Shown: positions 1-64,000 of the stretch, piece after piece
Layout of the letters: every line of letters begins with the position of its first letter
Numbering within the stretch: position 1 is the stretch's first letter
Source: Candidatus Poribacteria bacterium
Lineage (GTDB): Bacteria; Poribacteria; WGA-4E; PCPOR2b
Direction: 5' to 3'
Assembly (NCBI GenBank): GCA_965116925.1
Contig: OZ220744.1
Coordinates: 768,001-832,000 of the forward strand
DNA: 64,000 bases
The notes under the pieces: model-generated
Databases searched by the model: none
What the model was told of the DNA's origin: nothing
What the model saw: the letters and a program-made list of their open reading frames with translations, nothing else
Program-made: the position numbers and the translations under genes

Positions 1-685
1 TATCAAGGGACCTGTTTTTGCTAATATCGTGCTAGCAGATGAGATAAATCGTACGCCCCCCAAAACCCAAGCGGCACTATTGCAAGCTATGCAGGAGTAC
101 AAAGTCTCCGCGGGCGGCACAACTTATGAGCTAGATCGTCCCTTCTTTGTGTTAGCGACGCAGAATCCGATTGAGCAGGAGGGCACATATCCGCTGCCTG
201 AAGCGCAGCTGGATCGGTTCATGTTCAACATCTATCTCGACTACCCCGATCCCGCCGATGAAAAACAGGTTGTCATGACGACGACCTCCGCATACGAACC
301 GCAGCTAGACGCTGTCATCACAAGCGAAGAGATCTTGCGCCTGCAGCAGGTTGTTCGGAAGGTTCCGATTGCGGAATCAATCGTTGATTACGCGGTTGCA
401 TTGAGTCACCGTTCTCGTCCAAATGCGCCGGAAGCACCGGATTTCATCAAGGATTGGGTTAATTGGGGCGCAGGTCCCAGAGCATCGCAATATCTTGTGC
501 TTGGAGCGAAAGCGCGAGCGATTACGCATGGTCGCTATCATGTCGCTTACGACGATATCCGCGCTGTTGCCAAGCCGGTGCTGCGACACCGTATCCTTAC
601 GAACTTCAACGCCGAAGCCGATGGGATATCAAGCCTTGATATCATCGATCGATTGCTAGACTTGGTGCGACCGAATGAAACTTAG
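1..685 (+). CDS. moxR: MoxR family AAA+ ATPase (5' end outside window)
   Basis: Frame open from the window start ([27 protein letters not shown]); [27 protein letters not shown]. Confidence 0.93.
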
Positions 686-700
686 ATAGCAGTATATACA

Positions 701-825
701 GGAAAACGGGAAGACGGGAAAACCAGAAAACGGGAGGAAGCGAGAGTGAGGAAGCAGGGGAGCGAGTTTTTGAGGACTTGCCTGCTCACACATTCGCTCC
801 TCCGTCTGCTCATTTTCTCGTCTTA
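701..825. repeat. Purine-rich 8-mer-like tandem repeats followed by a pyrimidine-rich, roughly complementary tract
   Basis: ggaaaacgggaagacgggaaaaccagaaaacggg...; related tracts at about 1720-1800, 34111-34124 and (reverse) 52558-52590. Confidence 0.55.
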
Positions 826-902
826 TACAGACGCGCTGATGCTTTCCGAGTTACGGACTGTAACCGTCAACTCATTACACCTGAATATTGGAGGTAATTT
901 AT

Positions 903-1688
903 ATGCGACGTAACAAGCTACGAGAGTTGTTGAACGAGGGAAAACCGACGCTCGGCACTCATATCCATAGCACTTGGCCCTCCGTTGTCGAAGCGATTGG
1001 GCATACAGGATTGTACGATTATGTTGAATTTGTGGCAGAATATGGTCCCTTCGATCTGCACGATCTTGATAACTTGGGTCGGGCGGCGGATTTATATGGT
1101 ATGTCTAGCATGATCAAGGTTGACCAAGAGCCGCGCGGCTTTATCGCACAACGTGCAATCGGCTCCGGTTTCCAGAGCGTGTTGTTCGCCGACTGCCATA
1201 CGGTAGAAGATGTCAAGGAATGTGTGAAGATCTCACGTCCGGATACCCCCGAAGATGGCGGTTCCTATGGTGTTGCTACTCGCCGTTTTACATACATGGG
1301 GTACGGCGGCTCCCAAACATACGTTGAGGCGATTAGGGATGTCGTCGTGGTGATTATGATCGAGAAGGCGGGCACTGTTGATAACCTAGAGGAAGTTCTT
1401 TCGGTCAATGGGGTTGACATGATCCAGTGGGGTGGATCCGACTACTCGATGAATATTGGCAAAGTCGGTGAACGGGGTTCACCCGAAATTCAAGCAGCCG
1501 AGCGTAAGGTGTTTGAAACTGCGATAAAGATGGGTGTACCACCGCGTGCCGAGGTCAATACGGTGGATTCGGCGAAAGCCTACCTTGATATGGGGGTGCG
1601 CCATTTCTGCATCGGCACCGATATTTCAATCCTTTTCGATTGGTGGAAGACACACGGTGACGATTTTAGGAAAGCACTCGAAGCGTGA
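903..1688 (+). CDS. HpcH/HpaI aldolase family protein
   Basis: GKPTLG, YDYVEFVAEYGP, MIEKAGTVDNLEEVLSVNGVD; ggagg RBS before ATG 903. Confidence 0.88.
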   Translation: MRRNKLRELLNEGKPTLGTHIHSTWPSVVEAIGHTGLYDYVEFVAEYGPFDLHDLDNLGRAADLYGMSSMIKVDQEPRGFIAQRAIGSGFQSVLFADCHTVEDVKECVKISRPDTPEDGGSYGVATRRFTYMGYGGSQTYVEAIRDVVVVIMIEKAGTVDNLEEVLSVNGVDMIQWGGSDYSMNIGKVGERGSPEIQAAERKVFETAIKMGVPPRAEVNTVDSAKAYLDMGVRHFCIGTDISILFDWWKTHGDDFRKALEA

Positions 1689-1827
1689 AACGTGATGCGT
1701 GAAGCGTGATGCACAAGCGCGGGAGCGTGGGAGCGGGTGGACGAGGGAGCGAGGGAGTGAGAAAAGACACTCGCTTCCTCGTCGGTTTGCTTCTGATCTT
1801 CCTGTTATGCTTCACGCTTCATTGATT

Positions 1828-1935
1828 TATAGTGGATCTTAGAATTAATGAGACACCCAAAATCGGCGCAGTTGGAAACAGCGCCTACCAAACATGGGGA
1901 GCGAAAGTGTTCATTTATTTTTTGAATTCACTATA
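1828..1935 (+). mobile_element. MITE family E (108 bp, TATAGT...CACTATA ends, internal REP hairpin)
   Basis: Imperfect TIR tatagtggatcttagaa / ttttgaattcactata; near-identical 108-bp copies at 46847 and 48158. Confidence 0.85.
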
Positions 1936-1967
1936 GAAGGAGGCGTGGCTCGTGCCACGGAGACGGT

Positions 1968-2555
1968 GTGAAACGTAAAGCTGAGGTTGTCCGCGAAACG
2001 CGGGAAACGCAAATTACGCTTAAGCTCAATATTGATGGTTCAGGAGAGTCCAATATCATTACCGGCGTTGGGTTTCTGGACCACCTACTTGAACTCTTTG
2101 CCAAACACGGATTCTTTGATCTCGAAGTAAATGCTACAGGCGACCTTCACGTTGACGCACACCACACTGTCGAAGATGTGGGCATCTGTTTAGGGGAGGC
2201 TTTCATGAACGCAATCGGAGACAAAGCCGGGATGCGTCGATTTGGCAGTTTCACCGTTCCGATGTATGAGGCACTTGCACAGGTTGATCTGGATTTCTGC
2301 GGTCGCCCCTACCTTCATTACCAAACGCCCCTCAATCATGGACAGATAGGTGCCTTCGACGTGGAACTTGCTGAGGAATTTTTCCACGGGTTTGTCAACC
2401 ATAGCGGAACGACGTTGCACATCAATGTCCCTTACGGGACCAATCGTCACCATATCATTGAAGCGATTTTTAAGGCGGTCGCAAAAGCACTTGATATTTC
2501 CACAAGTATTGATGATCGCGTGAGCGGTGTGCTTTCAACAAAAGGCACGTTATAA
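1968..2555 (+). CDS. hisB: Imidazoleglycerol-phosphate dehydratase
   Basis: [47 protein letters not shown]. Confidence 0.97.
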
Positions 2556-2852
2556 AAAAATAACGAGTAATACGTAAGGGGTTATCTGTCTAACGACGTT
2601 CTTTTTAGAGTGGACCATTATTTGCTTTCTTGTACCCACCAACTGTATAGAAGAATTGACCTATCTCTTCAACCGAAGGATTTTTTTGTAAACTAGTCCC
2701 CTCTCTCCTGCGTTTATCTCCAAATCTGGGTAAGCCATCGTGAAAGATACTTGCCGTGTATTTAAGGTCCTTATGGAATCGGCAGCTATCTTTCGGTGAT
2801 CTGCTAAATTAGTGAACGGTTTATCCGATTCCAGATCCGATGGAGAAACGCA

Positions 2853-5800
2853 TTGACTTTGATCGGTACAAAAATTTCCCGCCCGTCTTCCTTCTTCATC
2901 CTTGCGTTCATTTTTGCCACGTTACATCCTCCCGCTGCTCAAGCCGAACCTGTTCTCAAAGACGTATCGCTGACAGAATACTACATGAAACGCCGCGCCC
3001 TAGCACTTGATACGGAAGAAACGGAGCCTCCAACCCAGCTTGCCGAAGAATCGAAGACACAAGATTTCTGGGCGGCTCCAGCGGATCCGGCTACAGACCC
3101 GTGGACAACCGAGCCGCTCCCGGCAGCCGAAGAAACAGAAGAGCAGGACATCCGCCTAGAGATGTTGACGCCGTACTACGAATCGTTGCGCCGGTGGAAG
3201 AATCCACCTTTCCTCCTTGATCTCCGCGACCTTGATGACTTACGCGAGGGACAACGGGAAGAGGAGGAGAAGGGGATTGCGCTGCCCCTCCAGTCTAATC
3301 TCCAGATCACGGGTCATAAGTCGGTAACAGTTGAATTACACCAGACGCACTATTTTGGCGAAGGTGATATCAACCGTTATGGCGGCAGTTATGGAGGGGG
3401 TAGTTTTGGCTCCGGCCTGGATCTTGGGTTGACCTCCTCCTATACCTACGATAGCTTTGGTAGCGGTTTCGGTGGCGGGTATGGTGGTGGATACGGTGGC
3501 GGTTTCGGTGGCGGGTATGGTGGCGGTTTCGGCGGCGGATATGGTGGTGGATATGACAGCGGTTTTGGGAGCGGTCGTTACGGCGTGCCTCGCGATACGG
3601 GGATAAATATTCGGCAAACCCTCGAAGTAGGCTTGCATGGGCGGGTTGGAGAACATACCCATGTTGAGGTTGACTATAGCGACTCCGGTGGCGGCTATGG
3701 CGGTGGATACGGTGGCTATAGCAGCGGTTACGGCGGTGGATACGGCGGTGCAAAGGAGCAGAAAATCCGCGTTTGGTATGAAGGGTCAGAAACGAGTATC
3801 CTCAAAACGCTTTCTTTTGGCGATCTAACACTTAACCTACCCAATACCCGCTTTTTGAACGTCAATCGCAATCTGTTTGGACTTGAGGCGGTCGCCCAAC
3901 TTGGTGGGGCAAAGTTGACGGCATTTGGCTCCCGCAGCAAAGGTATCACTGATATACGCCGTTTCCGTGGGGAGTCACGACGGGCAGGCGGTGGCAGAGG
4001 TCTCCCAATTCCTGATGCGAATTATGTTAAAGAACGGTTTTACCTTATTCAACTCGGCGAAGATGAACTCCTCCACGATTCCTACCGTCCAATTCAGCGT
4101 GGCAGTGAGGAAATCTATATTGACGATAACGTCGCGAGCAACAATCAGGGCGGCGTGCGGACGGGGCGCGGCTACTTCAACCTCCAACAAGCGGGGCGGG
4201 ACTATAATATCAATTACGAAACCGGTGAAATCGAGTTCTTAACGCCGATTTCCGCTAGCTACGAGATTGTCGTCGCTTATGAATATCTCGGCGAGGGCGG
4301 TGGTATGGTTGGAAAACCGGGGAATGTCTTTGAGGACGAGAACGGTGATGGCACGGTTGATGAAGAGGGAGAGGAAATCGGCTATGTCACCCTCAAAGGG
4401 AAAAGCCTGCGAGGCACAGAATCGAGACGCGTGTATAGTCTTGGCAACCGGAATATTAGCCCACGGGATTACCAAATCGCCATTGTGCGTCAGGGGAGTG
4501 GCGAATCGTTCGATACAGGGAGCGGAGAAATTCCGTATATCCAGATCTTTGGACTAGATGAAAATGGAGATGGTATCGTTGATCCGGAGTTTATCGACTT
4601 TGACCGAGGCATCCTGACGTTTCCTGATTTGCGTCCCTTTGTCATCGATGACCCCGCAAGTCCTTACTACCAATTTCGTGAACAGTTAAGCAACGAAGCC
4701 ATCTACCTCGAAAACCCAAGGACGACCGATGCGGCTTACACGATCATCGTAGATTATTCTTTTCAATCGGAGACGTACAACGTTGGGCTGTTTGTTATCC
4801 CAAACAGTGAGAAGGTGAGACTCAATGGGCAACTGCTGCAGCGCGATGTTGATTATACAATGATCTATGAAGTAGGAAGCCTTCGTTTTTTTACGGAACT
4901 TGATGAGTTCGACGAAATCGTGGTTGAATTTGAGAGAACTCCATTCGGTGGATCGCTGCAACAAACGGTTGCCGGAGTATGGCTAGAATATTCCTATATT
5001 CCCAAACCGAAGACAGAGAAGAAAGAGCAGAAGTTCGATCGGTTTGAGCGGCTTATCGGTAGGATTGATGGCCGGGAAATAGACGATCGGTCTGACATTG
5101 AGGACAGTCCCTTCGGCCGAAGGTCCCCGGGTGGATTTGGCGGCAGTCAATTTGGTGGCGGTAGGTCCCGTGGTTTTGGCGGTGGATTTGGCGGCGGCTT
5201 TGGTGGATACTCAAGTTTAGGTGGTCGATCTAGGCGAGGATTGCGCGCCGGTGGCAGTAGCTATTTTAATCCTACATTCCAGAAAGGATTTAGCTTTGCA
5301 ACAGGTTATATCCTGAACACCGGACAAAAACCGTCTCGTATCCCCGACGTCAACGGTGCGCCGAGCCGATTGCAGGCTGTCAATTTCAACACCAGCTTTG
5401 GCAGGGATTTCAATTTAGCATGGCTGTTGAACCCACTACCATTTGTCGCAATGCGTAATTTTCCGTTGTCAATAAATTTCAGCGGGGAAACAGCATTCTC
5501 GCACAATAACCCAAACAGTGTCGGGCTTGCCCTGATTGATAGTATGGAAGGGGCGCGGGAGGCGTCAAATACTCCTACGTTCAAACATCATTGGCGTGTG
5601 AGCAGTCTACCTGTCGCAGAAGGGGTGACCTTGGATAATCGCGCCCTTTTTCGGGTGCTCGCACGGGATCGCAACGAATCCCAAGCTGTTGGCAACTATA
5701 TGCGCAATCGTGAGGTGCCTGCATCGGTGATTAATCCGCTGGCAAACTCAACGGAAGAACGCCTCATCATGGAGGTTGGTTATGATCTGACAGATGTCAT

Positions 5801-8800
5801 TGAAGAGTGGGGCGGCTTTTCATACGGTTTGTCCGCCTCCGGCGAGGATTTCTCGGAACGCCAATTCCTCGAAATTTGGTTTCGTGTGCGTGGTGACTCG
5901 GATGTGACGTTGCATATCGATCTGGGTGTGGTCAGCGAAGATAGCGACTTGGATAACCGACTTGACACCGAAGATCTGCCACCGGAGCTAGAAGATATTA
6001 ACGGGGATGGAAAAGTCGACACGTTAGACCTTGATTTGGAAAATCTGCCTGCTTCCCACAAATTCCGCGCAAATGGCTCGTTGGACACAGGTGAGGATGT
6101 CGGGTGGGAGTATAGTGCTGGGTTCCAACCGACGAAAGTTGGGCCCAACAACACGGTTATGGATACGGAAGACCTTAACGGAGATGGCGTACTAGACACT
6201 GTCGATGCCTACCTTGAGATCAAAATTCCGCTCAACGATATCCCTGAAGAGTGGCTAAAACGGCAACATCCGAATGGCTGGACATTTCTAAGCATCCCCC
6301 TTAGCGCAGCCACAACTGAAGGCAATCGTCTACCGAACCTTGGTTTTATTCAACACCTGCGTTTTTGGTTACAGAAGAACAGATCCGGAACTGTCACAGG
6401 CAAATTTGAATGGGCGTCCATTGAGGTAGTCGGGGTGCAGTGGGAGCGCGGTGTGGTGACACGAAATGACGCAATTACCAACGATGCAGCCGAGCGGTTT
6501 ACCGTTGGGACCAAAGACAACTTCAATTTCAACGATTATCAGGCTGCTTATGACCAGATTAAGGAGGAGGACGATTTCAAAAGGTTACACCCCTTTACAG
6601 AATCGACATACGGTTACCAACAACGACAGCAGCGCGAACAAACACTGACGTTGAATTATGTACTTCTGCCGGAATCCTTCGGTGTGACATCACGAGTATT
6701 GCGCGGTCTGCAACATGGCGAAGGGCAAGATTTTTCAAAACACGACACGCTCAGATTGTGGATTTACGGCGACAGAAGCGAGACGACATTTGTGTTGCGC
6801 CTTGCGCCAAGCATCCGCACCGGATTTCGGTCTACTTATCGTTCTGCAGGTCCCTTTGAGGATCCGCAGGACCAAGAGGAAGATATCAATGTCTTTGAAA
6901 ATTTGAGGGATTTCTATGAATACACACGGGTGATTGATTTTGATGGCTGGAAACTGATTGAAATTGAGTTGCACGATCTAAAGCGAAATGAATATCCTGA
7001 TGCGAGCCCACTAACCGATCTAGGCGGCGTTATACCGCAGACAGGTCAAATTAGTCAACTGGATCCAACGACCTTGACGGACCCATCAACTGAGCCAGAG
7101 ATAGATGCCAACGCACCAGATGGACATCCAGATGGTTTCGTTGTGCGGGGCACAAACAGTTCCCAACTTTCGATAAAGAATGTTGGAGGCATTTTAATTG
7201 GCATCCGCAATGACACATCGCGGGAGATTGGTGGGGAATTGTGGGTCAACGAAATTCATCTAAGCAATCCGCTGGTCCGTTCAGGTTGGGCCCGGCGCGC
7301 CAACATGAACGTCAAACTTGGCAATCTGTTCAAGGTAGACGGTGGATATGCAAGGCAAGATAAGGACTTCGAGAATTCTGCCGGCGATACAGGGCGCCAA
7401 CGTCGCCACGATCTGGGATATAGCACGACTAGCAATGACTTCAATATCAATACCGAGCTCACCCTCTTTTCTTGGCTTCCCATCCGCTACTCGGTGCGAG
7501 AGGATGAATCTGAGACAGAGAGCCGGCGCGGATCTTTTAGTTCCTTCCAAAGTGGAAAGAGTAAAACAAAGAATCGGGATTTTTCGGCGAGTTTGAATTT
7601 GCGTCCACTTCCAGTGTTGGGGTTCGCGCTCAATCGCCAAGATTTCTGGAATGAACGCCAAGGCACGGAACTCAGCGATCTCTATACCGGTTCTTTCCAG
7701 TTCGATCTCGGTTCATTTTTTGGGCTGGATGTTCAGTATCATCACGAAGACGTTGAAACGGATTCGTCAACGGCGACAGATACCTCTAGCGGCAGCAGTT
7801 CTTCCTTTGGGAGCTACTATGGGCGCAGCCGAGATGAAAAGGTGGACAGCGGCAGTATTTCGATCGATATCAGCCCGTTTGAGAGTTTTAGCCTGAATCC
7901 GCAGTACGAAGTCCGCCGCACCCTTGAGAAACAGGATCCCAGTGCTCAAGGCGGACGTGGTTTCAGCAGTTTCGCGCAATCGACGACCTCAACAATGGAG
8001 GAGACAGAAGAACCGGCAGCAGTTCCTATATTCACCATTGCGGAACGAGAACATCGAATTGCTCTGAATCCACGTTTGAATCGGGATTTGCTAGGCATCC
8101 GTCCAACGATTAATAACCGAGTTAGCCTGAACGAGAACTGGTTTGGCGATCGAAAAGATGCCCGGATCAGCGCGAATGTCAGCTTAGGCCTCAATGTCCG
8201 TCCACGGGCGTGGTTCGGTTGGTTGTTCCGAGAGCCGGAACCTGAAACATCTCCCGAAGAAGAGGGGGAACAGGGGGCAGCAAAAGAAGGAGAGGAGGAA
8301 AACAGGGAACCGGGTGGTCCAACATCTAAATCGTCCTCAGAATTTGACAGCTTTGAGGAAGAAGCGCGCCTTGAGGAGAAGCGTCAACGAGAACTTGACC
8401 GGCTTGAACGGATGGGCATCGATTCCGAGACAATTCAAGACGCAGAGGATCAGCGCGGGGACTGGATCCGTCGTGATAAGGCAGAACTGGCACGGAAACT
8501 GAAAGAGCGAGAGGGTAAGCAAGAGGAAAAGAAAGCCGGCATTATTCAACGAAGCATCGAAAGTCTTGGGTTGAACGCGAATGTTAGTCTCAACAACCAA
8601 GATTCTCTGCGGGGATTGGAGCCGGGTATGCGGATTGCGGATATTTTACAACTTCCAGATGAGGCTGAGGAGCGCACCCAGTCGCGCCAAGGGACGCGCT
8701 ACAGTTTTCGGACATCGGTTGATCCGTGGAGTTGGGCATCACTCGGCGGCAACATTGACCTCAGCAACAATTTCACCAAGTCTTCGAGTACCTCCTCCAG

Positions 8801-9371
8801 ATCCGAGTCCCTCCGTTATGAAGGGGATGTTAAGATTTTCAACTCAAAAAACACATCAAGCCTGCAGCTGAGATACGGTTATACGCTACGAGATCAGAGC
8901 AATATCAGTACCCAGATTGGTCAGAGTACCGCTCATGAACCGTCAGTGAGTTGGAGTCATACATGGGGCGAGACGACAAGAACCGCATTTGGTATCCGCC
9001 TCACGGAACGCGACGGGGAACGAAGCGGGATTGATACGACCTCGTTTATTATTACACCGAACTTTAGCATTGATTACCGGGTGCGGATAGAAGGTGGCAT
9101 TCGGCTTCCCTTTATCGGCAAGGTGCCCCTTGAGCACGACTTAGATCTCAGTAACACCCTTTCAACGGTTATCCGTCGCGAACGGTTCGGGGCGAATCGA
9201 GAAGAACGGTCTGAGCGATATGAAACGTCTCTGCGGGTTGGGTATAGATTGAGCGAACGGCTCACTGCTGATCTGAGTCTTGGCTTGAGCTACAATAACG
9301 ATCGCGTTGAAGAGGGACGGGATTTTATTTCGGTGGCGAGTGCGTTGACGGTTCGCGGCGAGTTTGAGTGA
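2853..9371 (+). CDS. sprA: SprA/Sov-like very large outer-membrane beta-barrel protein (T9SS translocon-like)
   Basis: Signal peptide; FGDLTLNLPNTRF..NLFGL; SEKVRLNGQLLQRDVDYTMIYEVGSL; LIDSMEG; LHIDLGVVSED; DTEDLNGDG; GELWVNEIHLS; C-terminal alternating beta strands. Confidence 0.75.
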   Translation: MTLIGTKISRPSSFFILAFIFATLHPPAAQAEPVLKDVSLTEYYMKRRALALDTEETEPPTQLAEESKTQDFWAAPADPATDPWTTEPLPAAEETEEQDIRLEMLTPYYESLRRWKNPPFLLDLRDLDDLREGQREEEEKGIALPLQSNLQITGHKSVTVELHQTHYFGEGDINRYGGSYGGGSFGSGLDLGLTSSYTYDSFGSGFGGGYGGGYGGGFGGGYGGGFGGGYGGGYDSGFGSGRYGVPRDTGINIRQTLEVGLHGRVGEHTHVEVDYSDSGGGYGGGYGGYSSGYGGGYGGAKEQKIRVWYEGSETSILKTLSFGDLTLNLPNTRFLNVNRNLFGLEAVAQLGGAKLTAFGSRSKGITDIRRFRGESRRAGGGRGLPIPDANYVKERFYLIQLGEDELLHDSYRPIQRGSEEIYIDDNVASNNQGGVRTGRGYFNLQQAGRDYNINYETGEIEFLTPISASYEIVVAYEYLGEGGGMVGKPGNVFEDENGDGTVDEEGEEIGYVTLKGKSLRGTESRRVYSLGNRNISPRDYQIAIVRQGSGESFDTGSGEIPYIQIFGLDENGDGIVDPEFIDFDRGILTFPDLRPFVIDDPASPYYQFREQLSNEAIYLENPRTTDAAYTIIVDYSFQSETYNVGLFVIPNSEKVRLNGQLLQRDVDYTMIYEVGSLRFFTELDEFDEIVVEFERTPFGGSLQQTVAGVWLEYSYIPKPKTEKKEQKFDRFERLIGRIDGREIDDRSDIEDSPFGRRSPGGFGGSQFGGGRSRGFGGGFGGGFGGYSSLGGRSRRGLRAGGSSYFNPTFQKGFSFATGYILNTGQKPSRIPDVNGAPSRLQAVNFNTSFGRDFNLAWLLNPLPFVAMRNFPLSINFSGETAFSHNNPNSVGLALIDSMEGAREASNTPTFKHHWRVSSLPVAEGVTLDNRALFRVLARDRNESQAVGNYMRNREVPASVINPLANSTEERLIMEVGYDLTDVIEEWGGFSYGLSASGEDFSERQFLEIWFRVRGDSDVTLHIDLGVVSEDSDLDNRLDTEDLPPELEDINGDGKVDTLDLDLENLPASHKFRANGSLDTGEDVGWEYSAGFQPTKVGPNNTVMDTEDLNGDGVLDTVDAYLEIKIPLNDIPEEWLKRQHPNGWTFLSIPLSAATTEGNRLPNLGFIQHLRFWLQKNRSGTVTGKFEWASIEVVGVQWERGVVTRNDAITNDAAERFTVGTKDNFNFNDYQAAYDQIKEEDDFKRLHPFTESTYGYQQRQQREQTLTLNYVLLPESFGVTSRVLRGLQHGEGQDFSKHDTLRLWIYGDRSETTFVLRLAPSIRTGFRSTYRSAGPFEDPQDQEEDINVFENLRDFYEYTRVIDFDGWKLIEIELHDLKRNEYPDASPLTDLGGVIPQTGQISQLDPTTLTDPSTEPEIDANAPDGHPDGFVVRGTNSSQLSIKNVGGILIGIRNDTSREIGGELWVNEIHLSNPLVRSGWARRANMNVKLGNLFKVDGGYARQDKDFENSAGDTGRQRRHDLGYSTTSNDFNINTELTLFSWLPIRYSVREDESETESRRGSFSSFQSGKSKTKNRDFSASLNLRPLPVLGFALNRQDFWNERQGTELSDLYTGSFQFDLGSFFGLDVQYHHEDVETDSSTATDTSSGSSSSFGSYYGRSRDEKVDSGSISIDISPFESFSLNPQYEVRRTLEKQDPSAQGGRGFSSFAQSTTSTMEETEEPAAVPIFTIAEREHRIALNPRLNRDLLGIRPTINNRVSLNENWFGDRKDARISANVSLGLNVRPRAWFGWLFREPEPETSPEEEGEQGAAKEGEEENREPGGPTSKSSSEFDSFEEEARLEEKRQRELDRLERMGIDSETIQDAEDQRGDWIRRDKAELARKLKEREGKQEEKKAGIIQRSIESLGLNANVSLNNQDSLRGLEPGMRIADILQLPDEAEERTQSRQGTRYSFRTSVDPWSWASLGGNIDLSNNFTKSSSTSSRSESLRYEGDVKIFNSKNTSSLQLRYGYTLRDQSNISTQIGQSTAHEPSVSWSHTWGETTRTAFGIRLTERDGERSGIDTTSFIITPNFSIDYRVRIEGGIRLPFIGKVPLEHDLDLSNTLSTVIRRERFGANREERSERYETSLRVGYRLSERLTADLSLGLSYNNDRVEEGRDFISVASALTVRGEFE

Positions 9372-11010
9372 TTGTAAGGGACTGATTCGGTTTTACATCA
9401 GCAAGCTGATCGGCGTTCCCACTGTCCCACCGGACCGTAATTGCGTCAATTTGGGAATCATCTCCAACTCCGAAGATAGCGGTGAGTTCGCTCTGTGAGC
9501 AGTAGCTTGCTCCACTTTTCAGTATGCGCCTCTGTGTCCCGGATTTGGACTGTACGGTAATTTCCGCGCCGATTCCACTCCGATTGCTCTTGGTCCCGAT
9601 CAGTTTTAGCTTAATCCAATTGTTTCGATTCCCACCATCGTTACGGTATAGACGGGCTGCTGTATTGGAAGTATTGACCAACACATCCCAATCGCCATCG
9701 TTATCAATGTCCCCATACGCCGCACCGCGTCCGACGATCGGCTGTCGGAGATCTGAGCCGACTTTTGGTGCAACATCTTCAAACTGACCGTTACCGATGT
9801 TGTGGAACAGATGCGGTGGCTGTGCATAGGTTACTTCGCTCTGCACGGCATTGATATCGTTTTCAATGTGGCCATTGGCTGCGAAAATATCGAGTTTCCC
9901 ATCTAGGTCGAAATCGAAAAAGAAACAGCCAAATGTCAACGTTAGCAAGCTTGGAAGTCCAATCTTGGCAATAGGAGCATCATCAATAAAAAGCTCCGCC
10001 TCATTACGGTAAAGATTCATCATCTCATTGGAGAAATTGCCAATAACGAGGCTTTCCCGTCCGCTGCCATCGTAGTCCCCGGTGTCAACCCCCATCGCCC
10101 CTGTCGCAACACCTCTTTCGTCGAAAGCAACGCCGGTTTCTAGCCCCCTTTCGATAAAGGTCCCATCCCCGTTGTTCTGATAGAGCTTATTCGGTTGTGT
10201 GTCATTTGCTTCAAAGATGTCGGGGAAGCCATCGTTGTTGTAGTCAAATACGCAGACGCCGAGCGATTTACTAGTTGGGTCTTCAATCAGGGCAATTCGC
10301 GAAACATCGGTGAACGTCCCATCGCCACGATTCCTGAATAGTTTGCTCGCTTGACCCGGATACGATCTGGGACCGCAGTACGATTGATTCACACCATCTA
10401 ACGTGCAGAAAAGGTTGGTCTCAGGGGTCCATTCCACGTAATTGGCGACAAAGAGATCAAGATTACCATCTTTATCGTAATCTAGCCAAGCGCAGCTTGT
10501 GCCTAAACCGGGGTTATCGATTCCGGCAGCTTCCGTTGCATCAATAAAGGTTCCATCTCCTTGATTCTGGAATAACCGATCAGCCCCCAAGCAGCTTATA
10601 TACAGATCTGCATCACCGTCGTTATCGTAGTCGGCAGCGGCAACACCAAGCCCATACAATTCCACGGCAAGCCCGGCAGTTTCTGTGACATCTGTGAACG
10701 TTCCGTCTTGGTTGTTCCGATAGAGCCCCATTGTTTGCCGCCTTCCGGTGGGGTGTCCCGCCCAATCTTTACCGTTCACCAACAGAATATCCTGCCAGCC
10801 ATCGTTGTTGTAGTCAATAAACGCACAACCAGAAGCGATCTCTTCGGGAAGGTACTTTTCGCCAAACGCACCGGTGTTGTGGACAAAATCGATCCCTGCT
10901 TTGCTTGTAATATCGACAAATTGGGGGAGTGTTTCTGCGGCAGTTGCGCTTCGTATCCAGATTAGAGATATGAAGATAAAAATCCATTGTGTTGATGAGG
11001 TGGTTTTCAT
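9325..11010 (-). CDS. CRTAC1-like FG-GAP/VCBS repeat protein with C-terminal ASPIC/UnbV domain
   Basis: Signal peptide; repeated DYNNDG/DYDNDG/DFDLDG; GIGAEITV..SGASYCSQSELTAIFGVG; ATG 11010 preferred. Confidence 0.9.
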   Translation of the reverse strand: MKTTSSTQWIFIFISLIWIRSATAAETLPQFVDITSKAGIDFVHNTGAFGEKYLPEEIASGCAFIDYNNDGWQDILLVNGKDWAGHPTGRRQTMGLYRNNQDGTFTDVTETAGLAVELYGLGVAAADYDNDGDADLYISCLGADRLFQNQGDGTFIDATEAAGIDNPGLGTSCAWLDYDKDGNLDLFVANYVEWTPETNLFCTLDGVNQSYCGPRSYPGQASKLFRNRGDGTFTDVSRIALIEDPTSKSLGVCVFDYNNDGFPDIFEANDTQPNKLYQNNGDGTFIERGLETGVAFDERGVATGAMGVDTGDYDGSGRESLVIGNFSNEMMNLYRNEAELFIDDAPIAKIGLPSLLTLTFGCFFFDFDLDGKLDIFAANGHIENDINAVQSEVTYAQPPHLFHNIGNGQFEDVAPKVGSDLRQPIVGRGAAYGDIDNDGDWDVLVNTSNTAARLYRNDGGNRNNWIKLKLIGTKSNRSGIGAEITVQSKSGTQRRILKSGASYCSQSELTAIFGVGDDSQIDAITVRWDSGNADQLADVKPNQSLTITQTRREPSTHSPPK

Positions 11011-11083
11011 TATTGATTCATAAAAAATAAAGTGCAATACGATAAGCACGTGATGCGTGATACGTGATAACGTGATGAATAAG

Positions 11084-11202
11084 CTAGTACTCAGTCATAT
11101 AAGTTTTGCATATCAACAAGGGGGTCGGGTGACCCGACCCCTACGAAGTATTATGAGTCTCAATCCATATAGACAAGCATAATTTGCCTGACAGTGTACT
11201 AG
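11084..11202 (+). mobile_element. MITE family A (119 bp including flanking CTAG at both ends)
   Basis: ctagtactcagtca...tgacagtgtactag; near-identical copies at 25738 and 44793. Confidence 0.88.
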
Positions 11203-11386
11203 GGCGTGCTGATATTTTGCTGTTGCTAATTCGGCAAACGTTGTAATCATCGGGCAATCTGCCATAAGTAGCGCGGACTGTTAGTTTGCGGCGGGGGATC
11301 ACAATCTAACAGATCGTGGTACAAAAGGAGCCGTCCTGATGAAAAACGGAGTTGGGTTTCACGGCTCCCGTTCAACCCAACCTACG
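11199..11386 (+). mobile_element. MITE family B, left part (right end not found)
   Basis: ctagggcgtgctgata.. matches the B left end; contains the gtagcgc../gatcacaatctaacagatcgtggtac doublet. Confidence 0.6.
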
Positions 11387-11412
11387 TTCTTATCCCGTAA
11401 AAATTGCTTGTA

Positions 11413-12405
11413 TCAAGTGCCTACTTTAACTTTTGTATTATGTGTCATTGCTGCCTCAATGGCTAAACAGGTTTCAACTGTTGTAATTCCTTCGGACAGT
11501 GGGCAAGCCAGAGGTGTATTCCTCAAGATGCTATCGGCAAAGTTCTCCATTTCGTATGCCCATTCAGGTGAACCACGACCGTGTAGCGGCGTGGTCGTCA
11601 ATTGCTCTGGATTCCATTCGGCTGATTTGTGCAGATAGCCGTGCAGGACCTCTTCCTCCCACCAACAGACAATTGTCCCCTCGTGCCCGTAGACGGAAAG
11701 CGACATGATGTATGGGCGGACCACCGATGCGCTGGTAAATACCTTGCCCATCGCGCCATTCTTGAATTTTAGGATTGCGAGTCGTGCATGTTCTGTATAA
11801 TCGCCGGAGACCTCCTCAATGTCGCCGGCAACCCAGCGCAACAGGTCCACGGAGTGATAGGCGATCCCCAACCGCACCTGTGCCCGTGGGCTACGTCCCC
11901 ATGTCAGGCGGCTCGGATATTCATCCGGATCTGCTTTATGTGCGTAATTGGACGAGAGGTAGAACAGATCGCCGACCCCACCGCCGGAAACAATCTCTTT
12001 CGCGTGTGCAAAGGTGGGCCAAGAACGGCAGATATGCCCCGTGGCAGCTTTCTGGTTCGGATATTCAAACATGGCGATGCGAAGTGCCCGGCACTCCTCA
12101 ATGGTGAGGCACGCAGGTGTCTCACCAAGGACGTGCTTGCCCGCACTCAAGCACGCAAGCAGCTGTTCTGCGTGAAGGTAGTGCGGCGTGCACAGATTGA
12201 ATGCGTCGATTTCGTTATCCTTCAAGGCTTCGTCGAATGAACGATAGATTTTCGGAACGCCCCACGTCTCTGCTTTTGCCTTTGAAGCGTCAGAATGTGC
12301 TACCACAGCGGCAACCGTTGCTTTATCAGGAATTGCCTTGTAGCCGTTAAAATGGTTCGTACCTGTCCAGCCTGTGCCGACGATACAAACGTTGATTTTG
12401 TCCAT
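11413..12405 (-). CDS. Gfo/Idh/MocA oxidoreductase
   Basis: IVGTGWTG Rossmann motif, LCTPHYLH, GKHVLGETP, HSVDLLRW. Confidence 0.9.
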   Translation of the reverse strand: MDKINVCIVGTGWTGTNHFNGYKAIPDKATVAAVVAHSDASKAKAETWGVPKIYRSFDEALKDNEIDAFNLCTPHYLHAEQLLACLSAGKHVLGETPACLTIEECRALRIAMFEYPNQKAATGHICRSWPTFAHAKEIVSGGGVGDLFYLSSNYAHKADPDEYPSRLTWGRSPRAQVRLGIAYHSVDLLRWVAGDIEEVSGDYTEHARLAILKFKNGAMGKVFTSASVVRPYIMSLSVYGHEGTIVCWWEEEVLHGYLHKSAEWNPEQLTTTPLHGRGSPEWAYEMENFADSILRNTPLACPLSEGITTVETCLAIEAAMTHNTKVKVGT

Positions 12406-12451
12406 CGTTTAGATCTCCTTGGTTCTGGTAAACCTTTGTATATAATAAATG

Positions 12452-12612
12452 TAAGACTTACGCACTTCAGTTCTAAGACCAGATAGGGACGCAGATTTCG
12501 CTGATTGTCGCAGATAAAAAGAGAAGACTCATGTAAAAACGGAGTGCAATTACGGTGAACGCGTTGAGGGCGGGGCAAGATGCCCCGCCTACGGTTTGCT
12601 GCGTAAGGGATA
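12452..12612. mobile_element. Degenerate MITE family F copy
   Basis: taagacttacgca...tgcgtaagggata ends; REP gcggggcaagatgccccgcctac inside; no clear TSD. Confidence 0.5.
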
Positions 12613-12764
12613 AAAAAATTGCCCCTCACTTTGGAGGTTCTGTGATATAATACCGGCAGATGTAGTTCCAGTCGGCTTACGCTATCAATCGGCATTAAGA
12701 TTAGTGGAAAAGTTAATGTGTGTCAAGCGTAAAAGACCTACTCAATTATAGTAAATTTTAGCAT

Positions 12765-13018
12765 TATAGTAGATTTTAGAATTAATGGGACCCTCCAAAT
12801 CGGCGCAGTTAGAAACAGCGCCTACCAAACATGGGGAGGCGCAAGTGTTTATTTATTTAGAACTTACGCACTTGAACGCTTAAAGCGGGCAACCACAAGG
12901 GTTGCCCCTACGGTCAGATCTTCGGTTTATAGTCGGGCGCGTGTGTCGTGACGCGCAATGAATTGCGCTACTACAAACTGAACTGCGTAACTCCTATTTA
13001 TTTTTTGAATTCACTATA
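12765..13018 (+). mobile_element. MITE family E interrupted by family F
   Basis: E ends intact; F inserted at 12858-12996. Confidence 0.85.
12858..12996 (+). mobile_element. MITE family F (139 bp, 13-bp imperfect TIR, 6-bp TSD)
   Basis: tagaacttacgca...tgcgtaactccta flanked by tttatt/tttatt. Confidence 0.9.
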
Positions 13019-13039
13019 AATACCGGAGGTATAAAAATT

Positions 13040-13852
13040 ATGCCCAAACTCGTTGAACCTGTCATCGCGGATCCGGACGACATTGAAGCGCAGATCGAAT
13101 GCTTCAAAGTCCACGGTTATGTTATTCTTCCAGATCTACTTTCGCCCGATGAAGTCGATACCCTTAACGATGCCATCGACCGAGATCGGGAGGCAAACCC
13201 TTTTATGTGGTTTTCTGGAACAGCGCCCGACTACAACTGCAATCTCCTGTTGACAGAGCCTGCGTTTGAGATGACCATCCGCCATGAAAGGCTACTCCCC
13301 CTTATCGGGGAATTGATGGGCGGTCCCATCTGCTTTGAGGAGCTCGCTGTACGCCATCGTGATGGGGAGGATGAAGCGCATGACACAGGGTGGCACCGGG
13401 ACCGTGGCTATTGGCCCGAACACCCCCTGAATCTCGATTATCCACAGGTTATCTACTATCTGAACGATGTGAACGAGACGACCCACTGTTTTTCTATCAG
13501 TCCGGAGCCTGCCGGCGGAGAAATCCTCGACGACAAAGAGGCACATCTTGAACGCGGTGGTATGCTCCATTTCTATGGCACAGCGGGTTCGGCGATCCTT
13601 TTCAATTGTGCCACTCTGCACGGTGTCACATTACGGAAAACTGATCAGGTGCGTCGTACAATTCAGGTCTATTACGGGCATCCCAACCGTCGTTCCTTGA
13701 GCGAAGTGACGCTGATGCCTCCGAGCCTGTGGCGGGATCACCCAGATCCAGAGGTTCGCCGCTTCTACAGCAAGTTCAATCGGTATACGCGAGTCATGAT
13801 GGACGGTCTTAGTATGACCGATGATAGGGAACACTCGCTCCCACAACCGTAG
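13040..13852 (+). CDS. Phytanoyl-CoA dioxygenase (PhyH) family Fe(II)/2OG oxygenase
   Basis: FKVHGYVILPDLL, WHRD, AGSAILFNCATLHG, RR motif. Confidence 0.88.
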   Translation: MPKLVEPVIADPDDIEAQIECFKVHGYVILPDLLSPDEVDTLNDAIDRDREANPFMWFSGTAPDYNCNLLLTEPAFEMTIRHERLLPLIGELMGGPICFEELAVRHRDGEDEAHDTGWHRDRGYWPEHPLNLDYPQVIYYLNDVNETTHCFSISPEPAGGEILDDKEAHLERGGMLHFYGTAGSAILFNCATLHGVTLRKTDQVRRTIQVYYGHPNRRSLSEVTLMPPSLWRDHPDPEVRRFYSKFNRYTRVMMDGLSMTDDREHSLPQP

Positions 13853-14965
13853 GTGAAAATTATGCAATTCAAAGCACATCTTGTTGATGATACGATCAGA
13901 AGTGTTTATGGACTGGAAGTTGCCGATATGAACGGTGATGGACAGAAGGATATTGTCATGGGCTCCACCGGCGAGCCGATCATTGTTTGGTACGAAGCAC
14001 CTGATTGGAAGAGGCATCTCATTTCAGATCAGCACCCCGGCAATATCACTATCGCCGCTCAGGATCTGACGGGAAACGGCTTACCGGATCTGTTTGTTGG
14101 AAGCGCGTTTAATCGGGGTGACCGTTCTCTCATCGAATATCTACATTGGCTCGAAGCCCCTACGGACGGTGGACAGTGGAAGAGTCATTTCATTGAAGAA
14201 ATCCCATACCTTCACCGGATCGCAGTTGCCGACATTAACGGTGATGGTCAACCCCTTCTGTTTGCCGCATCAATTCAGGGACCCGAAGGTGGGTTAGATG
14301 ATTGGTACGATCCGGGCAGTCTCTGGTGTTACCCGTTTCCAAGCGATCCGGTCAATGGTCCGTGGGAACGCCGCCTAATTGACGGAAAGTTGCATCTCAA
14401 TCATGGAATGAGTGTCGGCGATGTGGACGGGGATGGCAGGCTTGATATCCTGATTGGTTGTCGGGACGGGGTCATTTGGCTTGAACCTCCTGCGGATCCG
14501 TTAGAAGGCGAGTGGAGCCGATGGGTGATTAGTGACCAAGAGAGCAGCGAGGTTTTCACGGTCGATCTGGATGGCGATGGGGTCAACGAGATTTTATCCA
14601 TTGAACCGTGGCACGGGAACACGCTATCGTGGTATAAGGCATCGGGGGATTTGCGGACAGGTCAGTGGGCGCGACACCAGATTGATGATACGTTGAATCG
14701 TGGACACTCGCTGCATGGAGTTGACGTCGATGGCGATGGAAGGGTGGAAATTATCTCCGGGTATAACGGTGAGGGCTGGAACCTTCAACTCTATCGTCCT
14801 GAAGATCTTGATTGCAACCGGTGGACGAAAGAATTCATTGACCACGGTGGTTTGGGGGTCGGTAATATGCACGTGCTTGACCTGAACGATGACGGACGGG
14901 TGGACATCATCGCAGGGGGGTTGAGTACGGGTAATGTCAAGTGGTATGAGAATGTGGGTGCGTAG
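13853..14965 (+). CDS. FG-GAP/VCBS repeat beta-propeller protein (no obvious signal peptide)
   Basis: Repeated DMNGDGQKD, DINGDG, DVDGDGRLD, DLDGDGVNE, DLNDDGRVD. Confidence 0.85.
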   Translation: MKIMQFKAHLVDDTIRSVYGLEVADMNGDGQKDIVMGSTGEPIIVWYEAPDWKRHLISDQHPGNITIAAQDLTGNGLPDLFVGSAFNRGDRSLIEYLHWLEAPTDGGQWKSHFIEEIPYLHRIAVADINGDGQPLLFAASIQGPEGGLDDWYDPGSLWCYPFPSDPVNGPWERRLIDGKLHLNHGMSVGDVDGDGRLDILIGCRDGVIWLEPPADPLEGEWSRWVISDQESSEVFTVDLDGDGVNEILSIEPWHGNTLSWYKASGDLRTGQWARHQIDDTLNRGHSLHGVDVDGDGRVEIISGYNGEGWNLQLYRPEDLDCNRWTKEFIDHGGLGVGNMHVLDLNDDGRVDIIAGGLSTGNVKWYENVGA

Positions 14966-15000
14966 CTTTTGGCATTAGTTCATTGGTGAATCAATGTACT

Positions 15001-15760
15001 ATGGGTAGGTTTTAGAATTAATTATACACTGAATTCACTATAATTCTCTGAGCGGGAAAACTAGATGCCCCGTCCCGATTCATCGAGAGGCAATCTGCCA
15101 AATGTAACGCAAACTGTTAGTTTGCGGGTTGGGATCACAATCTAACAGATTGTGGTACAAAAGACTATCTACTGTTAATGTCTATTTATTCTTAGAATTC
15201 ACTATAATTAACGTAAGTTGCTAGTTGCGTTACGATACCACATACATGTCGCTCCGCTGGGGCTCTAAGGCTGGTTTTATCCTGTTTTCTATACACATGT
15301 CGTCCCGCTGGGGCTATGAGTCGGGCAAGATGCTCGACCTACGGAGGGGGAACATTGTTGGGTTTCACGGTTCCCGTTCAACCCAACCTACGCACTGATG
15401 GATTTTTAATAACTAGGGCGTGTTGACATTTTGAAGCTGCTGATTCGGCAAACGCTGTAAGCATCAGGCTATCTGCCATAAGTAGCGCGAACTGCTAGTT
15501 TGCAGGCTGGATCACAATCTAACAGATTGTGGTACAGAAGATTCCTTTTATGAAATAAGTTTTTGAACGGGAGACTTCCCGATGACAAACGGAGTTGGGT
15601 TTCACTCTATCTGTGTATCAACAACAGTGTTGTTGAACGACTCAGCCCCCACTTGTCGTTGATAGGGATTGGCGTTTAACCGTTCAACCCAACCTACGGA
15701 CCGTTACTTCTTACGTTCCACCTTTAGGATACACATGTCGCCCCGCTGGGGCTAAATGAA
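15001..15760. repeat. Mosaic of E, C and B fragments and REP-like hairpins
   Basis: E ends at about 15006-15042 and 15178-15206; C left TIR at 15211; B left end at 15413; acatgtcgccccgctggggct-type units. Confidence 0.75.
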
Positions 15761-15806
15761 CAGATAAACCAATGATTCTTCACGTTTCACGTTATCAACA
15801 TCTATT

Positions 15807-17015
15807 ATGCTTATACTTTGTGCCAATGTTGGCAGCACTTCATTCAAATACCAGATTATTGATGTCGAAACATCGGCGTCGCTAGTCACGGGCGGTGTTG
15901 AGCGGGTCGGCAATTCGCCTTCACCGTTCACACACGCCGTGCCCGGCAAACCGCCCCTAAGCGGCGAAATCGATGCGCCAAACCATAATGCTGCGATTGT
16001 GCACGCGATAGATCTGATCACCTCCCCCGAAACAGGGGTCGTGGCGGATCTCAGCGACCTTGTGGGGATAGGGTTTAAGACCATTCTCGCCAGGGGGATT
16101 TGGCGTTCCGCGTTGATAACGGACAAAGTAGTCGATGCCCTCGAAGCGGATATTCCATTTGCCCCTACCCACAATCCTGCTTACATCGCCTCGATCCGTG
16201 CGTTTCGGGAGCGACTCCCGAACACACCGTTGGTCGCTGTTTTTGAGACATGGTTTCATCAGACGATGCCGGACTACGCCTCCGAGTTTGGTGTGCCGCG
16301 GAAGTGGGTGGAGAGGCATCATATCCGTCGTTACGGCTTCCACGGCGCATCACATCGCTACATCTCAGAGCGGGTCCCCCAACTGCTCGGCGATTCACCG
16401 GCGAATCTACGGATTATCTCCTGTCATCTCGGTGGGAGCTCATCGTTGTGTGCTATTCGCGACGGTCAGTCAATTGATACGACGATGGGCGTTTCGCCGC
16501 AATACGGTCCTATCCAATCGTCTCGGAGCGGAGATCTGGATCCGTTTGCGGTGCTTTACCTGATGGATGCGGAGGGGTGGGATACAGACGAAATTCGTCG
16601 TCAACTGATTGAGGAGTCGGGGCTGCGCGGAATTTCAGGCGTCAGCGGCGATTTGCGCGATGTCGAAGCGGCAGCAACAGAAGGGAATGACGATGCACGG
16701 CTGGCGATGGATACTTTCTTCTATCAGGTCAAGAAGCACATCGGTGCTTACATCGCCGCGCTCGGTGGGGTGGACGTGATTGCGTTCACCGGCGGGATCG
16801 GCGAAAAGAGTACAACGGCGCGTGCAGCAATTTGTGAGGGCTTGGAATGGCAGGGTATCTTGTTAGATCCACAAAGGAATGAGCGTCACACGGGCGAAGG
16901 AGAAATCTCTGCCGCTGATAGCCGGGTGAAGATTCTCGTTGTGCCAGCGGATGAGGAGGTTATCGTCGCACGAGAAACGGCGAACGTCATCGCGCAACGG
17001 AAGAACAGTGCGTGA
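15807..17015 (+). CDS. ackA: Acetate/propionate kinase family
   Basis: NVGSTSFKY, APTHNP, RRYGFHGASH, CHLGGSSS, FTGGIGE. Confidence 0.9.
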   Translation: MLILCANVGSTSFKYQIIDVETSASLVTGGVERVGNSPSPFTHAVPGKPPLSGEIDAPNHNAAIVHAIDLITSPETGVVADLSDLVGIGFKTILARGIWRSALITDKVVDALEADIPFAPTHNPAYIASIRAFRERLPNTPLVAVFETWFHQTMPDYASEFGVPRKWVERHHIRRYGFHGASHRYISERVPQLLGDSPANLRIISCHLGGSSSLCAIRDGQSIDTTMGVSPQYGPIQSSRSGDLDPFAVLYLMDAEGWDTDEIRRQLIEESGLRGISGVSGDLRDVEAAATEGNDDARLAMDTFFYQVKKHIGAYIAALGGVDVIAFTGGIGEKSTTARAAICEGLEWQGILLDPQRNERHTGEGEISAADSRVKILVVPADEEVIVARETANVIAQRKNSA

Positions 17016-17093
17016 TGCGTAAAATCTTTTCGCTCATGTTAAAAAGCCGTGCAACAGAAATCGAGTTTGGCTCATGTTAAGAAATCGTGCAAA

Positions 17094-17125
17094 GAAACCG
17101 AGTTTTGAAGAAAAAACTCGGTTTC
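17094..17125. repeat. Palindromic repeat GAAACCGAGTTTT-GAAGAA-AAAACTCGGTTTC (possible terminator)
   Basis: Perfect stem; copies at about 18311, 19448 and 61037; here between convergent genes. Confidence 0.7.
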
Positions 17126-17149
17126 TCTTTGCGTTTTGCACTTTCTTTT

Positions 17150-17220
17150 TATAGTGGATCTTAGAATTATGAGACACGCCAAACCGGTGCGGTTAAAAAC
17201 CGCACCTACCGGGTTGAAGT
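17150..17220 (+). mobile_element. MITE family E, left part with an alternative REP
   Basis: tatagtggatcttagaatt.. then ggtgcggttaaaaaccgcacctac. Confidence 0.65.
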
Positions 17221-17232
17221 GAATAATGGCAG

Positions 17233-18252
17233 TTATCGTTTGCCCTGTTTGATCCGTCCCCATATTGTAAACTTTTTGCCGGTGGGTGAAACCGAAAAAG
17301 GAGTGTTCAACCATGCAGGTCCAAAGTCACTATGCGGATTATTGGTGAGGTTTTGCTTATTACCCCCATCGGCATCCATGACGTAGATTTCGCTCTTCCC
17401 GTCCCTATTAGAATTGAAGACAATACGTTGACTGTCGGGTGACCATGACGGAGACCCATCCCAATCACGATGATTGGTCAGTTTCTGTTGATTACCCCCA
17501 TCGGCATCCATCACGTAGATGTCAAAATTTATAGCGTCCCCCTTCCTATCAGCCATGAAGGCAATTCGTTTGCCGTCAGGAGACCATACAGGCCGCCAGT
17601 CATTATTCCGATTTTCAGTGAGTCTGTGTTGATTCGCCCCATCGGCATCCATCACATAGATTTCATAAATGATGTCCAAGTTGTGTACAACGTGCCCCTC
17701 CCTCTGAGCACTGAAGACAATCCGTTTACCATCCGGGGACCATGCGGGATCCGTGTCCGATGTGAGGTTTTTAGTGAGGTTTAGTTGATTGCTTCCATCG
17801 GCATCCATCACGTAGATTTCAATGTTATGCCCCTTATCGTTATCCCTATCAGACTGGAAAACAATGCGTTTGCCGTCAGGGGACCATGAGGGATCTCTGT
17901 CATCAGCGGGATGGTTAGTGAGGTTTTGCTGATTCCCCCCATCGGCGTCCATCACGTAGATGTCAGAACTAAAAAAACCGGGGATACGCAAGGGGTGCCC
18001 ATCCCTATCAGATATGAAGACAATCCGTTTACCGTCGGGTGACCATGAGGGTTCATAGTCCCTAGCGAGATTATTGGTAAGTCTACGCTGATTTTTTCCA
18101 TCGGCATCCATCACGTAGATTTCAGGGTTACCATCTCTACGAGACACGAAGGCAATCTGTGCCTGTGCGTCAACGACTGCTATCAGCGGTGTCAGACTTA
18201 ATGCTACACCGGTAGCTAAAATCAGATGTGCAAACCTATATCTTCGGTGCAT
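17233..18252 (-). CDS. Secreted TolB-like PD40 six-blade beta-propeller, paralog 1
   Basis: Signal peptide ending AQA; six [18 protein letters not shown] units; tail SVSPTGKKFTIWGRIKQ. Confidence 0.9.
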   Translation of the reverse strand: MHRRYRFAHLILATGVALSLTPLIAVVDAQAQIAFVSRRDGNPEIYVMDADGKNQRRLTNNLARDYEPSWSPDGKRIVFISDRDGHPLRIPGFFSSDIYVMDADGGNQQNLTNHPADDRDPSWSPDGKRIVFQSDRDNDKGHNIEIYVMDADGSNQLNLTKNLTSDTDPAWSPDGKRIVFSAQREGHVVHNLDIIYEIYVMDADGANQHRLTENRNNDWRPVWSPDGKRIAFMADRKGDAINFDIYVMDADGGNQQKLTNHRDWDGSPSWSPDSQRIVFNSNRDGKSEIYVMDADGGNKQNLTNNPHSDFGPAWLNTPFSVSPTGKKFTIWGRIKQGKR

Positions 18253-18357
18253 TTGCTATGCCTCCTCTGGTTTCAAATCGGTTTTGGCTCAGGTCAAGAA
18301 ATAGTGCAAAGAAACCGAGTTTTGAAGAAAAAACTCGGTTTCTCTCAACAGTGGCAG

Positions 18358-19389
18358 TTAGCGATTTGCCTGTTTGACTCGTCCCCATAGCGTGAGGGTC
18401 TTACCGGCGGGAGCAACGGAGAAAGCAGGACCAAACCATGCAGGAGCAAGGTCAGCATTGGGATTATTAGTGAGTCTTTGAAGATTCCCCCCATCGGCAT
18501 CCATTACGTAGATTTCAAGGCTTTCCCAGTCCCCAGGCTTATAAGACGAGAAGGCAATCCGTTTGCTGTCCGGTGACCATGAGGGATTCCGGTCAATGAT
18601 GCGATTTTCAGTGAGTCTTTGAAGATTCCCCCCATCGGCGTCCATCACGTAAATTTCAAAGTTTTGCCAGTCCCCCTTCCTATCAGATGAGAAGGCAATC
18701 CGTTCACCGTCAGGAGACCATACGGGTGACAACTCATTATTCCGATTATTGGTGAGTCTGTGTTGATTCCCCCCATCGGCGTCCATCACGTAGATTTCAT
18801 AAGTGATGTCCAAGTTATGTACAACGTGCTCCTCCCTACGGGCACTGAAGACAATCCGTTGACCGTCGGGTGACCACGAGGGATATTGGTCCTCAGTAAG
18901 ATTGTTAGTGAGTCTTTGTTGATTCCCGCCATCGGCGTCCATCACGTAGATGTCAATGCCATGAGGCTGACCCTCCGCATCCCTATCAGACTCGAAGGCA
19001 ATGCGTTTACCGTCCGGTGACCACGAGGGATACCTATCATCAGAGGGATTGTTAGTGAGTCTTTGTTGATTATCTCCATCGGCGTCCATCACGTAGATTT
19101 CATAAGTGGACCAACCGTGTCTAGCGTGGACATGCCCATCTCTAGCAGACATGAAGACTATCCGTTTACCGTTAGGAGACCATGAGGGGTTGATGTCAGC
19201 ATGGGGATGATTGGTGAGTCTACGCGGATTACCTCCATCGGCGTTCATCACGTAGATTTCAAAGTTCCCATCCCTCTTAGACGCAAAGGCAATCTGTGCC
19301 TGTGCGTCAACGACTATCATCAGCGATGTCAGACTTAATGCTACAACGATAGTTAAAATCATACGGGCGAGACTATGTCTTCGGCGCAT
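18358..19389 (-). CDS. Secreted TolB-like PD40 beta-propeller, paralog 2
   Basis: Same architecture; tail SVAPAGKTLTLWGRVKQ. Confidence 0.9.
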   Translation of the reverse strand: MRRRHSLARMILTIVVALSLTSLMIVVDAQAQIAFASKRDGNFEIYVMNADGGNPRRLTNHPHADINPSWSPNGKRIVFMSARDGHVHARHGWSTYEIYVMDADGDNQQRLTNNPSDDRYPSWSPDGKRIAFESDRDAEGQPHGIDIYVMDADGGNQQRLTNNLTEDQYPSWSPDGQRIVFSARREEHVVHNLDITYEIYVMDADGGNQHRLTNNRNNELSPVWSPDGERIAFSSDRKGDWQNFEIYVMDADGGNLQRLTENRIIDRNPSWSPDSKRIAFSSYKPGDWESLEIYVMDADGGNLQRLTNNPNADLAPAWFGPAFSVAPAGKTLTLWGRVKQANR

Positions 19390-19494
19390 CTGCTATGCCT
19401 CCTATGGTTTCAAATCGGTTTTGGCTCAGGTCAAGAAATAGTGCAAAGAAACCGAGTTTTGAAGAAAAAACTCGGTTTCTCTCAACAGTGGCAG

Positions 19495-20466
19495 TTAGCG
19501 GTTTGCCTGTTTGACCCGTCCCCATAGCGTGAGGGTCTTACCGGCGGGAGCAACGGAAAAAGCAGGACCAAACCATGCAGGAGCAAGGTCATCCTCGGGA
19601 TGATTGGTGAGGTTTTTAGGGTTACTCCCATCGGCATTCATCACAAAGATGTCAGGGTTCGCATCTACTTCTCTATCAGATACGAAGACAATCCGCCTCC
19701 CGTCAGGGGACCATGAGGGCTCCGTATCCTTAAAGGGATGATTGGTGATGTTTCGCGGATTATTCCCATCAGCATCCATCACGTAGATTTCAGCGTTCCC
19801 ATCCCTCCAGGACGCAAAGGCAATGCGCTTGCCGTCAGGAGACCAGGAGGGATTTTCATCATGACTGGCATTGTTGGTGAGGTTTTGCTTATTCCCCCCA
19901 TCGGCGTCCATCACGTAGATTTCCATGTTCCCACCTCGCCAAGAATGAAAGGCAATGCGCTTGCCGTCAGGAGACCAGGAGGGCCCATAGTCAGGAGAGC
20001 GATCATTGGTGAGATTTTTTGGTTTGCTCCCATCGGCGTTCATCACATAGATTTCAGGGCCCCCACCCCTCTGAGACGTGAAGGCAATCCGTTTGCCATC
20101 GGGAGACCATGCGGGGTCCGAGTCTTCAAAGTCATTGTCAGAAAGGTTTCGTTGATTTGCTCCATCGGCGTCCATCACGTAGATTTGCCGGTTCCAATCC
20201 TTACCACTCCTATCAGCCGTAAAGACAATCTGTTTGCCGTCAGGAGACCATGAGGGATGCCCGTCATCACCGGGGGCGTTAGTCAGGTTTCGCTGATTAC
20301 CGCCATCGGTATCCATCACGTAAATCTCCCACTCCCAATCGTTCCAATCTCTATCAGACATGAAGACAATCTGTGCCTGTGCGTCAATGACTACCATCAG
20401 CGGTGTTGGTCCCAACACGACAACGATAGTTAAAATCAGATGTGCGAGAGTGTCCCTTCGTTGCAT
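19495..20466 (-). CDS. Secreted TolB-like PD40 beta-propeller, paralog 3
   Basis: Same architecture, shorter loops; tail identical to paralog 2. Confidence 0.9.
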   Translation of the reverse strand: MQRRDTLAHLILTIVVVLGPTPLMVVIDAQAQIVFMSDRDWNDWEWEIYVMDTDGGNQRNLTNAPGDDGHPSWSPDGKQIVFTADRSGKDWNRQIYVMDADGANQRNLSDNDFEDSDPAWSPDGKRIAFTSQRGGGPEIYVMNADGSKPKNLTNDRSPDYGPSWSPDGKRIAFHSWRGGNMEIYVMDADGGNKQNLTNNASHDENPSWSPDGKRIAFASWRDGNAEIYVMDADGNNPRNITNHPFKDTEPSWSPDGRRIVFVSDREVDANPDIFVMNADGSNPKNLTNHPEDDLAPAWFGPAFSVAPAGKTLTLWGRVKQANR

Positions 20467-20705
20467 CTGTTATTCCACCTCTGTTCTCAAATCGGCTGTT
20501 TATTGTTTAGGGATGATAGAGGTCCGCTGGTGTTGGCAACCCCTTTACAATTATAGTTATAATATAGACACAAATTCCTGCTGGGAGTTCTCAAGTAAAG
20601 TAACAATTCGGACTATTATCACGTGAAACCTTCGCCCCTTCTTTGGTGTTTATGACATCCCCCCGGACACTCATAGATCTCAGCAAACACTGTTTTCTCA
20701 GTAAT

Positions 20706-20922
20706 CTAGTACACTGTCAGGCAAATTATGATTGTCTATATGGATCGAGACTCATAATACTTCGTAGGAGTCGGGTGACCCGACCCCCGCACTGGCAAAT
20801 AAGGGCGGGGAGACCCCGCCCCTACAATTTATTTTCGTGCTTTGCACTTTCTACATGAGCCCTGATTGAAAGCAAACGATAACATATATAATAATTCCAA
20901 AACTTATATGACTGAGTACTAG
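20706..20922 (-). mobile_element. MITE family A, inverted and expanded (217 bp)
   Basis: ctagtacactgtca...tgactgagtactag; extra REP inside; one CTAG contains the stop codon of paralog 4. Confidence 0.82.
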
Positions 20923-21950
20923 TGGTCAACCTGTTTGAGCTGTCCCCATATTGTAAACTTTTTGCCGGTGGGAGAAACCGAAAAAGGAGAGTTCAACCAT
21001 GCAGGACCAACGTCACTATGTGGATTATTGGTGAGGTTTTGAAGATTTCCCCCATCGGCATCCATCACGTAGATTTCAGAGTTTCCATCCCTCCGAGACA
21101 CGAAGGCAATCCGTTCACTGTTTGGAGACCAGGAGGGTGATCCGTTCCAAGTGTGATGATTGGTGAGATTTTGAAGATTTCCCCCATCGGCGTTCATCAC
21201 ATAGATGTCAAATATTCTAACGTCCCCCTTCGTATCAGATGAGAAGGCGATTCGTTCACCATCAGGGGACCATACGGGCTGCCAATCATTATTGCGATTT
21301 TCAGTGAGTCTTTGTTCATTACCCCCATCGGCGTCCATTACGTAGATTTCATCAGTGATTCTGAGGATGTTTCTAAAGTGCCCTTCCCTACTGGAACTGA
21401 AGACAATGCGTTTACCGTCGGGAGACCAGGAGGGATACTTGTCCTCATTGGGACTGTTAGTGAGATTTTGAGGGTTGCTACCATCGGCGTTCATCACGTA
21501 GATTTCAGAGTTATGCGGATCATCCCTGCCCTGATCCCTATCAGACGAGAAGATAATGCGTTTACCGTCTGGGGACCATGAGGGTGCCCCGTCATCACCG
21601 CGATGATTGGTGAGGTTTTGCTGGTTCCCCCCATCGGCGTCCATCACGTAGATCTCAGAAGTGGGTCTACCGTGTATACCGTCTTTAGCGTGCCCATCCC
21701 TATTAGACACAAAGACAATGTGCTTGCCGTCCGGTGACCATGAGGGTGAATGGTCACTAGCGGGGTTATTGGTGAGATTTTGCTGATTCCCCCCATCGGT
21801 ATCCATCACGTAGATTTCAGCGTTCCCATCCCTACCAGACGAGAAAGCAATCCGTGCCTGTGCATCAACGCACATCATCAGCAGTGTCAGCACCAAGGCG
21901 GCTATAACGCTAGCTAAGATCAAATGTGCGCGATTGGTTTTCGGCGGCAT
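20919..21950 (-). CDS. Secreted TolB-like PD40 beta-propeller, paralog 4
   Basis: Same architecture; tail SVSPTGKKFTIWGQLKQ. Confidence 0.9.
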   Translation of the reverse strand: MPPKTNRAHLILASVIAALVLTLLMMCVDAQARIAFSSGRDGNAEIYVMDTDGGNQQNLTNNPASDHSPSWSPDGKHIVFVSNRDGHAKDGIHGRPTSEIYVMDADGGNQQNLTNHRGDDGAPSWSPDGKRIIFSSDRDQGRDDPHNSEIYVMNADGSNPQNLTNSPNEDKYPSWSPDGKRIVFSSSREGHFRNILRITDEIYVMDADGGNEQRLTENRNNDWQPVWSPDGERIAFSSDTKGDVRIFDIYVMNADGGNLQNLTNHHTWNGSPSWSPNSERIAFVSRRDGNSEIYVMDADGGNLQNLTNNPHSDVGPAWLNSPFSVSPTGKKFTIWGQLKQVDH

Positions 21951-22020
21951 CCGTTATTCCTCCTCTGTTGTCAAAGCGGTTTGGTATCCTTAAACGTCAT
22001 TTTCTCAATAATAGTAGTTA

Positions 22021-23052
22021 TCAGTCACCCTGTTTGAGCCGTCCCCATATTGTAAACTTTTTGCCCGCGGGGGCAACGGCAAAAGTAGGAACAAACCATG
22101 CAGGACCACCATCATTCCTCGGATGATTAGTGAGTTGTTGCGGATTGCCCCCGTCGGCATCCATCACATAGATGTCCCCGTTCCCATTCCTATCAGAGGA
22201 AAAGATAATGCGTTTACCATCCGGTGACCATGAGGTCCCCCCATCATCATCGCGATTTTCAGTGAGTCTTTGTAGATTACCGCCATCGTCGTCCATCACA
22301 TAGATTTCATAATTTAGCCAGTCTCCCTTCCTATCGGATGAGAAGGCAATGCGTTTGCCATCGGGTGACCATGAGGGTGAGGCATCATTCTTGCGGTTTT
22401 CAGTGAGTCTCTGTTCATTACCCCCATCAACGTCCATCACATAAATTTCAGAAGTGGTGATTTCAAAATCGCCTATAAAGTGTCCATCCCTTTCAGAGGA
22501 AAAGACAATGCGTTTACCGTCGGGGGACCATGAGGGATACCTGTCATCAGTGCGATTGTTAGTGAGGTTTTGAGGATTCTCTCCATCGGCATCCATCACG
22601 TAGATTTCAGTAGTGGGGAAACCGTGTATGTCAAGGAACCTATCCCTATCAGACACGAATGCAATCCGTTTGCCGTCCGGTGACCATGAGGGAGAACTGT
22701 CACCAGCGGGATGGTTAGTGAGGTTTTGCGGATTGCCCCCGTCGGCATCCATCACATAGATTTCAAAAGTGGTCCTAACACCGTCCCTACGGACGTGCCC
22801 AGCCCTATCAGACATGAAGGCAATGCGTTTGCCGTCCGGTGACCATGAAGGAGAACTGTCCCAAGCGGGGTTATTGGTGAGGTTTCGCTGGTTTTTCCCA
22901 TCATCGTCCATCAGGTAGATTTCATAGTTCCTATCCCTATCAGACACAAAGGCAATTCGTGCCTGTGCCCCAACGACTACCATCATCAGAGTCAGCCCCA
23001 AGACTATAACGCTAGCTAAAATGAAATGGGCGAGATTATATCTCTGTTGCAT
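22021..23052 (-). CDS. Secreted TolB-like PD40 beta-propeller, paralog 5
   Basis: Same architecture; tail AVAPAGKKFTIWGRLKQ. Confidence 0.9.
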   Translation of the reverse strand: MQQRYNLAHFILASVIVLGLTLMMVVVGAQARIAFVSDRDRNYEIYLMDDDGKNQRNLTNNPAWDSSPSWSPDGKRIAFMSDRAGHVRRDGVRTTFEIYVMDADGGNPQNLTNHPAGDSSPSWSPDGKRIAFVSDRDRFLDIHGFPTTEIYVMDADGENPQNLTNNRTDDRYPSWSPDGKRIVFSSERDGHFIGDFEITTSEIYVMDVDGGNEQRLTENRKNDASPSWSPDGKRIAFSSDRKGDWLNYEIYVMDDDGGNLQRLTENRDDDGGTSWSPDGKRIIFSSDRNGNGDIYVMDADGGNPQQLTNHPRNDGGPAWFVPTFAVAPAGKKFTIWGRLKQGD

Positions 23053-23137
23053 CCGTTATTCCTCCGCTATTGTCAAATCGGTTTATGTTTCTTTGGAGTG
23101 GATAGAGGTCGGCTTGTGTTGGCAACCCTTTTACAAT

Positions 23138-23263
23138 TATGGTAGATTTTAGAATTAATTAGACACTGTAAACCAGCGAGGTTAGGGACCTTGTACGCGG
23201 AGTTACGGCACACGGAGTGTGCCTACTACTTTGAATGTCTACTTATTTTTAGGATTCACTATA
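23138..23263 (+). mobile_element. MITE family E with a third cargo type
   Basis: E ends around ggcacacggagtgtgcctactac; same variant at 29591. Confidence 0.8.
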
Positions 23264-23359
23264 AAAGAGCAATTCGGATTATTATTGTATGAACTCGTCA
23301 TCCCCTCTTTGGCGTTTATGACCCAATCTCAACGAACGCTGTTTTCACGATAATGGCGG

Positions 23360-24319
23360 TTATTGGTCAACCCGTTTGAGCTGTCCCCACATCGTGAGGG
23401 TTTTAGTTGTGGGGGGAACTGAAAGAACAGCGTTATACCATGCAGGTGCTTTCTCGTCCTCGGGGTGATTGGTGATGTTTCGCGGATTTGCCCCATCGGC
23501 GTCCATCACAAAGATGTCCGGATTAAAATCCCTCGTCCGATTCGACACAAAGGCAATCCGTTTACTGTCGGGCGACCATGAGGGTGAATAGTCCCTATCG
23601 GGGTGATTGGTGACGTTTCGCTGATTCCGCCCATCGGCGTCCATTACGTAGATATCTGTGCGAAGAGCCCCAGGTCCAAAGGCATCAAAGGCAATGTGTT
23701 TACCGTTAGGGGACCATGAGGGATTATTGTCATCAGTGTCACTAATGGTAAGGTTTCGCTGATTCTCCCCATCGGCATCCATCACGTAGATTTCTAGGTT
23801 TCCAGCGCGCTCCCTCCTAGAGGTAGCAAAGACAATGTGCCTACCGTCCGGCGACCATGAGGGTGACCTGTCTGTATGGCCCCTATTATTGGTGAGGTTT
23901 AGCCGATTTTCCCCATCGGCATCCATCACGTAGATTTGTCGGTCCCACACAAAGGCAATCTGTTTACCGTCCGGAGACCATGAAGGTTCCTTGTCGTCAA
24001 AGTCATTGTTGGAAAGGTTTCGCTGATTCCCCCCGTTGGCGTCCATCACGTAGATTTGCCGGTTCCCATTCCTATTAGACGAGAAGGCAATCCGTGTGCC
24101 GTCAGGAGACCATGAGGGGTCCCTATCATCACCAGGATTATTAGTGAGATTTCGCTGATTGCCCCCATGGTTGTCCATCACATAGATTTCCCAGTTCCAA
24201 TCCCTATCAGACATGAAGGCAATCCGTGCCTGTGCATCAACGCATACCATCAGCAGTGTCAGCCCTAGCACGACAACGATCGCTAAGATCAAATGTGCGA
24301 GAGTATGTCTCCGTTGCAT
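23360..24319 (-). CDS. Secreted TolB-like PD40 beta-propeller, paralog 6
   Basis: ATG 24319 after gagga RBS; tail [17 protein letters not shown]. Confidence 0.9.
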
Positions 24320-24480
24320 CTGTCTGTCCTCCTCTGGTCTCAAATCGGTTTATTATTCTTTGGGGGTGATACGGGTCAGCTAGTGTTAGCAATCCCTTTT
24401 CAACTAAAATTATACAACCATTTAAGCAATTTATGCAACGTCGTATCCCAAAACAGGGTATCAAACAGACAAAATCACTA

Positions 24481-24640
24481 TCGGCGCAGTTGGAAACAGC
24501 GCCTACCAAACATGGGGGGCGAAAGTGTCTGTTTATTTTTAGAATTCACTATAATTGGACTCTCCAAATCGGCGCAGTTGGAAACAGCGCCTACCAAACA
24601 TGGGGGGCGAAAGTGTCTGTTTATTTTTAGAATTCACTAT
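24481..24640 (+). mobile_element. Tandem duplicated right parts of MITE family E
   Basis: Two direct copies of tcggcgcagttggaaacagcgcctacc...gaattcactat. Confidence 0.8.
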
Positions 24641-24951
24641 GGTAATCGAAACCGAGCGCAGTGCAAAACCTGTCCCCCTACATTTTTCCAATTTCACTTG
24701 CGGATAATTGCAATCCTTGTTATAATCAGTTCATTTCCGGCTTACAATTTTTCTGGATATATGTTTGCAAATCTGTGGTTTTCTGATACGATTTTTTACG
24801 AATTGAATCATAGCAACTATCTCTCTCTGGTTCACAGGGGCATTGTGGATTGGCGATTGACTTATTGACTCATGGGGCGGGGGAACCCCGCCCCTACGAT
24901 TTCGCTTCATATTTTGCACGTTCTCTTTGCGTGAGTCGATCTATTTTGATC

Positions 24952-24980
24952 TTGCGGCACTAGAAAGCATACGGTATAAT
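24952..24980 (+). promoter_or_regulatory. Putative sigma70 promoter
   Basis: TTGCGG-17 bp-TATAAT upstream of ATG 25004. Confidence 0.55.
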
Positions 24981-25003
24981 GTAGCCACTTTCGGGACAAC
25001 CTA

Positions 25004-25741
25004 ATGCGATACTTTATTTTTAGCGATGTTCATGCAAATCTTGAAGCATTTGATGCTGTCCTATCGGCAGTTGCTGAGGTCCAAGTGGATAGGATTATTT
25101 TTCTCGGTGATATTGTCGGTTACGGTGCCCAACCAAATGAGGTTGTTGACCGATTGAAAGAACTTAAGCCCGATGCCACGGTTCGTGGGAATCACGACAA
25201 AGTTATCGCTGGTATCGAGGATGGCAGCAGTTTCCAAGAACTCGCTCGCGCCAGTGCAATGTGGTCACGGCTTCAGATCCGACCCGATAACAAAGCATAT
25301 CTGCGGTGTATGCCTCAAGGACCGATAACGCTAGAAAAGGAGATTCAGCTATCGCACGGAAGTCCTCATGATGAAGATTTTTATATCGTGAACCGTTGGG
25401 ATGCGCGACCGATCCTGCATCAAAGTGAGAGTTGGATCGTGTTTTATGGGCACACACATCTGCCGATGATCTACTCGACGGAATCGAGATTCTCTCAGTG
25501 TTACCCGGAAGATGATGAATTTTACTACAGACTTTTGGAAGATGAGCAGTATCTAATTAACCCCGGATCCGTTGGGCAGCCACGCGATCTCAATCCCCAA
25601 GCGAGTTATGCTATCCTTGATACGGACGAAAGCATCATTTGCATAAAACGGATTGAATACGACATTCCAGCCGCACAGCGCAAAATTCGCGAAGCTGGAC
25701 TACCTGCATGGCACGCCGACCGATTGGCATCTGGGCGCTAG
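25004..25741 (+). CDS. Metallophosphoesterase (calcineurin-like, YfcE/MJ0936-related)
   Basis: SDVHAN, LGDIVGYG, RGNHD, HGSP, GHTH, INPGSVGQPRD. Confidence 0.93.
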   Translation: MRYFIFSDVHANLEAFDAVLSAVAEVQVDRIIFLGDIVGYGAQPNEVVDRLKELKPDATVRGNHDKVIAGIEDGSSFQELARASAMWSRLQIRPDNKAYLRCMPQGPITLEKEIQLSHGSPHDEDFYIVNRWDARPILHQSESWIVFYGHTHLPMIYSTESRFSQCYPEDDEFYYRLLEDEQYLINPGSVGQPRDLNPQASYAILDTDESIICIKRIEYDIPAAQRKIREAGLPAWHADRLASGR

Positions 25742-25856
25742 TACTCAGTCATATAAGTTTTGCATATCAACAAGGGGGTCGGGTGACCCGACCCCTACGA
25801 AGTATTATGAGTCTCAATCCATATAGACAATCATAATTTGCCTGACAGTGTACTAG
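25738..25856 (+). mobile_element. MITE family A inserted at the TAG stop of the upstream gene
   Basis: 119-bp copy, CTAG at both ends. Confidence 0.88.
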
Positions 25857-26536
25857 GACGTGTTGACATTTTGATGTTGCTAATTCGGCAAACGCTGGGA
25901 TCACAATCTAACAGATCGTGGTACAAAGGTCCGAAATAGTTTCTGACGTGCGAGCAAAGGGTTGGGGGACTACGAAGGGTTATGTGTTTGTGCTCCCTTT
26001 GAAGCTGCTGATTCGGCAAACGCTGTAAGCATCAGGCAATCTGCCAAATGTAGCGTCCCGACATGTCGGGATTAGTTTGCAGGGTGGGATCACAATCTAA
26101 CAGATCGTGGTACAAAGGTCCGAAATAGTTTCTGTCGTGCGAGCAAAGGGTTGGGGGACCCAACCCCTACGAAGGGTTATGCGTTTGTGCTCCCTTTGAA
26201 GCTGCTGATTCGGCAAAGGCTGTAAGCATCGGAGTATCTGCCAAGTGTAGGGATCACAATCTAACAGATCGTGGTACAAAGGTCCGAAATGGTCTCTGTC
26301 GTGCGAGCAAAGGGTTGGGGGACCCAACCCCTACGAAGGGTTATGTGTTTGTGCTCCCTTTGAAGCTGCTGATTCGGCAAACGCTGTAAGCATCAGGCAA
26401 TCTGCCAAATGTAGCGTCCCGACATGTCGGGATTAGTTTGCAGGGTGGGATTACAATCTAACAGATCGTGGTACAAAGGTCCGAAATGGTCTCTGTCGTG
26501 CGAACAACGGGCTGTCAAATGTCGACAGAACCTAAG
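25853..26536 (+). mobile_element. MITE family B with internal tandem amplification (about 4 units of 165-200 bp)
   Basis: ctaggacgtgttgaca...tgtcgacagaacctaa; the acaatctaacagatcgtggtacaaaggtccgaaat segment occurs four times. Confidence 0.82.
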
Positions 26537-26561
26537 TACTATCCTGAATACCTGAGTTTCA

Positions 26562-27233
26562 ATGACCATCACTCAAACCGATAAAGCTGTCATCATTGCG
26601 AGTCTCACCACCTTTTTGACATTTCTGATAAATGCCAAACTCGGTTCAATTTGGCTGCTTTATTTGAACGTTCTTGTGGTGGTGGGCGTGTTCGGTTATG
26701 CGAGCCGACCGTGGAATCAACTCTCGCATCTTTCACGCTGTGCGATTTTTGGCGTTATTGCATCAATTACCTACATCCCACTGGATTTGTTGTTCTCTAA
26801 ACACGTTGAGCTGCTTTCCTATTTAAGTCGGCGTGATATCCTGATAGCCGCTGTGCCCTTGAGTCTGTTACTCACTTGGATGATTGCCATCACGATAATC
26901 ATCTACATCTATCATCGGCTTAACGAAGTTTGGGAACGCCCCTATATCCCCGCTCTGATTGTCGGCAGCATTGCTTTCGTGGGCAGCACGATTTTCGACC
27001 AGTTCGGTTCTGTGCGCTTATGGAATTGGAACGCGCTCCGCTTTTCCGCTTTCCCCTATATCGGCTCCGTTCCGGTCTGCGTTCCGATAGGGCTTGGGCT
27101 GACCTTTTTGCTTTCTCCGTACTATCTCCGTAGCCACCACATCGTTGTGGGGTCGATACGGTGTGGTCTCTTTATTGGGATTATGCAGTTTCTCTGCTTT
27201 CTGTTGTTTCACTTCATCGGGATATTATATTGA
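26562..27233 (+). CDS. Hypothetical integral membrane protein
   Basis: 223 aa with about 6-7 hydrophobic segments. Confidence 0.7.
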   Translation: MTITQTDKAVIIASLTTFLTFLINAKLGSIWLLYLNVLVVVGVFGYASRPWNQLSHLSRCAIFGVIASITYIPLDLLFSKHVELLSYLSRRDILIAAVPLSLLLTWMIAITIIIYIYHRLNEVWERPYIPALIVGSIAFVGSTIFDQFGSVRLWNWNALRFSAFPYIGSVPVCVPIGLGLTFLLSPYYLRSHHIVVGSIRCGLFIGIMQFLCFLLFHFIGILY

Positions 27234-27478
27234 CGGGAGCCGTTTTCGGATTTGTTGTTAAGATTAAAGGTTTCTACCTTTCGCTCTAGAGGAGCGCAAT
27301 ACATGGGGAGCGCAAGTGTCTATTTATTTTTTGAATTCACTATAATAATCGTTTTTCCGTTCTCACGCTTCAGGTGGATTGGGAAAGGAGTTTCGTAGTA
27401 GGAACGCAGATCCGCGTTCCTACTAGTTACTTAGGTTATTATTGTATTTGTAGCACGTTTGGCGGATAAGGACTCATA

Positions 27479-28012
27479 ATGATTAGATCGACAACAATTC
27501 TTACGGTACGACGTGACAATCAAATCGCCATCGGTGGCGATGGTCAAGTTACTCTCGGAGATACCGCGATTAAACACGGGGCGAAGAAAATTCGTCGTGC
27601 TTATAGCGGTCAGGTGCTATTAGGTTTTGCCGGTTCAGCCGCAGACGCACTCACTCTGTTTGAAAACCTTGAAAAAAAACTGGATCAGTATCGCGGTAAT
27701 CTTCAAAGAGCGGCTGTTGAATTTGCGAGAGATTGGCGGGGCGATCGCGTGCTCCGCCGGACAGAGGCATTGCTAGTCGCGGTAGATGCCGCAAGGGGCT
27801 ATCTCCTCTCTGGAAGCGGCGATGTACTTGAGCCAGATGATGGGGTCTTAGGTATTGGATCCGGTGGATCAATCGCCTTGTCGGCTGCCAGAGCACTCTT
27901 GAAACACTCTGCGCTCACCGCCGAAGATATTGTCAGAGAGGCATTACAGCTAACGAGCGATATTTGTGTGTATACCAATAGCAGTATTGAAATCGAAACG
28001 CTTGAGATTTAA
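27479..28012 (+). CDS. hslV: ATP-dependent protease peptidase subunit
   Basis: [35 protein letters not shown]. Confidence 0.97.
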
Positions 28013-28062
28013 CTGTAGAATCTTTGCTCCTCAATTACGAATGTAGAAAACGGAGGTACACA

Positions 28063-29559
28063 TTGTCAACACTCAATTCTTCATCGAGCGAAAGAACATT
28101 AGCGGATGCACTGACCCCCAGACAGATTGTTGAAGAACTGGATAAGTATATTATTGGTCAAGCGGAGGCGAAACGTTCGGTCGCTGTCGCGCTCCGGAAC
28201 CGGGCACGTCGGCAGATGCTCGAAGACGACATGCGGGACGAAGTCGCACCGAAAAACATTATCATGATCGGCACAACAGGGGTCGGCAAAACTGAAATAG
28301 CGAGGCGATTGGCGCGTTTGGTGGAAGCCCCATTTATTAAAGTAGAAGCGTCAAAATATACCGAGGTGGGCTATGTTGGGCGTGATGTGGAATCGATGAT
28401 TCGAGATCTGGCAGATCTGGCAGTCAATATGGTGAAGTCTGAACAGGCGGAGATAGTCAAGGAAAAAGCACTTGAGCTCACTGAAGAACGTCTCTTGGAT
28501 TTCCTGATACCGCCACCGCGGCCAAAGATGAGCCCTGAATCTATTGGAAAAAACGTCGAGATCGCGGACGAAGATGAAGAGAGGGAAGCTTCAGACGGGG
28601 TGGATCCATTGGCATTAGCAATGCAGCAGATCGATGCGGCCGAACGACCGGAAGTGAGTGAACAGGAACAGGAAAGATACCTGCGGACGCGGGAAAAATT
28701 TCGTCAACGACTGAGAGATGGAAAACTGGAAGATAAGCCTATCGAAATCAATGTAAGCAACCGAACAGTTCCTTTTGTTGAAATCTTCTCTCCAAGTGGT
28801 ATTGAGGAGATGGATATCAATCTAAAGGATATGTTTGGGAGCATTCTGCCCAAACAGGAGAAAAAACGTCGTGTACCTATCTCCGAAGCGCGTCAGATCC
28901 TTGCACAGGAAGAGGCAGAGAAGCTAATTGATATGGACAACGTCATCAGCGAAGCCGTTGCGCGTGTGGAAAACTCCGGCATCGTCTTTCTGGACGAAAT
29001 CGATAAGATTGCAGGGCGTGAATCGAAGTCGGGACCCGATGTCTCGCGAGAGGGCGTCCAACGCGACATCCTACCGATTATCGAAGGCAGTACGGTGATG
29101 ACCAAGCACGGCATGGTTCGCACGGATCACATCCTTTTCATCGCTTCCGGTGCATTTCATGTCTCCAAGCCATCTGACCTCATTCCAGAATTACAGGGAC
29201 GTTTCCCAATTCGCGTTGAACTGAAAAGCCTGAATGAAGCAGACTTCATACGCATCCTCACCGAACCGAAGAACGCGCTAGAGAAGCAGTATATCGCCAT
29301 GCTGAAAACGGAAGGCATTGATGTGACCATCACCGAAGATGCGATAGATCAGATTGCTGCTTTAGCTTTTCAGGTGAATGAATCGGTAGAAGACATTGGG
29401 GCGCGCCGGCTTCACACTATCATGGAGAAGCTTTTTGACGAACTCTCCTTTAACGCTCCCGACTTGGAGGAGAAGTCAATCACAATCAATGCGGATTACG
29501 TTACCGAGCAGTTATCGGAGATTGTGGAGGACGAGGATATCAGCAAATATATTCTCTGA
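28063..29559 (+). CDS. hslU: ATP-dependent protease ATPase subunit
   Basis: [53 protein letters not shown] 28063 after ggagg. Confidence 0.97.
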
Positions 29560-29590
29560 TGCTCATGTTAAGAAAGCGTGCAACAGAAAC

Positions 29591-29803
29591 TATAGTAGAT
29601 TTTAGAATTAATTAGACACCGTGAACGAGCGAGGTCAGGCACCTTGGGCGCGGAGTTACGGCACACGGCGTGTGCTTACTACTATTAATGTCTATTTATA
29701 GTGGATCTTAGAATTAACGAGACACTCCAACTCGGCGCAGTTGGAAACAGCGCCTACCAAACATGGGGGCGAAAGTGTTTATTTATTTTTAGAATTCACT
29801 ATA
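29591..29803 (+). mobile_element. Two adjacent MITE family E copies with different REP cargo
   Basis: Left ends at 29591 and 29697, one right end at 29803. Confidence 0.82.
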
Positions 29804-29906
29804 AGTTTTTGGCGCGGAGAGCGGGGCAAGATGCCCCGCCTACGGTTTCTTTCGGTATTTTGCACTTTCTTTTTACATTAACCTTCTCTGAATCGTTCTC
29901 TGGTGC

Positions 29907-30836
29907 TCATTGGTTATTTGCTGCAGGAACATCTGCCAAGAATTGATGAACCGCTTCCACTGTTGGTAAGCCGCTGCGTCCGCCCAGCTGACGGCAGTTG
30001 ATCGAAGCGACAGCCGAGGCAAACCGGACTATCTCCGTAACGCTCCAATCCTGCAAGACACCGTAGATAAATCCGCCGTGAAACGCGTCTCCTGCGCCGG
30101 TGGTATCTACCACATCAACGGGGAAGGCTGGAAACGTCAGGATCCCCGCTTCCGATTTTGCAACACATCCCCGTTCGCCAAGCGTTACGGCGGCGATGCG
30201 TGCGCCAAAATCGTAAAGTCTTTCTACGATTGCTTCGGGCGGCGCATCGGGCATCCAGCCGTGTGCAAATGCCTCCGATACGATAGGAATATCGACCAAC
30301 GGCAGTAACAGTTCTACCAGTTCTTCGCTGTGCCACGTGCCGTCCAACACCACAGTGACCCCCGCCGCTTTCGCCCACTTTGCCGCTTGGACCGAGGCTT
30401 CATCGGCGTCGTCTAGGTGCAAGACTTTGGCAGATTCAATCTCTTGGCGATCCAGATCTGATACAGCCAAAGGGGTGTTGGTCTCCCGACGGGAGGTGAA
30501 GCAACGCTCGCCCGTCTCCTGATCAACGAGAACCAGAACAGCGCGGGAGAAGACGTTCGGCTCAAGCATAAATCGACTGACATCTACGCCTTCCTTCTCA
30601 AATTCGTCGCGGATGAACACACCTTCGGGATCATCACCGGCTCTTCCAACGAAACGGGTGGAAACACCCAACCGGGCAAGGGTGACGAGTGCCGTTGAGA
30701 CAGGACCACCAGCCTGACGAAGGTATTGAGAAGCACGCCACGATCTCCCGTACGCTGGTGGTTGGGGAACGACAAAGAGCATATCAGCGGTGCATGTGCC
30801 AATTCCGATGACATCTGGAAAGTTGTCTTGATTCAT
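29907..30836 (-). CDS. PfkB family carbohydrate kinase
   Basis: AGGPVSTALVTLARLG, VTLGERG, VVDTTGAGDAFHGG. Confidence 0.93.
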   Translation of the reverse strand: MNQDNFPDVIGIGTCTADMLFVVPQPPAYGRSWRASQYLRQAGGPVSTALVTLARLGVSTRFVGRAGDDPEGVFIRDEFEKEGVDVSRFMLEPNVFSRAVLVLVDQETGERCFTSRRETNTPLAVSDLDRQEIESAKVLHLDDADEASVQAAKWAKAAGVTVVLDGTWHSEELVELLLPLVDIPIVSEAFAHGWMPDAPPEAIVERLYDFGARIAAVTLGERGCVAKSEAGILTFPAFPVDVVDTTGAGDAFHGGFIYGVLQDWSVTEIVRFASAVASINCRQLGGRSGLPTVEAVHQFLADVPAANNQ

Positions 30837-30921
30837 GGGAGGTTCCTGATTGTGTAGGGAACGCAGATCTGCGTTCCCTACGGAAATCTTTCTGATGAAT
30901 GGGGTAACTTGCCTTGTGATA

Positions 30922-31764
30922 CTATTCCAGCCCCCAAATCTCCGCAGCTGTGCCGCCCAAAATGCGTTCTCGCTGCGTGTCCGTCAAGAACGGCAGGCCT
31001 TCTTGGACAAGCCGCAACTCCTGATCCAGGGTGGGCCAACTGTGTTTAACTCGGTGATGTCCCGGGTATCCTGTCCCCCACACCATCCGCTCGGCTCCAA
31101 AGGCATCTACCAGTTTCTCGATAAACGGATGCACGTCTCTATAAGGGAAATCTTGGCTAGAACGACCGGCAACATCTGATAGTTTCAAACAGATATTGTC
31201 ATACCCGGCAAGATCGACGATTGGCTGAAATTCTGATTCGTCCTCATCGACTTGAGGGTAGCCCATGTGGTCAAGGATCAATTTCAAAGAAGGATGTCGA
31301 TCTGCAATGGCTGCTACCTGATCGGCGAACTCCGCCCGGAGATGAAATTGGATAACTGCGTCTAGTGAGGCAATCTCCTCCCACATCGGTTCATTCTGAC
31401 GGGTCAATAGAATCTTTTCGTCGGGATAATACATCGGATGAAAGCGAAAGCCAGCCAGTCCCCGATCTTTTATCCAGTAGCGCACCTGTTCTGCATTGTT
31501 TGGGTCCTGTGGGTCGATCAATCCGTGCCCGATGAAGCGGTTGGGAAATCGTTCTACGGAATCTGCGATGTAGCCGTTATCCCAAGTGGACCAACTGGTT
31601 TGTACTAACACAGTCCAATCCACACCGTGTACATCCATCTCTGTCAGCAGTTCGTCGGCGGTACCCGGCTCGTCCGGATAGGAATTCCAGGTGGGCGCAG
31701 TTGGACCGACAGGATATTTGGGCGGATCAATCTCCCAAACGTGGACGTGGGTATCAACAATCAT
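30922..31764 (-). CDS. Amidohydrolase_2 family (sugar lactonase-like)
   Basis: IVDTHVHVW, ILDHMG, LKLS, WGTGYP, GGTAAEIW. Confidence 0.88.
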   Translation of the reverse strand: MIVDTHVHVWEIDPPKYPVGPTAPTWNSYPDEPGTADELLTEMDVHGVDWTVLVQTSWSTWDNGYIADSVERFPNRFIGHGLIDPQDPNNAEQVRYWIKDRGLAGFRFHPMYYPDEKILLTRQNEPMWEEIASLDAVIQFHLRAEFADQVAAIADRHPSLKLILDHMGYPQVDEDESEFQPIVDLAGYDNICLKLSDVAGRSSQDFPYRDVHPFIEKLVDAFGAERMVWGTGYPGHHRVKHSWPTLDQELRLVQEGLPFLTDTQRERILGGTAAEIWGLE

Positions 31765-31855
31765 TACACAACTCCCTTCAGTCAGGTGTTGGGTTTCACT
31801 GTATTTTAAGATTTCAAGCAGAATTAACTCCTGAAATCGAATGAGAATTCTTGGT

Positions 31856-31994
31856 TAGGACTTACGCACTTGAACGTTCAAAGCGGGCAACCACAAGGGT
31901 TGCCCCTACAGTCAGATTTTCGGTTTATAGTCGGGCAAGCTTGTCAGGACGCGCAATGAATTGCGCTACTACAAACTGAACTGCGTAACTCCTA
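31856..31994 (+). mobile_element. MITE family F (139 bp, TSD cttggt)
   Basis: taggacttacgca...tgcgtaactccta; near-identical to the 12858 copy; lies between the arms of a gttgggtt..aacccaacctac element. Confidence 0.9.
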
Positions 31995-32028
31995 CTTGGT
32001 ATCTTTCATCAGTGTTGTTCAACCCAAC

Positions 32029-32952
32029 CTACGCACTCACTCGCAATGCTGTTTCTTCCTTCATCAACGCGTCCATCATAGCATGAACCCGTGGCAAATC
32101 CGGTGCTGCCACATCTTCGGCAAAAGGAATGACCGGACCACCAGCCAATCCCACGTAATCCATGGCAGCGTGTAACGCCGAACCGCTATACCGTGCCCCA
32201 TTTTCACCTCGAAAATCCTCGAACGGCACCATCATCGCACGGAGCCGTTCCGCTTCTGTCTTATCGCCGGCTGCGAACTTTTGATGCAGCGTCAGGCTCA
32301 TTCGTGGCACGAAATTCGCCATGCCCGAACTGAAGCCCACCGCGCCGTGCGCCATATAGTCGATGCAGGGATCCTCTGCCATGCCACAGACCATCGCTGC
32401 GCGATCTCCTGCCCGCTCTACGATTCGATCAAAGGCGTCTAAATCCTCCACCGCATACTTTAGGCCGACCACCTCGTCCAGTTCACAAAGATTGATTACG
32501 TCGTCCACCGGCATGATGTCCAATCGTCGCTGATAAAGGACTGTGGGCAACTGTACTACCTTTGTAATTTCCCTGAATCCGTTGTAAACACCGTTGGCAG
32601 AGGCGGGCCCCACCACCGGCATAATCATCACGCCAGCGACGCCGAGTGATCGGGCGATGTGTCCCATCTCTAAGGCTCTCCCGAATCCTGGGCCAATGCC
32701 CGGCACAATATACGCCGCATCGCCAGCTTCGTCGAGATATGTGCCAACCACGGCTTCATACTCCTCTAACGTGGCATCGTAAACCATACCGGTGCCGCAC
32801 TCCGGCATGATGAAGTCCACACCGTGCTGGATAAGGTAACGGACGTTTTTCCGTACACCTTCCAGATCCACCTGCCGGTCCTCCCGCCGAGGCGTAATAG
32901 CAACCACCAAGACGTTCCGGCACGCTTCTCTATCCAAGCTCTGCTTACTCAT
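32029..32952 (-). CDS. DapA/NAL superfamily lyase (5-dehydro-4-deoxyglucarate dehydratase-like)
   Basis: AITP, CGTG, VLYQR, VVGLKYA (Schiff-base Lys), GFSSGMANFVP. Confidence 0.8.
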   Translation of the reverse strand: MSKQSLDREACRNVLVVAITPRREDRQVDLEGVRKNVRYLIQHGVDFIMPECGTGMVYDATLEEYEAVVGTYLDEAGDAAYIVPGIGPGFGRALEMGHIARSLGVAGVMIMPVVGPASANGVYNGFREITKVVQLPTVLYQRRLDIMPVDDVINLCELDEVVGLKYAVEDLDAFDRIVERAGDRAAMVCGMAEDPCIDYMAHGAVGFSSGMANFVPRMSLTLHQKFAAGDKTEAERLRAMMVPFEDFRGENGARYSGSALHAAMDYVGLAGGPVIPFAEDVAAPDLPRVHAMMDALMKEETALRVSA

Positions 32953-32953
32953 T

Positions 32954-33994
32954 TTACGCTCCTTCCCGATATCTCGCCAATTTCTCCTGAAATGACTTCT
33001 TCTCAAGCACCTCGCGATTCACCACATTATCTGGGATCTCGCCCCGTGATACCTGAATCGCCTTCTGACAGTTTAGCCTGCCGATGTCTCGGTAGCACTC
33101 TTCCGTCAAAGCGATGGCGTGAGGAGACACGATGACGTTATCCAATTTTAACAACGGTTCATTCGGATCCACCGGTTCTTCTTCAAACACATCAATCCCC
33201 GCGGCCCGGATACGTTTTTCCTGCAAAACTTGGGTCAACACACGCTGATCAACGATGGGACCACGGGCGGTGTTGATAAAGAATGCTGTCGGCTTCATGA
33301 GTGCAAACTCTTTTTCACCAATCAATCCGTGCGTCTCATCGGTCAACGGACAGGTGACACACACGTAATCGGATTCGCGCATCACGGTGGGCAGATCGAC
33401 CACCTCCACGTTCAGAGATTTGGCGACCTCCGGCGAAACATACGGGTCAAACGTCAGGAATCGCATACCGAACGGCTGCAGCAAGCGGAACACTTCAGTG
33501 CCAATGTTGCCAAGTCCCACCGATCCGAGGGTGCGCCCGATGAGATCGACACCGGTTTCCAAACCTTCTCGCCAAGTTCCTGCGCGTGTTGCGTGGTCAT
33601 ACGCGAAAAAGTTCTTCGAGAGCGCGAACATCAGTCCAATAATACCTTCTGCCACGGGACGGCGCACGCCGCTTGGCGCGATAGCAATCATCACATCGGC
33701 TTCGGTCGCCGCTTGGAGATCGACGTTGTCGTAACCGACTCCGTGCCGTGCTATCAGCGTCAGTCGATCCACAGCCTCAAATGTCTCGCGGGGATACTTC
33801 CCTCCAAGCGCGATGAAGGCATCTAACCCGCCTATCTCATCCGGCGGCACATACGGACGCTCGGTTGCAATAAATGTGTATTCAATGTGTGGTTCATTGT
33901 CTAAGAGATCTAAACCGACATCCTTGAATCGAACTTTGCCGTCCTCTCCAAGGAAACCGGGGGTCAATCCGACACGGAATTTTTCCTGCGCCAT
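32954..33994 (-). CDS. D-2-hydroxyacid dehydrogenase
   Basis: RHGVGYDNVD, GLGNIG, INTARGPIVD, DVFEEEP, SPH. Confidence 0.92.
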   Translation of the reverse strand: MAQEKFRVGLTPGFLGEDGKVRFKDVGLDLLDNEPHIEYTFIATERPYVPPDEIGGLDAFIALGGKYPRETFEAVDRLTLIARHGVGYDNVDLQAATEADVMIAIAPSGVRRPVAEGIIGLMFALSKNFFAYDHATRAGTWREGLETGVDLIGRTLGSVGLGNIGTEVFRLLQPFGMRFLTFDPYVSPEVAKSLNVEVVDLPTVMRESDYVCVTCPLTDETHGLIGEKEFALMKPTAFFINTARGPIVDQRVLTQVLQEKRIRAAGIDVFEEEPVDPNEPLLKLDNVIVSPHAIALTEECYRDIGRLNCQKAIQVSRGEIPDNVVNREVLEKKSFQEKLARYREGA

Positions 33995-34253
33995 AAAGTT
34001 CTCTCTTTCTATTTAGGGTAAGCGTATGTAACCAATGGTACGAGTTTACAATTGTTGATACGCTCTCTGGTCAAAGACCGAGAGTGAAACGTGATGCGTG
34101 AAACGTGAAGACTGGAAAACGGGATGAAATTAACCACCGAGACGCAAAAAACGCAGAGAAAACATGTGTTCATTTATTCATTAATGAACCGGTGGATCGA
34201 AAAAAACTCTGTGCCTCTGCGGTTTCTAATTGTCTCGTTCTCTTGTTTTTTCA

Positions 34254-34637
34254 TCATTTCCATATCCCGTAGGCGAGTGCATGACCCAGCCATGCAGCAC
34301 CCAAGCCGAGCACCACATGCACAGCGACGTTGGCGAGGGCAGCAGCACTATCGCCAGACTGCCAGAGGTTCATGGTTTCATAGCTAAACGTCGAAAACGT
34401 TGTGAATCCGCCTAACAGTCCCATAAAAACAAATAAGCGAATCTCTGGGCTTAAAAATCCGCGCGTCCCAACCCATTGCGAAAGGAATCCGATGCCTAGG
34501 CAACCGATCAGATTGACTGCCAATGTTCCGTAGGGAAATCCGGTGCCTTTCACCAGATATTGGACATACTCGCTTAAGAGGTATCGCCCGATTGAGCCAA
34601 GGAAGCCTCCGAATCCGACCCAGAGTATTTTCCCCAC
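34254..34637 (-). CDS. crcB: Fluoride channel Fluc/CrcB
   Basis: GGFLGSIGRY, FPYGTLAVNLIG, GLLGGFTTFSTFSYE. Confidence 0.95.
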   Translation of the reverse strand: MGKILWVGFGGFLGSIGRYLLSEYVQYLVKGTGFPYGTLAVNLIGCLGIGFLSQWVGTRGFLSPEIRLFVFMGLLGGFTTFSTFSYETMNLWQSGDSAAALANVAVHVVLGLGAAWLGHALAYGIWK

Positions 34638-34673
34638 GCTGATGAACTCCCTTCTTCCCCTGTAGGTTGGAGT

Positions 34674-35993
<1,320 letters not shown>

Positions 35994-36002
35994 TTATTAC
36001 GC

Positions 36003-36791
36003 TTATTCACCCCAAAGTTCACTATTATCAGTCAGAATCTCCGGACCGTCAGAAAGAATAACAACGGTATGCTCGAAAAGCGCGGAGAGGCTGCGATCCG
36101 TAGTAACGGCAGTCCAGCCATCATCAAGTATACGCGCTTCGGAGTTACCCACGTTGACCATCGCCTCAATGGCAAGTGTCATACCTGTCATCAATCGTAC
36201 ACCCCTACCCGCGTCCCCATAAGTGGGAACTTGAGGCTCTTCGTGAAGCTGCCGCCCAATCCCGTGCCCGGAGAAATCCCGAACCACAGCGAATCCGTGC
36301 GATTCGGCACCGTCTTGCAGTGCAAAACAGACATCACCCAATCGGTTGCCGACCTTTGCAGCCTCAATGGCACGATAGAGGGAGGCTCTTGTGGCATCAA
36401 GCAGCTTTTGGGCTTCGGGTGCGATTGCCCCAACGGGAAAGGTGAAAGCGTTATCGCCGTGATAGCCGTCCAAAAAGATTGCCGTATCAATCCCAACGAT
36501 ATCTCCCTCATTGAGCAATACATCCTTGCTTGGAATACCGTGAACAATCTGCTCGTTGAGTGACACACAGATTGTCGCCGGGTAAGGGGCATGTCCCGGA
36601 AACTGATAGCCGAGAAATGATGAGATTCCACCCAACTCTTTGATGGTTTGACGTGAGATCTGATCTAATTCGTAGGTCGAAACGCCGGGTTTCACTGCCT
36701 CTCCGATTCGCTGCAATATGGTTGATGCAGCTTTACCGCTGCGTCTCATCGCTTCGATTTCGGATCGGGATTTGATTCTAACTTTTGTCAT
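36003..36791 (-). CDS. map: Methionine aminopeptidase type I
   Basis: SLNEQIVHGIP, DGYHGD, GHGIGRQLHEEP, FEHTV. Confidence 0.97.
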   Translation of the reverse strand: MTKVRIKSRSEIEAMRRSGKAASTILQRIGEAVKPGVSTYELDQISRQTIKELGGISSFLGYQFPGHAPYPATICVSLNEQIVHGIPSKDVLLNEGDIVGIDTAIFLDGYHGDNAFTFPVGAIAPEAQKLLDATRASLYRAIEAAKVGNRLGDVCFALQDGAESHGFAVVRDFSGHGIGRQLHEEPQVPTYGDAGRGVRLMTGMTLAIEAMVNVGNSEARILDDGWTAVTTDRSLSALFEHTVVILSDGPEILTDNSELWGE

Positions 36792-36830
36792 GGTTCGTGA
36801 TTCGTGATTCGTGATGTGTAAAGAAGCCCT

Positions 36831-37556
36831 TTACGTATTACGGATTATTTTTGTATCACTAATAATTTTTATGAGAGCGGATTGGGCGGTGTCTGCTGCG
36901 CCCGGAATGTCCCACCGGTCGAGTTGGCGATCTTCGACCAGATTGCTGATGCCACGTACCTCCAAGAATGGAACGTCGTATAATGTACAAATATGGGCGG
37001 CGGCGGCACCTTCCATGTTTTCACATAGCGCATTGAAGCGAGCGTGGAGGGCATCCCCGACCGCTTGAACACCGCTGCATTGCGAAACGGTTACAAATGG
37101 GCCGCACGTCCCTCCGCAAATCTCAATAGCGGTTGAAACGAGTTGCGAATCCAACGGGAAACGATTGAAGTGAGGTGGGTCGCCGTGTACCAAGGGGATG
37201 CCGATTTCGTCCGCCGGTTTCCAACCTTCAGGTGTCACCACGCCGACATCACCGTAAACCTCCTCCGTCGCTAGCACAACAGATCGGATTGGCAAACCGG
37301 TCGGCACATAAGCTCCGCCGATTCCAAATTGGATGACTAAGTCGGGCAGTTGTTCCTCAAGTTGACATGTCAGCGCGTGTGCTGCGTTGACAGAGCCGAT
37401 ACCGGTGTGAATCAGTGTGCATCGCCAGCCACATAAATTTCCGACGATCGCCGTTTTGCCGGCGTGTTGGGTGGTTTTGGCTTCTGCAAGAGCACTTTGA
37501 ATAGCACCGGATTCAAGCTCTGTTGCACTAATCAGTAGTAGATTCGGCTGAGCCAT
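36831..37556 (-). CDS. mqnB: Futalosine hydrolase
   Basis: TGIGSVNAA, GIGGAY, EEVYGDVG, ENMEGAAAAH, EVRGISNLVEDR..WDI. Confidence 0.85.
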   Translation of the reverse strand: MAQPNLLLISATELESGAIQSALAEAKTTQHAGKTAIVGNLCGWRCTLIHTGIGSVNAAHALTCQLEEQLPDLVIQFGIGGAYVPTGLPIRSVVLATEEVYGDVGVVTPEGWKPADEIGIPLVHGDPPHFNRFPLDSQLVSTAIEICGGTCGPFVTVSQCSGVQAVGDALHARFNALCENMEGAAAAHICTLYDVPFLEVRGISNLVEDRQLDRWDIPGAADTAQSALIKIISDTKIIRNT

Positions 37557-37591
37557 CTAGTTCATCCTCAATAACATAATCCGTTACAATT

Positions 37592-37851
37592 TATAGTAGA
37601 TTTCAGAATTAATGAGACACGCCAAACCGGTGATGACTCACTCTTACTATACAGATTGCGCTCCGCTGGAGCGCGGGGATTGGACATGTCGCCTTCTATA
37701 GACATATCGCTCCTCTGGAGCGAAAGTCATTTATAGTAGATTTCAGAATTATAGTAGATTTTAGAATTAATGGAACACGCCAAATCGGTGCGGTTACAAA
37801 CCGCACCTACCGGGTGGCGCAAGTGTTTCTTTATTTTTTGAATTCACTATA
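37592..37851 (+). mobile_element. MITE family E cluster (left ends at 37592, 37732, 37750; right end at 37851)
   Basis: Complete copy 37750-37851 carries ggtgcggttacaaaccgcacctac. Confidence 0.8.
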
Positions 37852-37854
37852 TTT

Positions 37855-39255
37855 CTATGGCGCAGGGAACATCGATCCAATCAACGTATGCGCTGTCACA
37901 GACTCGACTTTCACACGCACGAGATCACCGACTTGTGAACTCTCCTTCGGAAACACGGTTGTTTTGAAACCATCGGTCTTTCCTTGGTATCTGTCCGGAT
38001 CCCGCCGCGATTCGCCTTCGACCAAAACTTCTACGGTTTCACCGATCAGTCCCCGATTGATTTCGTGGGAGATACCCTCTTGTAACGCAATAATCTCCTG
38101 CAAACGGTGTCCTTTTTCCTCCTCGCTCACATCGTCGTCAAGCGTTTTGTGAGCAAGTGTTCCCTCGCGGGACGAATACTTGAACATGAACGCCGAGTCA
38201 TATCGAATTTCAGCCATCATATTGTACGTTTCCATAAAGTCAACCTCTGTTTCTCCGCAGAAACCGACAATCACATCTGTTGAGATTGAAAGATTCGGGA
38301 TGCGCTCCCGCATTTTGGCGACAAGCTCTCGGTATTCCTCCGCTGTGTACGTGCGCCGCATCGCTTTCAGTACCTTCGTTGAACCGGATTGCAACGGCAG
38401 ATGGATATAGTTGCAGACGTTATCGCAGCTCGCCATCGCTTCGATTAGGGCATCGGTCGCATCGCTTGGATGTGGCGAAGTAAAGCGTATCCGCTCGATT
38501 CCTTCAACTTCACTCATCGCAAATAGAAGCTCTCCAAAATTGTGTGTCCCATCGTTATACGAGTTCACTGTCTGACCGAGGAGGACGACCTCTTTGAAGC
38601 CTTCATCGACAAGCCGTTTCACATCATCAATCAGTAGGTGCGTCGGAATACTTCGCTCGCGTCCACGGACAAATGGCACGATGCAGAAGGTACACATCTT
38701 GTCGCATCCACGTTGGATGGTCAGCCACGCCCGGATGCCATCCTTCCTAATGGGAGCGATGTCCGCATAATCCTCATCTCTGTCTAGCTTCAAGCCGAGG
38801 AACGGGTCACCTGTCGTCACGGAATTGATTGCCATCGGTAGATTCCGGTAGGCATCGGGTCCCAATACGAAATCCACATACGGTGCGGCATCGATCAGCT
38901 TTGTCTTCATGTGTTGTGCCATGCAACCACACACACCGAGCACCAGATCCGATTGTCTCCGTTTTCGATGATGCAGATGGACAAGACGATTGAGCACCTT
39001 CTCTTCGGCATTTTCGCGGATGGCGCAGGTGTTGAGAAGCACAACGTTGGCATCTTCGAGTCGATTCACCATTTCGTAGCCATTTTGGGTCAAGATGCCC
39101 GACATCAACTCGCTGTCACTCACATTCATCTGGCAGCCGTAGGTTTCGATATAGACCCGTCGATCACCCTGTGCTTGTTGGGTGATATGAGGTTCCAACG
39201 TTGGGGCTGCTTTGTATAATGGTAATTGTGTTTTGGTTGGAATTTTCGGATTCAT
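37855..39255 (-). CDS. miaB: tRNA-2-methylthio-N6-dimethylallyladenosine synthase
   Basis: TYGCQMNVSDSE, NTCAIRENAE, GCDKMCTFCIVP, FTSPHP, TRAM domain. Confidence 0.96.
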   Translation of the reverse strand: MNPKIPTKTQLPLYKAAPTLEPHITQQAQGDRRVYIETYGCQMNVSDSELMSGILTQNGYEMVNRLEDANVVLLNTCAIRENAEEKVLNRLVHLHHRKRRQSDLVLGVCGCMAQHMKTKLIDAAPYVDFVLGPDAYRNLPMAINSVTTGDPFLGLKLDRDEDYADIAPIRKDGIRAWLTIQRGCDKMCTFCIVPFVRGRERSIPTHLLIDDVKRLVDEGFKEVVLLGQTVNSYNDGTHNFGELLFAMSEVEGIERIRFTSPHPSDATDALIEAMASCDNVCNYIHLPLQSGSTKVLKAMRRTYTAEEYRELVAKMRERIPNLSISTDVIVGFCGETEVDFMETYNMMAEIRYDSAFMFKYSSREGTLAHKTLDDDVSEEEKGHRLQEIIALQEGISHEINRGLIGETVEVLVEGESRRDPDRYQGKTDGFKTTVFPKESSQVGDLVRVKVESVTAHTLIGSMFPAP

Positions 39256-39313
39256 TGTCTTTTCAACCTTTGTTGAATTATTCTTTCGTCGTTCAAAATC
39301 TTTGAGGACAGGA

Positions 39314-40138
39314 TTATGAAAACCAGAGGTTCATCGCAGTTTCGCCCAAAATAGCAGCCTTTTCCGAATCGGATAACCCCAAATGTTCCTGAAAAATTGC
39401 GAGATGCTGTTGGTACGTTACCTTCGGAATCCAGAGCGATGTCGGGAAATCGCTGCCCCATATACATCTTTCTGGTGTGTAAGCGTCGATGACCTGCCTG
39501 ACTCCATCGGACATATCGCCGCAGGGAAATTCTTCGTCAGATCCGGTGACAAGAAATGAGAGTTTAGCGTATAGATTCTCGAATTCTGCAAGTCCCAGGA
39601 CGGTTCTAAGATTGTCAGAATCGGGGAAATCACCGGCACTCAGATTGGCGCAGTGATCTAGAACAACGGGAACGTCCGGATACGCTTTAAGCAAATTTGC
39701 CAATGAACGACAGTTGGGCGTATTAAGTAAGGCACAGAGCACCACGTCTAACCGCTGTGCTGCTTCCCATAGCCGCCGATGTTCCGGGAGGACAGCATCA
39801 TCCGTGGGCCAGCTGGCGGAAACCCGATTGCCGCGGACACCTATTGTGAGTGCTTCCTCCATTAGACTGACCGATCCATCGTCAAAGGGATCGAGGTTCA
39901 AAACGCCGGTTGTCCATTCTTGATTGTCCCGCACGGTATCCATCGTGAGTCGGTTATCGTGTTGGTACACAGTGAAGGTTTGGACAACGACAACGCGATC
40001 GATATTGTTCGTCTTAACCTCATTTTTCAGATCTGCTATTGTCCCCCGACCGGACGGTGGCAGAAAGGGTTCAGGGCTTTGCGGGTACGTTTCGGTATCT
40101 TCGGAATAGATATGTGCGTGTGTATCAACGATAGCCAT
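39314..40138 (-). CDS. Amidohydrolase_2 family protein
   Basis: IVDTHAHIY, VVLDHC, AKLS, WGSDFP, ILGETA. Confidence 0.88.
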   Translation of the reverse strand: MAIVDTHAHIYSEDTETYPQSPEPFLPPSGRGTIADLKNEVKTNNIDRVVVVQTFTVYQHDNRLTMDTVRDNQEWTTGVLNLDPFDDGSVSLMEEALTIGVRGNRVSASWPTDDAVLPEHRRLWEAAQRLDVVLCALLNTPNCRSLANLLKAYPDVPVVLDHCANLSAGDFPDSDNLRTVLGLAEFENLYAKLSFLVTGSDEEFPCGDMSDGVRQVIDAYTPERCIWGSDFPTSLWIPKVTYQQHLAIFQEHLGLSDSEKAAILGETAMNLWFS

Positions 40139-40240
40139 TAATACTCTCCTTAACGTAAAACGTGAAACGTGATGCGTGAAATATCAAACGTGGGTTCAAG
40201 GGGTGAGTCACTCCGAGAGTGAAATGAATGAATACATTCG

Positions 40241-41506
40241 TTATTTTTGAGCATCTATTTCTTCTCTTCCATCATCACGCATCTCTATATTTTGGTACTG
40301 TTTTGTCAAGTTCAACACGATCCCAGACCAGAGGATTGCCATTATCATTGCGGTTATAGAATATGCTGCCCCCGGAATTGCCATAGCAAAGCCGATCACG
40401 GTAATTACGCCGGCACTGCCGCCTTTAGCAAATCGGTAACCGAAGGAGTCGATGACCTGTTTCGCTCGATAGCGGGCATCAAACGACAAAGGGATATAGA
40501 GAATCTCTTTCGCAGCTCGGAAAAGTGAGTAGTCCAATGCCTTGAAAAGCAAGAATGCGGTCGCACCGCTCCGTAGGGAAGGTGCTATCGTCAGGGCTGC
40601 ACCGGCAATCAGATGAACCAGCGGAATACCCGGATGCAAAACACGAATCGGTATAAATCGTAACACAACCCCCGCACAGAGTTGCAAAACAAAGGCGGAG
40701 ATGCCAAGCCACTGCCCATAAAATCGCCCATAGAAGGCGGTTCGCATATCTTTGTCAGGGATGTCGGTTTCGACTAATCCATTAAATCGTAGGTCTAGCA
40801 CCGTCGAAACAACTTGTGTTGTTAAGATGAGCAGAAACAGGAAAACGAGATAACGGGAACGTGCAAGTACCTTCAATCCTGTGTGTCCCTGTTGTCCCCC
40901 GTGCTCCATGGATGCGGGTTGCGGTTCACCGGCGGCAGCATAAGCGAACATCGCGAACAGTGCAGCGGGCAGCAATGAACCTGCGGCAAATAGCAGCAAC
41001 ACCTCAGTACCCAAAGATGGAGCGAGATGTGCAACAAGCGAGCCGCCGGTAACTGAGCCGATTGTCGCAATTGCACAGAAGGGACCGTTGATCCAACGCG
41101 CCTGTTTAGGGGTTAATGTACTATTGACAAGCGACCAATACTGTTCGATAATCAATACGATGTATGCTTCACGGAAAACGTAAATCACCGCTGTCGCAAT
41201 AGGGTAACCCATCAGAATGAAGTTGTAGCAGCTTGCAATCAGTCCCGCCGACAAAATTGATGTCAACAATAACGCCCGTTTTGCGCCCAGCCATGACAAT
41301 AGCCTGCCGTAGAGATAGAGCAGCAAGAAGACACTCGGCGGCACCGCTACCATCACGCGAGGCAAATTTCTAGCGCCGTACGCCTCAATGAACAAGGAAG
41401 TTGATACCGCCCGAATAAACTCGTACCCACACAGTAAAAAGCTGCCTGCCACGGCAATCGAAAGTGCTGCGAGAAGTGTTCGCTTGGGGAAAGTCTGTGT
41501 TATCAC
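40241..41506 (-). CDS. NTT/TLC (Npt1-like) nucleotide transporter family MFS protein
   Basis: About 11-12 TM segments; QYWSLVN; KALDYSLFRAAKEILYIPLS..RYRAKQVIDSFGYRFAK. Confidence 0.75.
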   Translation of the reverse strand: MITQTFPKRTLLAALSIAVAGSFLLCGYEFIRAVSTSLFIEAYGARNLPRVMVAVPPSVFLLLYLYGRLLSWLGAKRALLLTSILSAGLIASCYNFILMGYPIATAVIYVFREAYIVLIIEQYWSLVNSTLTPKQARWINGPFCAIATIGSVTGGSLVAHLAPSLGTEVLLLFAAGSLLPAALFAMFAYAAAGEPQPASMEHGGQQGHTGLKVLARSRYLVFLFLLILTTQVVSTVLDLRFNGLVETDIPDKDMRTAFYGRFYGQWLGISAFVLQLCAGVVLRFIPIRVLHPGIPLVHLIAGAALTIAPSLRSGATAFLLFKALDYSLFRAAKEILYIPLSFDARYRAKQVIDSFGYRFAKGGSAGVITVIGFAMAIPGAAYSITAMIMAILWSGIVLNLTKQYQNIEMRDDGREEIDAQK

Positions 41507-41549
41507 TATGTCAACTCCAAATTTTTCCGCGATGAGTTCCTGCTATAGT

Positions 41550-43484
41550 TTATAGCCCCGAATCTTGTTCTACCGTTTGGGCACGTCTATGCACCTCCTC
41601 AAACCGGATGTTGGCAAGGCAGCCAAAAAGTAGATGTCTCGATAGGCGAGTCTGCGTTAATCGTGGAGAGGTAATACCACACGCAAATCGGGCTAATGCC
41701 CGGGCATCGTCGATCGGCTCCTCCTGATCTTGCCAGACACCAAGGAGCTGCTCCCAAAGTCCTTCATCAATTGTCCCCGGTTCCGCGGGTAGAAGCCTCG
41801 CAGGTTGATGACCATTCAAACACCAAGCACAATGTCCACAGAGACGAGAAAGTTTTTCACCAAAGTGGGCAGCTAGGTGCGCCACTTGACACCCGTCGTG
41901 CGATCCTAACTTGATAACTTGACCAATCCGTTCAACCTCACGTCTCTCAAGTTCAAGTGCGTTTTGAAACAGCACATCGGTTAGCCGATCGAGGTTGTCG
42001 GGCCGCCGAAGGATCGAAAAGCGATTGCGAACCCCTTCGGCTCTCACTTCCAACAGTCCCTGCTCGGCGAGGTAGTCCAATGCCCTCACTATTCGATCTC
42101 GGGGGCAATCAATCGCTTCTGCTGCTTCATCAAGATCAATGTGAAACCAAGTCTTGGCTTTGTGAGCTTGTTTGAAAACTGCTATCAGGAATTGGCGACG
42201 TTCATCTTCAAACCTCGATAAAATTTCGGACGATGAGACAAGTGGCTGAAATTGGTAACGGCTGTAAAATGGGGTCAGTTCCTGTAGATAACCATTAAGT
42301 TCCATTTGCACTAACAATGTCCGTGCCACTAATTGACGAATGTCATGATGTCTCGACAGTTCATAAAGACTAAGGTCGAACTGACCGGAAAAGGAAAAAA
42401 TCTCCTTGACTAAATCCCGGATTGCGTTTCGGCTTGGTGTGTCTCCATAGGCAAAATTCTCAAGTGTGCAAACATCATCCAAGCAGACAAACATCTCACA
42501 GATCGAAATCTCCCCGTCCCGCCCGGCACGCCCAATCTCCTGCGAAAAATTCTCAAGACTCTTCGGCAGATTATAGTGGTAGATATAACGGATGTTTGAC
42601 TTGTCGATTCCCATGCCGAAAGCAATAGTTGCCACTACGATCCCGTCGTCCGAGCCCATGAACCAATCTTGCACTTCAGTCCGTTGCTCATCTTTCATCC
42701 CTGCGTGATAGGCGCGTGCCGGTAGACCTGCCGAGGCGAGATACGCTGCTACTTCTTCGGACGTTTTTTGTAGTGTGACATAGACGATTGTGGGTCCCAC
42801 GGGATGCCTCTGCAGCCTTTCTAGCAAAACCCCATCACGGTCAGCAGCGGTGATAGGCGTTGTCAACATTGTGAGATTCTTTCGGTAAAAACCTGTCCGA
42901 ATTACGCATTCGCCGGGTATACCGAATCCCTCACAGATGTCTTCAGCCACCTTGGGAGCCGCTGTCGCCGTCAATGCAAACAACCGCTCTGCACGACATG
43001 CCCGCGCCAAACGAGCGAGTTTCAGGTAATCCGGTCGAAAGTTGTGCCCCCACTCCGAGATACAGTGTGCCTCGTCAACAGCGAACATTGATACCTTCGT
43101 GTGCATAAGTGTTTGCAAAAAGCGTTCATTGCTAAATCGCTCTGGTGCTACATACAGGAGACGCAACTCCCCAGATCTCAGACCTAACATGACAGCCCGA
43201 GTCTCATCGGCCGACAGCGTTGAATCGAGCCGCTCGGCTGGAACACCACGGCTTTTGAGGACATCGATCTGATTTTTCATCAACGCAATCAACGGCGAAA
43301 TAACAATTGTTACGCCCTCGAAGGTAAGCGCAGGCAATTGGTAGCAGAGCGATTTCCCTCCACCTGTTGGAAAAATCGCCAATGCCGAACGTCCAGCAAG
43401 CAGATGTTCGATGACTTCTGCTTGCCCCGGCAGAAATTGGTCAAAGCCAAATGTCTCGGAGAGCAGCTGTTGAGCCCGTTTCAT
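41550..43484 (-). CDS. recQ: RecQ family DNA helicase
   Basis: PTGGGKSLCYQLP, VDEAHCISEWGHNFRPDY, ATIAFGMGIDK, QEIGRAGRDG, CGHCAWC. Confidence 0.95.
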   Translation of the reverse strand: MKRAQQLLSETFGFDQFLPGQAEVIEHLLAGRSALAIFPTGGGKSLCYQLPALTFEGVTIVISPLIALMKNQIDVLKSRGVPAERLDSTLSADETRAVMLGLRSGELRLLYVAPERFSNERFLQTLMHTKVSMFAVDEAHCISEWGHNFRPDYLKLARLARACRAERLFALTATAAPKVAEDICEGFGIPGECVIRTGFYRKNLTMLTTPITAADRDGVLLERLQRHPVGPTIVYVTLQKTSEEVAAYLASAGLPARAYHAGMKDEQRTEVQDWFMGSDDGIVVATIAFGMGIDKSNIRYIYHYNLPKSLENFSQEIGRAGRDGEISICEMFVCLDDVCTLENFAYGDTPSRNAIRDLVKEIFSFSGQFDLSLYELSRHHDIRQLVARTLLVQMELNGYLQELTPFYSRYQFQPLVSSSEILSRFEDERRQFLIAVFKQAHKAKTWFHIDLDEAAEAIDCPRDRIVRALDYLAEQGLLEVRAEGVRNRFSILRRPDNLDRLTDVLFQNALELERREVERIGQVIKLGSHDGCQVAHLAAHFGEKLSRLCGHCAWCLNGHQPARLLPAEPGTIDEGLWEQLLGVWQDQEEPIDDARALARFACGITSPRLTQTRLSRHLLFGCLANIRFEEVHRRAQTVEQDSGL

Positions 43485-43566
43485 GCGATATTATTCCTTT
43501 CTTCTCAACCCGTCGGGAAAGGGAATTTCGCCCCTACCAATGACCGAAACCGAATGATGACTCCCC

Positions 43567-44715
43567 TCAATTTACCTCAAACGAGATACATAACTGTGTC
43601 GAATTGAGTCTCGCAATTCGCATCGCCTCTAATCCCTTTTCATCCCAAACGCCAGCGATTCTTGTTTCACATTTCGGACAGCTGCCAGCTTTCAGCCGGT
43701 GCTTCAATATTCTGAATCCCCATCGCTCAATGAGGAGTTCACCGCAGCCGGGGCAGTAGGTGTTTTCGTAACGTCCAACATGGCCGGGGCGGTTGCCTGC
43801 GTACACATAATGGAGTCCAGCGTCGTAGCCAATCTCTGCTGCGCGGATAAGCGTGGAGACGGAGGTGTTGTCCGGCTCGGTCAACTTATAGTCCTGATGA
43901 AAAGCTGTCACATGCCACGGAATATCTGGTGAGATAGACACAAGGAAATTGGCAATCTCTTTTAGTACGTCATCAGAATCGTTGAAACTTGGAACGATAA
44001 GCGTGACAATCTCAACCCAGAAATTACGTTCATACAACATCTCAACTGTATCAAGGACATGCTTTAGCACACCGCCGAGCTTGCGGTAATTTCTGTCGTT
44101 GAAATCCTTGAGATCTACTTTATACAGATCTACCCATGGAGCGAGTGCGTCGAGAACTTCGGGTGTAGCGTTTCCGTTGGACACATAGGAGGTGACAAGT
44201 CCATGCTTTCTCGCCTCCTTGAAGATATCAATCGCCCATTCGCTCGTAATGAGCGGCTCATTGTACGTGCTCGTGACAACTTGGGCGTTGTGTCGACGGG
44301 CAAGTGAAACAAACGCTTCCGGTGAAATATCCTTCAGCGGTGCCCCTGCGTTTTTGTCCCGAAGTGCTTGTGAGGTAATCCAGTTTTGACAGTAAGCGCA
44401 GTGATAATCGCAACCCAACATTCCGAAACTCATCGCTAAGGCACCGGGAAATGCGTGGAAGAACGGCTTTTTCTCAATCGGATCGAGTTGCAACGCCCCT
44501 ACGTATCCCCATGGCACATAGAGCTTGCCCCCTTCATTGAACCTCACGCGACAAATACCGGCCCTGCCCGGCGGGATTTTACAATTGTGGCCGCACGCGT
44601 AGCAATGCACCCAATCCGCTTTGTCGGACAGTTTTTCGTACAGGAAACCTTCTTGGGTTCGTGTGGTGAGTGCTCGTTTGAGCGTCATGGCTTCTTCTGG
44701 TTGTTGTCTCGCCAT
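43567..44715 (-). CDS. amrS: AmmeMemoRadiSam system radical SAM enzyme
   Basis: CYACGHNC, DPIEKKPFFH, GCDYHCAYCQNW, STYNEP, ENTYCPGC. Confidence 0.9.
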   Translation of the reverse strand: MARQQPEEAMTLKRALTTRTQEGFLYEKLSDKADWVHCYACGHNCKIPPGRAGICRVRFNEGGKLYVPWGYVGALQLDPIEKKPFFHAFPGALAMSFGMLGCDYHCAYCQNWITSQALRDKNAGAPLKDISPEAFVSLARRHNAQVVTSTYNEPLITSEWAIDIFKEARKHGLVTSYVSNGNATPEVLDALAPWVDLYKVDLKDFNDRNYRKLGGVLKHVLDTVEMLYERNFWVEIVTLIVPSFNDSDDVLKEIANFLVSISPDIPWHVTAFHQDYKLTEPDNTSVSTLIRAAEIGYDAGLHYVYAGNRPGHVGRYENTYCPGCGELLIERWGFRILKHRLKAGSCPKCETRIAGVWDEKGLEAMRIARLNSTQLCISFEVN

Positions 44716-44782
44716 CTTACCTCACCCCAATTTCCACTCACTCCACACACTATACGGAGACATCATTTATTTTGTTAATCTA

Positions 44783-45211
44783 ACGTAAGTTGCTAGTACT
44801 CTGTCATATAAGTTTTGCATATCAACAAGGGGGTCGGGTGACCCGACCCCTACGAAGTATTATGAGTCTCAATCCATATAGACAATCATAATTTGCCTGA
44901 CAGTGTACTAGGACGTGTTGACATTTTGAAGCTGCTGATTCGGCAAATGCTGTAAGCATCAGCCAATCTGCAAAATGTAGCGCAAACTGTTAGTTTGCAG
45001 GCTAAGATCACAATCTAACAGATCGTGGTACAAAAGGCTATCTACTTTTGGCTCATGTATTGTGTAACCTACGGATACTGCTGGTTACGGCATACGGAGT
45101 ATGCCTACTACCTTTACACATGTCGCCCCGCTGGGGCTTTGTAGATCCGGTAAAATACCCGGCCTACGGATATTGGGAGTTGACGCGCCACATATAACTA
45201 GCAACTTGCGT
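44783..45211. mobile_element. MITE family C (14-bp TIR, 7-bp TSD taatcta) containing A and partial B
   Basis: acgtaagttgctag...ctagcaacttgcgt; A at 44793-44911; B from 44908. Confidence 0.87.
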
Positions 45212-45317
45212 TAATCTATGTGTGTAAATATAACCCATTCGCTCCCAAAAGGCAAGCCTCTTTTTGCAGGGTGAACATCTCCTCTACCAACTGTACGTGA
45301 AATTTGTGCTTTAGATG

Positions 45318-45346
45318 TAGACACGGTTGATCGAATCTGATATAAT
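45318..45346 (+). promoter_or_regulatory. Putative sigma70 promoter
   Basis: TAGACA-17 bp-TATAAT with extended TGn. Confidence 0.5.
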
Positions 45347-45369
45347 GGAATAATGTCAAAAGAGAGAGG

Positions 45370-45780
45370 GTGTTGATTGTGCAACAACAGAACCAACCTG
45401 CTAAAAGTAATAAAGTCCTTCAAGGATTCCTTCCCTGGATTATTCTCGGTGTTGGCTTACTAATCATGGTCGTGGGAATTATTATCAGCTCTACGATAAA
45501 AGACAAATCTCCTGCACCGCAACCAGGACCAGCACCGCGCATACCCAAAGTCAATCTCATCATCCATTCCAACGTTGGTGGAGCAGAAGTCTATCTTAAC
45601 GATCAGCAAAAAGCGATTGTTTCTGATACGCACCATAAAGCAACGCTATTCAACCTCGCGCCGAATACATATCAGATTGCGGTGAAGAAACAGGGGTATG
45701 CCGATCGGACGGAGACGGTGGAGATCACGGGACAAACAATCTCTCAAATCGTGGAAATCCCTTTGCGACCTAGCCGATAA
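45370..45780 (+). CDS. Membrane-anchored PEGA domain protein
   Basis: One TM segment, Pro-rich linker, IHSNVGGAEVYLND..YQIAVKKQGY; start uncertain. Confidence 0.75.
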   Translation: MLIVQQQNQPAKSNKVLQGFLPWIILGVGLLIMVVGIIISSTIKDKSPAPQPGPAPRIPKVNLIIHSNVGGAEVYLNDQQKAIVSDTHHKATLFNLAPNTYQIAVKKQGYADRTETVEITGQTISQIVEIPLRPSR

Positions 45781-45789
45781 CCGAGTGAT

Positions 45790-46830
45790 ATGGACTGGAT
45801 ACGTTTCGGACACCCTCATTTCCTATATCTGCTATGGATTACGCCTGCCTTTATCTTACTCTATATCTACGCATTCCGACAAAAGCGGAAGGCATACCAA
45901 CGCTTCAGCAGCCATCATTTTTTTCAAAGACTGACGAGATCTGTCCACTTTGGAAGGCAGAAGGCAAAAGTAGTCTTAATGTCCCTTAGCTATGCGTTCC
46001 TTGTCCTTGCCCTTTCGCGTCCCCAAATCGGAACGACCCTTGAAATGGTCAAGCGGAGTGGGTTGGATATTATGATCGGGCTAGACATTTCGGCGAGTAT
46101 GTTAGCGGAGGACATCAAACCGAATCGGCTGCTCAAGGCAAAGCACTCTATCTCCTCATTTATTGATCGGTTAGAGGGCGACCGAGTGGGTCTGATTGCG
46201 TTTGCGGGAGATAGCTTCGTCCAATGCCCATTGACTATCGACTACACTGCAGCGAAACTCCTGCTTGATTCTCTTGATGTTGACACAATCTCCCAAACCG
46301 GCACAGAGATTAGCCAAGCCATCGAGATAGCCGCATCCAGTTTCAACCAAGAGGAGGATAAGTACAAAGTCCTGCTCTTCTTCACGGATGGTGAAGACCA
46401 CGGGAGGCGAGCAATTGAAGCGGCGGAGGCGGCAGCCAACCAAGGGATACGCATCTACTGTGTTGGCGTCGGTTTGCCGAATCAGGGTACGCCAATTCCG
46501 CTTCGTCAGTCGAACGGTGAATTCCGGGGGTATAAGCACGATAGAGATGGTAAACCGATCGTGACGAAGCTAGAAGATGCGCTATTACGGGAGATTGCTC
46601 AACTGACAGGCGGGAATTATTATCAAGCCACGCCGGGGGGGGCAGAGATAGATCGACTGCTCGCAGAACTCGCTGCAATCGAGAAACGTGAAATCGAGGA
46701 ACGACAGTTCACGCAGTATGAGGATCGGTTTCAATATTTCTTGGCGTTCGCGCTGTTATTTTTGGTATGGGAATTTTTGCTGCCGGAGTCCCGCTCCAAT
46801 AGACCGAACGCTATTAGGGAAGAGAGCTAA
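45790..46830 (+). CDS. VWA domain membrane protein (BatB-like)
   Basis: LSRPQIG, LDISASMLAEDIKPNRL, DRVGLIAFAG, FTDGEDH, YEDRFQYFL. Confidence 0.9.
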   Translation: MDWIRFGHPHFLYLLWITPAFILLYIYAFRQKRKAYQRFSSHHFFQRLTRSVHFGRQKAKVVLMSLSYAFLVLALSRPQIGTTLEMVKRSGLDIMIGLDISASMLAEDIKPNRLLKAKHSISSFIDRLEGDRVGLIAFAGDSFVQCPLTIDYTAAKLLLDSLDVDTISQTGTEISQAIEIAASSFNQEEDKYKVLLFFTDGEDHGRRAIEAAEAAANQGIRIYCVGVGLPNQGTPIPLRQSNGEFRGYKHDRDGKPIVTKLEDALLREIAQLTGGNYYQATPGGAEIDRLLAELAAIEKREIEERQFTQYEDRFQYFLAFALLFLVWEFLLPESRSNRPNAIREES

Positions 46831-46846
46831 CCCCAGCTGCTACATT

Positions 46847-46954
46847 TATAGTAAATTTTAGAATTAATGAGACACTCCAACTCGGCGCAGTTGGAAACAG
46901 CGCCTACCAAACATGGGGAGCGAAAGTGTCTATTTATTTTTAGCATTCACTATA
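46847..46954 (+). mobile_element. MITE family E (108 bp)
   Basis: Near-identical to the 1828 copy. Confidence 0.87.
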
Positions 46955-46963
46955 AACCTCATT

Positions 46964-47680
46964 CTACGTGAAGAACTCCTCGTTATGCGGACGCAGATCT
47001 AATTCAAACGCCCACGCACTTTTGGGTTGTTGTACCAAGCTCCAGTACGCTTCAGCGATATCATCGGGCAGCAACAACGGTTCATCTTCCGATAATTGGT
47101 AACGCTCACGGACACTCGGTGTGTCGATAACGCCATCAATGATGATGTGGGCGACGTGAATCCCTTTCGGACCCATCTCTCGCGCTAACGCCCATGCCAA
47201 TCCTCGTACCGCGAATTTCGCGCTGGAGAAAGCAATCGCGCCCGCTCTGCCGCGGATAGCTGAGGTGGCTCCTGTGAAGAGGATTGCACCACTCCCCTTT
47301 TCGACCATATCTGGTACTACCTGTTGAGCGCAGAGGAACGATCCAAAGGCACAGACCTGCCATGAGCGATGAAAGGCTTCAGCGGTCAATTCGCCAAACT
47401 CACCCCACGCCGCATTACCGGCATGATTGATGAGAACGTCCACCCCTCCCAATTCCTCGCGGATTGTGTTAAAACTGGCTTCAACCATTTGGGAATCGCT
47501 GATGTCGGTGGGCAGCGCGAGTGCATTTGTGCCTGATGCGCCTAGTTCAGCGGCAAGTGTTTGGATGTAGTCCGATGATCGGGCGAGTAGTCCTACCTGA
47601 TAACCCTCAGATGCGAATTTCCGTACAAGCGATGCACCCAGTCCAGGACCAACGCCTGTAATTACAGCGGTCTTTTTCAT
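46964..47680 (-). CDS. Short-chain dehydrogenase/reductase
   Basis: ITGVGPGLG, INHAG, FTGATSA, FSSAKFAVR; upstream ORF extension lies in a MITE. Confidence 0.9.
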   Translation of the reverse strand: MKKTAVITGVGPGLGASLVRKFASEGYQVGLLARSSDYIQTLAAELGASGTNALALPTDISDSQMVEASFNTIREELGGVDVLINHAGNAAWGEFGELTAEAFHRSWQVCAFGSFLCAQQVVPDMVEKGSGAILFTGATSAIRGRAGAIAFSSAKFAVRGLAWALAREMGPKGIHVAHIIIDGVIDTPSVRERYQLSEDEPLLLPDDIAEAYWSLVQQPKSAWAFELDLRPHNEEFFT

Positions 47681-47720
47681 TTTCATTTTCCTCACTTTTG
47701 TTGAGATATTTTTCAATGGA

Positions 47721-48033
47721 TTAGGGCGTGTTGACATTTTGAAGCTGCTCATTTAGCAAACGCTGGGATCACAATCTAACAGATCGTGGTACAAAAGGCG
47801 ATTGTCCCGATTTATCGGGATTTTCAACGTGGCGTGCAACAAGCCGGGTTGATTGAGCCCAAACTATAGCGCGATGTGCTAAGGGGTGTCAATTTTGGAA
47901 AATCGACCTACAGAAATCCGAGGCCATCTCTGATGTGTGAACAGAGAGGTGGGGGACCCAACCCCTACGAAGGATTATGTGTTTGTGTGCCCCCTTGATT
48001 GTCTGATTGCGATGGAATGTCAACAGAACCTAG
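47721..48033 (+). mobile_element. MITE family B, complete
   Basis: ttagggcgtgttgaca...tgtcaacagaacctag. Confidence 0.8.
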
Positions 48034-48157
48034 CACCTTAATCATGCTATCATTGACTTCAATTGATGTCCAGTCTAAAAAACTTGCATTTGATTTGGGG
48101 GATGTGCATAATAGTTCACCCGAAAACAGCAGCGATCTTAAAAATATTAGAACAAGA

Positions 48158-48265
48158 TATAGCAGATTTTAGAATTAATGAGACACTCCAACTCGGCGCA
48201 GTTACAAACAGCGCCTACCAAACATGGGCCGTGAAAGTGTCTATTTATTTTTAGAATTCGCTATA
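48158..48265 (+). mobile_element. MITE family E (108 bp)
   Basis: Near-identical to the 1828 and 46847 copies. Confidence 0.85.
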
Positions 48266-48294
48266 AATGTCATACTACGCATTCGGAGGACTGC

Positions 48295-49428
48295 ATGCAC
48301 GATTCACGATTGGAGAAACTTGCAGATGTACTCACAACCCACTCGACTAAGGTACAGCCCGGTGAGTATGTTCTGATTGAAGGGTTTGATATTCCAGAAG
48401 AGATGATTATCGCTTTAATCCGTACAGTGCGGGCGGCTGGCGGGATACCACTCGTTGAGATTAAGCAGAATCGCATCCAGCGCGAACTGCTCCGAGACGC
48501 CGACGAGGAAGGATTAAAGCTAATTGGCGAATACGAAGGCTATCGGATGAAAAAGGTGCAGGCGTATATCGGCATTCGTGGCAGCCAGAACATCGCAGAG
48601 ATGTCGGACGTACCGACAGAGGGGATGCGGGCTTACGAAAAACACTGGCTGACCCCCGTTCACTTCGATATTCGTGTCTCCAAGACGAAGTGGGTGGTTC
48701 TACGTTGGCCCTCACCGTCAATGGCACAGAGTGCAAAAATGAGCACCGAAGCGTTTGAGGATTTCTACTTTGACGTATGTACGCTTGACTATAACCACAT
48801 GGAAAAGGCAATCGCACCGCTCCAAAATCTGATGGAGGGGACGGATGAGGTTCACATCACTGGACAAGGCACAGATTTGAAATTTAGCATCAAGGACATC
48901 CCCGTGATACCCTGCACCGGCGAAAGGAATATCCCTGATGGCGAGTGCTTTACCGCCCCCGTTCGTGAATCGGTCAATGGTGTTATCCATTTTAATACAC
49001 CGACGCTCTATCAAGGGACGGTATTTAACGATATTTGCCTCCACTTTGAGAGCGGTAAGATAGTGGAGGCATCTGCCAATAACACCGAAAAACTTAACGA
49101 CATCCTTGATACAGATCCGGGCGCACGATATATCGGCGAATTTGCTATCGGGTTTAATCCGTACATCCATACCCCGATGCTCGATATTTTGTTCGACGAA
49201 AAGATTGCAGGATCGTTCCACTTCACACCCGGCCAGGCGTATGAGGTCGCGGATAACGGCGTTCGCTCAAGTGTCCATTGGGACATGGTGATGATTCAAA
49301 CGCCTGAGCATGGTGGTGGGGAAATCTCTTTTGATGGGCAGTTAATTCGGAAAGATGGGCAGTTTGTACTCCCTGAGTTGGAGGGGCTTAACCCTGAAAA
49401 TCTGCTGTCCGCATCAGGAACAGATTGA
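48295..49428 (+). CDS. Aminopeptidase, peptidase M29 (AmpS/AmpT) family
   Basis: [41 protein letters not shown]. Confidence 0.92.
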
Positions 49429-49432
49429 GGTT

Positions 49433-51523
49433 CTATTTGTCGTTCATCTCCTTAACACGCCGATCGATCTGGCGAAACTGCCAACCCCATCGGACATTGT
49501 AAAGGAACTGACGAAGATCGAATCGGTTATCGTCAGGGGAATAGGACTCGGCGTGATATGACGGTGTCAGTGTTGTCATCTTATGACGGTTCACGGAATA
49601 GTAGTAAAAGAAGCGTTTGACCTTTTCGGCGATCTCTTGGGGCGGGAGATGATTCCATTCATGGACTAATTTCTCAAACATACTTACGGGACCGCACCGA
49701 TCAATTTTCCGCAGCCTGCCGAAACGACTGAGCTCTTCGTAGGTCATTCCCATATCCGCCTCATCCTCCTGCGTGTATGTTTCAGTGATTGGCTCTAACT
49801 CCGCTGTCGGTGGGGCTTCGACCACCTCAGTGAGAGCATGGTAACCCAGATTCTCTGCTGCCCAGCGCAAAAACCGGCGGAGGTCCGTCTTGCTAATCCC
49901 GCCGATTGGGTTCAGATCGGCACTGCTGCAATCGTATTTCGTCACATACCCTCGAAGGCTCTCATCCACGTTGGCACTGCCCAAAACCAGCAACGCACCA
50001 CGTTTGCCCCGCACCCACGGCAACAGTTGCGCCATCAGATAAGCAAGGGTCATACGGATGCGTGCCTGAATATTCTGCAAGGCATTATTCTCCCTCTCTG
50101 TTCCACCCTCCACCTTAAACTTCGGGGTTTTCCCAGTAATGCCCACAAAAAGAGCATAGAGCGCAGCAACGACTGAATCAATATTCACACTCAGGTGGTA
50201 AGAACCGATCTGGTCGGTCAGCCGCTTTGCGCGATCCTGTGTCGCTTTTGAGCTATTCCGGGTTGCCATGTAACAGGTATAAAAGACTCTATTGGCAAAT
50301 TCGCGTGGATCGGTTGGGAGGTAGGCACTATCTTCGCTTTCTCCAGTGATTCGACGGGCATCTTGGATGACTTGTTGGTTGCCTGCTCGCGCTGCCTTTG
50401 CAACCATCTGACACATTGAGCCAACAATAGTTGCCACCGACGAGCTATCCGCCCCACCGGAGATTGGCAAGAAATATCCCGCGACACCGGAGCGTCTCAG
50501 GTAATCCCACAGCCAACAGGCGGGACCGTAGGCAATCTCTTCTTCCGGCGTGTGATAGTTCACATCAATTGTAGAGGAAGGAGAACAAGAGGAATCTTCG
50601 ACGGTCAGGTCAAAATCCGCGCTTATCCGAGGGACTGGATCCGATTGGCTGGCTTGTACCATTCGGCTGATAATTGCGCCACGCTTCGATCGTACGTCTT
50701 CCAGATTAACAGTTGCTGTGACCACTTCGACATCGTTCAGAGAAAACTGCGACCCCTGTGCCACAATCTCCCCATTGAGGGCAATGAGCGCGCACCCATC
50801 GAAATAGAGCCGTCCGCCATCGCACCCCTGTTGATTTGCGTAGAGGTAAACACCGCCACTTTTCGAGGTTGCATTACGGATGAGATCCACCCGCGTGTTC
50901 AGCTTGCGAAGTTCGTGATGTGAGCCTGAACCGTTCGTGATAATTTCAATCCCGTTCAAGCCGAGATAGATATGTGGACTATTTGGCGCGAAAAGTTCCT
51001 CACAGGTTTCAGCGGCTAGGGCAGTATCACGCGCCGCGATTGCTGCATCGCCGAAGGGCACCGTTTCCTGTCCCGTTATCTCCCGGAGCATACGCGGCAG
51101 GTAGTATTCCTCCACTTGTCGTAGGTGTTGCCACGCTGCAAACCATCGGGGTTCCCGATAGTTTCCGTCGGCGGCAAGAATTAGCTTGGGACGGATGAGG
51201 AGAATCTTTCCATTTAGCACGAAGATCCGACAGTTATACCGCACATTTCTGTGCATGACCGGCATCCCGATATCGCACAAAATATCGGTTGTTAGGTCGC
51301 CCTTGAGGATTTCGGCAAGACACTCCCACGAATGGAGAAAGGTATCTCCCTCCAAGAAATGGTCTTCGCAACCGTAGCCCGGTATTTCGAGTTCGGGACC
51401 GAGCCGATAGCGTGCCCCGTTTTGCTTGGCTATCTGAATCGACTCGATAATCCGTCCCAAATTTCCCTCAAAATCGAGTGCCCATTGGGTGAGATTGCAT
51501 GTTGCTAAGGTTGTGAGTTTCAT
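49433..51523 (-). CDS. nadE: Glutamine-dependent NAD+ synthetase (eukaryote-like type)
   Basis: [58 protein letters not shown] 51523. Confidence 0.95.
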
Positions 51524-51561
51524 GACTTTGCGTCCAAAGCGTGATGCGTGAAACGTGAAAG

Positions 51562-51972
51562 TTGACATCTCTCTTTGATGCGAGCGGTGTTGTCCTCGCC
51601 TACCTTTTTGGATCGGAGGCGAAAGGCACCACACACCCTGAATCGGACATCGACATCGCCGTTCTGCTATCCGATCAGATCCCGCAAGCGGAATACGGTC
51701 AACGGGTGGTAGACCTCAATACCGAGCTTATTGGCATTTTCCAACGGGATGCAGTTGATGTTGCACTGCTGAACAACGCCCCGCCGCTGCTGGCTTTTCA
51801 AGTTGTACGTCACGGCGTTGTCATCTATGACCCAGATCATCGGTATGTCTCATTCTATGTTGACACATTCAATCGTTATACCGACACCCAACCTTTGCGT
51901 GACCTCCAATGGCAATACTACCTCAAAAGACAGAGTGCCAAATCCCAAAACTCCCGAAGCGAGCCCGATTAA
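51562..51972 (+). CDS. mntA: MNT (minimal nucleotidyltransferase) antitoxin, possibly 5'-truncated
   Basis: [19 protein letters not shown] (GS-x10-DxD), [13 protein letters not shown]. Confidence 0.85.
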
Positions 51973-51974
51973 GT

Positions 51975-52403
51975 ATGATTGATCCACAAGCCACCCAAGC
52001 CTTGTTACAAACGCTTTCGGAATATACCGAAGATCTCCGCACTTATCAGCAGTTGAGTCGTGATGAGGTGGTAGCAGATCGCAATTATCAATCGATGATT
52101 CGTTATGCGCTGCAAACGGCAATCCGGTGTGTGATTGATATTGCGAATCACCTGCTTATCGGCGGCGACTTGGAACAGCCATCTGACAGCCGGTCTGCAA
52201 TACTTGGACTCGGTAGATACGATATTCTGCCTCAAGATTTTGCACAGGAACTCGCTGGCATGTCGGGGCTACGAAACGTGATTGTGCATCGGTATATGAC
52301 GGTCGATGATGAGTTGATCTATCAATTTCTACAACGGTGTGTTACCGATTTTGAGGCGTTTAGTCAACATATCGTCGACTATTTACAAGAAAATTGTCGG
52401 TAG
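51975..52403 (+). CDS. hepT: HEPN (DUF86) ribonuclease toxin
   Basis: CVIDIANH, GLRNVIVHRY (R-x4-H-x-Y), directly after MNT. Confidence 0.88.
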   Translation: MIDPQATQALLQTLSEYTEDLRTYQQLSRDEVVADRNYQSMIRYALQTAIRCVIDIANHLLIGGDLEQPSDSRSAILGLGRYDILPQDFAQELAGMSGLRNVIVHRYMTVDDELIYQFLQRCVTDFEAFSQHIVDYLQENCR

Positions 52404-52611
52404 TGGTGCGTTAAACGTAAAGGAACTGATTGCCTGTTGGGTTTCACTGTGTTCATCTGTAATGAGGGGGGTGTCGAAAGGCAGTATCTCTATTGTGCTT
52501 GATAGGGGTTCGCATTTAGACGTTCAACCCAACCTACATCAAACCAGACGGCTTCATGTCTCGTTTTCTGGTTTTCCCGTTTTCCTATCTTTACGTTTCA
52601 CGCATCACGTT

Positions 52612-53628
52612 TCATTCCCACGGCTTCAGGATCATCTTGCTGTTTTGATGAGACGATGAAATTTCAAAAGCCCGCTGGATCTCGCTCATCGGAACAATGT
52701 GACTAATAAGCAGATCAATCAGCGGCGATTCTTGGATGACTTTCATGATGCCCGGAAAATCGCTGAGGTTGTAGTGCCAGTTGCCGATGATAGTGAGCCC
52801 CTTACGGATGAGGTCTGGACTGACGCGGATTGGCAAATCCTGTCCACATTCTCCGACATAAGCAACCTTCCCCTTGCGCCGTGCTGCATCAATACAGAGC
52901 CGCTCCGCTTGAACGGTCCCGGAGCAGTCCAACGCACAATCCACACCGATCCCATCTGTCAAATCTTTAATTTTCTGAACGATGTCCGGATCGCTTGGGT
53001 CAAGGACTTCCGCAGCACCCATCTGCTTCACGCGATCAACCCGCCACGGCACAGATTCCACAGCGATGACCCGCGCACCTCGAAAACGCGCATTGACGAC
53101 CGCACCAAATCCAACTGGACCGATGCCAGTAATCAGTACGGTATCATAGGCACTTAAATCCATCGTCTGAAACGCGCCAAATGAGGGGCCCAGTGCACAG
53201 CAGGCGAGACCGGCATGTTCATAAGGCACCCCATCTGGAATTTTTGGCAGAATCCAAGAAGGTTTCAGGAGATATTGCGCCATCGTCGCCCGTCCTTCAG
53301 GGGCACCGGTGAACGCTGTAAAATCGTAAGCGTTTTCGCAGTGAATGTAGTCCCCGTCAACGCACAGGTGGCATTTGCCACATGGGTACTGCGGCATCAC
53401 AACCACCCGATCTCCCTCTTTGACCTTTCCCGGCTGTGCCACTGCTACGACCTCTCCCGCTGCCTCGTGTCCGAGGAACTCCGATTTGCCTCCCGACACA
53501 TAGCCCTTGTATTCGGTGCACATCGGTGCCGCATGTACCTTGACGACGGCCCAATCCTCTTTGGGTTGCGGATCTGGAACTTCAGCAATTCCCGCTTGGC
53601 GTTCTCCGAGTATAACTGCTTTTTTCAT
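52612..53628 (-). CDS. Zinc-dependent alcohol/polyol dehydrogenase (MDR)
   Basis: LGHEAAGEV, CGKCHLC..DYIHC, GIGPVG. Confidence 0.92.
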   Translation of the reverse strand: MKKAVILGERQAGIAEVPDPQPKEDWAVVKVHAAPMCTEYKGYVSGGKSEFLGHEAAGEVVAVAQPGKVKEGDRVVVMPQYPCGKCHLCVDGDYIHCENAYDFTAFTGAPEGRATMAQYLLKPSWILPKIPDGVPYEHAGLACCALGPSFGAFQTMDLSAYDTVLITGIGPVGFGAVVNARFRGARVIAVESVPWRVDRVKQMGAAEVLDPSDPDIVQKIKDLTDGIGVDCALDCSGTVQAERLCIDAARRKGKVAYVGECGQDLPIRVSPDLIRKGLTIIGNWHYNLSDFPGIMKVIQESPLIDLLISHIVPMSEIQRAFEISSSHQNSKMILKPWE

Positions 53629-53680
53629 TTCTTTTCTCCTGAGTGTGTTTACTTGTGGTTCACTTAGTCGGTCTCACGAG

Positions 53681-53979
53681 CTAGGGCGTGTTGACATTTT
53701 GAGAATGCTGATTCGGCAAACGCTGTAATCATCGGGGAATCTGACATAAGTAGCGTTTGCGGACGGAGATCACAATCTAACAGATCGTGGTACAAAAGAC
53801 CACTTTTAGGGACTAATGTTTTCAAAAGGAGACTTCCCGATGAAAAACGGAGTTGGGTTTCACTCTATTTGTCTAGAAGCAGATGTCGTTGAACGACGGA
53901 GCCTCTATTGGACTTGGTAGGGATTGGGTTTTAACCGTTCAACCCAACCTACGGGCCGTTAAATGTCAACAGAATCTAG
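53681..53979 (+). mobile_element. MITE family B, complete, CTAG at both ends
   Basis: ctagggcgtgttgaca...tgtcaacagaatctag. Confidence 0.85.
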
Positions 53980-54058
53980 TAAAATTATGATTGGTGTTAT
54001 TTGGCATTATATCAAAATTGGGATGCCATTGCAAGCGGAAACAAAAGACAAAAAAATC

Positions 54059-54087
54059 TTGACATCCCCGCAAACGTCTGTTACTAT
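54059..54087 (+). promoter_or_regulatory. sigma70 promoter of the ileS leader
   Basis: TTGACA-17 bp-TACTAT with extended TGn. Confidence 0.7.
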
Positions 54088-54128
54088 ACTATTTTGTTGG
54101 ACAAAAATCAAACAGGGAGATTTGCACT

Positions 54129-54257
54129 GTGCCATACTCACTATCAATCCACGAATCTATACGCGAGACTGAAAGCCGGAATATACGTCTTTCTATTGAG
54201 ATTATTTCTATTATTATCATTGCGTCTTGCGGTGGTGGGCTGATGGAGACAAAGTAA
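54129..54257 (+). CDS. Ile-rich leader peptide (42 aa) of the ileS attenuator
   Basis: agggaga RBS, GTG start; MPYSLSIHESIRETESRNIRLSIEIISIIIIASCGGGLMETK; 7 Ile in codons 23-31. Confidence 0.82.
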   Translation: MPYSLSIHESIRETESRNIRLSIEIISIIIIASCGGGLMETK

Positions 54258-54284
54258 ACTCGATTACAGCAGTCATAACAATAC

Positions 54285-54330
54285 AAACGCCCACCATCGA
54301 AAACAACTTCGGTGGTGGGCGTTTTTGTTT
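54285..54330 (+). terminator. Intrinsic terminator (attenuator) upstream of ileS
   Basis: 17-bp stem aaacgcccaccatcgaa / ttcggtggtgggcgttt running into a U tract. Confidence 0.85.
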
Positions 54331-54370
54331 GCAGGGCAGTTAATACACATTTTACACACAGGAGAAAAGT

Positions 54371-57300
54371 ATGTTTAAGGATGTACCCAATACAGTAGAC
54401 TTCGTTACCCAAGAGCATCAACTCTTAGACTTCTGGCGCGACAGTGACGTTTTCCACAAACTCCGGGAGCTGCGACAGGAGGGACCTCGCTGGAGTTTCA
54501 TTGACGGACCAATTACCGCCAATAACCCGATGGGTGTCCACCACGCATGGGGTCGGACATACAAGGATCTCTTTCAACGATTCAAAGCCATGCAAGGCTA
54601 TCAGACCCGATACCAGAACGGGTTTGATTGCCAAGGACTCTGGATTGAGGTCAATGTCGAGCGCGACATGGGTTTCAAAGCCAAAAAGGACATTGAGGCA
54701 TACGGATTAGATGAATTTGTCAACGCCTGCAAGCGGCAGGTGCTTCGCCATGCAGCTACGCAGACCGAACAATCTATGCGACTCGGCTACTGGATGGACT
54801 GGAATGATCCGGATCTCTTGCGTGAGCTAGAGCAGAAAATGGCACAGGATCCCTCACAGTCCCTCACCGTAGAGGGGCCGAATGGTCCCGTCACGGATAC
54901 GGTTGAGCAGCTTGTGGGAAGACTCGGATTGCCGGAGTTGGGCGGATCTTACTTCACATTTTCCAACGAGAACAATTACACCATCTGGACGATGCTGAAG
55001 AAATGCTTCGATCGTGGCTGGATCTATAAAGGCACGGATGTCATGCCGTGGTGTTCACGGTGCGATACCGGCATCAGCCAACATGAGATTGTCACCGACG
55101 GATATAGGGAACTAACGCATACCAGTATTTTTCTCCATTTCCCGCTGCGGAATCGTCCTGATGAGAGCCTGTTGGTCTGGACGACGACGCCGTGGACATT
55201 GACAAGCAATGTTGCAGCGGCGGTGCACCCAGATCTGACCTACGCTTTGGTAGAACAGGGCGAGCATCGCTTCTGGTTGAGCAAGGGAGCATTAGAGAAC
55301 GCCATTCAGGGAGATTACCGGATTCTTGAAGAAAAATCGGGTGGCGAATTGGAAGGCTGGACCTATGACGGTCCTTTCGATGAACTGCCAGCCCAACAGA
55401 CCTCCGGCGCAGCTGAGGGGCACCGCGTCATCCTGTGGGACGAAGTTGGTGAAGCGGAAGGTACAGGAATTGTCCACACCGCGCCGGGCTGCGGTGCAGA
55501 GGACTTTGAATTGAGCAAGGAGCAAGATCTCCCTGTTATCGCTCCGTTGGGAGCGGAAGGAATTTATCTCGACGGATTCGACTGGTTGACGGGTCGTCAG
55601 GTCCACACCGTTGCGGAGGACATCTTTGAAAATCTGAAGGAGAAAGGGATTGTCTATCGTCTCGAAGATTACACCCACCGCTACCCGGTATGTTGGCGCT
55701 GCGAGGAGGAGCTGGTCTTTCGCCTTGTGGACGAATGGTTCATCTCAATGGGGGACCAACTGGACAAACCGTATGAACAGGTGACGGAGGCAGAGAAGGA
55801 ACAGAACCTACGCTATCAGATGATGGAGGTTGTCCTCAACGAAACCAAGTGGTATCCCTCGTTCGGACTCGCCCGTGAACTCGACTGGCTGCGGAATATG
55901 CACGATTGGATGATTTCTAAGAAACGCTACTGGGGGTTAGCACTCCCCATCTATGAATGCGATGAATGCAGCCATTTTCACGTCGTTGGGAGTTTGGAGG
56001 AATTGAAGGAACTCGCCGTTGAAGGCTGGGATGAATTTGAGGGACATACACCGCATCGTCCGTGGATTGATGCGGTGAAGATCGCCTGCCCAAGTTGCGG
56101 TGCCGCTGTTTCACGTATCCCGGACGTTGGGAATCCTTGGTTAGATGCTGGTATCGTCAGTTTCAGCACGATGCAATATCGTACCGACCGAGATTACTGG
56201 AGTCAATGGTTTCCCGCCGATCTGATTAGTGAGAGTTTTCCGGGACAATTTCGGAACTGGTTCTATTCGTTAATCGCAATGAGTACAGTGATGGAACGAC
56301 GCTCGCCGTTTAAGCAAAATTTCAGTTATGCGACGTTGTTTGCGGAAGACGGACGTGAGATGCACAAATCTTGGGGCAACGCTATCTGGTTTGATGACGC
56401 CGCCGAGTCAATGGGTGTGGACGTGATGCGTTGGATGTACTGCGCCGCCAAACCGGAGCAGAATCTACTTTTCGGCTACAAGCACTCTGATGAAGTTCGC
56501 CGTCAAGTTCTCATTCCGTTCTGGAATGTGTATAGTTTCCTCGTCACCTATGCGAACGTTGATGGGTGGAAACCAGACGCAAATCTTTGGAAAGAAACGC
56601 CACAAATGTCTGAAAACCCCCTTGATCGTTGGATTCTATCCCGTCTGCAAAGCACAGTTCGTTCGGTAACGGAGCGTCTGGAGGAATATTCGCCCGATGG
56701 TGCCTGCCGCGTTGTTGAGGATTTTCTGGATGATCTGTCGAACTGGTATCTGCGTCGAAGCCGCCGCCGTTTCTGGAAGTCGGAAGCGGATACAGATAAG
56801 GAAGTTGCCTATCAGACATTGTATCAAGTTATGGTGACGACGAGTCGACTATTAGCACCGTTTGTCCCCTTCGTTACCGAATCAATCTTCCAGAACTTGG
56901 TATGTTCGGTTGACGCAGATGCGCCTGAAAGTGTCCATCTCTCCGATTACCCTGAGGTAGAGGACGAACTCGTTGATATATCACTGGAAGACGATATGAA
57001 ACTCGCTCGTGACGTGATCGGTTTGGGACGTGCTGCTCGGAATCAATCGGGGATCAAGACACGGCAACCGATCGGCTGCATCGGGATCGGTGGTATCTCC
57101 GAAAAGGGACAAGCTGCTGTTAATCGTCTGTCCCCACTCGTTTTGGATGAACTGAACGTCAAGGAGATCTCTTACCACGAAGGGATCGACGAGTTTGCGA
57201 GCTACACGATTAAGCCGAATTTCAAGCTGCTGGGACCGAAATATGGGAAAAATGTCCAAGCGATTGCGAAAGCAATGGCAGCAAGGGATGCGCTCACCCT

Positions 57301-57730
57301 CAAGCAGGAGCTCGATGGGAACGGTGAGCTAGAGATTCAGGCAGCGGGTGTAAGTTACAGGCTAGAAAGGGCAGAGGTTGATGTGCAGTCGGAGAACCGG
57401 GAGGGCTACGCCGTTGAGGCAGATGCTCACAAGTTTGTCGCCCTCTCGACCGAATTGACCGATGAACTCATCCTTGAGGGTTTTGCGCGGGAGTTGGTCA
57501 ATAAGATTCAGCAGATTCGGAAGGAAGCTGACTTTAATGTCTCTGATCGGATTTCGCTCAGTTTGGAATCAACGCCAATCGTTCACGAAGCGTTTGACCG
57601 TCACCGTGATTATATCACACACGAGACCTTGGCGTTGCATGTTGTTGAATCGTCAAGTCCGAACGCTTTTCTGAAGTCACAGAAGGTTAATGACGAGGAG
57701 GCAACGATTGGTGTGGAGCAGGTGACGTAA
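54371..57730 (+). CDS. ileS: Isoleucine--tRNA ligase, type 2
   Basis: DGPITAN..GVHH, GFDCQGL, WTTTPWTL, GTGIVHTAPG, DWMISKKRYWG, EMHKS, LSNWYLRRSRRRFW, GFARELVNKIQ. Confidence 0.96.
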   Translation: MFKDVPNTVDFVTQEHQLLDFWRDSDVFHKLRELRQEGPRWSFIDGPITANNPMGVHHAWGRTYKDLFQRFKAMQGYQTRYQNGFDCQGLWIEVNVERDMGFKAKKDIEAYGLDEFVNACKRQVLRHAATQTEQSMRLGYWMDWNDPDLLRELEQKMAQDPSQSLTVEGPNGPVTDTVEQLVGRLGLPELGGSYFTFSNENNYTIWTMLKKCFDRGWIYKGTDVMPWCSRCDTGISQHEIVTDGYRELTHTSIFLHFPLRNRPDESLLVWTTTPWTLTSNVAAAVHPDLTYALVEQGEHRFWLSKGALENAIQGDYRILEEKSGGELEGWTYDGPFDELPAQQTSGAAEGHRVILWDEVGEAEGTGIVHTAPGCGAEDFELSKEQDLPVIAPLGAEGIYLDGFDWLTGRQVHTVAEDIFENLKEKGIVYRLEDYTHRYPVCWRCEEELVFRLVDEWFISMGDQLDKPYEQVTEAEKEQNLRYQMMEVVLNETKWYPSFGLARELDWLRNMHDWMISKKRYWGLALPIYECDECSHFHVVGSLEELKELAVEGWDEFEGHTPHRPWIDAVKIACPSCGAAVSRIPDVGNPWLDAGIVSFSTMQYRTDRDYWSQWFPADLISESFPGQFRNWFYSLIAMSTVMERRSPFKQNFSYATLFAEDGREMHKSWGNAIWFDDAAESMGVDVMRWMYCAAKPEQNLLFGYKHSDEVRRQVLIPFWNVYSFLVTYANVDGWKPDANLWKETPQMSENPLDRWILSRLQSTVRSVTERLEEYSPDGACRVVEDFLDDLSNWYLRRSRRRFWKSEADTDKEVAYQTLYQVMVTTSRLLAPFVPFVTESIFQNLVCSVDADAPESVHLSDYPEVEDELVDISLEDDMKLARDVIGLGRAARNQSGIKTRQPIGCIGIGGISEKGQAAVNRLSPLVLDELNVKEISYHEGIDEFASYTIKPNFKLLGPKYGKNVQAIAKAMAARDALTLKQELDGNGELEIQAAGVSYRLERAEVDVQSENREGYAVEADAHKFVALSTELTDELILEGFARELVNKIQQIRKEADFNVSDRISLSLESTPIVHEAFDRHRDYITHETLALHVVESSSPNAFLKSQKVNDEEATIGVEQVT

Positions 57731-57941
57731 GACATTGCCTCGAAGCGTTGTATTTTCCACTTTACTGGGTTCAATAGATGTTCGCATGAACTCTGGCATT
57801 GATAGCCTGTGCCCTTTAAGATGTTGTTCTCTCCTCATAGAAAAGGTTATCGTTTTCTGTGGTGATATATCGTATTTTGTTTGCGTCGTTGTTAGACATT
57901 TTGCTATCATCTGCTGCCAAAATCAAAGCACTTATTCAACG

Positions 57942-58217
57942 CTATCTTTTATAACTACACTTAACTGCGGAGCCACCGATTATACCTATACCGAGTAAAT
58001 ATCCCAGATCATACCACCAACCGCTATTAATCGTCTCGTAGATGCGGATGTTATCGTTGAAAACCCCGATGATAAGACTTAACCAGCACAGCCAGCCATG
58101 CCAAAGTCCCGACAGAAACCCTGCCGGTTTCTGGTAGGTTACTGCACCATCACCGGGCAAACAACCTGTCACTGTTAAAACCGCCAAAAATGCGACTACC
58201 GCTAAAATCTTGTTCAT
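57942..58217 (-). CDS. Small lipoprotein-like membrane protein
   Basis: Own RBS (aggggga) and ATG 58217; lipobox-like VTGC; PAGFLSGLWHGW, IYETINSGWWYDLGYLLG. Confidence 0.65.
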   Translation of the reverse strand: MNKILAVVAFLAVLTVTGCLPGDGAVTYQKPAGFLSGLWHGWLCWLSLIIGVFNDNIRIYETINSGWWYDLGYLLGIGIIGGSAVKCSYKR

Positions 58218-58514
58218 TGTATTCCCCCTGACTATATGGAAAACTGGAATCCCCACGGTATACATTTGGTTGGATTGATTAGAAACACCAATAAAGTGCT
58301 CCAATGACGAAAGCAACGCCTTAACATCCCCCGGATTGTTCTGCTTGACCTCCTCCACGTAGGGGGCAAAAGCCTCTAAGTGAAGGACATCGCTTTCGGC
58401 AACATACTTGGTCTTTAGATCCTTTTGCTGTAACACATCATGGATAATACGGGAAAGCGTGGACTTGCCTGATCCAGCACCGGGACCGTAGAAGAGGATA
58501 AGTTTAGTTTTCAT
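58218..58514 (-). pseudogene. Truncated P-loop kinase-like fragment in frame with the downstream gene
   Basis: LILFYGPGAGSGKST, then only about 85 more residues. Confidence 0.5.
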
Positions 58515-58517
58515 CTT

Positions 58518-59018
58518 TTAGTGCGGGAGAATCGGCTGGCTAATCGGTTTATCAAAATCGGCGTAACCTGCAAATGCGCCCAGTTTTTCCCCTTCTACCA
58601 AAAACTGCACCTTCTTAATATGACCCAACATCGGTTGAGTTAAGGTGAGAAAAACGGAATCTATCGTCTGTGCTTCACGGATTAAGCCACCTTGGTGTTT
58701 AGATTTAAATTCTTTCGAGAAGTTTACGTAAGCAACTCCATCTTCAATTGATATGGATAAAAGTTTCGTCTCTTTTGGAATAATCGGTTGTAATTCACGA
58801 CCTTTGGGGCCCTTTATCAACTGGTTTAAGACCCACTTTGAACGTTCTTGTTTGTTCTTCGTATTGTATTGCCTCCTCTCAGGAACAAGGGATGCGGTTT
58901 GGTCGTCCAAAAAGTAGACCTGATGTTCTATTAAATGTGATTCTCGATTGCATCCATTCCCCACAAACCCGAATCCAAATGAGATGACAATCAGCATTAT
59001 TACTTTGAGTCTTTTCAT
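58518..59018 (-). CDS. GerMN domain lipoprotein
   Basis: GNGC lipobox-like; VYF..LVPERR; LIKGP; AYVNFSKEF; TLTQ; KVQFLVEGE. Confidence 0.85.
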   Translation of the reverse strand: MKRLKVIMLIVISFGFGFVGNGCNRESHLIEHQVYFLDDQTASLVPERRQYNTKNKQERSKWVLNQLIKGPKGRELQPIIPKETKLLSISIEDGVAYVNFSKEFKSKHQGGLIREAQTIDSVFLTLTQPMLGHIKKVQFLVEGEKLGAFAGYADFDKPISQPILPH

Positions 59019-59099
59019 AGTCTTTCTCCGTAAAATATCTGATGTAATCGACCTTCTATTCTGATGCTAAGTGGGTTCGATCCAACAAATATCAACAGA

Positions 59100-59400
59100 A
59101 CTGATATACATGTCGCCCCGCTGGGGCTTTAAGGTGTTTTTTATTCCGTGTGCTATATACATGTCGCCCCGCTGGGGCTAAATACACCCTTGACGATTTT
59201 CCGTATCTGATGCACATGGCACTCCGCTGGAGTGCAGGGTTTGGAACATATCGCCCTCTACAGACATGTTGCTCCGCTGGAGCAAATGCCAATTCTCATC
59301 CTCGTCCATCGGGTTGGGAAACCCAACCCCTACGAATTCACTCTCCCATTTTCTCTGCCTCTTGCTTTACCTAGGTTTTATGACATGCCGCCCCAGTAAC
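59100..59400 (+). repeat. Array of ACATGTCGCCCCGCTGGGGCT-type hairpin repeats, about 52 bp period, plus one GTAG REP
   Basis: Units near 59108, 59160, 59213, 59263; dispersed copies near 15243, 15295, 15733, 37654, 37703, 45118. Confidence 0.75.
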
Positions 59401-59401
59401 A

Positions 59402-60424
59402 TCATGAGTCGCGTTCGACAGCAATCTCCCGCTTCTCCTCCCAAGATTGTACAATAGCTTCCACAACACGCAACGCCTGCAGCCCATCCCGTCCCGATGG
59501 CAGCGGCGGACGATCATTGAGCAGGTCATCGACAAACGCCTTGACACGCCACGCGAAGGTGCCGTCAAAGGCGAGCTCCTCCATCCGAAAGATGGAGGGA
59601 CGGTATTCCTCGACGACCGAATCCTCACGCCGCATCAGAGTTGCGAGACTGAGCACATTATCCACGACAATTTCCGCATCTGATCCACAGATTTCGAGGC
59701 GTTCGATGGGATGCGTGAAATCACTATCCCAACTGGCGAGCAGCGAGGCGACAGCGTCGGTCTCATATCGTGCAGAAATTGCCATACTTGTCCAGCACGG
59801 ATCCTCATCAGGGTTTGCCTCTTTGATGCGCGGATGTGCCATCTGCGAGCAAACCGCGACGATTTCACCACCGAACCAGCGCAACAGATCAATGGCGTGG
59901 GTCTGAAGTTCGTACAGCAGATAGTAGGGGCCCTTCCATGTCGAAACCGGTCCCCCCTGCGATAACTTCATGTCGATGTACGCGATCTGTCCACAGGCAC
60001 CGCTATTAAACCATTCCCGCGCCTTTGCATATCCGGGTGCAAAGCGTCGGTTGTAGTCAATGGCGAGATGCACGCCTTTCTCGTCCGCTTTTGCGACCAT
60101 CTGTTCCGCTTCGTTAATGTCAAGCGACAACGGTTTCTCGCACATCACATGCTTCCCTGCCTCTAAGCATTCGATAACCGGCTCAAAATGCAGATGGTCA
60201 GCTGTAACAACATCAATCGCGTCACACTCTTCGTTCGCTACCAGCTCCTGAATTGACGGATACCAATTGGGGACGTCGAGCTCATGCGCCCGGTTTTTCG
60301 CTTTTTCTGCATCAATATCACAAACAGCGACGAGTTCCGCTTGGGGGTGTTCGAGGTATCCGAGCTGGTGTCGCATTCCAATGCCACCACAACCCACTGC
60401 TGCCACTTTCAGTTTTTTAGACAT
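59402..60424 (-). CDS. Gfo/Idh/MocA oxidoreductase
   Basis: VGCGGIG, GKHVMCEKPL, YNRRF, HAIDLLRWFGG. Confidence 0.93.
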   Translation of the reverse strand: MSKKLKVAAVGCGGIGMRHQLGYLEHPQAELVAVCDIDAEKAKNRAHELDVPNWYPSIQELVANEECDAIDVVTADHLHFEPVIECLEAGKHVMCEKPLSLDINEAEQMVAKADEKGVHLAIDYNRRFAPGYAKAREWFNSGACGQIAYIDMKLSQGGPVSTWKGPYYLLYELQTHAIDLLRWFGGEIVAVCSQMAHPRIKEANPDEDPCWTSMAISARYETDAVASLLASWDSDFTHPIERLEICGSDAEIVVDNVLSLATLMRREDSVVEEYRPSIFRMEELAFDGTFAWRVKAFVDDLLNDRPPLPSGRDGLQALRVVEAIVQSWEEKREIAVERDS

Positions 60425-60436
60425 GTTTTGTCCTTT

Positions 60437-60713
60437 TATAGTAGATTTTAGAATTAATGAGACACTCCAAATCGGCGCAGTTGAAAACAGCGCCTACCCA
60501 ACATGGGGAGCGAAAGTGTTCATTTATTTTTTGAATTCACTTAGGAGTTACGCACTTCAGTAGGGAACGCAGATCTGCGTTCCCTACGGACTCCTTATGG
60601 TGCCTCTGCTGTGGTTGCCCGATGAATCGGGCATTAGAAATCGCGTCCATCGGCGATAAATCGCCGAACTACAGAACTCTGAGTGTTCAACTGTGTAAGT
60701 TCTATTCACTATA
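60437..60713 (+). mobile_element. MITE family E with family F inserted in its right TIR
   Basis: F at 60542-60704 with TSD ttcact, inverted relative to the other F copies and with different cargo. Confidence 0.87.
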
Positions 60714-60876
60714 AGTTATACAAACGTGAAACGTGAAAACATTTTGTCTGAATTGCGGATTAACTGGATTGATAGGATTGATGATAGCCGATGGCTGTTA
60801 ATCTTGAGTATCCTTGAATCCTGAAAATCCTGATTCTGACAAGTGTCTACCAACTTAATGAATCATGCTAATAATA

Positions 60877-61100
60877 ACCTAAGTTGCTAGGTGTTGTTCC
60901 GGTGTTTGTCTGAATTGTGAAACGAAGCGTAATAGGTAATGCGGGGCTCGCAGATTAGGCAATCTGCGCCACGATTGGGATCATTTGCACGACTGCTGGG
61001 ATTCTATAACATAGCCCAAGTCGTTAGAATCAGACAGAAACCGAGTTTTGAAGAAAAAACTCGGTTTACAGTGCTTGGTCTATCAACTAGCAACTTGCGT
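60877..61100. mobile_element. MITE family C (TSD aataata)
   Basis: acctaagttgctag...ctagcaacttgcgt; interior unrelated to the 44783 copy. Confidence 0.85.
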
Positions 61101-61138
61101 AATAATAACATATCGCAAGTTTAGATGATACAAGTTTC

Positions 61139-61264
61139 TAGGTTCATTTAATTCTTCCGTAGCTCGATGTCTTGGTTAACGCAAGGGCGGGGAGACCAGA
61201 TGCCCCGCCTACGGGTTCGGGTCGTTCCAAAATCAGTCAAAAACCCAAAAACTAAATGACCCTA
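61139..61264. mobile_element. MITE family D (126 bp, 9-bp TSD acaagtttc)
   Basis: taggttcatttaa...ctaaatgacccta; REP inside; single copy in window. Confidence 0.78.
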
Positions 61265-61281
61265 ACAAGTTTCTGAGTCCC

Positions 61282-61310
61282 TTGATCCACCACAATAATT
61301 GTGCTATAAT
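61282..61310 (+). promoter_or_regulatory. Putative sigma70 promoter
   Basis: TTGATC-17 bp-TATAAT with extended TGn. Confidence 0.6.
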
Positions 61311-61423
61311 GTTAATTGAGCTGGCATACAGATATGTGAATACCCCAATATACCCAACATAAATCCGATTCGTCAAACCCGAAAAAACTGTATTCTACAT
61401 CTCATCGCAGCTCCATTGAGATC

Positions 61424-64000
61424 ATGATAACCACGCTGACCAAAGGACAAATTTCTCTGCCAATTGACCATGAGATCCGCACCCGCCTTGAGGGGGGTCG
61501 TGCGGATACGTTTCTGCATATTGTTCCCACCGATCATGCCCGCCTCAAATGGTGCCGTGAATATCTGAAAAACACCCCAAACCGAGCCGCCGCAGGCTTG
61601 CACATCTATACTCTTGATGACCTTGTCCGGCGATTTTTTTATAGCAATCTTAATAGGGGACGTAGACACACCGGCGTGGGGATCCAAACAGTATGGACAC
61701 ATGAAATCATGGATGAGGAGCAATTCCCGTTTTTGAAGCCGCAGCCCGAAACTCGCGTACCCCAAGGAACCGCAAGGCAGTTGAGAGAAGCAGTTAACCA
61801 ACTCAGGAGAAACGGCGTAGATTGGCAGCAGCTACAGAAAGATTCAGTTCCAGACGATGTGGAGACCTCTAGTAAACTGGCGGACCTAATTACTTTTTAT
61901 AAAGCATACGAGAGGCGTCTTGGTTCAGAATGGGTCGATCGTGCGGGCATCCATCGCGCTGTCTCCGAATACTTGACTCGGATCCCTGACCGTGCAGAAA
62001 GGTTAATGAAGAAAATTTTTCCCAACGTTGATTTGGTAGTTGTCAGTGGTTTCGATGCGTTGTTCCCTCACGATGCTGCAATTCTAACTGGCATTGCTAA
62101 CCTGCCATCAATAAAAATGGGTGTTCTCCTTGACTACGATGAAGGGAACGAATCCCTGTTTGGACATATCAAAGCTGACTATGACCGATTCCTGAGTTGC
62201 GGATTTGAGAGGCATGGCGGGGAGCTAGAAACCCCTGACGCGGTCCGCAATGTGCACTTTGCCCGAAATCTGTTTTACACTGATCTGCCACAGGATTCTG
62301 CAATTGAGAAGCTAGCACTTACAGATCAGATCTCCCTATTGTACCCGTCAAACCGCCTCCGGGAGGTAGAGGAAATTGCCAAGTTAATCAAGCGACTTGC
62401 ATTGAACCAGTCCTCACCTGCGTTGAATCAGATATGCGTCACGTTTAACAGGCTAGATGCATACGCACCGCTCATTCGTGAGATCTTTCCCCTTCACGGT
62501 ATCCCCTACACCTTGGACTGGAGCGAAAAGCTTGAAAATTCTACCGTCGTTGTCTCTGTTTTTACCTTACTGGAGTTGCTCCAAGGAGGTGCGCCGCCCC
62601 AGACTCGGGAGAAGGTTTTGCGGAGTCCATATTTTCATACTAATGATTGGGACGCTGTGATTGAGGGGTGCGGCTTAAAGGCAAAGTTGTCGCCGGAGGA
62701 TTTTCGAGAATCCTTCGATCTATTGATGGATACCCTCAAAGTCCGTCAGCAGATTCTGAAGGGCAGTTGGGAATCCAAAACGAGGTTTGCAGCGCACAAG
62801 ATGAACGCCTATCGCGAATTCCGCAGGCTCATTGATGAATTGGTTGAGTCCTTGATAACCGATCATGGGGCCGAAGTGTCTCACTCGTTTGAGAGCTATA
62901 TCCGTCGTCTCAGATTGATGATTTCAGAATCCACTTATCGGTGGGGTAATCCAAGCGACAAAGGGGTTGCTATCCTACCGCTTAATCAGACGCAGGACCT
63001 TGCTTTTGATACCGTTATCTTAGGTGGTTTGGTTGACGGCGAATTCCCTGCGGCCTTCCGTGCTGACACCTTTCTGCCTTCTAGCCAAAGGGAAACGGAA
63101 TCGGATCGTCTGCACGAAGACCGCTTCCTTTTCTATCAAGCCCTCACCCTCTATCGCAAACAACTGTACCTCCTGAGTCCCCAGCATGATGGCGATGTGG
63201 AATTAGTGCCCTCCGCATTTATTGACGAGCTGCAACGCATCGCCAAGATTAAGACCTCCACGGACTATGACAAAACCCTTTTTAGTACGGAGAATTTCCT
63301 CAAAAATTATGGGGCGTTCGTTTGGGAACGTTCGGAAACGGAGGATGTAGAGGAACCTAATCTCCCTTCGACGATTTTGCCGACGCTTCCGTTGATTGTG
63401 CACAACATCCGGGTCGAAAAGAGCCGTACAGTCACGCAGGAATCCACGCAGAAACTCCTACAGTATGAAGGGCGTCTTCTCCCGAACTTGCTGTCCCAGT
63501 CAAGCCGTCGTACGCTTGAACAACGACGTGACAGAACGTATTCGGTGAGTCAATTAGAAACCTATGGTGAGTGCCCGTTCCGATACTTCTCCAATCGGGT
63601 ATTGAATCTCAACATAGCCGAAGATGAGGAAACAGAGCTAACAAGCATGAAGAAGGGGAGCTTGGCGCACAAAATTCTGTTTGAGTTTTACGATCTCCGT
63701 CGTGACGAATCGCCGATTGCTGCATGTGAAGATGCGGAGTTTGAGGGAGCAGTCAATTTGCTTAGACAAATCGCACGAAACCATCTGGCGGCGGAGGAGG
63801 CTCAACGTCCTCTCAACCGGGCGGACAAGTTGTTTTGGGATATTGAGGTGGAAAGGTTGATCGGCGGGCACGGCAGGACCGGCATCTTGCCCGCATTCCT
63901 TGAAGCAGAGCGGGAACGAGATCTTGAGGTACAACCCCGTTATTTTGAAGTTGAGTTTGGCCCCAGTGTCAGATCAGAACCAGCTGACCCACAACTTGGC
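61424..64000 (+). CDS. AddB/RexB-like helicase-nuclease subunit with PD-(D/E)XK domain (runs off window; absent from ORF track)
   Basis: Read by hand, same frame at spot checks: FLHIVPT, FDTVILGGLVDGEFP, SVSQLETYGECPFRYF, KGSLAHKIL, PRYFEVEFG. Confidence 0.8.
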   Translation, partial: MITTLTKGQISLPIDHEIRTRLEGGRADTFLHIVPTDHARLKWCREYLKNTPNRAAAGLHIYTLDDLVRRFFYSNLNRGRRHTGVGIQTVWTHEIMDEEQFPFLKPQPETRVPQGTARQLREAVNQLRRNGVDWQQLQKDSVPDDVETSSKLADLITFYKAYERRLGSEWVDRAGIHRAVSEYLTRIPDRAERLMKKIFPNVDLVVVSGFDALFPHDAAILTGIANLPSIKMGVLLDYDEGNESLFGHIKADYDRFLSCGFERHGGELETPDAVRNVHFARNLFYTDLPQDSAIEKLALTDQISLLYPSNRLREVEEIAKLIKRLALNQSSPALNQICVTFNRLDAYAPLIREIFPLHGIPYTLDWSEKLENSTVVVSVFTLLELLQGGAPPQTREKVLRSPYFHTNDWDAVIEGCGLKAKLSPEDFRESFDLLMDTLKVRQQILKGSWESKTRFAAHKMNAYREFRRLIDELVESLITDHGAEVSHSFESYIRRLRLMISESTYRWGNPSDKGVAILPLNQTQDLAFDTVILGGLVDGEFPAAFRADTFLPSSQRETESDRLHEDRFLFYQALTLYRKQLYLLSPQHDGDVELVPSAFIDELQRIAKIKTSTDYDKTLFSTENFLKNYGAFVWERSETEDVEEPNLPSTILPTLPLIVHNIRVEKSRTVTQESTQKLLQYEGRLLPNLLSQSSRRTLEQRRDRTYSVSQLETYGECPFRYFSNRVLNLNIAEDEETELTSMKKGSLAHKILFEFYDLRRDESPIAACEDAEFEGAVNLLRQIARNHLAAEEAQRPLNRADKLFWDIEVERLIGGHGRTGILPAFLEAERERDLEVQPRYFEVEFGPSVRSEPADPQLG

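Follow-up and report, generated by a model that had tools for sequence, protein, structure and literature searches.

Six neighboring genes of a sponge-associated bacterium, Candidatus Poribacteria, appear, on balance, to encode exported, TolB-like PD40 binding modules that are germline-encoded, sorted in the cell envelope via a shared C-terminal tag, and diversified by duplication rather than by programmed hypervariation. According to this reading, the propellers would use the Sec route across the inner membrane, with folding in the periplasm, after which the tag would hand them over to a putative envelope sorting or anchoring step, possibly related to the event taking place at the junction that precedes type IX secretion C-terminal domains. 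The variable face of the propellers would bind ligands, most likely glycans or matrix proteins of the host or of particles, other tagged proteins being lectin-like. The diversity would stem from duplication in tandem, from genes gained and lost, and from loop change that is faster yet constrained.

Gene cluster and genomic context

The analyzed stretch of DNA (the window) is 64,000 nucleotides long, and the six ORFs occupy positions 17233-24319 on its minus strand, each encoding six PD40 blades between a leader peptide and a C-terminal tail of 24-25 residues (Table 1). The proteins had been described as secreted from the sequence alone (hereafter the sequence-only reading), and putative export leaders were recognized in all six. 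For g6, an upstream TTG at 24343 is an alternative start that extends the product to 327 aa (ORF listed as 23360-24343). The hairpin repeat found 3' of g1, g2 and g3 has about 247 matches across the genome, and its copies at this locus are possible terminators. The 18 flanking ORFs scanned, up to window position 35975, include an SprA-like ORF, FG-GAP proteins, an oxidoreductase, PhyH, acetate kinase, a phosphoesterase and HslVU. Contigs from an RNA library match g2 and g6 with 3/214 and 5/247 mismatches, respectively, a weak hint of expression given that DNA carry-over in the library is possible.

Table 1. Positions of the genes, putative leaders, C-terminal tags and hairpin repeats in the window
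Feature	Positions	Strand	Description	Evidence
g1	17233-18252	-	putative leader, 6 PD40 blades and C-terminal tag; 339 aa; long-loop type	PF07676 E 2.6e-64; TIGR02800 270.9 bits (cut-off 343)
g2	18358-19389	-	as g1; 343 aa; long-loop type	PF07676 E 1.6e-67; TIGR02800 257.9 bits
g3	19495-20466	-	as g1; 323 aa; short-loop type; final 30 residues identical to those of g2	PF07676 E 6.1e-69
g4	20919-21950	-	as g1; 343 aa; no orthologue at the corresponding place of the array in sister genome G005, which is syntenic	PF07676 E 1.1e-62
g5	22021-23052	-	as g1; 343 aa; protein modelled	PF07676 E 1.4e-68; AlphaFold pLDDT 85.2, pTM 0.82; Foldseek top match TolB 1c5k, E 7.5e-23
g6	23360-24319	-	as g1; 319 aa from ATG at 24319; short-loop type	PF07676 E 8.6e-57
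g5 leader	22960-23052	-	31 codons, ..GAQA then RIAF	alignment; helix 2-29 in AlphaFold model
g1 leader	18160-18252	-	same type as g5	alignment
g2 leader	19297-19389	-	same type as g5	alignment
g3 leader	20374-20466	-	same type as g5	alignment
g4 leader	21855-21950	-	same type as g5	alignment
g6 leader	24227-24319	-	same type as g5	alignment
g5 tag	22021-22095	-	24 codons and stop	tail conserved in alignment; residues 326-343 pLDDT <50
g1 tag	17233-17310	-	same as g5	alignment
g2 tag	18358-18435	-	same as g5	alignment
g3 tag	19495-19572	-	same as g5	alignment
g4 tag	20919-20996	-	same as g5	alignment
g6 tag	23360-23437	-	same as g5	alignment
Hairpin repeat	17058-17128	.	dispersed, terminator-like hairpin; 3' of g1	copies 93-100% identical
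Hairpin repeat	18275-18345		further copy; 3' of g2	
Hairpin repeat	19412-19482		further copy; 3' of g3	

Distribution of the family

With strong paralogues defined as ORFs scoring at least 340 bits against a profile of the six genes, 57 were identified in the whole genome, distributed over 16 clusters of which the largest holds 14 genes; the family as a whole has about 60 to 70 members (roughly 57 to 71 paralogues). All 57 strong paralogues carry the tag and 46 share the leader junction. The closest relatives are Candidatus Poribacteria sequences, a DNA search gave many matches in each of 12 out of 12 same-genus genomes, and the tag is present at seven of the eight Poribacteria loci examined. 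Four close homologues from outside the Poribacteria stop at the last propeller strand and have no tag. In the genomes examined the family is specific to Poribacteria, and the six genes make up one of its 16 clusters.

Sponge symbionts are rich in 'eukaryote-like' repeat proteins. Surveys list PD40 among the domains enriched in Ircinia symbiont genomes (PMC9531527), and a TolB-like propeller entry and WD40 among those enriched in the Spongia officinalis microbiome (PMC5735121), i.e. the same domain class in the same habitat as the window proteins. In their sections on these domains, the surveys (PMC9531527, PMC5735121) count domains, without treating gene arrays, a shared leader, a C-terminal tag or variation on a loop face. 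As seen here, the poribacterial PD40 class forms a coherent gene family rather than loose domain matches: its members have the leader and an address-like tail in common, and combine a fixed scaffold with a single diversified face.

The C-terminal tag and its possible link to type IX secretion

The tag was defined as a WG.[LIVF]K motif in the C-terminal 25 residues of a protein with an N-terminal leader, and it is found in all six window proteins as well as in the strong paralogues. Throughout the ORF set the core motif occurs 131 times, 113 of them within the final 25 residues. The tag also ends 42 non-PD40 ORFs, 20 of which were covered by the Pfam scan. Fifteen of these 20 match six other domain types, namely Laminin_G_3 (seven ORFs), Kelch (three), CBM9 (two), and PKD with Cohesin, a 3-keto-disaccharide hydrolase-like domain and a DUF3108-like domain (one each), and five matched no family. 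The tag lies outside the propeller fold, as residues 326-343 of g5 have a pLDDT below 50 and the non-poribacterial homologues end before the tail. Going by the model, the tail of g5 is predicted to be flexible or disordered, and the tail is a portable tag, common to unrelated small binding domains.

A short conserved C-terminal signature on many unrelated exported proteins of one lineage is also a feature of the PEP-CTERM/exosortase, LPXTG/sortase and GlyGly-CTERM systems. In tripartite sorting signals of this kind, a hydrophobic membrane-spanning stretch is followed by a terminal basic cluster, whereas the poribacterial tail has neither. The six proteins gave no match to the PEP-CTERM, LPXTG and GlyGly-CTERM families, and no recurrent candidate sorting enzyme was found in the flanks of 39 tagged-gene clusters.

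A different connection is offered by type IX secretion. The type A C-terminal domain of its cargo (TIGR04183) has 71 matches in the genome but none in the six window proteins, which end in a tail of about 20-25 residues, modelled as disordered, instead of an Ig-like domain of about 70-90 residues. In some of the cargo, including two PD40 propellers, a tag-like peptide directly precedes the secretion domain. Among 14 internal matches to a tag HMM, five end 5-7 residues before that domain, single matches being weak (E 0.06-0.7), and inspection by eye identified such a peptide in 7 of 40 stretches upstream of TIGR04183 domains. The tag therefore resembles the end of a cargo protein after removal of the secretion domain. 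None of the SprA-, PorU- and PorV-like ORFs reaches a curated cut-off. Of these findings, the tag and its placement ahead of type IX secretion domains are the likeliest starting point for new biology of the cell envelope.

A more far-reaching and rather doubtful interpretation is that Poribacteria possess a display system with more than 100 tagged small binding domains per genome, in which the tag, taken to be identical with the peptide ahead of type IX secretion domains, docks, or covalently anchors, all of them to one cell-surface acceptor, by analogy with the dockerins and cohesins of the cellulosome. The modules would chiefly be PD40 propellers, with Kelch, LamG, CBM9 and PKD/cohesin proteins beside them, and, just as tentatively, the PD40 arrays might form the largest germline 'repertoire' among them, recognizing sponge matrix, glycans or particles.

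Fold and relationship to TolB

The six proteins match PF07676 (PD40) with E-values from 8.6e-57 to 6.1e-69 and scores of 188-227 bits (cut-off 20.9) over five stretches per protein, and the AlphaFold model of g5 has six four-stranded blades. Repeated units above the gathering score, together with the six modelled blades, place the proteins in PD40. In a Foldseek search with the g5 model, the best solved matches were the TolB propellers 1c5k, 1crz and 2hqs (E about 1e-22, TM 0.71, rmsd 2.2 Å, 25% identity), followed by S9 peptidase propellers.

TolB is thus the top structural match, and the window proteins share with it the six-bladed PD40 propeller and export behind a leader. Unlike them, TolB has a TolB_N domain and occurs in one copy per genome, not in dozens of paralogues, while the C-terminal tag and the long blade-specific B-C inserts are additions of the window proteins. 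The sequence-only reading, which held that these are not true TolB proteins as the N-terminal domain and the tol-pal genes are missing, is borne out. Against TIGR02800, the TolB equivalog with a cut-off of 343.15 bits, the six proteins reach only 225.5-270.9 bits, and nothing in the genome scores above the cut-off. TolB_N (PF04052) has no match at E <=0.01 in the six proteins and none in the whole genome, and tol-pal families have none among the 18 flanking ORFs scanned.

A periplasmic housekeeping function, either as TolB substitutes for envelope integrity or as free propellers binding peptides for periplasmic S9-type peptidases, seems improbable. It would agree with the order of the structural matches and with the weak scores for DPPIV_N and Peptidase_S9_N in the six proteins, and, as neither a canonical TolB nor TolB_N is present in the genome, the TolB role might fall to some PD40 protein. 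However, 57 to 71 or so paralogues with divergent loop faces far exceed the need, and there is no tol-pal neighbor among the flanking ORFs scanned. Furthermore, lectin-like modules (LamG, CBM9 and Kelch) bear the same tag, and type IX secretion domains occur on some of the PD40 paralogues, which argues for an outward rather than a periplasmic location.

Scaffold and variable loops

The six proteins could be split into 6 x 6 = 36 blades, and all loop strings quoted in the sequence-only reading were found in them. At the DNA level, a blade core of 57 nt was recovered in 35 copies among those listed, with 65-84% identity. Column entropies were calculated over 264 blade units from the 57 paralogues, 30 of these units coming from the window. 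The framework columns (IYVM, DG, LT, P.WSPDG and I.F.S.R) are mostly below 1 bit, in agreement with the notion of six beta-propellers with a framework that is near-invariant over 36 blades. Columns of the D-A and B-C loops reach up to 2.5-3.7 and 2.6-3.8 bits, respectively, and the mean over the listed columns is about 2.7 bits for both loops, compared to about 0.75 for the A-B turns and 1.3 for the C-D turns. Two positions per blade had been thought to vary in sequence and length, and this holds in full for the B-C loop, which ranges from 1 to 19 residues (mode 5) and is the sole loop class varying in length. The D-A loop varies in sequence but not in length, being eight residues long in 285 of 316 blades genome-wide and in 35 of the 36 window blades. 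The long B-C inserts are not random but tied to blade position and common to paralogues. The loops are rich in D, N, G, H and E, and apart from structural D, N and P no loop-face column is invariant across paralogues.

In the AlphaFold model the tight A-B and C-D turns are situated at one end of each blade and the B-C and D-A connections at the other. Because of this strand order the two variable loops share one face, as had been proposed, although by strand topology and not by measured positions. Set against this strand order, entropy is high in the two loops, but two outward-facing strand-B columns (3.1 and 3.5 bits) are variable as well, as is, to a moderate extent, the C-D turn (up to 2.5 bits), and these lie off the loop face. 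The predicted structure is accordingly that of a propeller with conserved turns (SPDG, DADG) on one face and paralogue-variable B-C and D-A loops on the other. This pattern is intrinsic to PD40 repeats in general and is therefore no proof, by itself, of selection for binding diversity; a role as binding modules is plausible.

Such a surface could also be catalytic. The proteins would then be six-bladed propeller enzymes, similar to lactonases, phosphotriesterases or lyases, with substrates derived from the sponge, in line with many carbohydrate-active neighbors in the genome, weak partial matches to Pectate_lyase22 (best E 5.8e-10; over the 30-bit cut-off in five of the six proteins) and a weak SGL match in one protein (E 0.0018). 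We consider this very unlikely, as the matches coincide with generic propeller repeats, conservation is confined to structural PD40 turns, and the would-be active-site face is the variable one.

Origin of the loop diversity

The sequence-only reading saw in these proteins an antibody-like, hypervariable repertoire of putative surface binders for host, phage or glycan recognition. In an active form of such a repertoire, a diversity-generating retroelement, recombination of cassettes or phase variation would rewrite the loops. The concentration of sequence and length variation in the loops of one face speaks for this, and the combination of a fixed scaffold and a ligand-binding surface, putative in our case, on which variability is concentrated is shared with the variable proteins of diversity-generating retroelements. 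Such rewriting is nevertheless largely refuted, and we give it next to no credence. The search for a diversifying reverse transcriptase, which had been proposed as a check, found none, as RVT_1 has 0 matches in the closed, single-contig genome of 6.47 Mb (99.1% complete). Neither was a template/variable repeat pair differing at adenines found, and the diversity is seen between paralogous genes, not within one. Inside the six genes no donor-cassette repeats above 86% identity occur, the intragenic repeats being 60-86% identical, and neither silent cassettes nor simple-sequence tracts were seen. All six genes are complete, on one strand and equipped with their own leaders. In public sequencing runs, loop codons (29% of all codons) hold 17 of the 34 coding variant sites with the best support, an excess that would favor active rewriting but is confounded by paralogue cross-mapping at the 90% threshold. 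The variant letters are mostly transitions on both strands, without the adenine bias of adenine-directed change.

Comparison between genomes points the same way. The syntenic array of sister genome G005 retains g1, g2, g3, g5 and g6 at 88, 88, 91, 84 and 96% identity, respectively, and lacks g4, while genome G008 has three g1-like copies. Pooled NG86 estimates of dN/dS between G000 and G005 are 0.14 for the framework (864 codons), 0.35 for the D-A loop (233 codons) and 0.55 for the B-C loop (230 codons), i.e. the loops evolve faster than the framework yet all values stay below 1. Against G007 and G008 the B-C value is as high as 0.87, which may reflect some diversifying selection or wrong orthology. 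Loop conservation across strains, which the sequence-only reading itself had named as a refutation, is in part observed, since blades 3, 4 and 5 of g5 have long loops that are near-invariant among 13 related sequences with 77-87% identity. The six genes are ordinary diverged paralogues and not an actively hypervariable system; tempting as the stronger reading is, their diversity lies between paralogues, is inherited and evolves under constraint. In g5, the loop of blade 2 has three alternative forms among close relatives, one of which resembles the g1 loop, a switching that fits active rewriting but that could have arisen by recombination between paralogues.

The array proteins and their fold

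Six open reading frames (ORFs) of 319-343 residues each are found in the ORF listing of the window on the minus strand at 17233-24343, here called g1-g6; the sixth has its ATG at 24319 and a TTG upstream at 24343. All six proteins matched the PD40 repeat (PF07676) in a Pfam search, with E-values from 8.6e-57 to 6.1e-69, and their pairwise identity in alignment is 56-71%. Each is built of a leader of 31-32 residues that ends in ..AQA before (Q/R)I.F, six repeats of ~44-53 residues and, after the last P.W strand, a tail of 24-25 residues. The blade core was found 35 times at the DNA level, with 65-84% identity among the copies listed, and chance is not an issue in this recurrence. Mutual best pairs are g1/g4 (71%) and g3/g6 (66%); a triplet duplication of g1-g2-g3 into g4-g5-g6 was not established, as g2/g5 (65%) is not such a pair.

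The g5 protein was modelled with AlphaFold from a 117-sequence alignment (mean pLDDT 85.2, pTM 0.82). In the model a helical leader (residues 2-29) precedes six blades of four strands each, and a 1+3 "velcro" closes the propeller: the final P.W strand completes the blade begun by the N-terminal strands. Residues 326-343 of the tail have pLDDT <50. In a Foldseek search against the PDB, TolB propellers ranked first (1c5k, 1crz and 2hqs; E ~1e-22, TM 0.71, rmsd 2.2 A, 25% identity), followed by a stand-alone "putative TolB" (2ojh) and then by S9 peptidase propellers. The proteins are nevertheless not TolB, as the sequence-only reading had held: their whole-protein scores, 225-271 bits, fall short of the cut-off (343), the TolB_N domain is absent from all six in the Pfam search, and no tol-pal family was matched among 18 flanking ORFs scanned, which include a SprA-like ORF, FG-GAP proteins, oxidoreductases, acetate kinase, a phosphoesterase and HslVU. 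In the whole source genome (99% complete, closed) there were zero TolB_N matches and zero TolB matches above cut-off, and canonical TolB may be absent or strongly diverged in this lineage.

Export by Sec is retained as the predicted route, as a working assumption. Twin-arginine export was rejected despite an RR in the leader, since no Tat family was matched by the six proteins and the hydrophobic core is long. This RR is near-invariant in the leader n-region of all six genes (at least 90% in 117 sequences) and absent from the leaders of other tagged proteins (see below), which are ordinary. A promoter scan of the array gave 7 promoter-like sites where 12.2 were expected, i.e. nothing above chance.

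Features of the array, its surroundings and related loci
Feature	Position	Strand	Remarks
SprA-like ORF	2853-9371	+	2172 residues; SprA_N 28.4 bits (cut-off 27), TIGR04189 62 bits (cut-off 200)
FG-GAP repeat protein	9325-11049	-
FG-GAP repeat protein	13853-14965	+
g1	17233-18252	-
g2	18358-19389	-
g3	19495-20466	-
g4	20919-21950	-
g5	22021-23052	-	modelled protein
g6	23360-24319	-
Leader region with RR (example)	18160-18252	-
Hairpin element, ~75 nt	17058-17128		3' of g1; copies 93-100% identical
Hairpin element, ~75 nt	18275-18345		3' of g2
Hairpin element, ~75 nt	19412-19482		3' of g3
Dispersed repeat	17027-17224		308 genome matches
Dispersed repeat	20703-20918		77 genome matches
Dispersed repeat	23055-23265		137 genome matches
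Dispersed repeat	24478-24649		384 genome matches
Repeated perfect unit	24480-24640		88 nt, 1.8 times
Spacer of high public-run depth	20551-20787
Spacer of high public-run depth	22921-23394
Hairpin-repeat spacer of high public-run depth	18181-18417
Hairpin-repeat spacer of high public-run depth	19366-19602
Mixed cluster, outside the window	G000:C1:1966489-1978285		G000, source genome
PD40 propeller with secretion domain	G000:C1:1970226-1971653
PD40 propeller with secretion domain	G000:C1:1976021-1977451
Array locus of sister genome (L074)	G005:C1:1346500-1359500		G005, sister genome

The paralogue family in Poribacteria

A profile of the six proteins, run against the ORFs of the source genome (6.47 Mb, single contig), matched 111 ORFs at E <= 1e-5, 57 of them with at least 340 bits, in 16 clusters with 14 genes in the largest. 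The nearest loci in the species-level genome collection are nearly all titled Candidatus Poribacteria, and a DNA search matched the array many times in all 12 of 12 same-genus genomes. Sponge symbionts are described as enriched in PD40, WD40 and TolB-like domains on the basis of domain counts reported in PMC9531527 and PMC5735121.

The C-terminal tag

The most interesting element of the locus is the shared C-terminal tail together with the link between this tail and type IX secretion junctions. The ORF set of the source genome (2.45 million residues) contains 131 copies of the tail's core motif, WG.[LIVF]K, and 113 of them fall among the final 25 residues of their ORF. Among the 113 tagged ORFs 71 matched the PD40 profile, including all 57 strong paralogues, and 42 did not. 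A Pfam scan covering 20 of these 42 assigned seven to Laminin_G_3, three to Kelch, two to CBM9 and one each to PKD + Cohesin, a 3-keto-disaccharide hydrolase-like family and a DUF3108-like family, leaving five with no family. Judged by eye from the sequences, nearly all tagged ORFs start with a leader. Outside the phylum, four close PD40 homologues (Acidimicrobiia, Gemmatimonadota, Dehalococcoidia) stop at the last propeller strand and lack the tail, which is present at seven of the Poribacteria loci examined and absent from one. By this distribution in sequence the tail is a portable tag.

PEP-CTERM or LPXTG type signals are expected to contain a hydrophobic stretch, and since the tail has none it is unlike them. 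No paper linking Poribacteria to a sorting signal was found in the literature library searched. A recurrent sorting enzyme was sought in the flanks of 39 tagged-gene clusters. The families that recur there, GFO/IDH/MocA (12 of 39 clusters) and PhyH (8 of 39), are abundant genome-wide and were rejected as leads on this ground. In the window, genes of these two families are flanked by genes for two FG-GAP repeat proteins, of which one also has an ASPIC/UnbV domain, and the recurrence of such neighbor families beside tagged clusters probably reflects their genome-wide abundance.

Relation of the tag to type IX secretion

A search of the source genome for the type A C-terminal secretion domain gave 71 matches, and SprA-like, PorU-like and PorV-like ORFs are found there, all under curated cut-offs. 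A divergent type IX secretion system may have its translocon in the SprA-like ORF, ~8 kb away from the array.

The strict motif, sought internally before secretion domains, gave chance matches only, and the link between tag and secretion domain became visible only once the tryptophan was allowed to vary. When 50 upstream residues were read, a tag-like peptide was found to end 5-7 residues before the secretion domain in 7 of 40 cases, with L or F often in place of the tryptophan. An HMM of the 113 tags gave 14 internal matches, directly followed by the start of a secretion domain in five, two of which are PD40 propellers; the matches before secretion domains are individually weak (E 0.06-0.7) and consistent in position. 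These PD40 propellers, in which a type IX secretion domain follows the tag-like peptide at the C-terminus, lie in a mixed cluster outside the window. The cluster also contains two tagged ORFs, one of them a Kelch protein. The PD40 fold thus carries either type of C-terminal end. In type IX secretion the secretion domain is removed from the cargo. As the tag-like peptide sits just before that domain, the free tag resembles a cargo end after such removal. This suggests, without being proof of mechanism, that the tag and type IX secretion share one logic of envelope sorting.

Variation among the blades

From the 57 paralogues 264 blade units were cut, of which 30 belong to the window, and column entropy was computed over their alignment. 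It is below 1 bit in the strands and in most columns of the framework, and the A-B turn (SPDGKR) and C-D turn have means of ~0.75 and ~1.3 bits, while the B-C loop reaches 2.6-3.8 bits and the variable columns of the D-A loop 2.5-3.7 bits. Two outward-facing strand-B columns are variable as well (3.1 and 3.5 bits). The fixed scaffold with variable loops described in the sequence-only reading was thus rightly observed, and every loop string quoted there was found in the proteins. Its claim of variation in both sequence and length at two positions per blade holds in sequence for both loops and in length for the B-C loop only (1 to 19 residues, mode 5), since 285 of 316 blades have a D-A loop of 8 residues.

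In the g5 model the A-B connection has 5 residues, B-C is long and C-D has 6 residues, after which D leads to the next A. By this strand order in an antiparallel blade, B-C and D-A share one end; the proposed single variable face is right in topology, as read from the strand order of the model and not from measured positions. Conserved turns alongside variable loops are already a property of the PD40 profile, so this pattern does not set the locus apart.

Evolution of the array

An antibody-like repertoire of hypervariable loops had also been proposed, and the search for a diversifying reverse transcriptase gave zero RVT_1 matches in the source genome (99.1% complete). Donor cassettes were not found, within-gene repeats being only 60-86% identical, nor were simple-sequence (phase-variation) tracts in the array, and all six genes are intact, each with its own leader. 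The sister genome retains the array in synteny, adjoining acetate kinase, with orthologue identities of 88% (g1), 88% (g2), 91% (g3), 84% (g5) and 96% (g6). There g4 is missing, and the more distant G008 has three g1-like copies; this synteny with turnover across the three genomes is gene birth and death. At the sister locus a distinct 304-residue PD40 gene occupies the place of g4, an additional PD40 gene adjoins the g1 orthologue on the side towards acetate kinase, and the g6 orthologue ORF has only 229 residues and is possibly truncated.

Pooled over the five orthologue pairs between source and sister genome (NG86), dN/dS is 0.14 for the framework, 0.35 for the D-A loop, 0.55 for both the B-C loop and the tail, and 0.66 for the leader. 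The loops are thus faster than the framework, with all values <1; for the B-C loop dN/dS is up to 0.87 in comparisons with G007 and G008, which are more distant and less certain in orthology. Conservation across relatives, which would speak against a diversifying repertoire, was found for the long B-C loops of g5 blades 3, 4 and 5, near-invariant in 13 sequences with 77-87% identity to g5, but not for the blade-2 loop, which has two long forms and one short form among the same relatives. With dN/dS <1 and long loops conserved, the loops evolve under constraint, though at two to four times the rate of the scaffold, and part of what the sequence-only reading had named as refuting evidence was found. 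Given a syntenic array, neither reverse transcriptase nor cassettes, and loop dN/dS <1, "hypervariable" and "antibody-like" are not supported. Instead, g1-g6 belong to a germline multigene family whose products are exported modules of a binding type; by sequence comparison, its genes are duplicated and lost and their loops change under constraint.

Public runs were compared by means of Logan contigs, which are short, from three DNA-type runs and one RNA run at 90% likeness to the array. In one of these (X1), 1485 of the 3699 contig records placed on the array fit two places, so paralogues cross-map. The variant spectrum in these fragmented and cross-mapped contigs is mostly transitions, with no adenine bias. 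The many apparent "joints" were dismissed as repeat artefacts. An enrichment of variant sites in loops was also set aside, being based on 40 variants listed of 304 and confounded by paralogue cross-mapping.

Repeats in the spacers

The hairpin element found 3' of three of the genes has ~247 BLAST matches across the genome, which makes it a dispersed REP- or MITE-like repeat, and it may also act as a terminator. Other array spacers hold further dispersed repeats, one of them with a perfect repeated unit. Public-run depth is up to ~ten times gene depth over two of the spacers, and likewise over two hairpin-repeat spacers.
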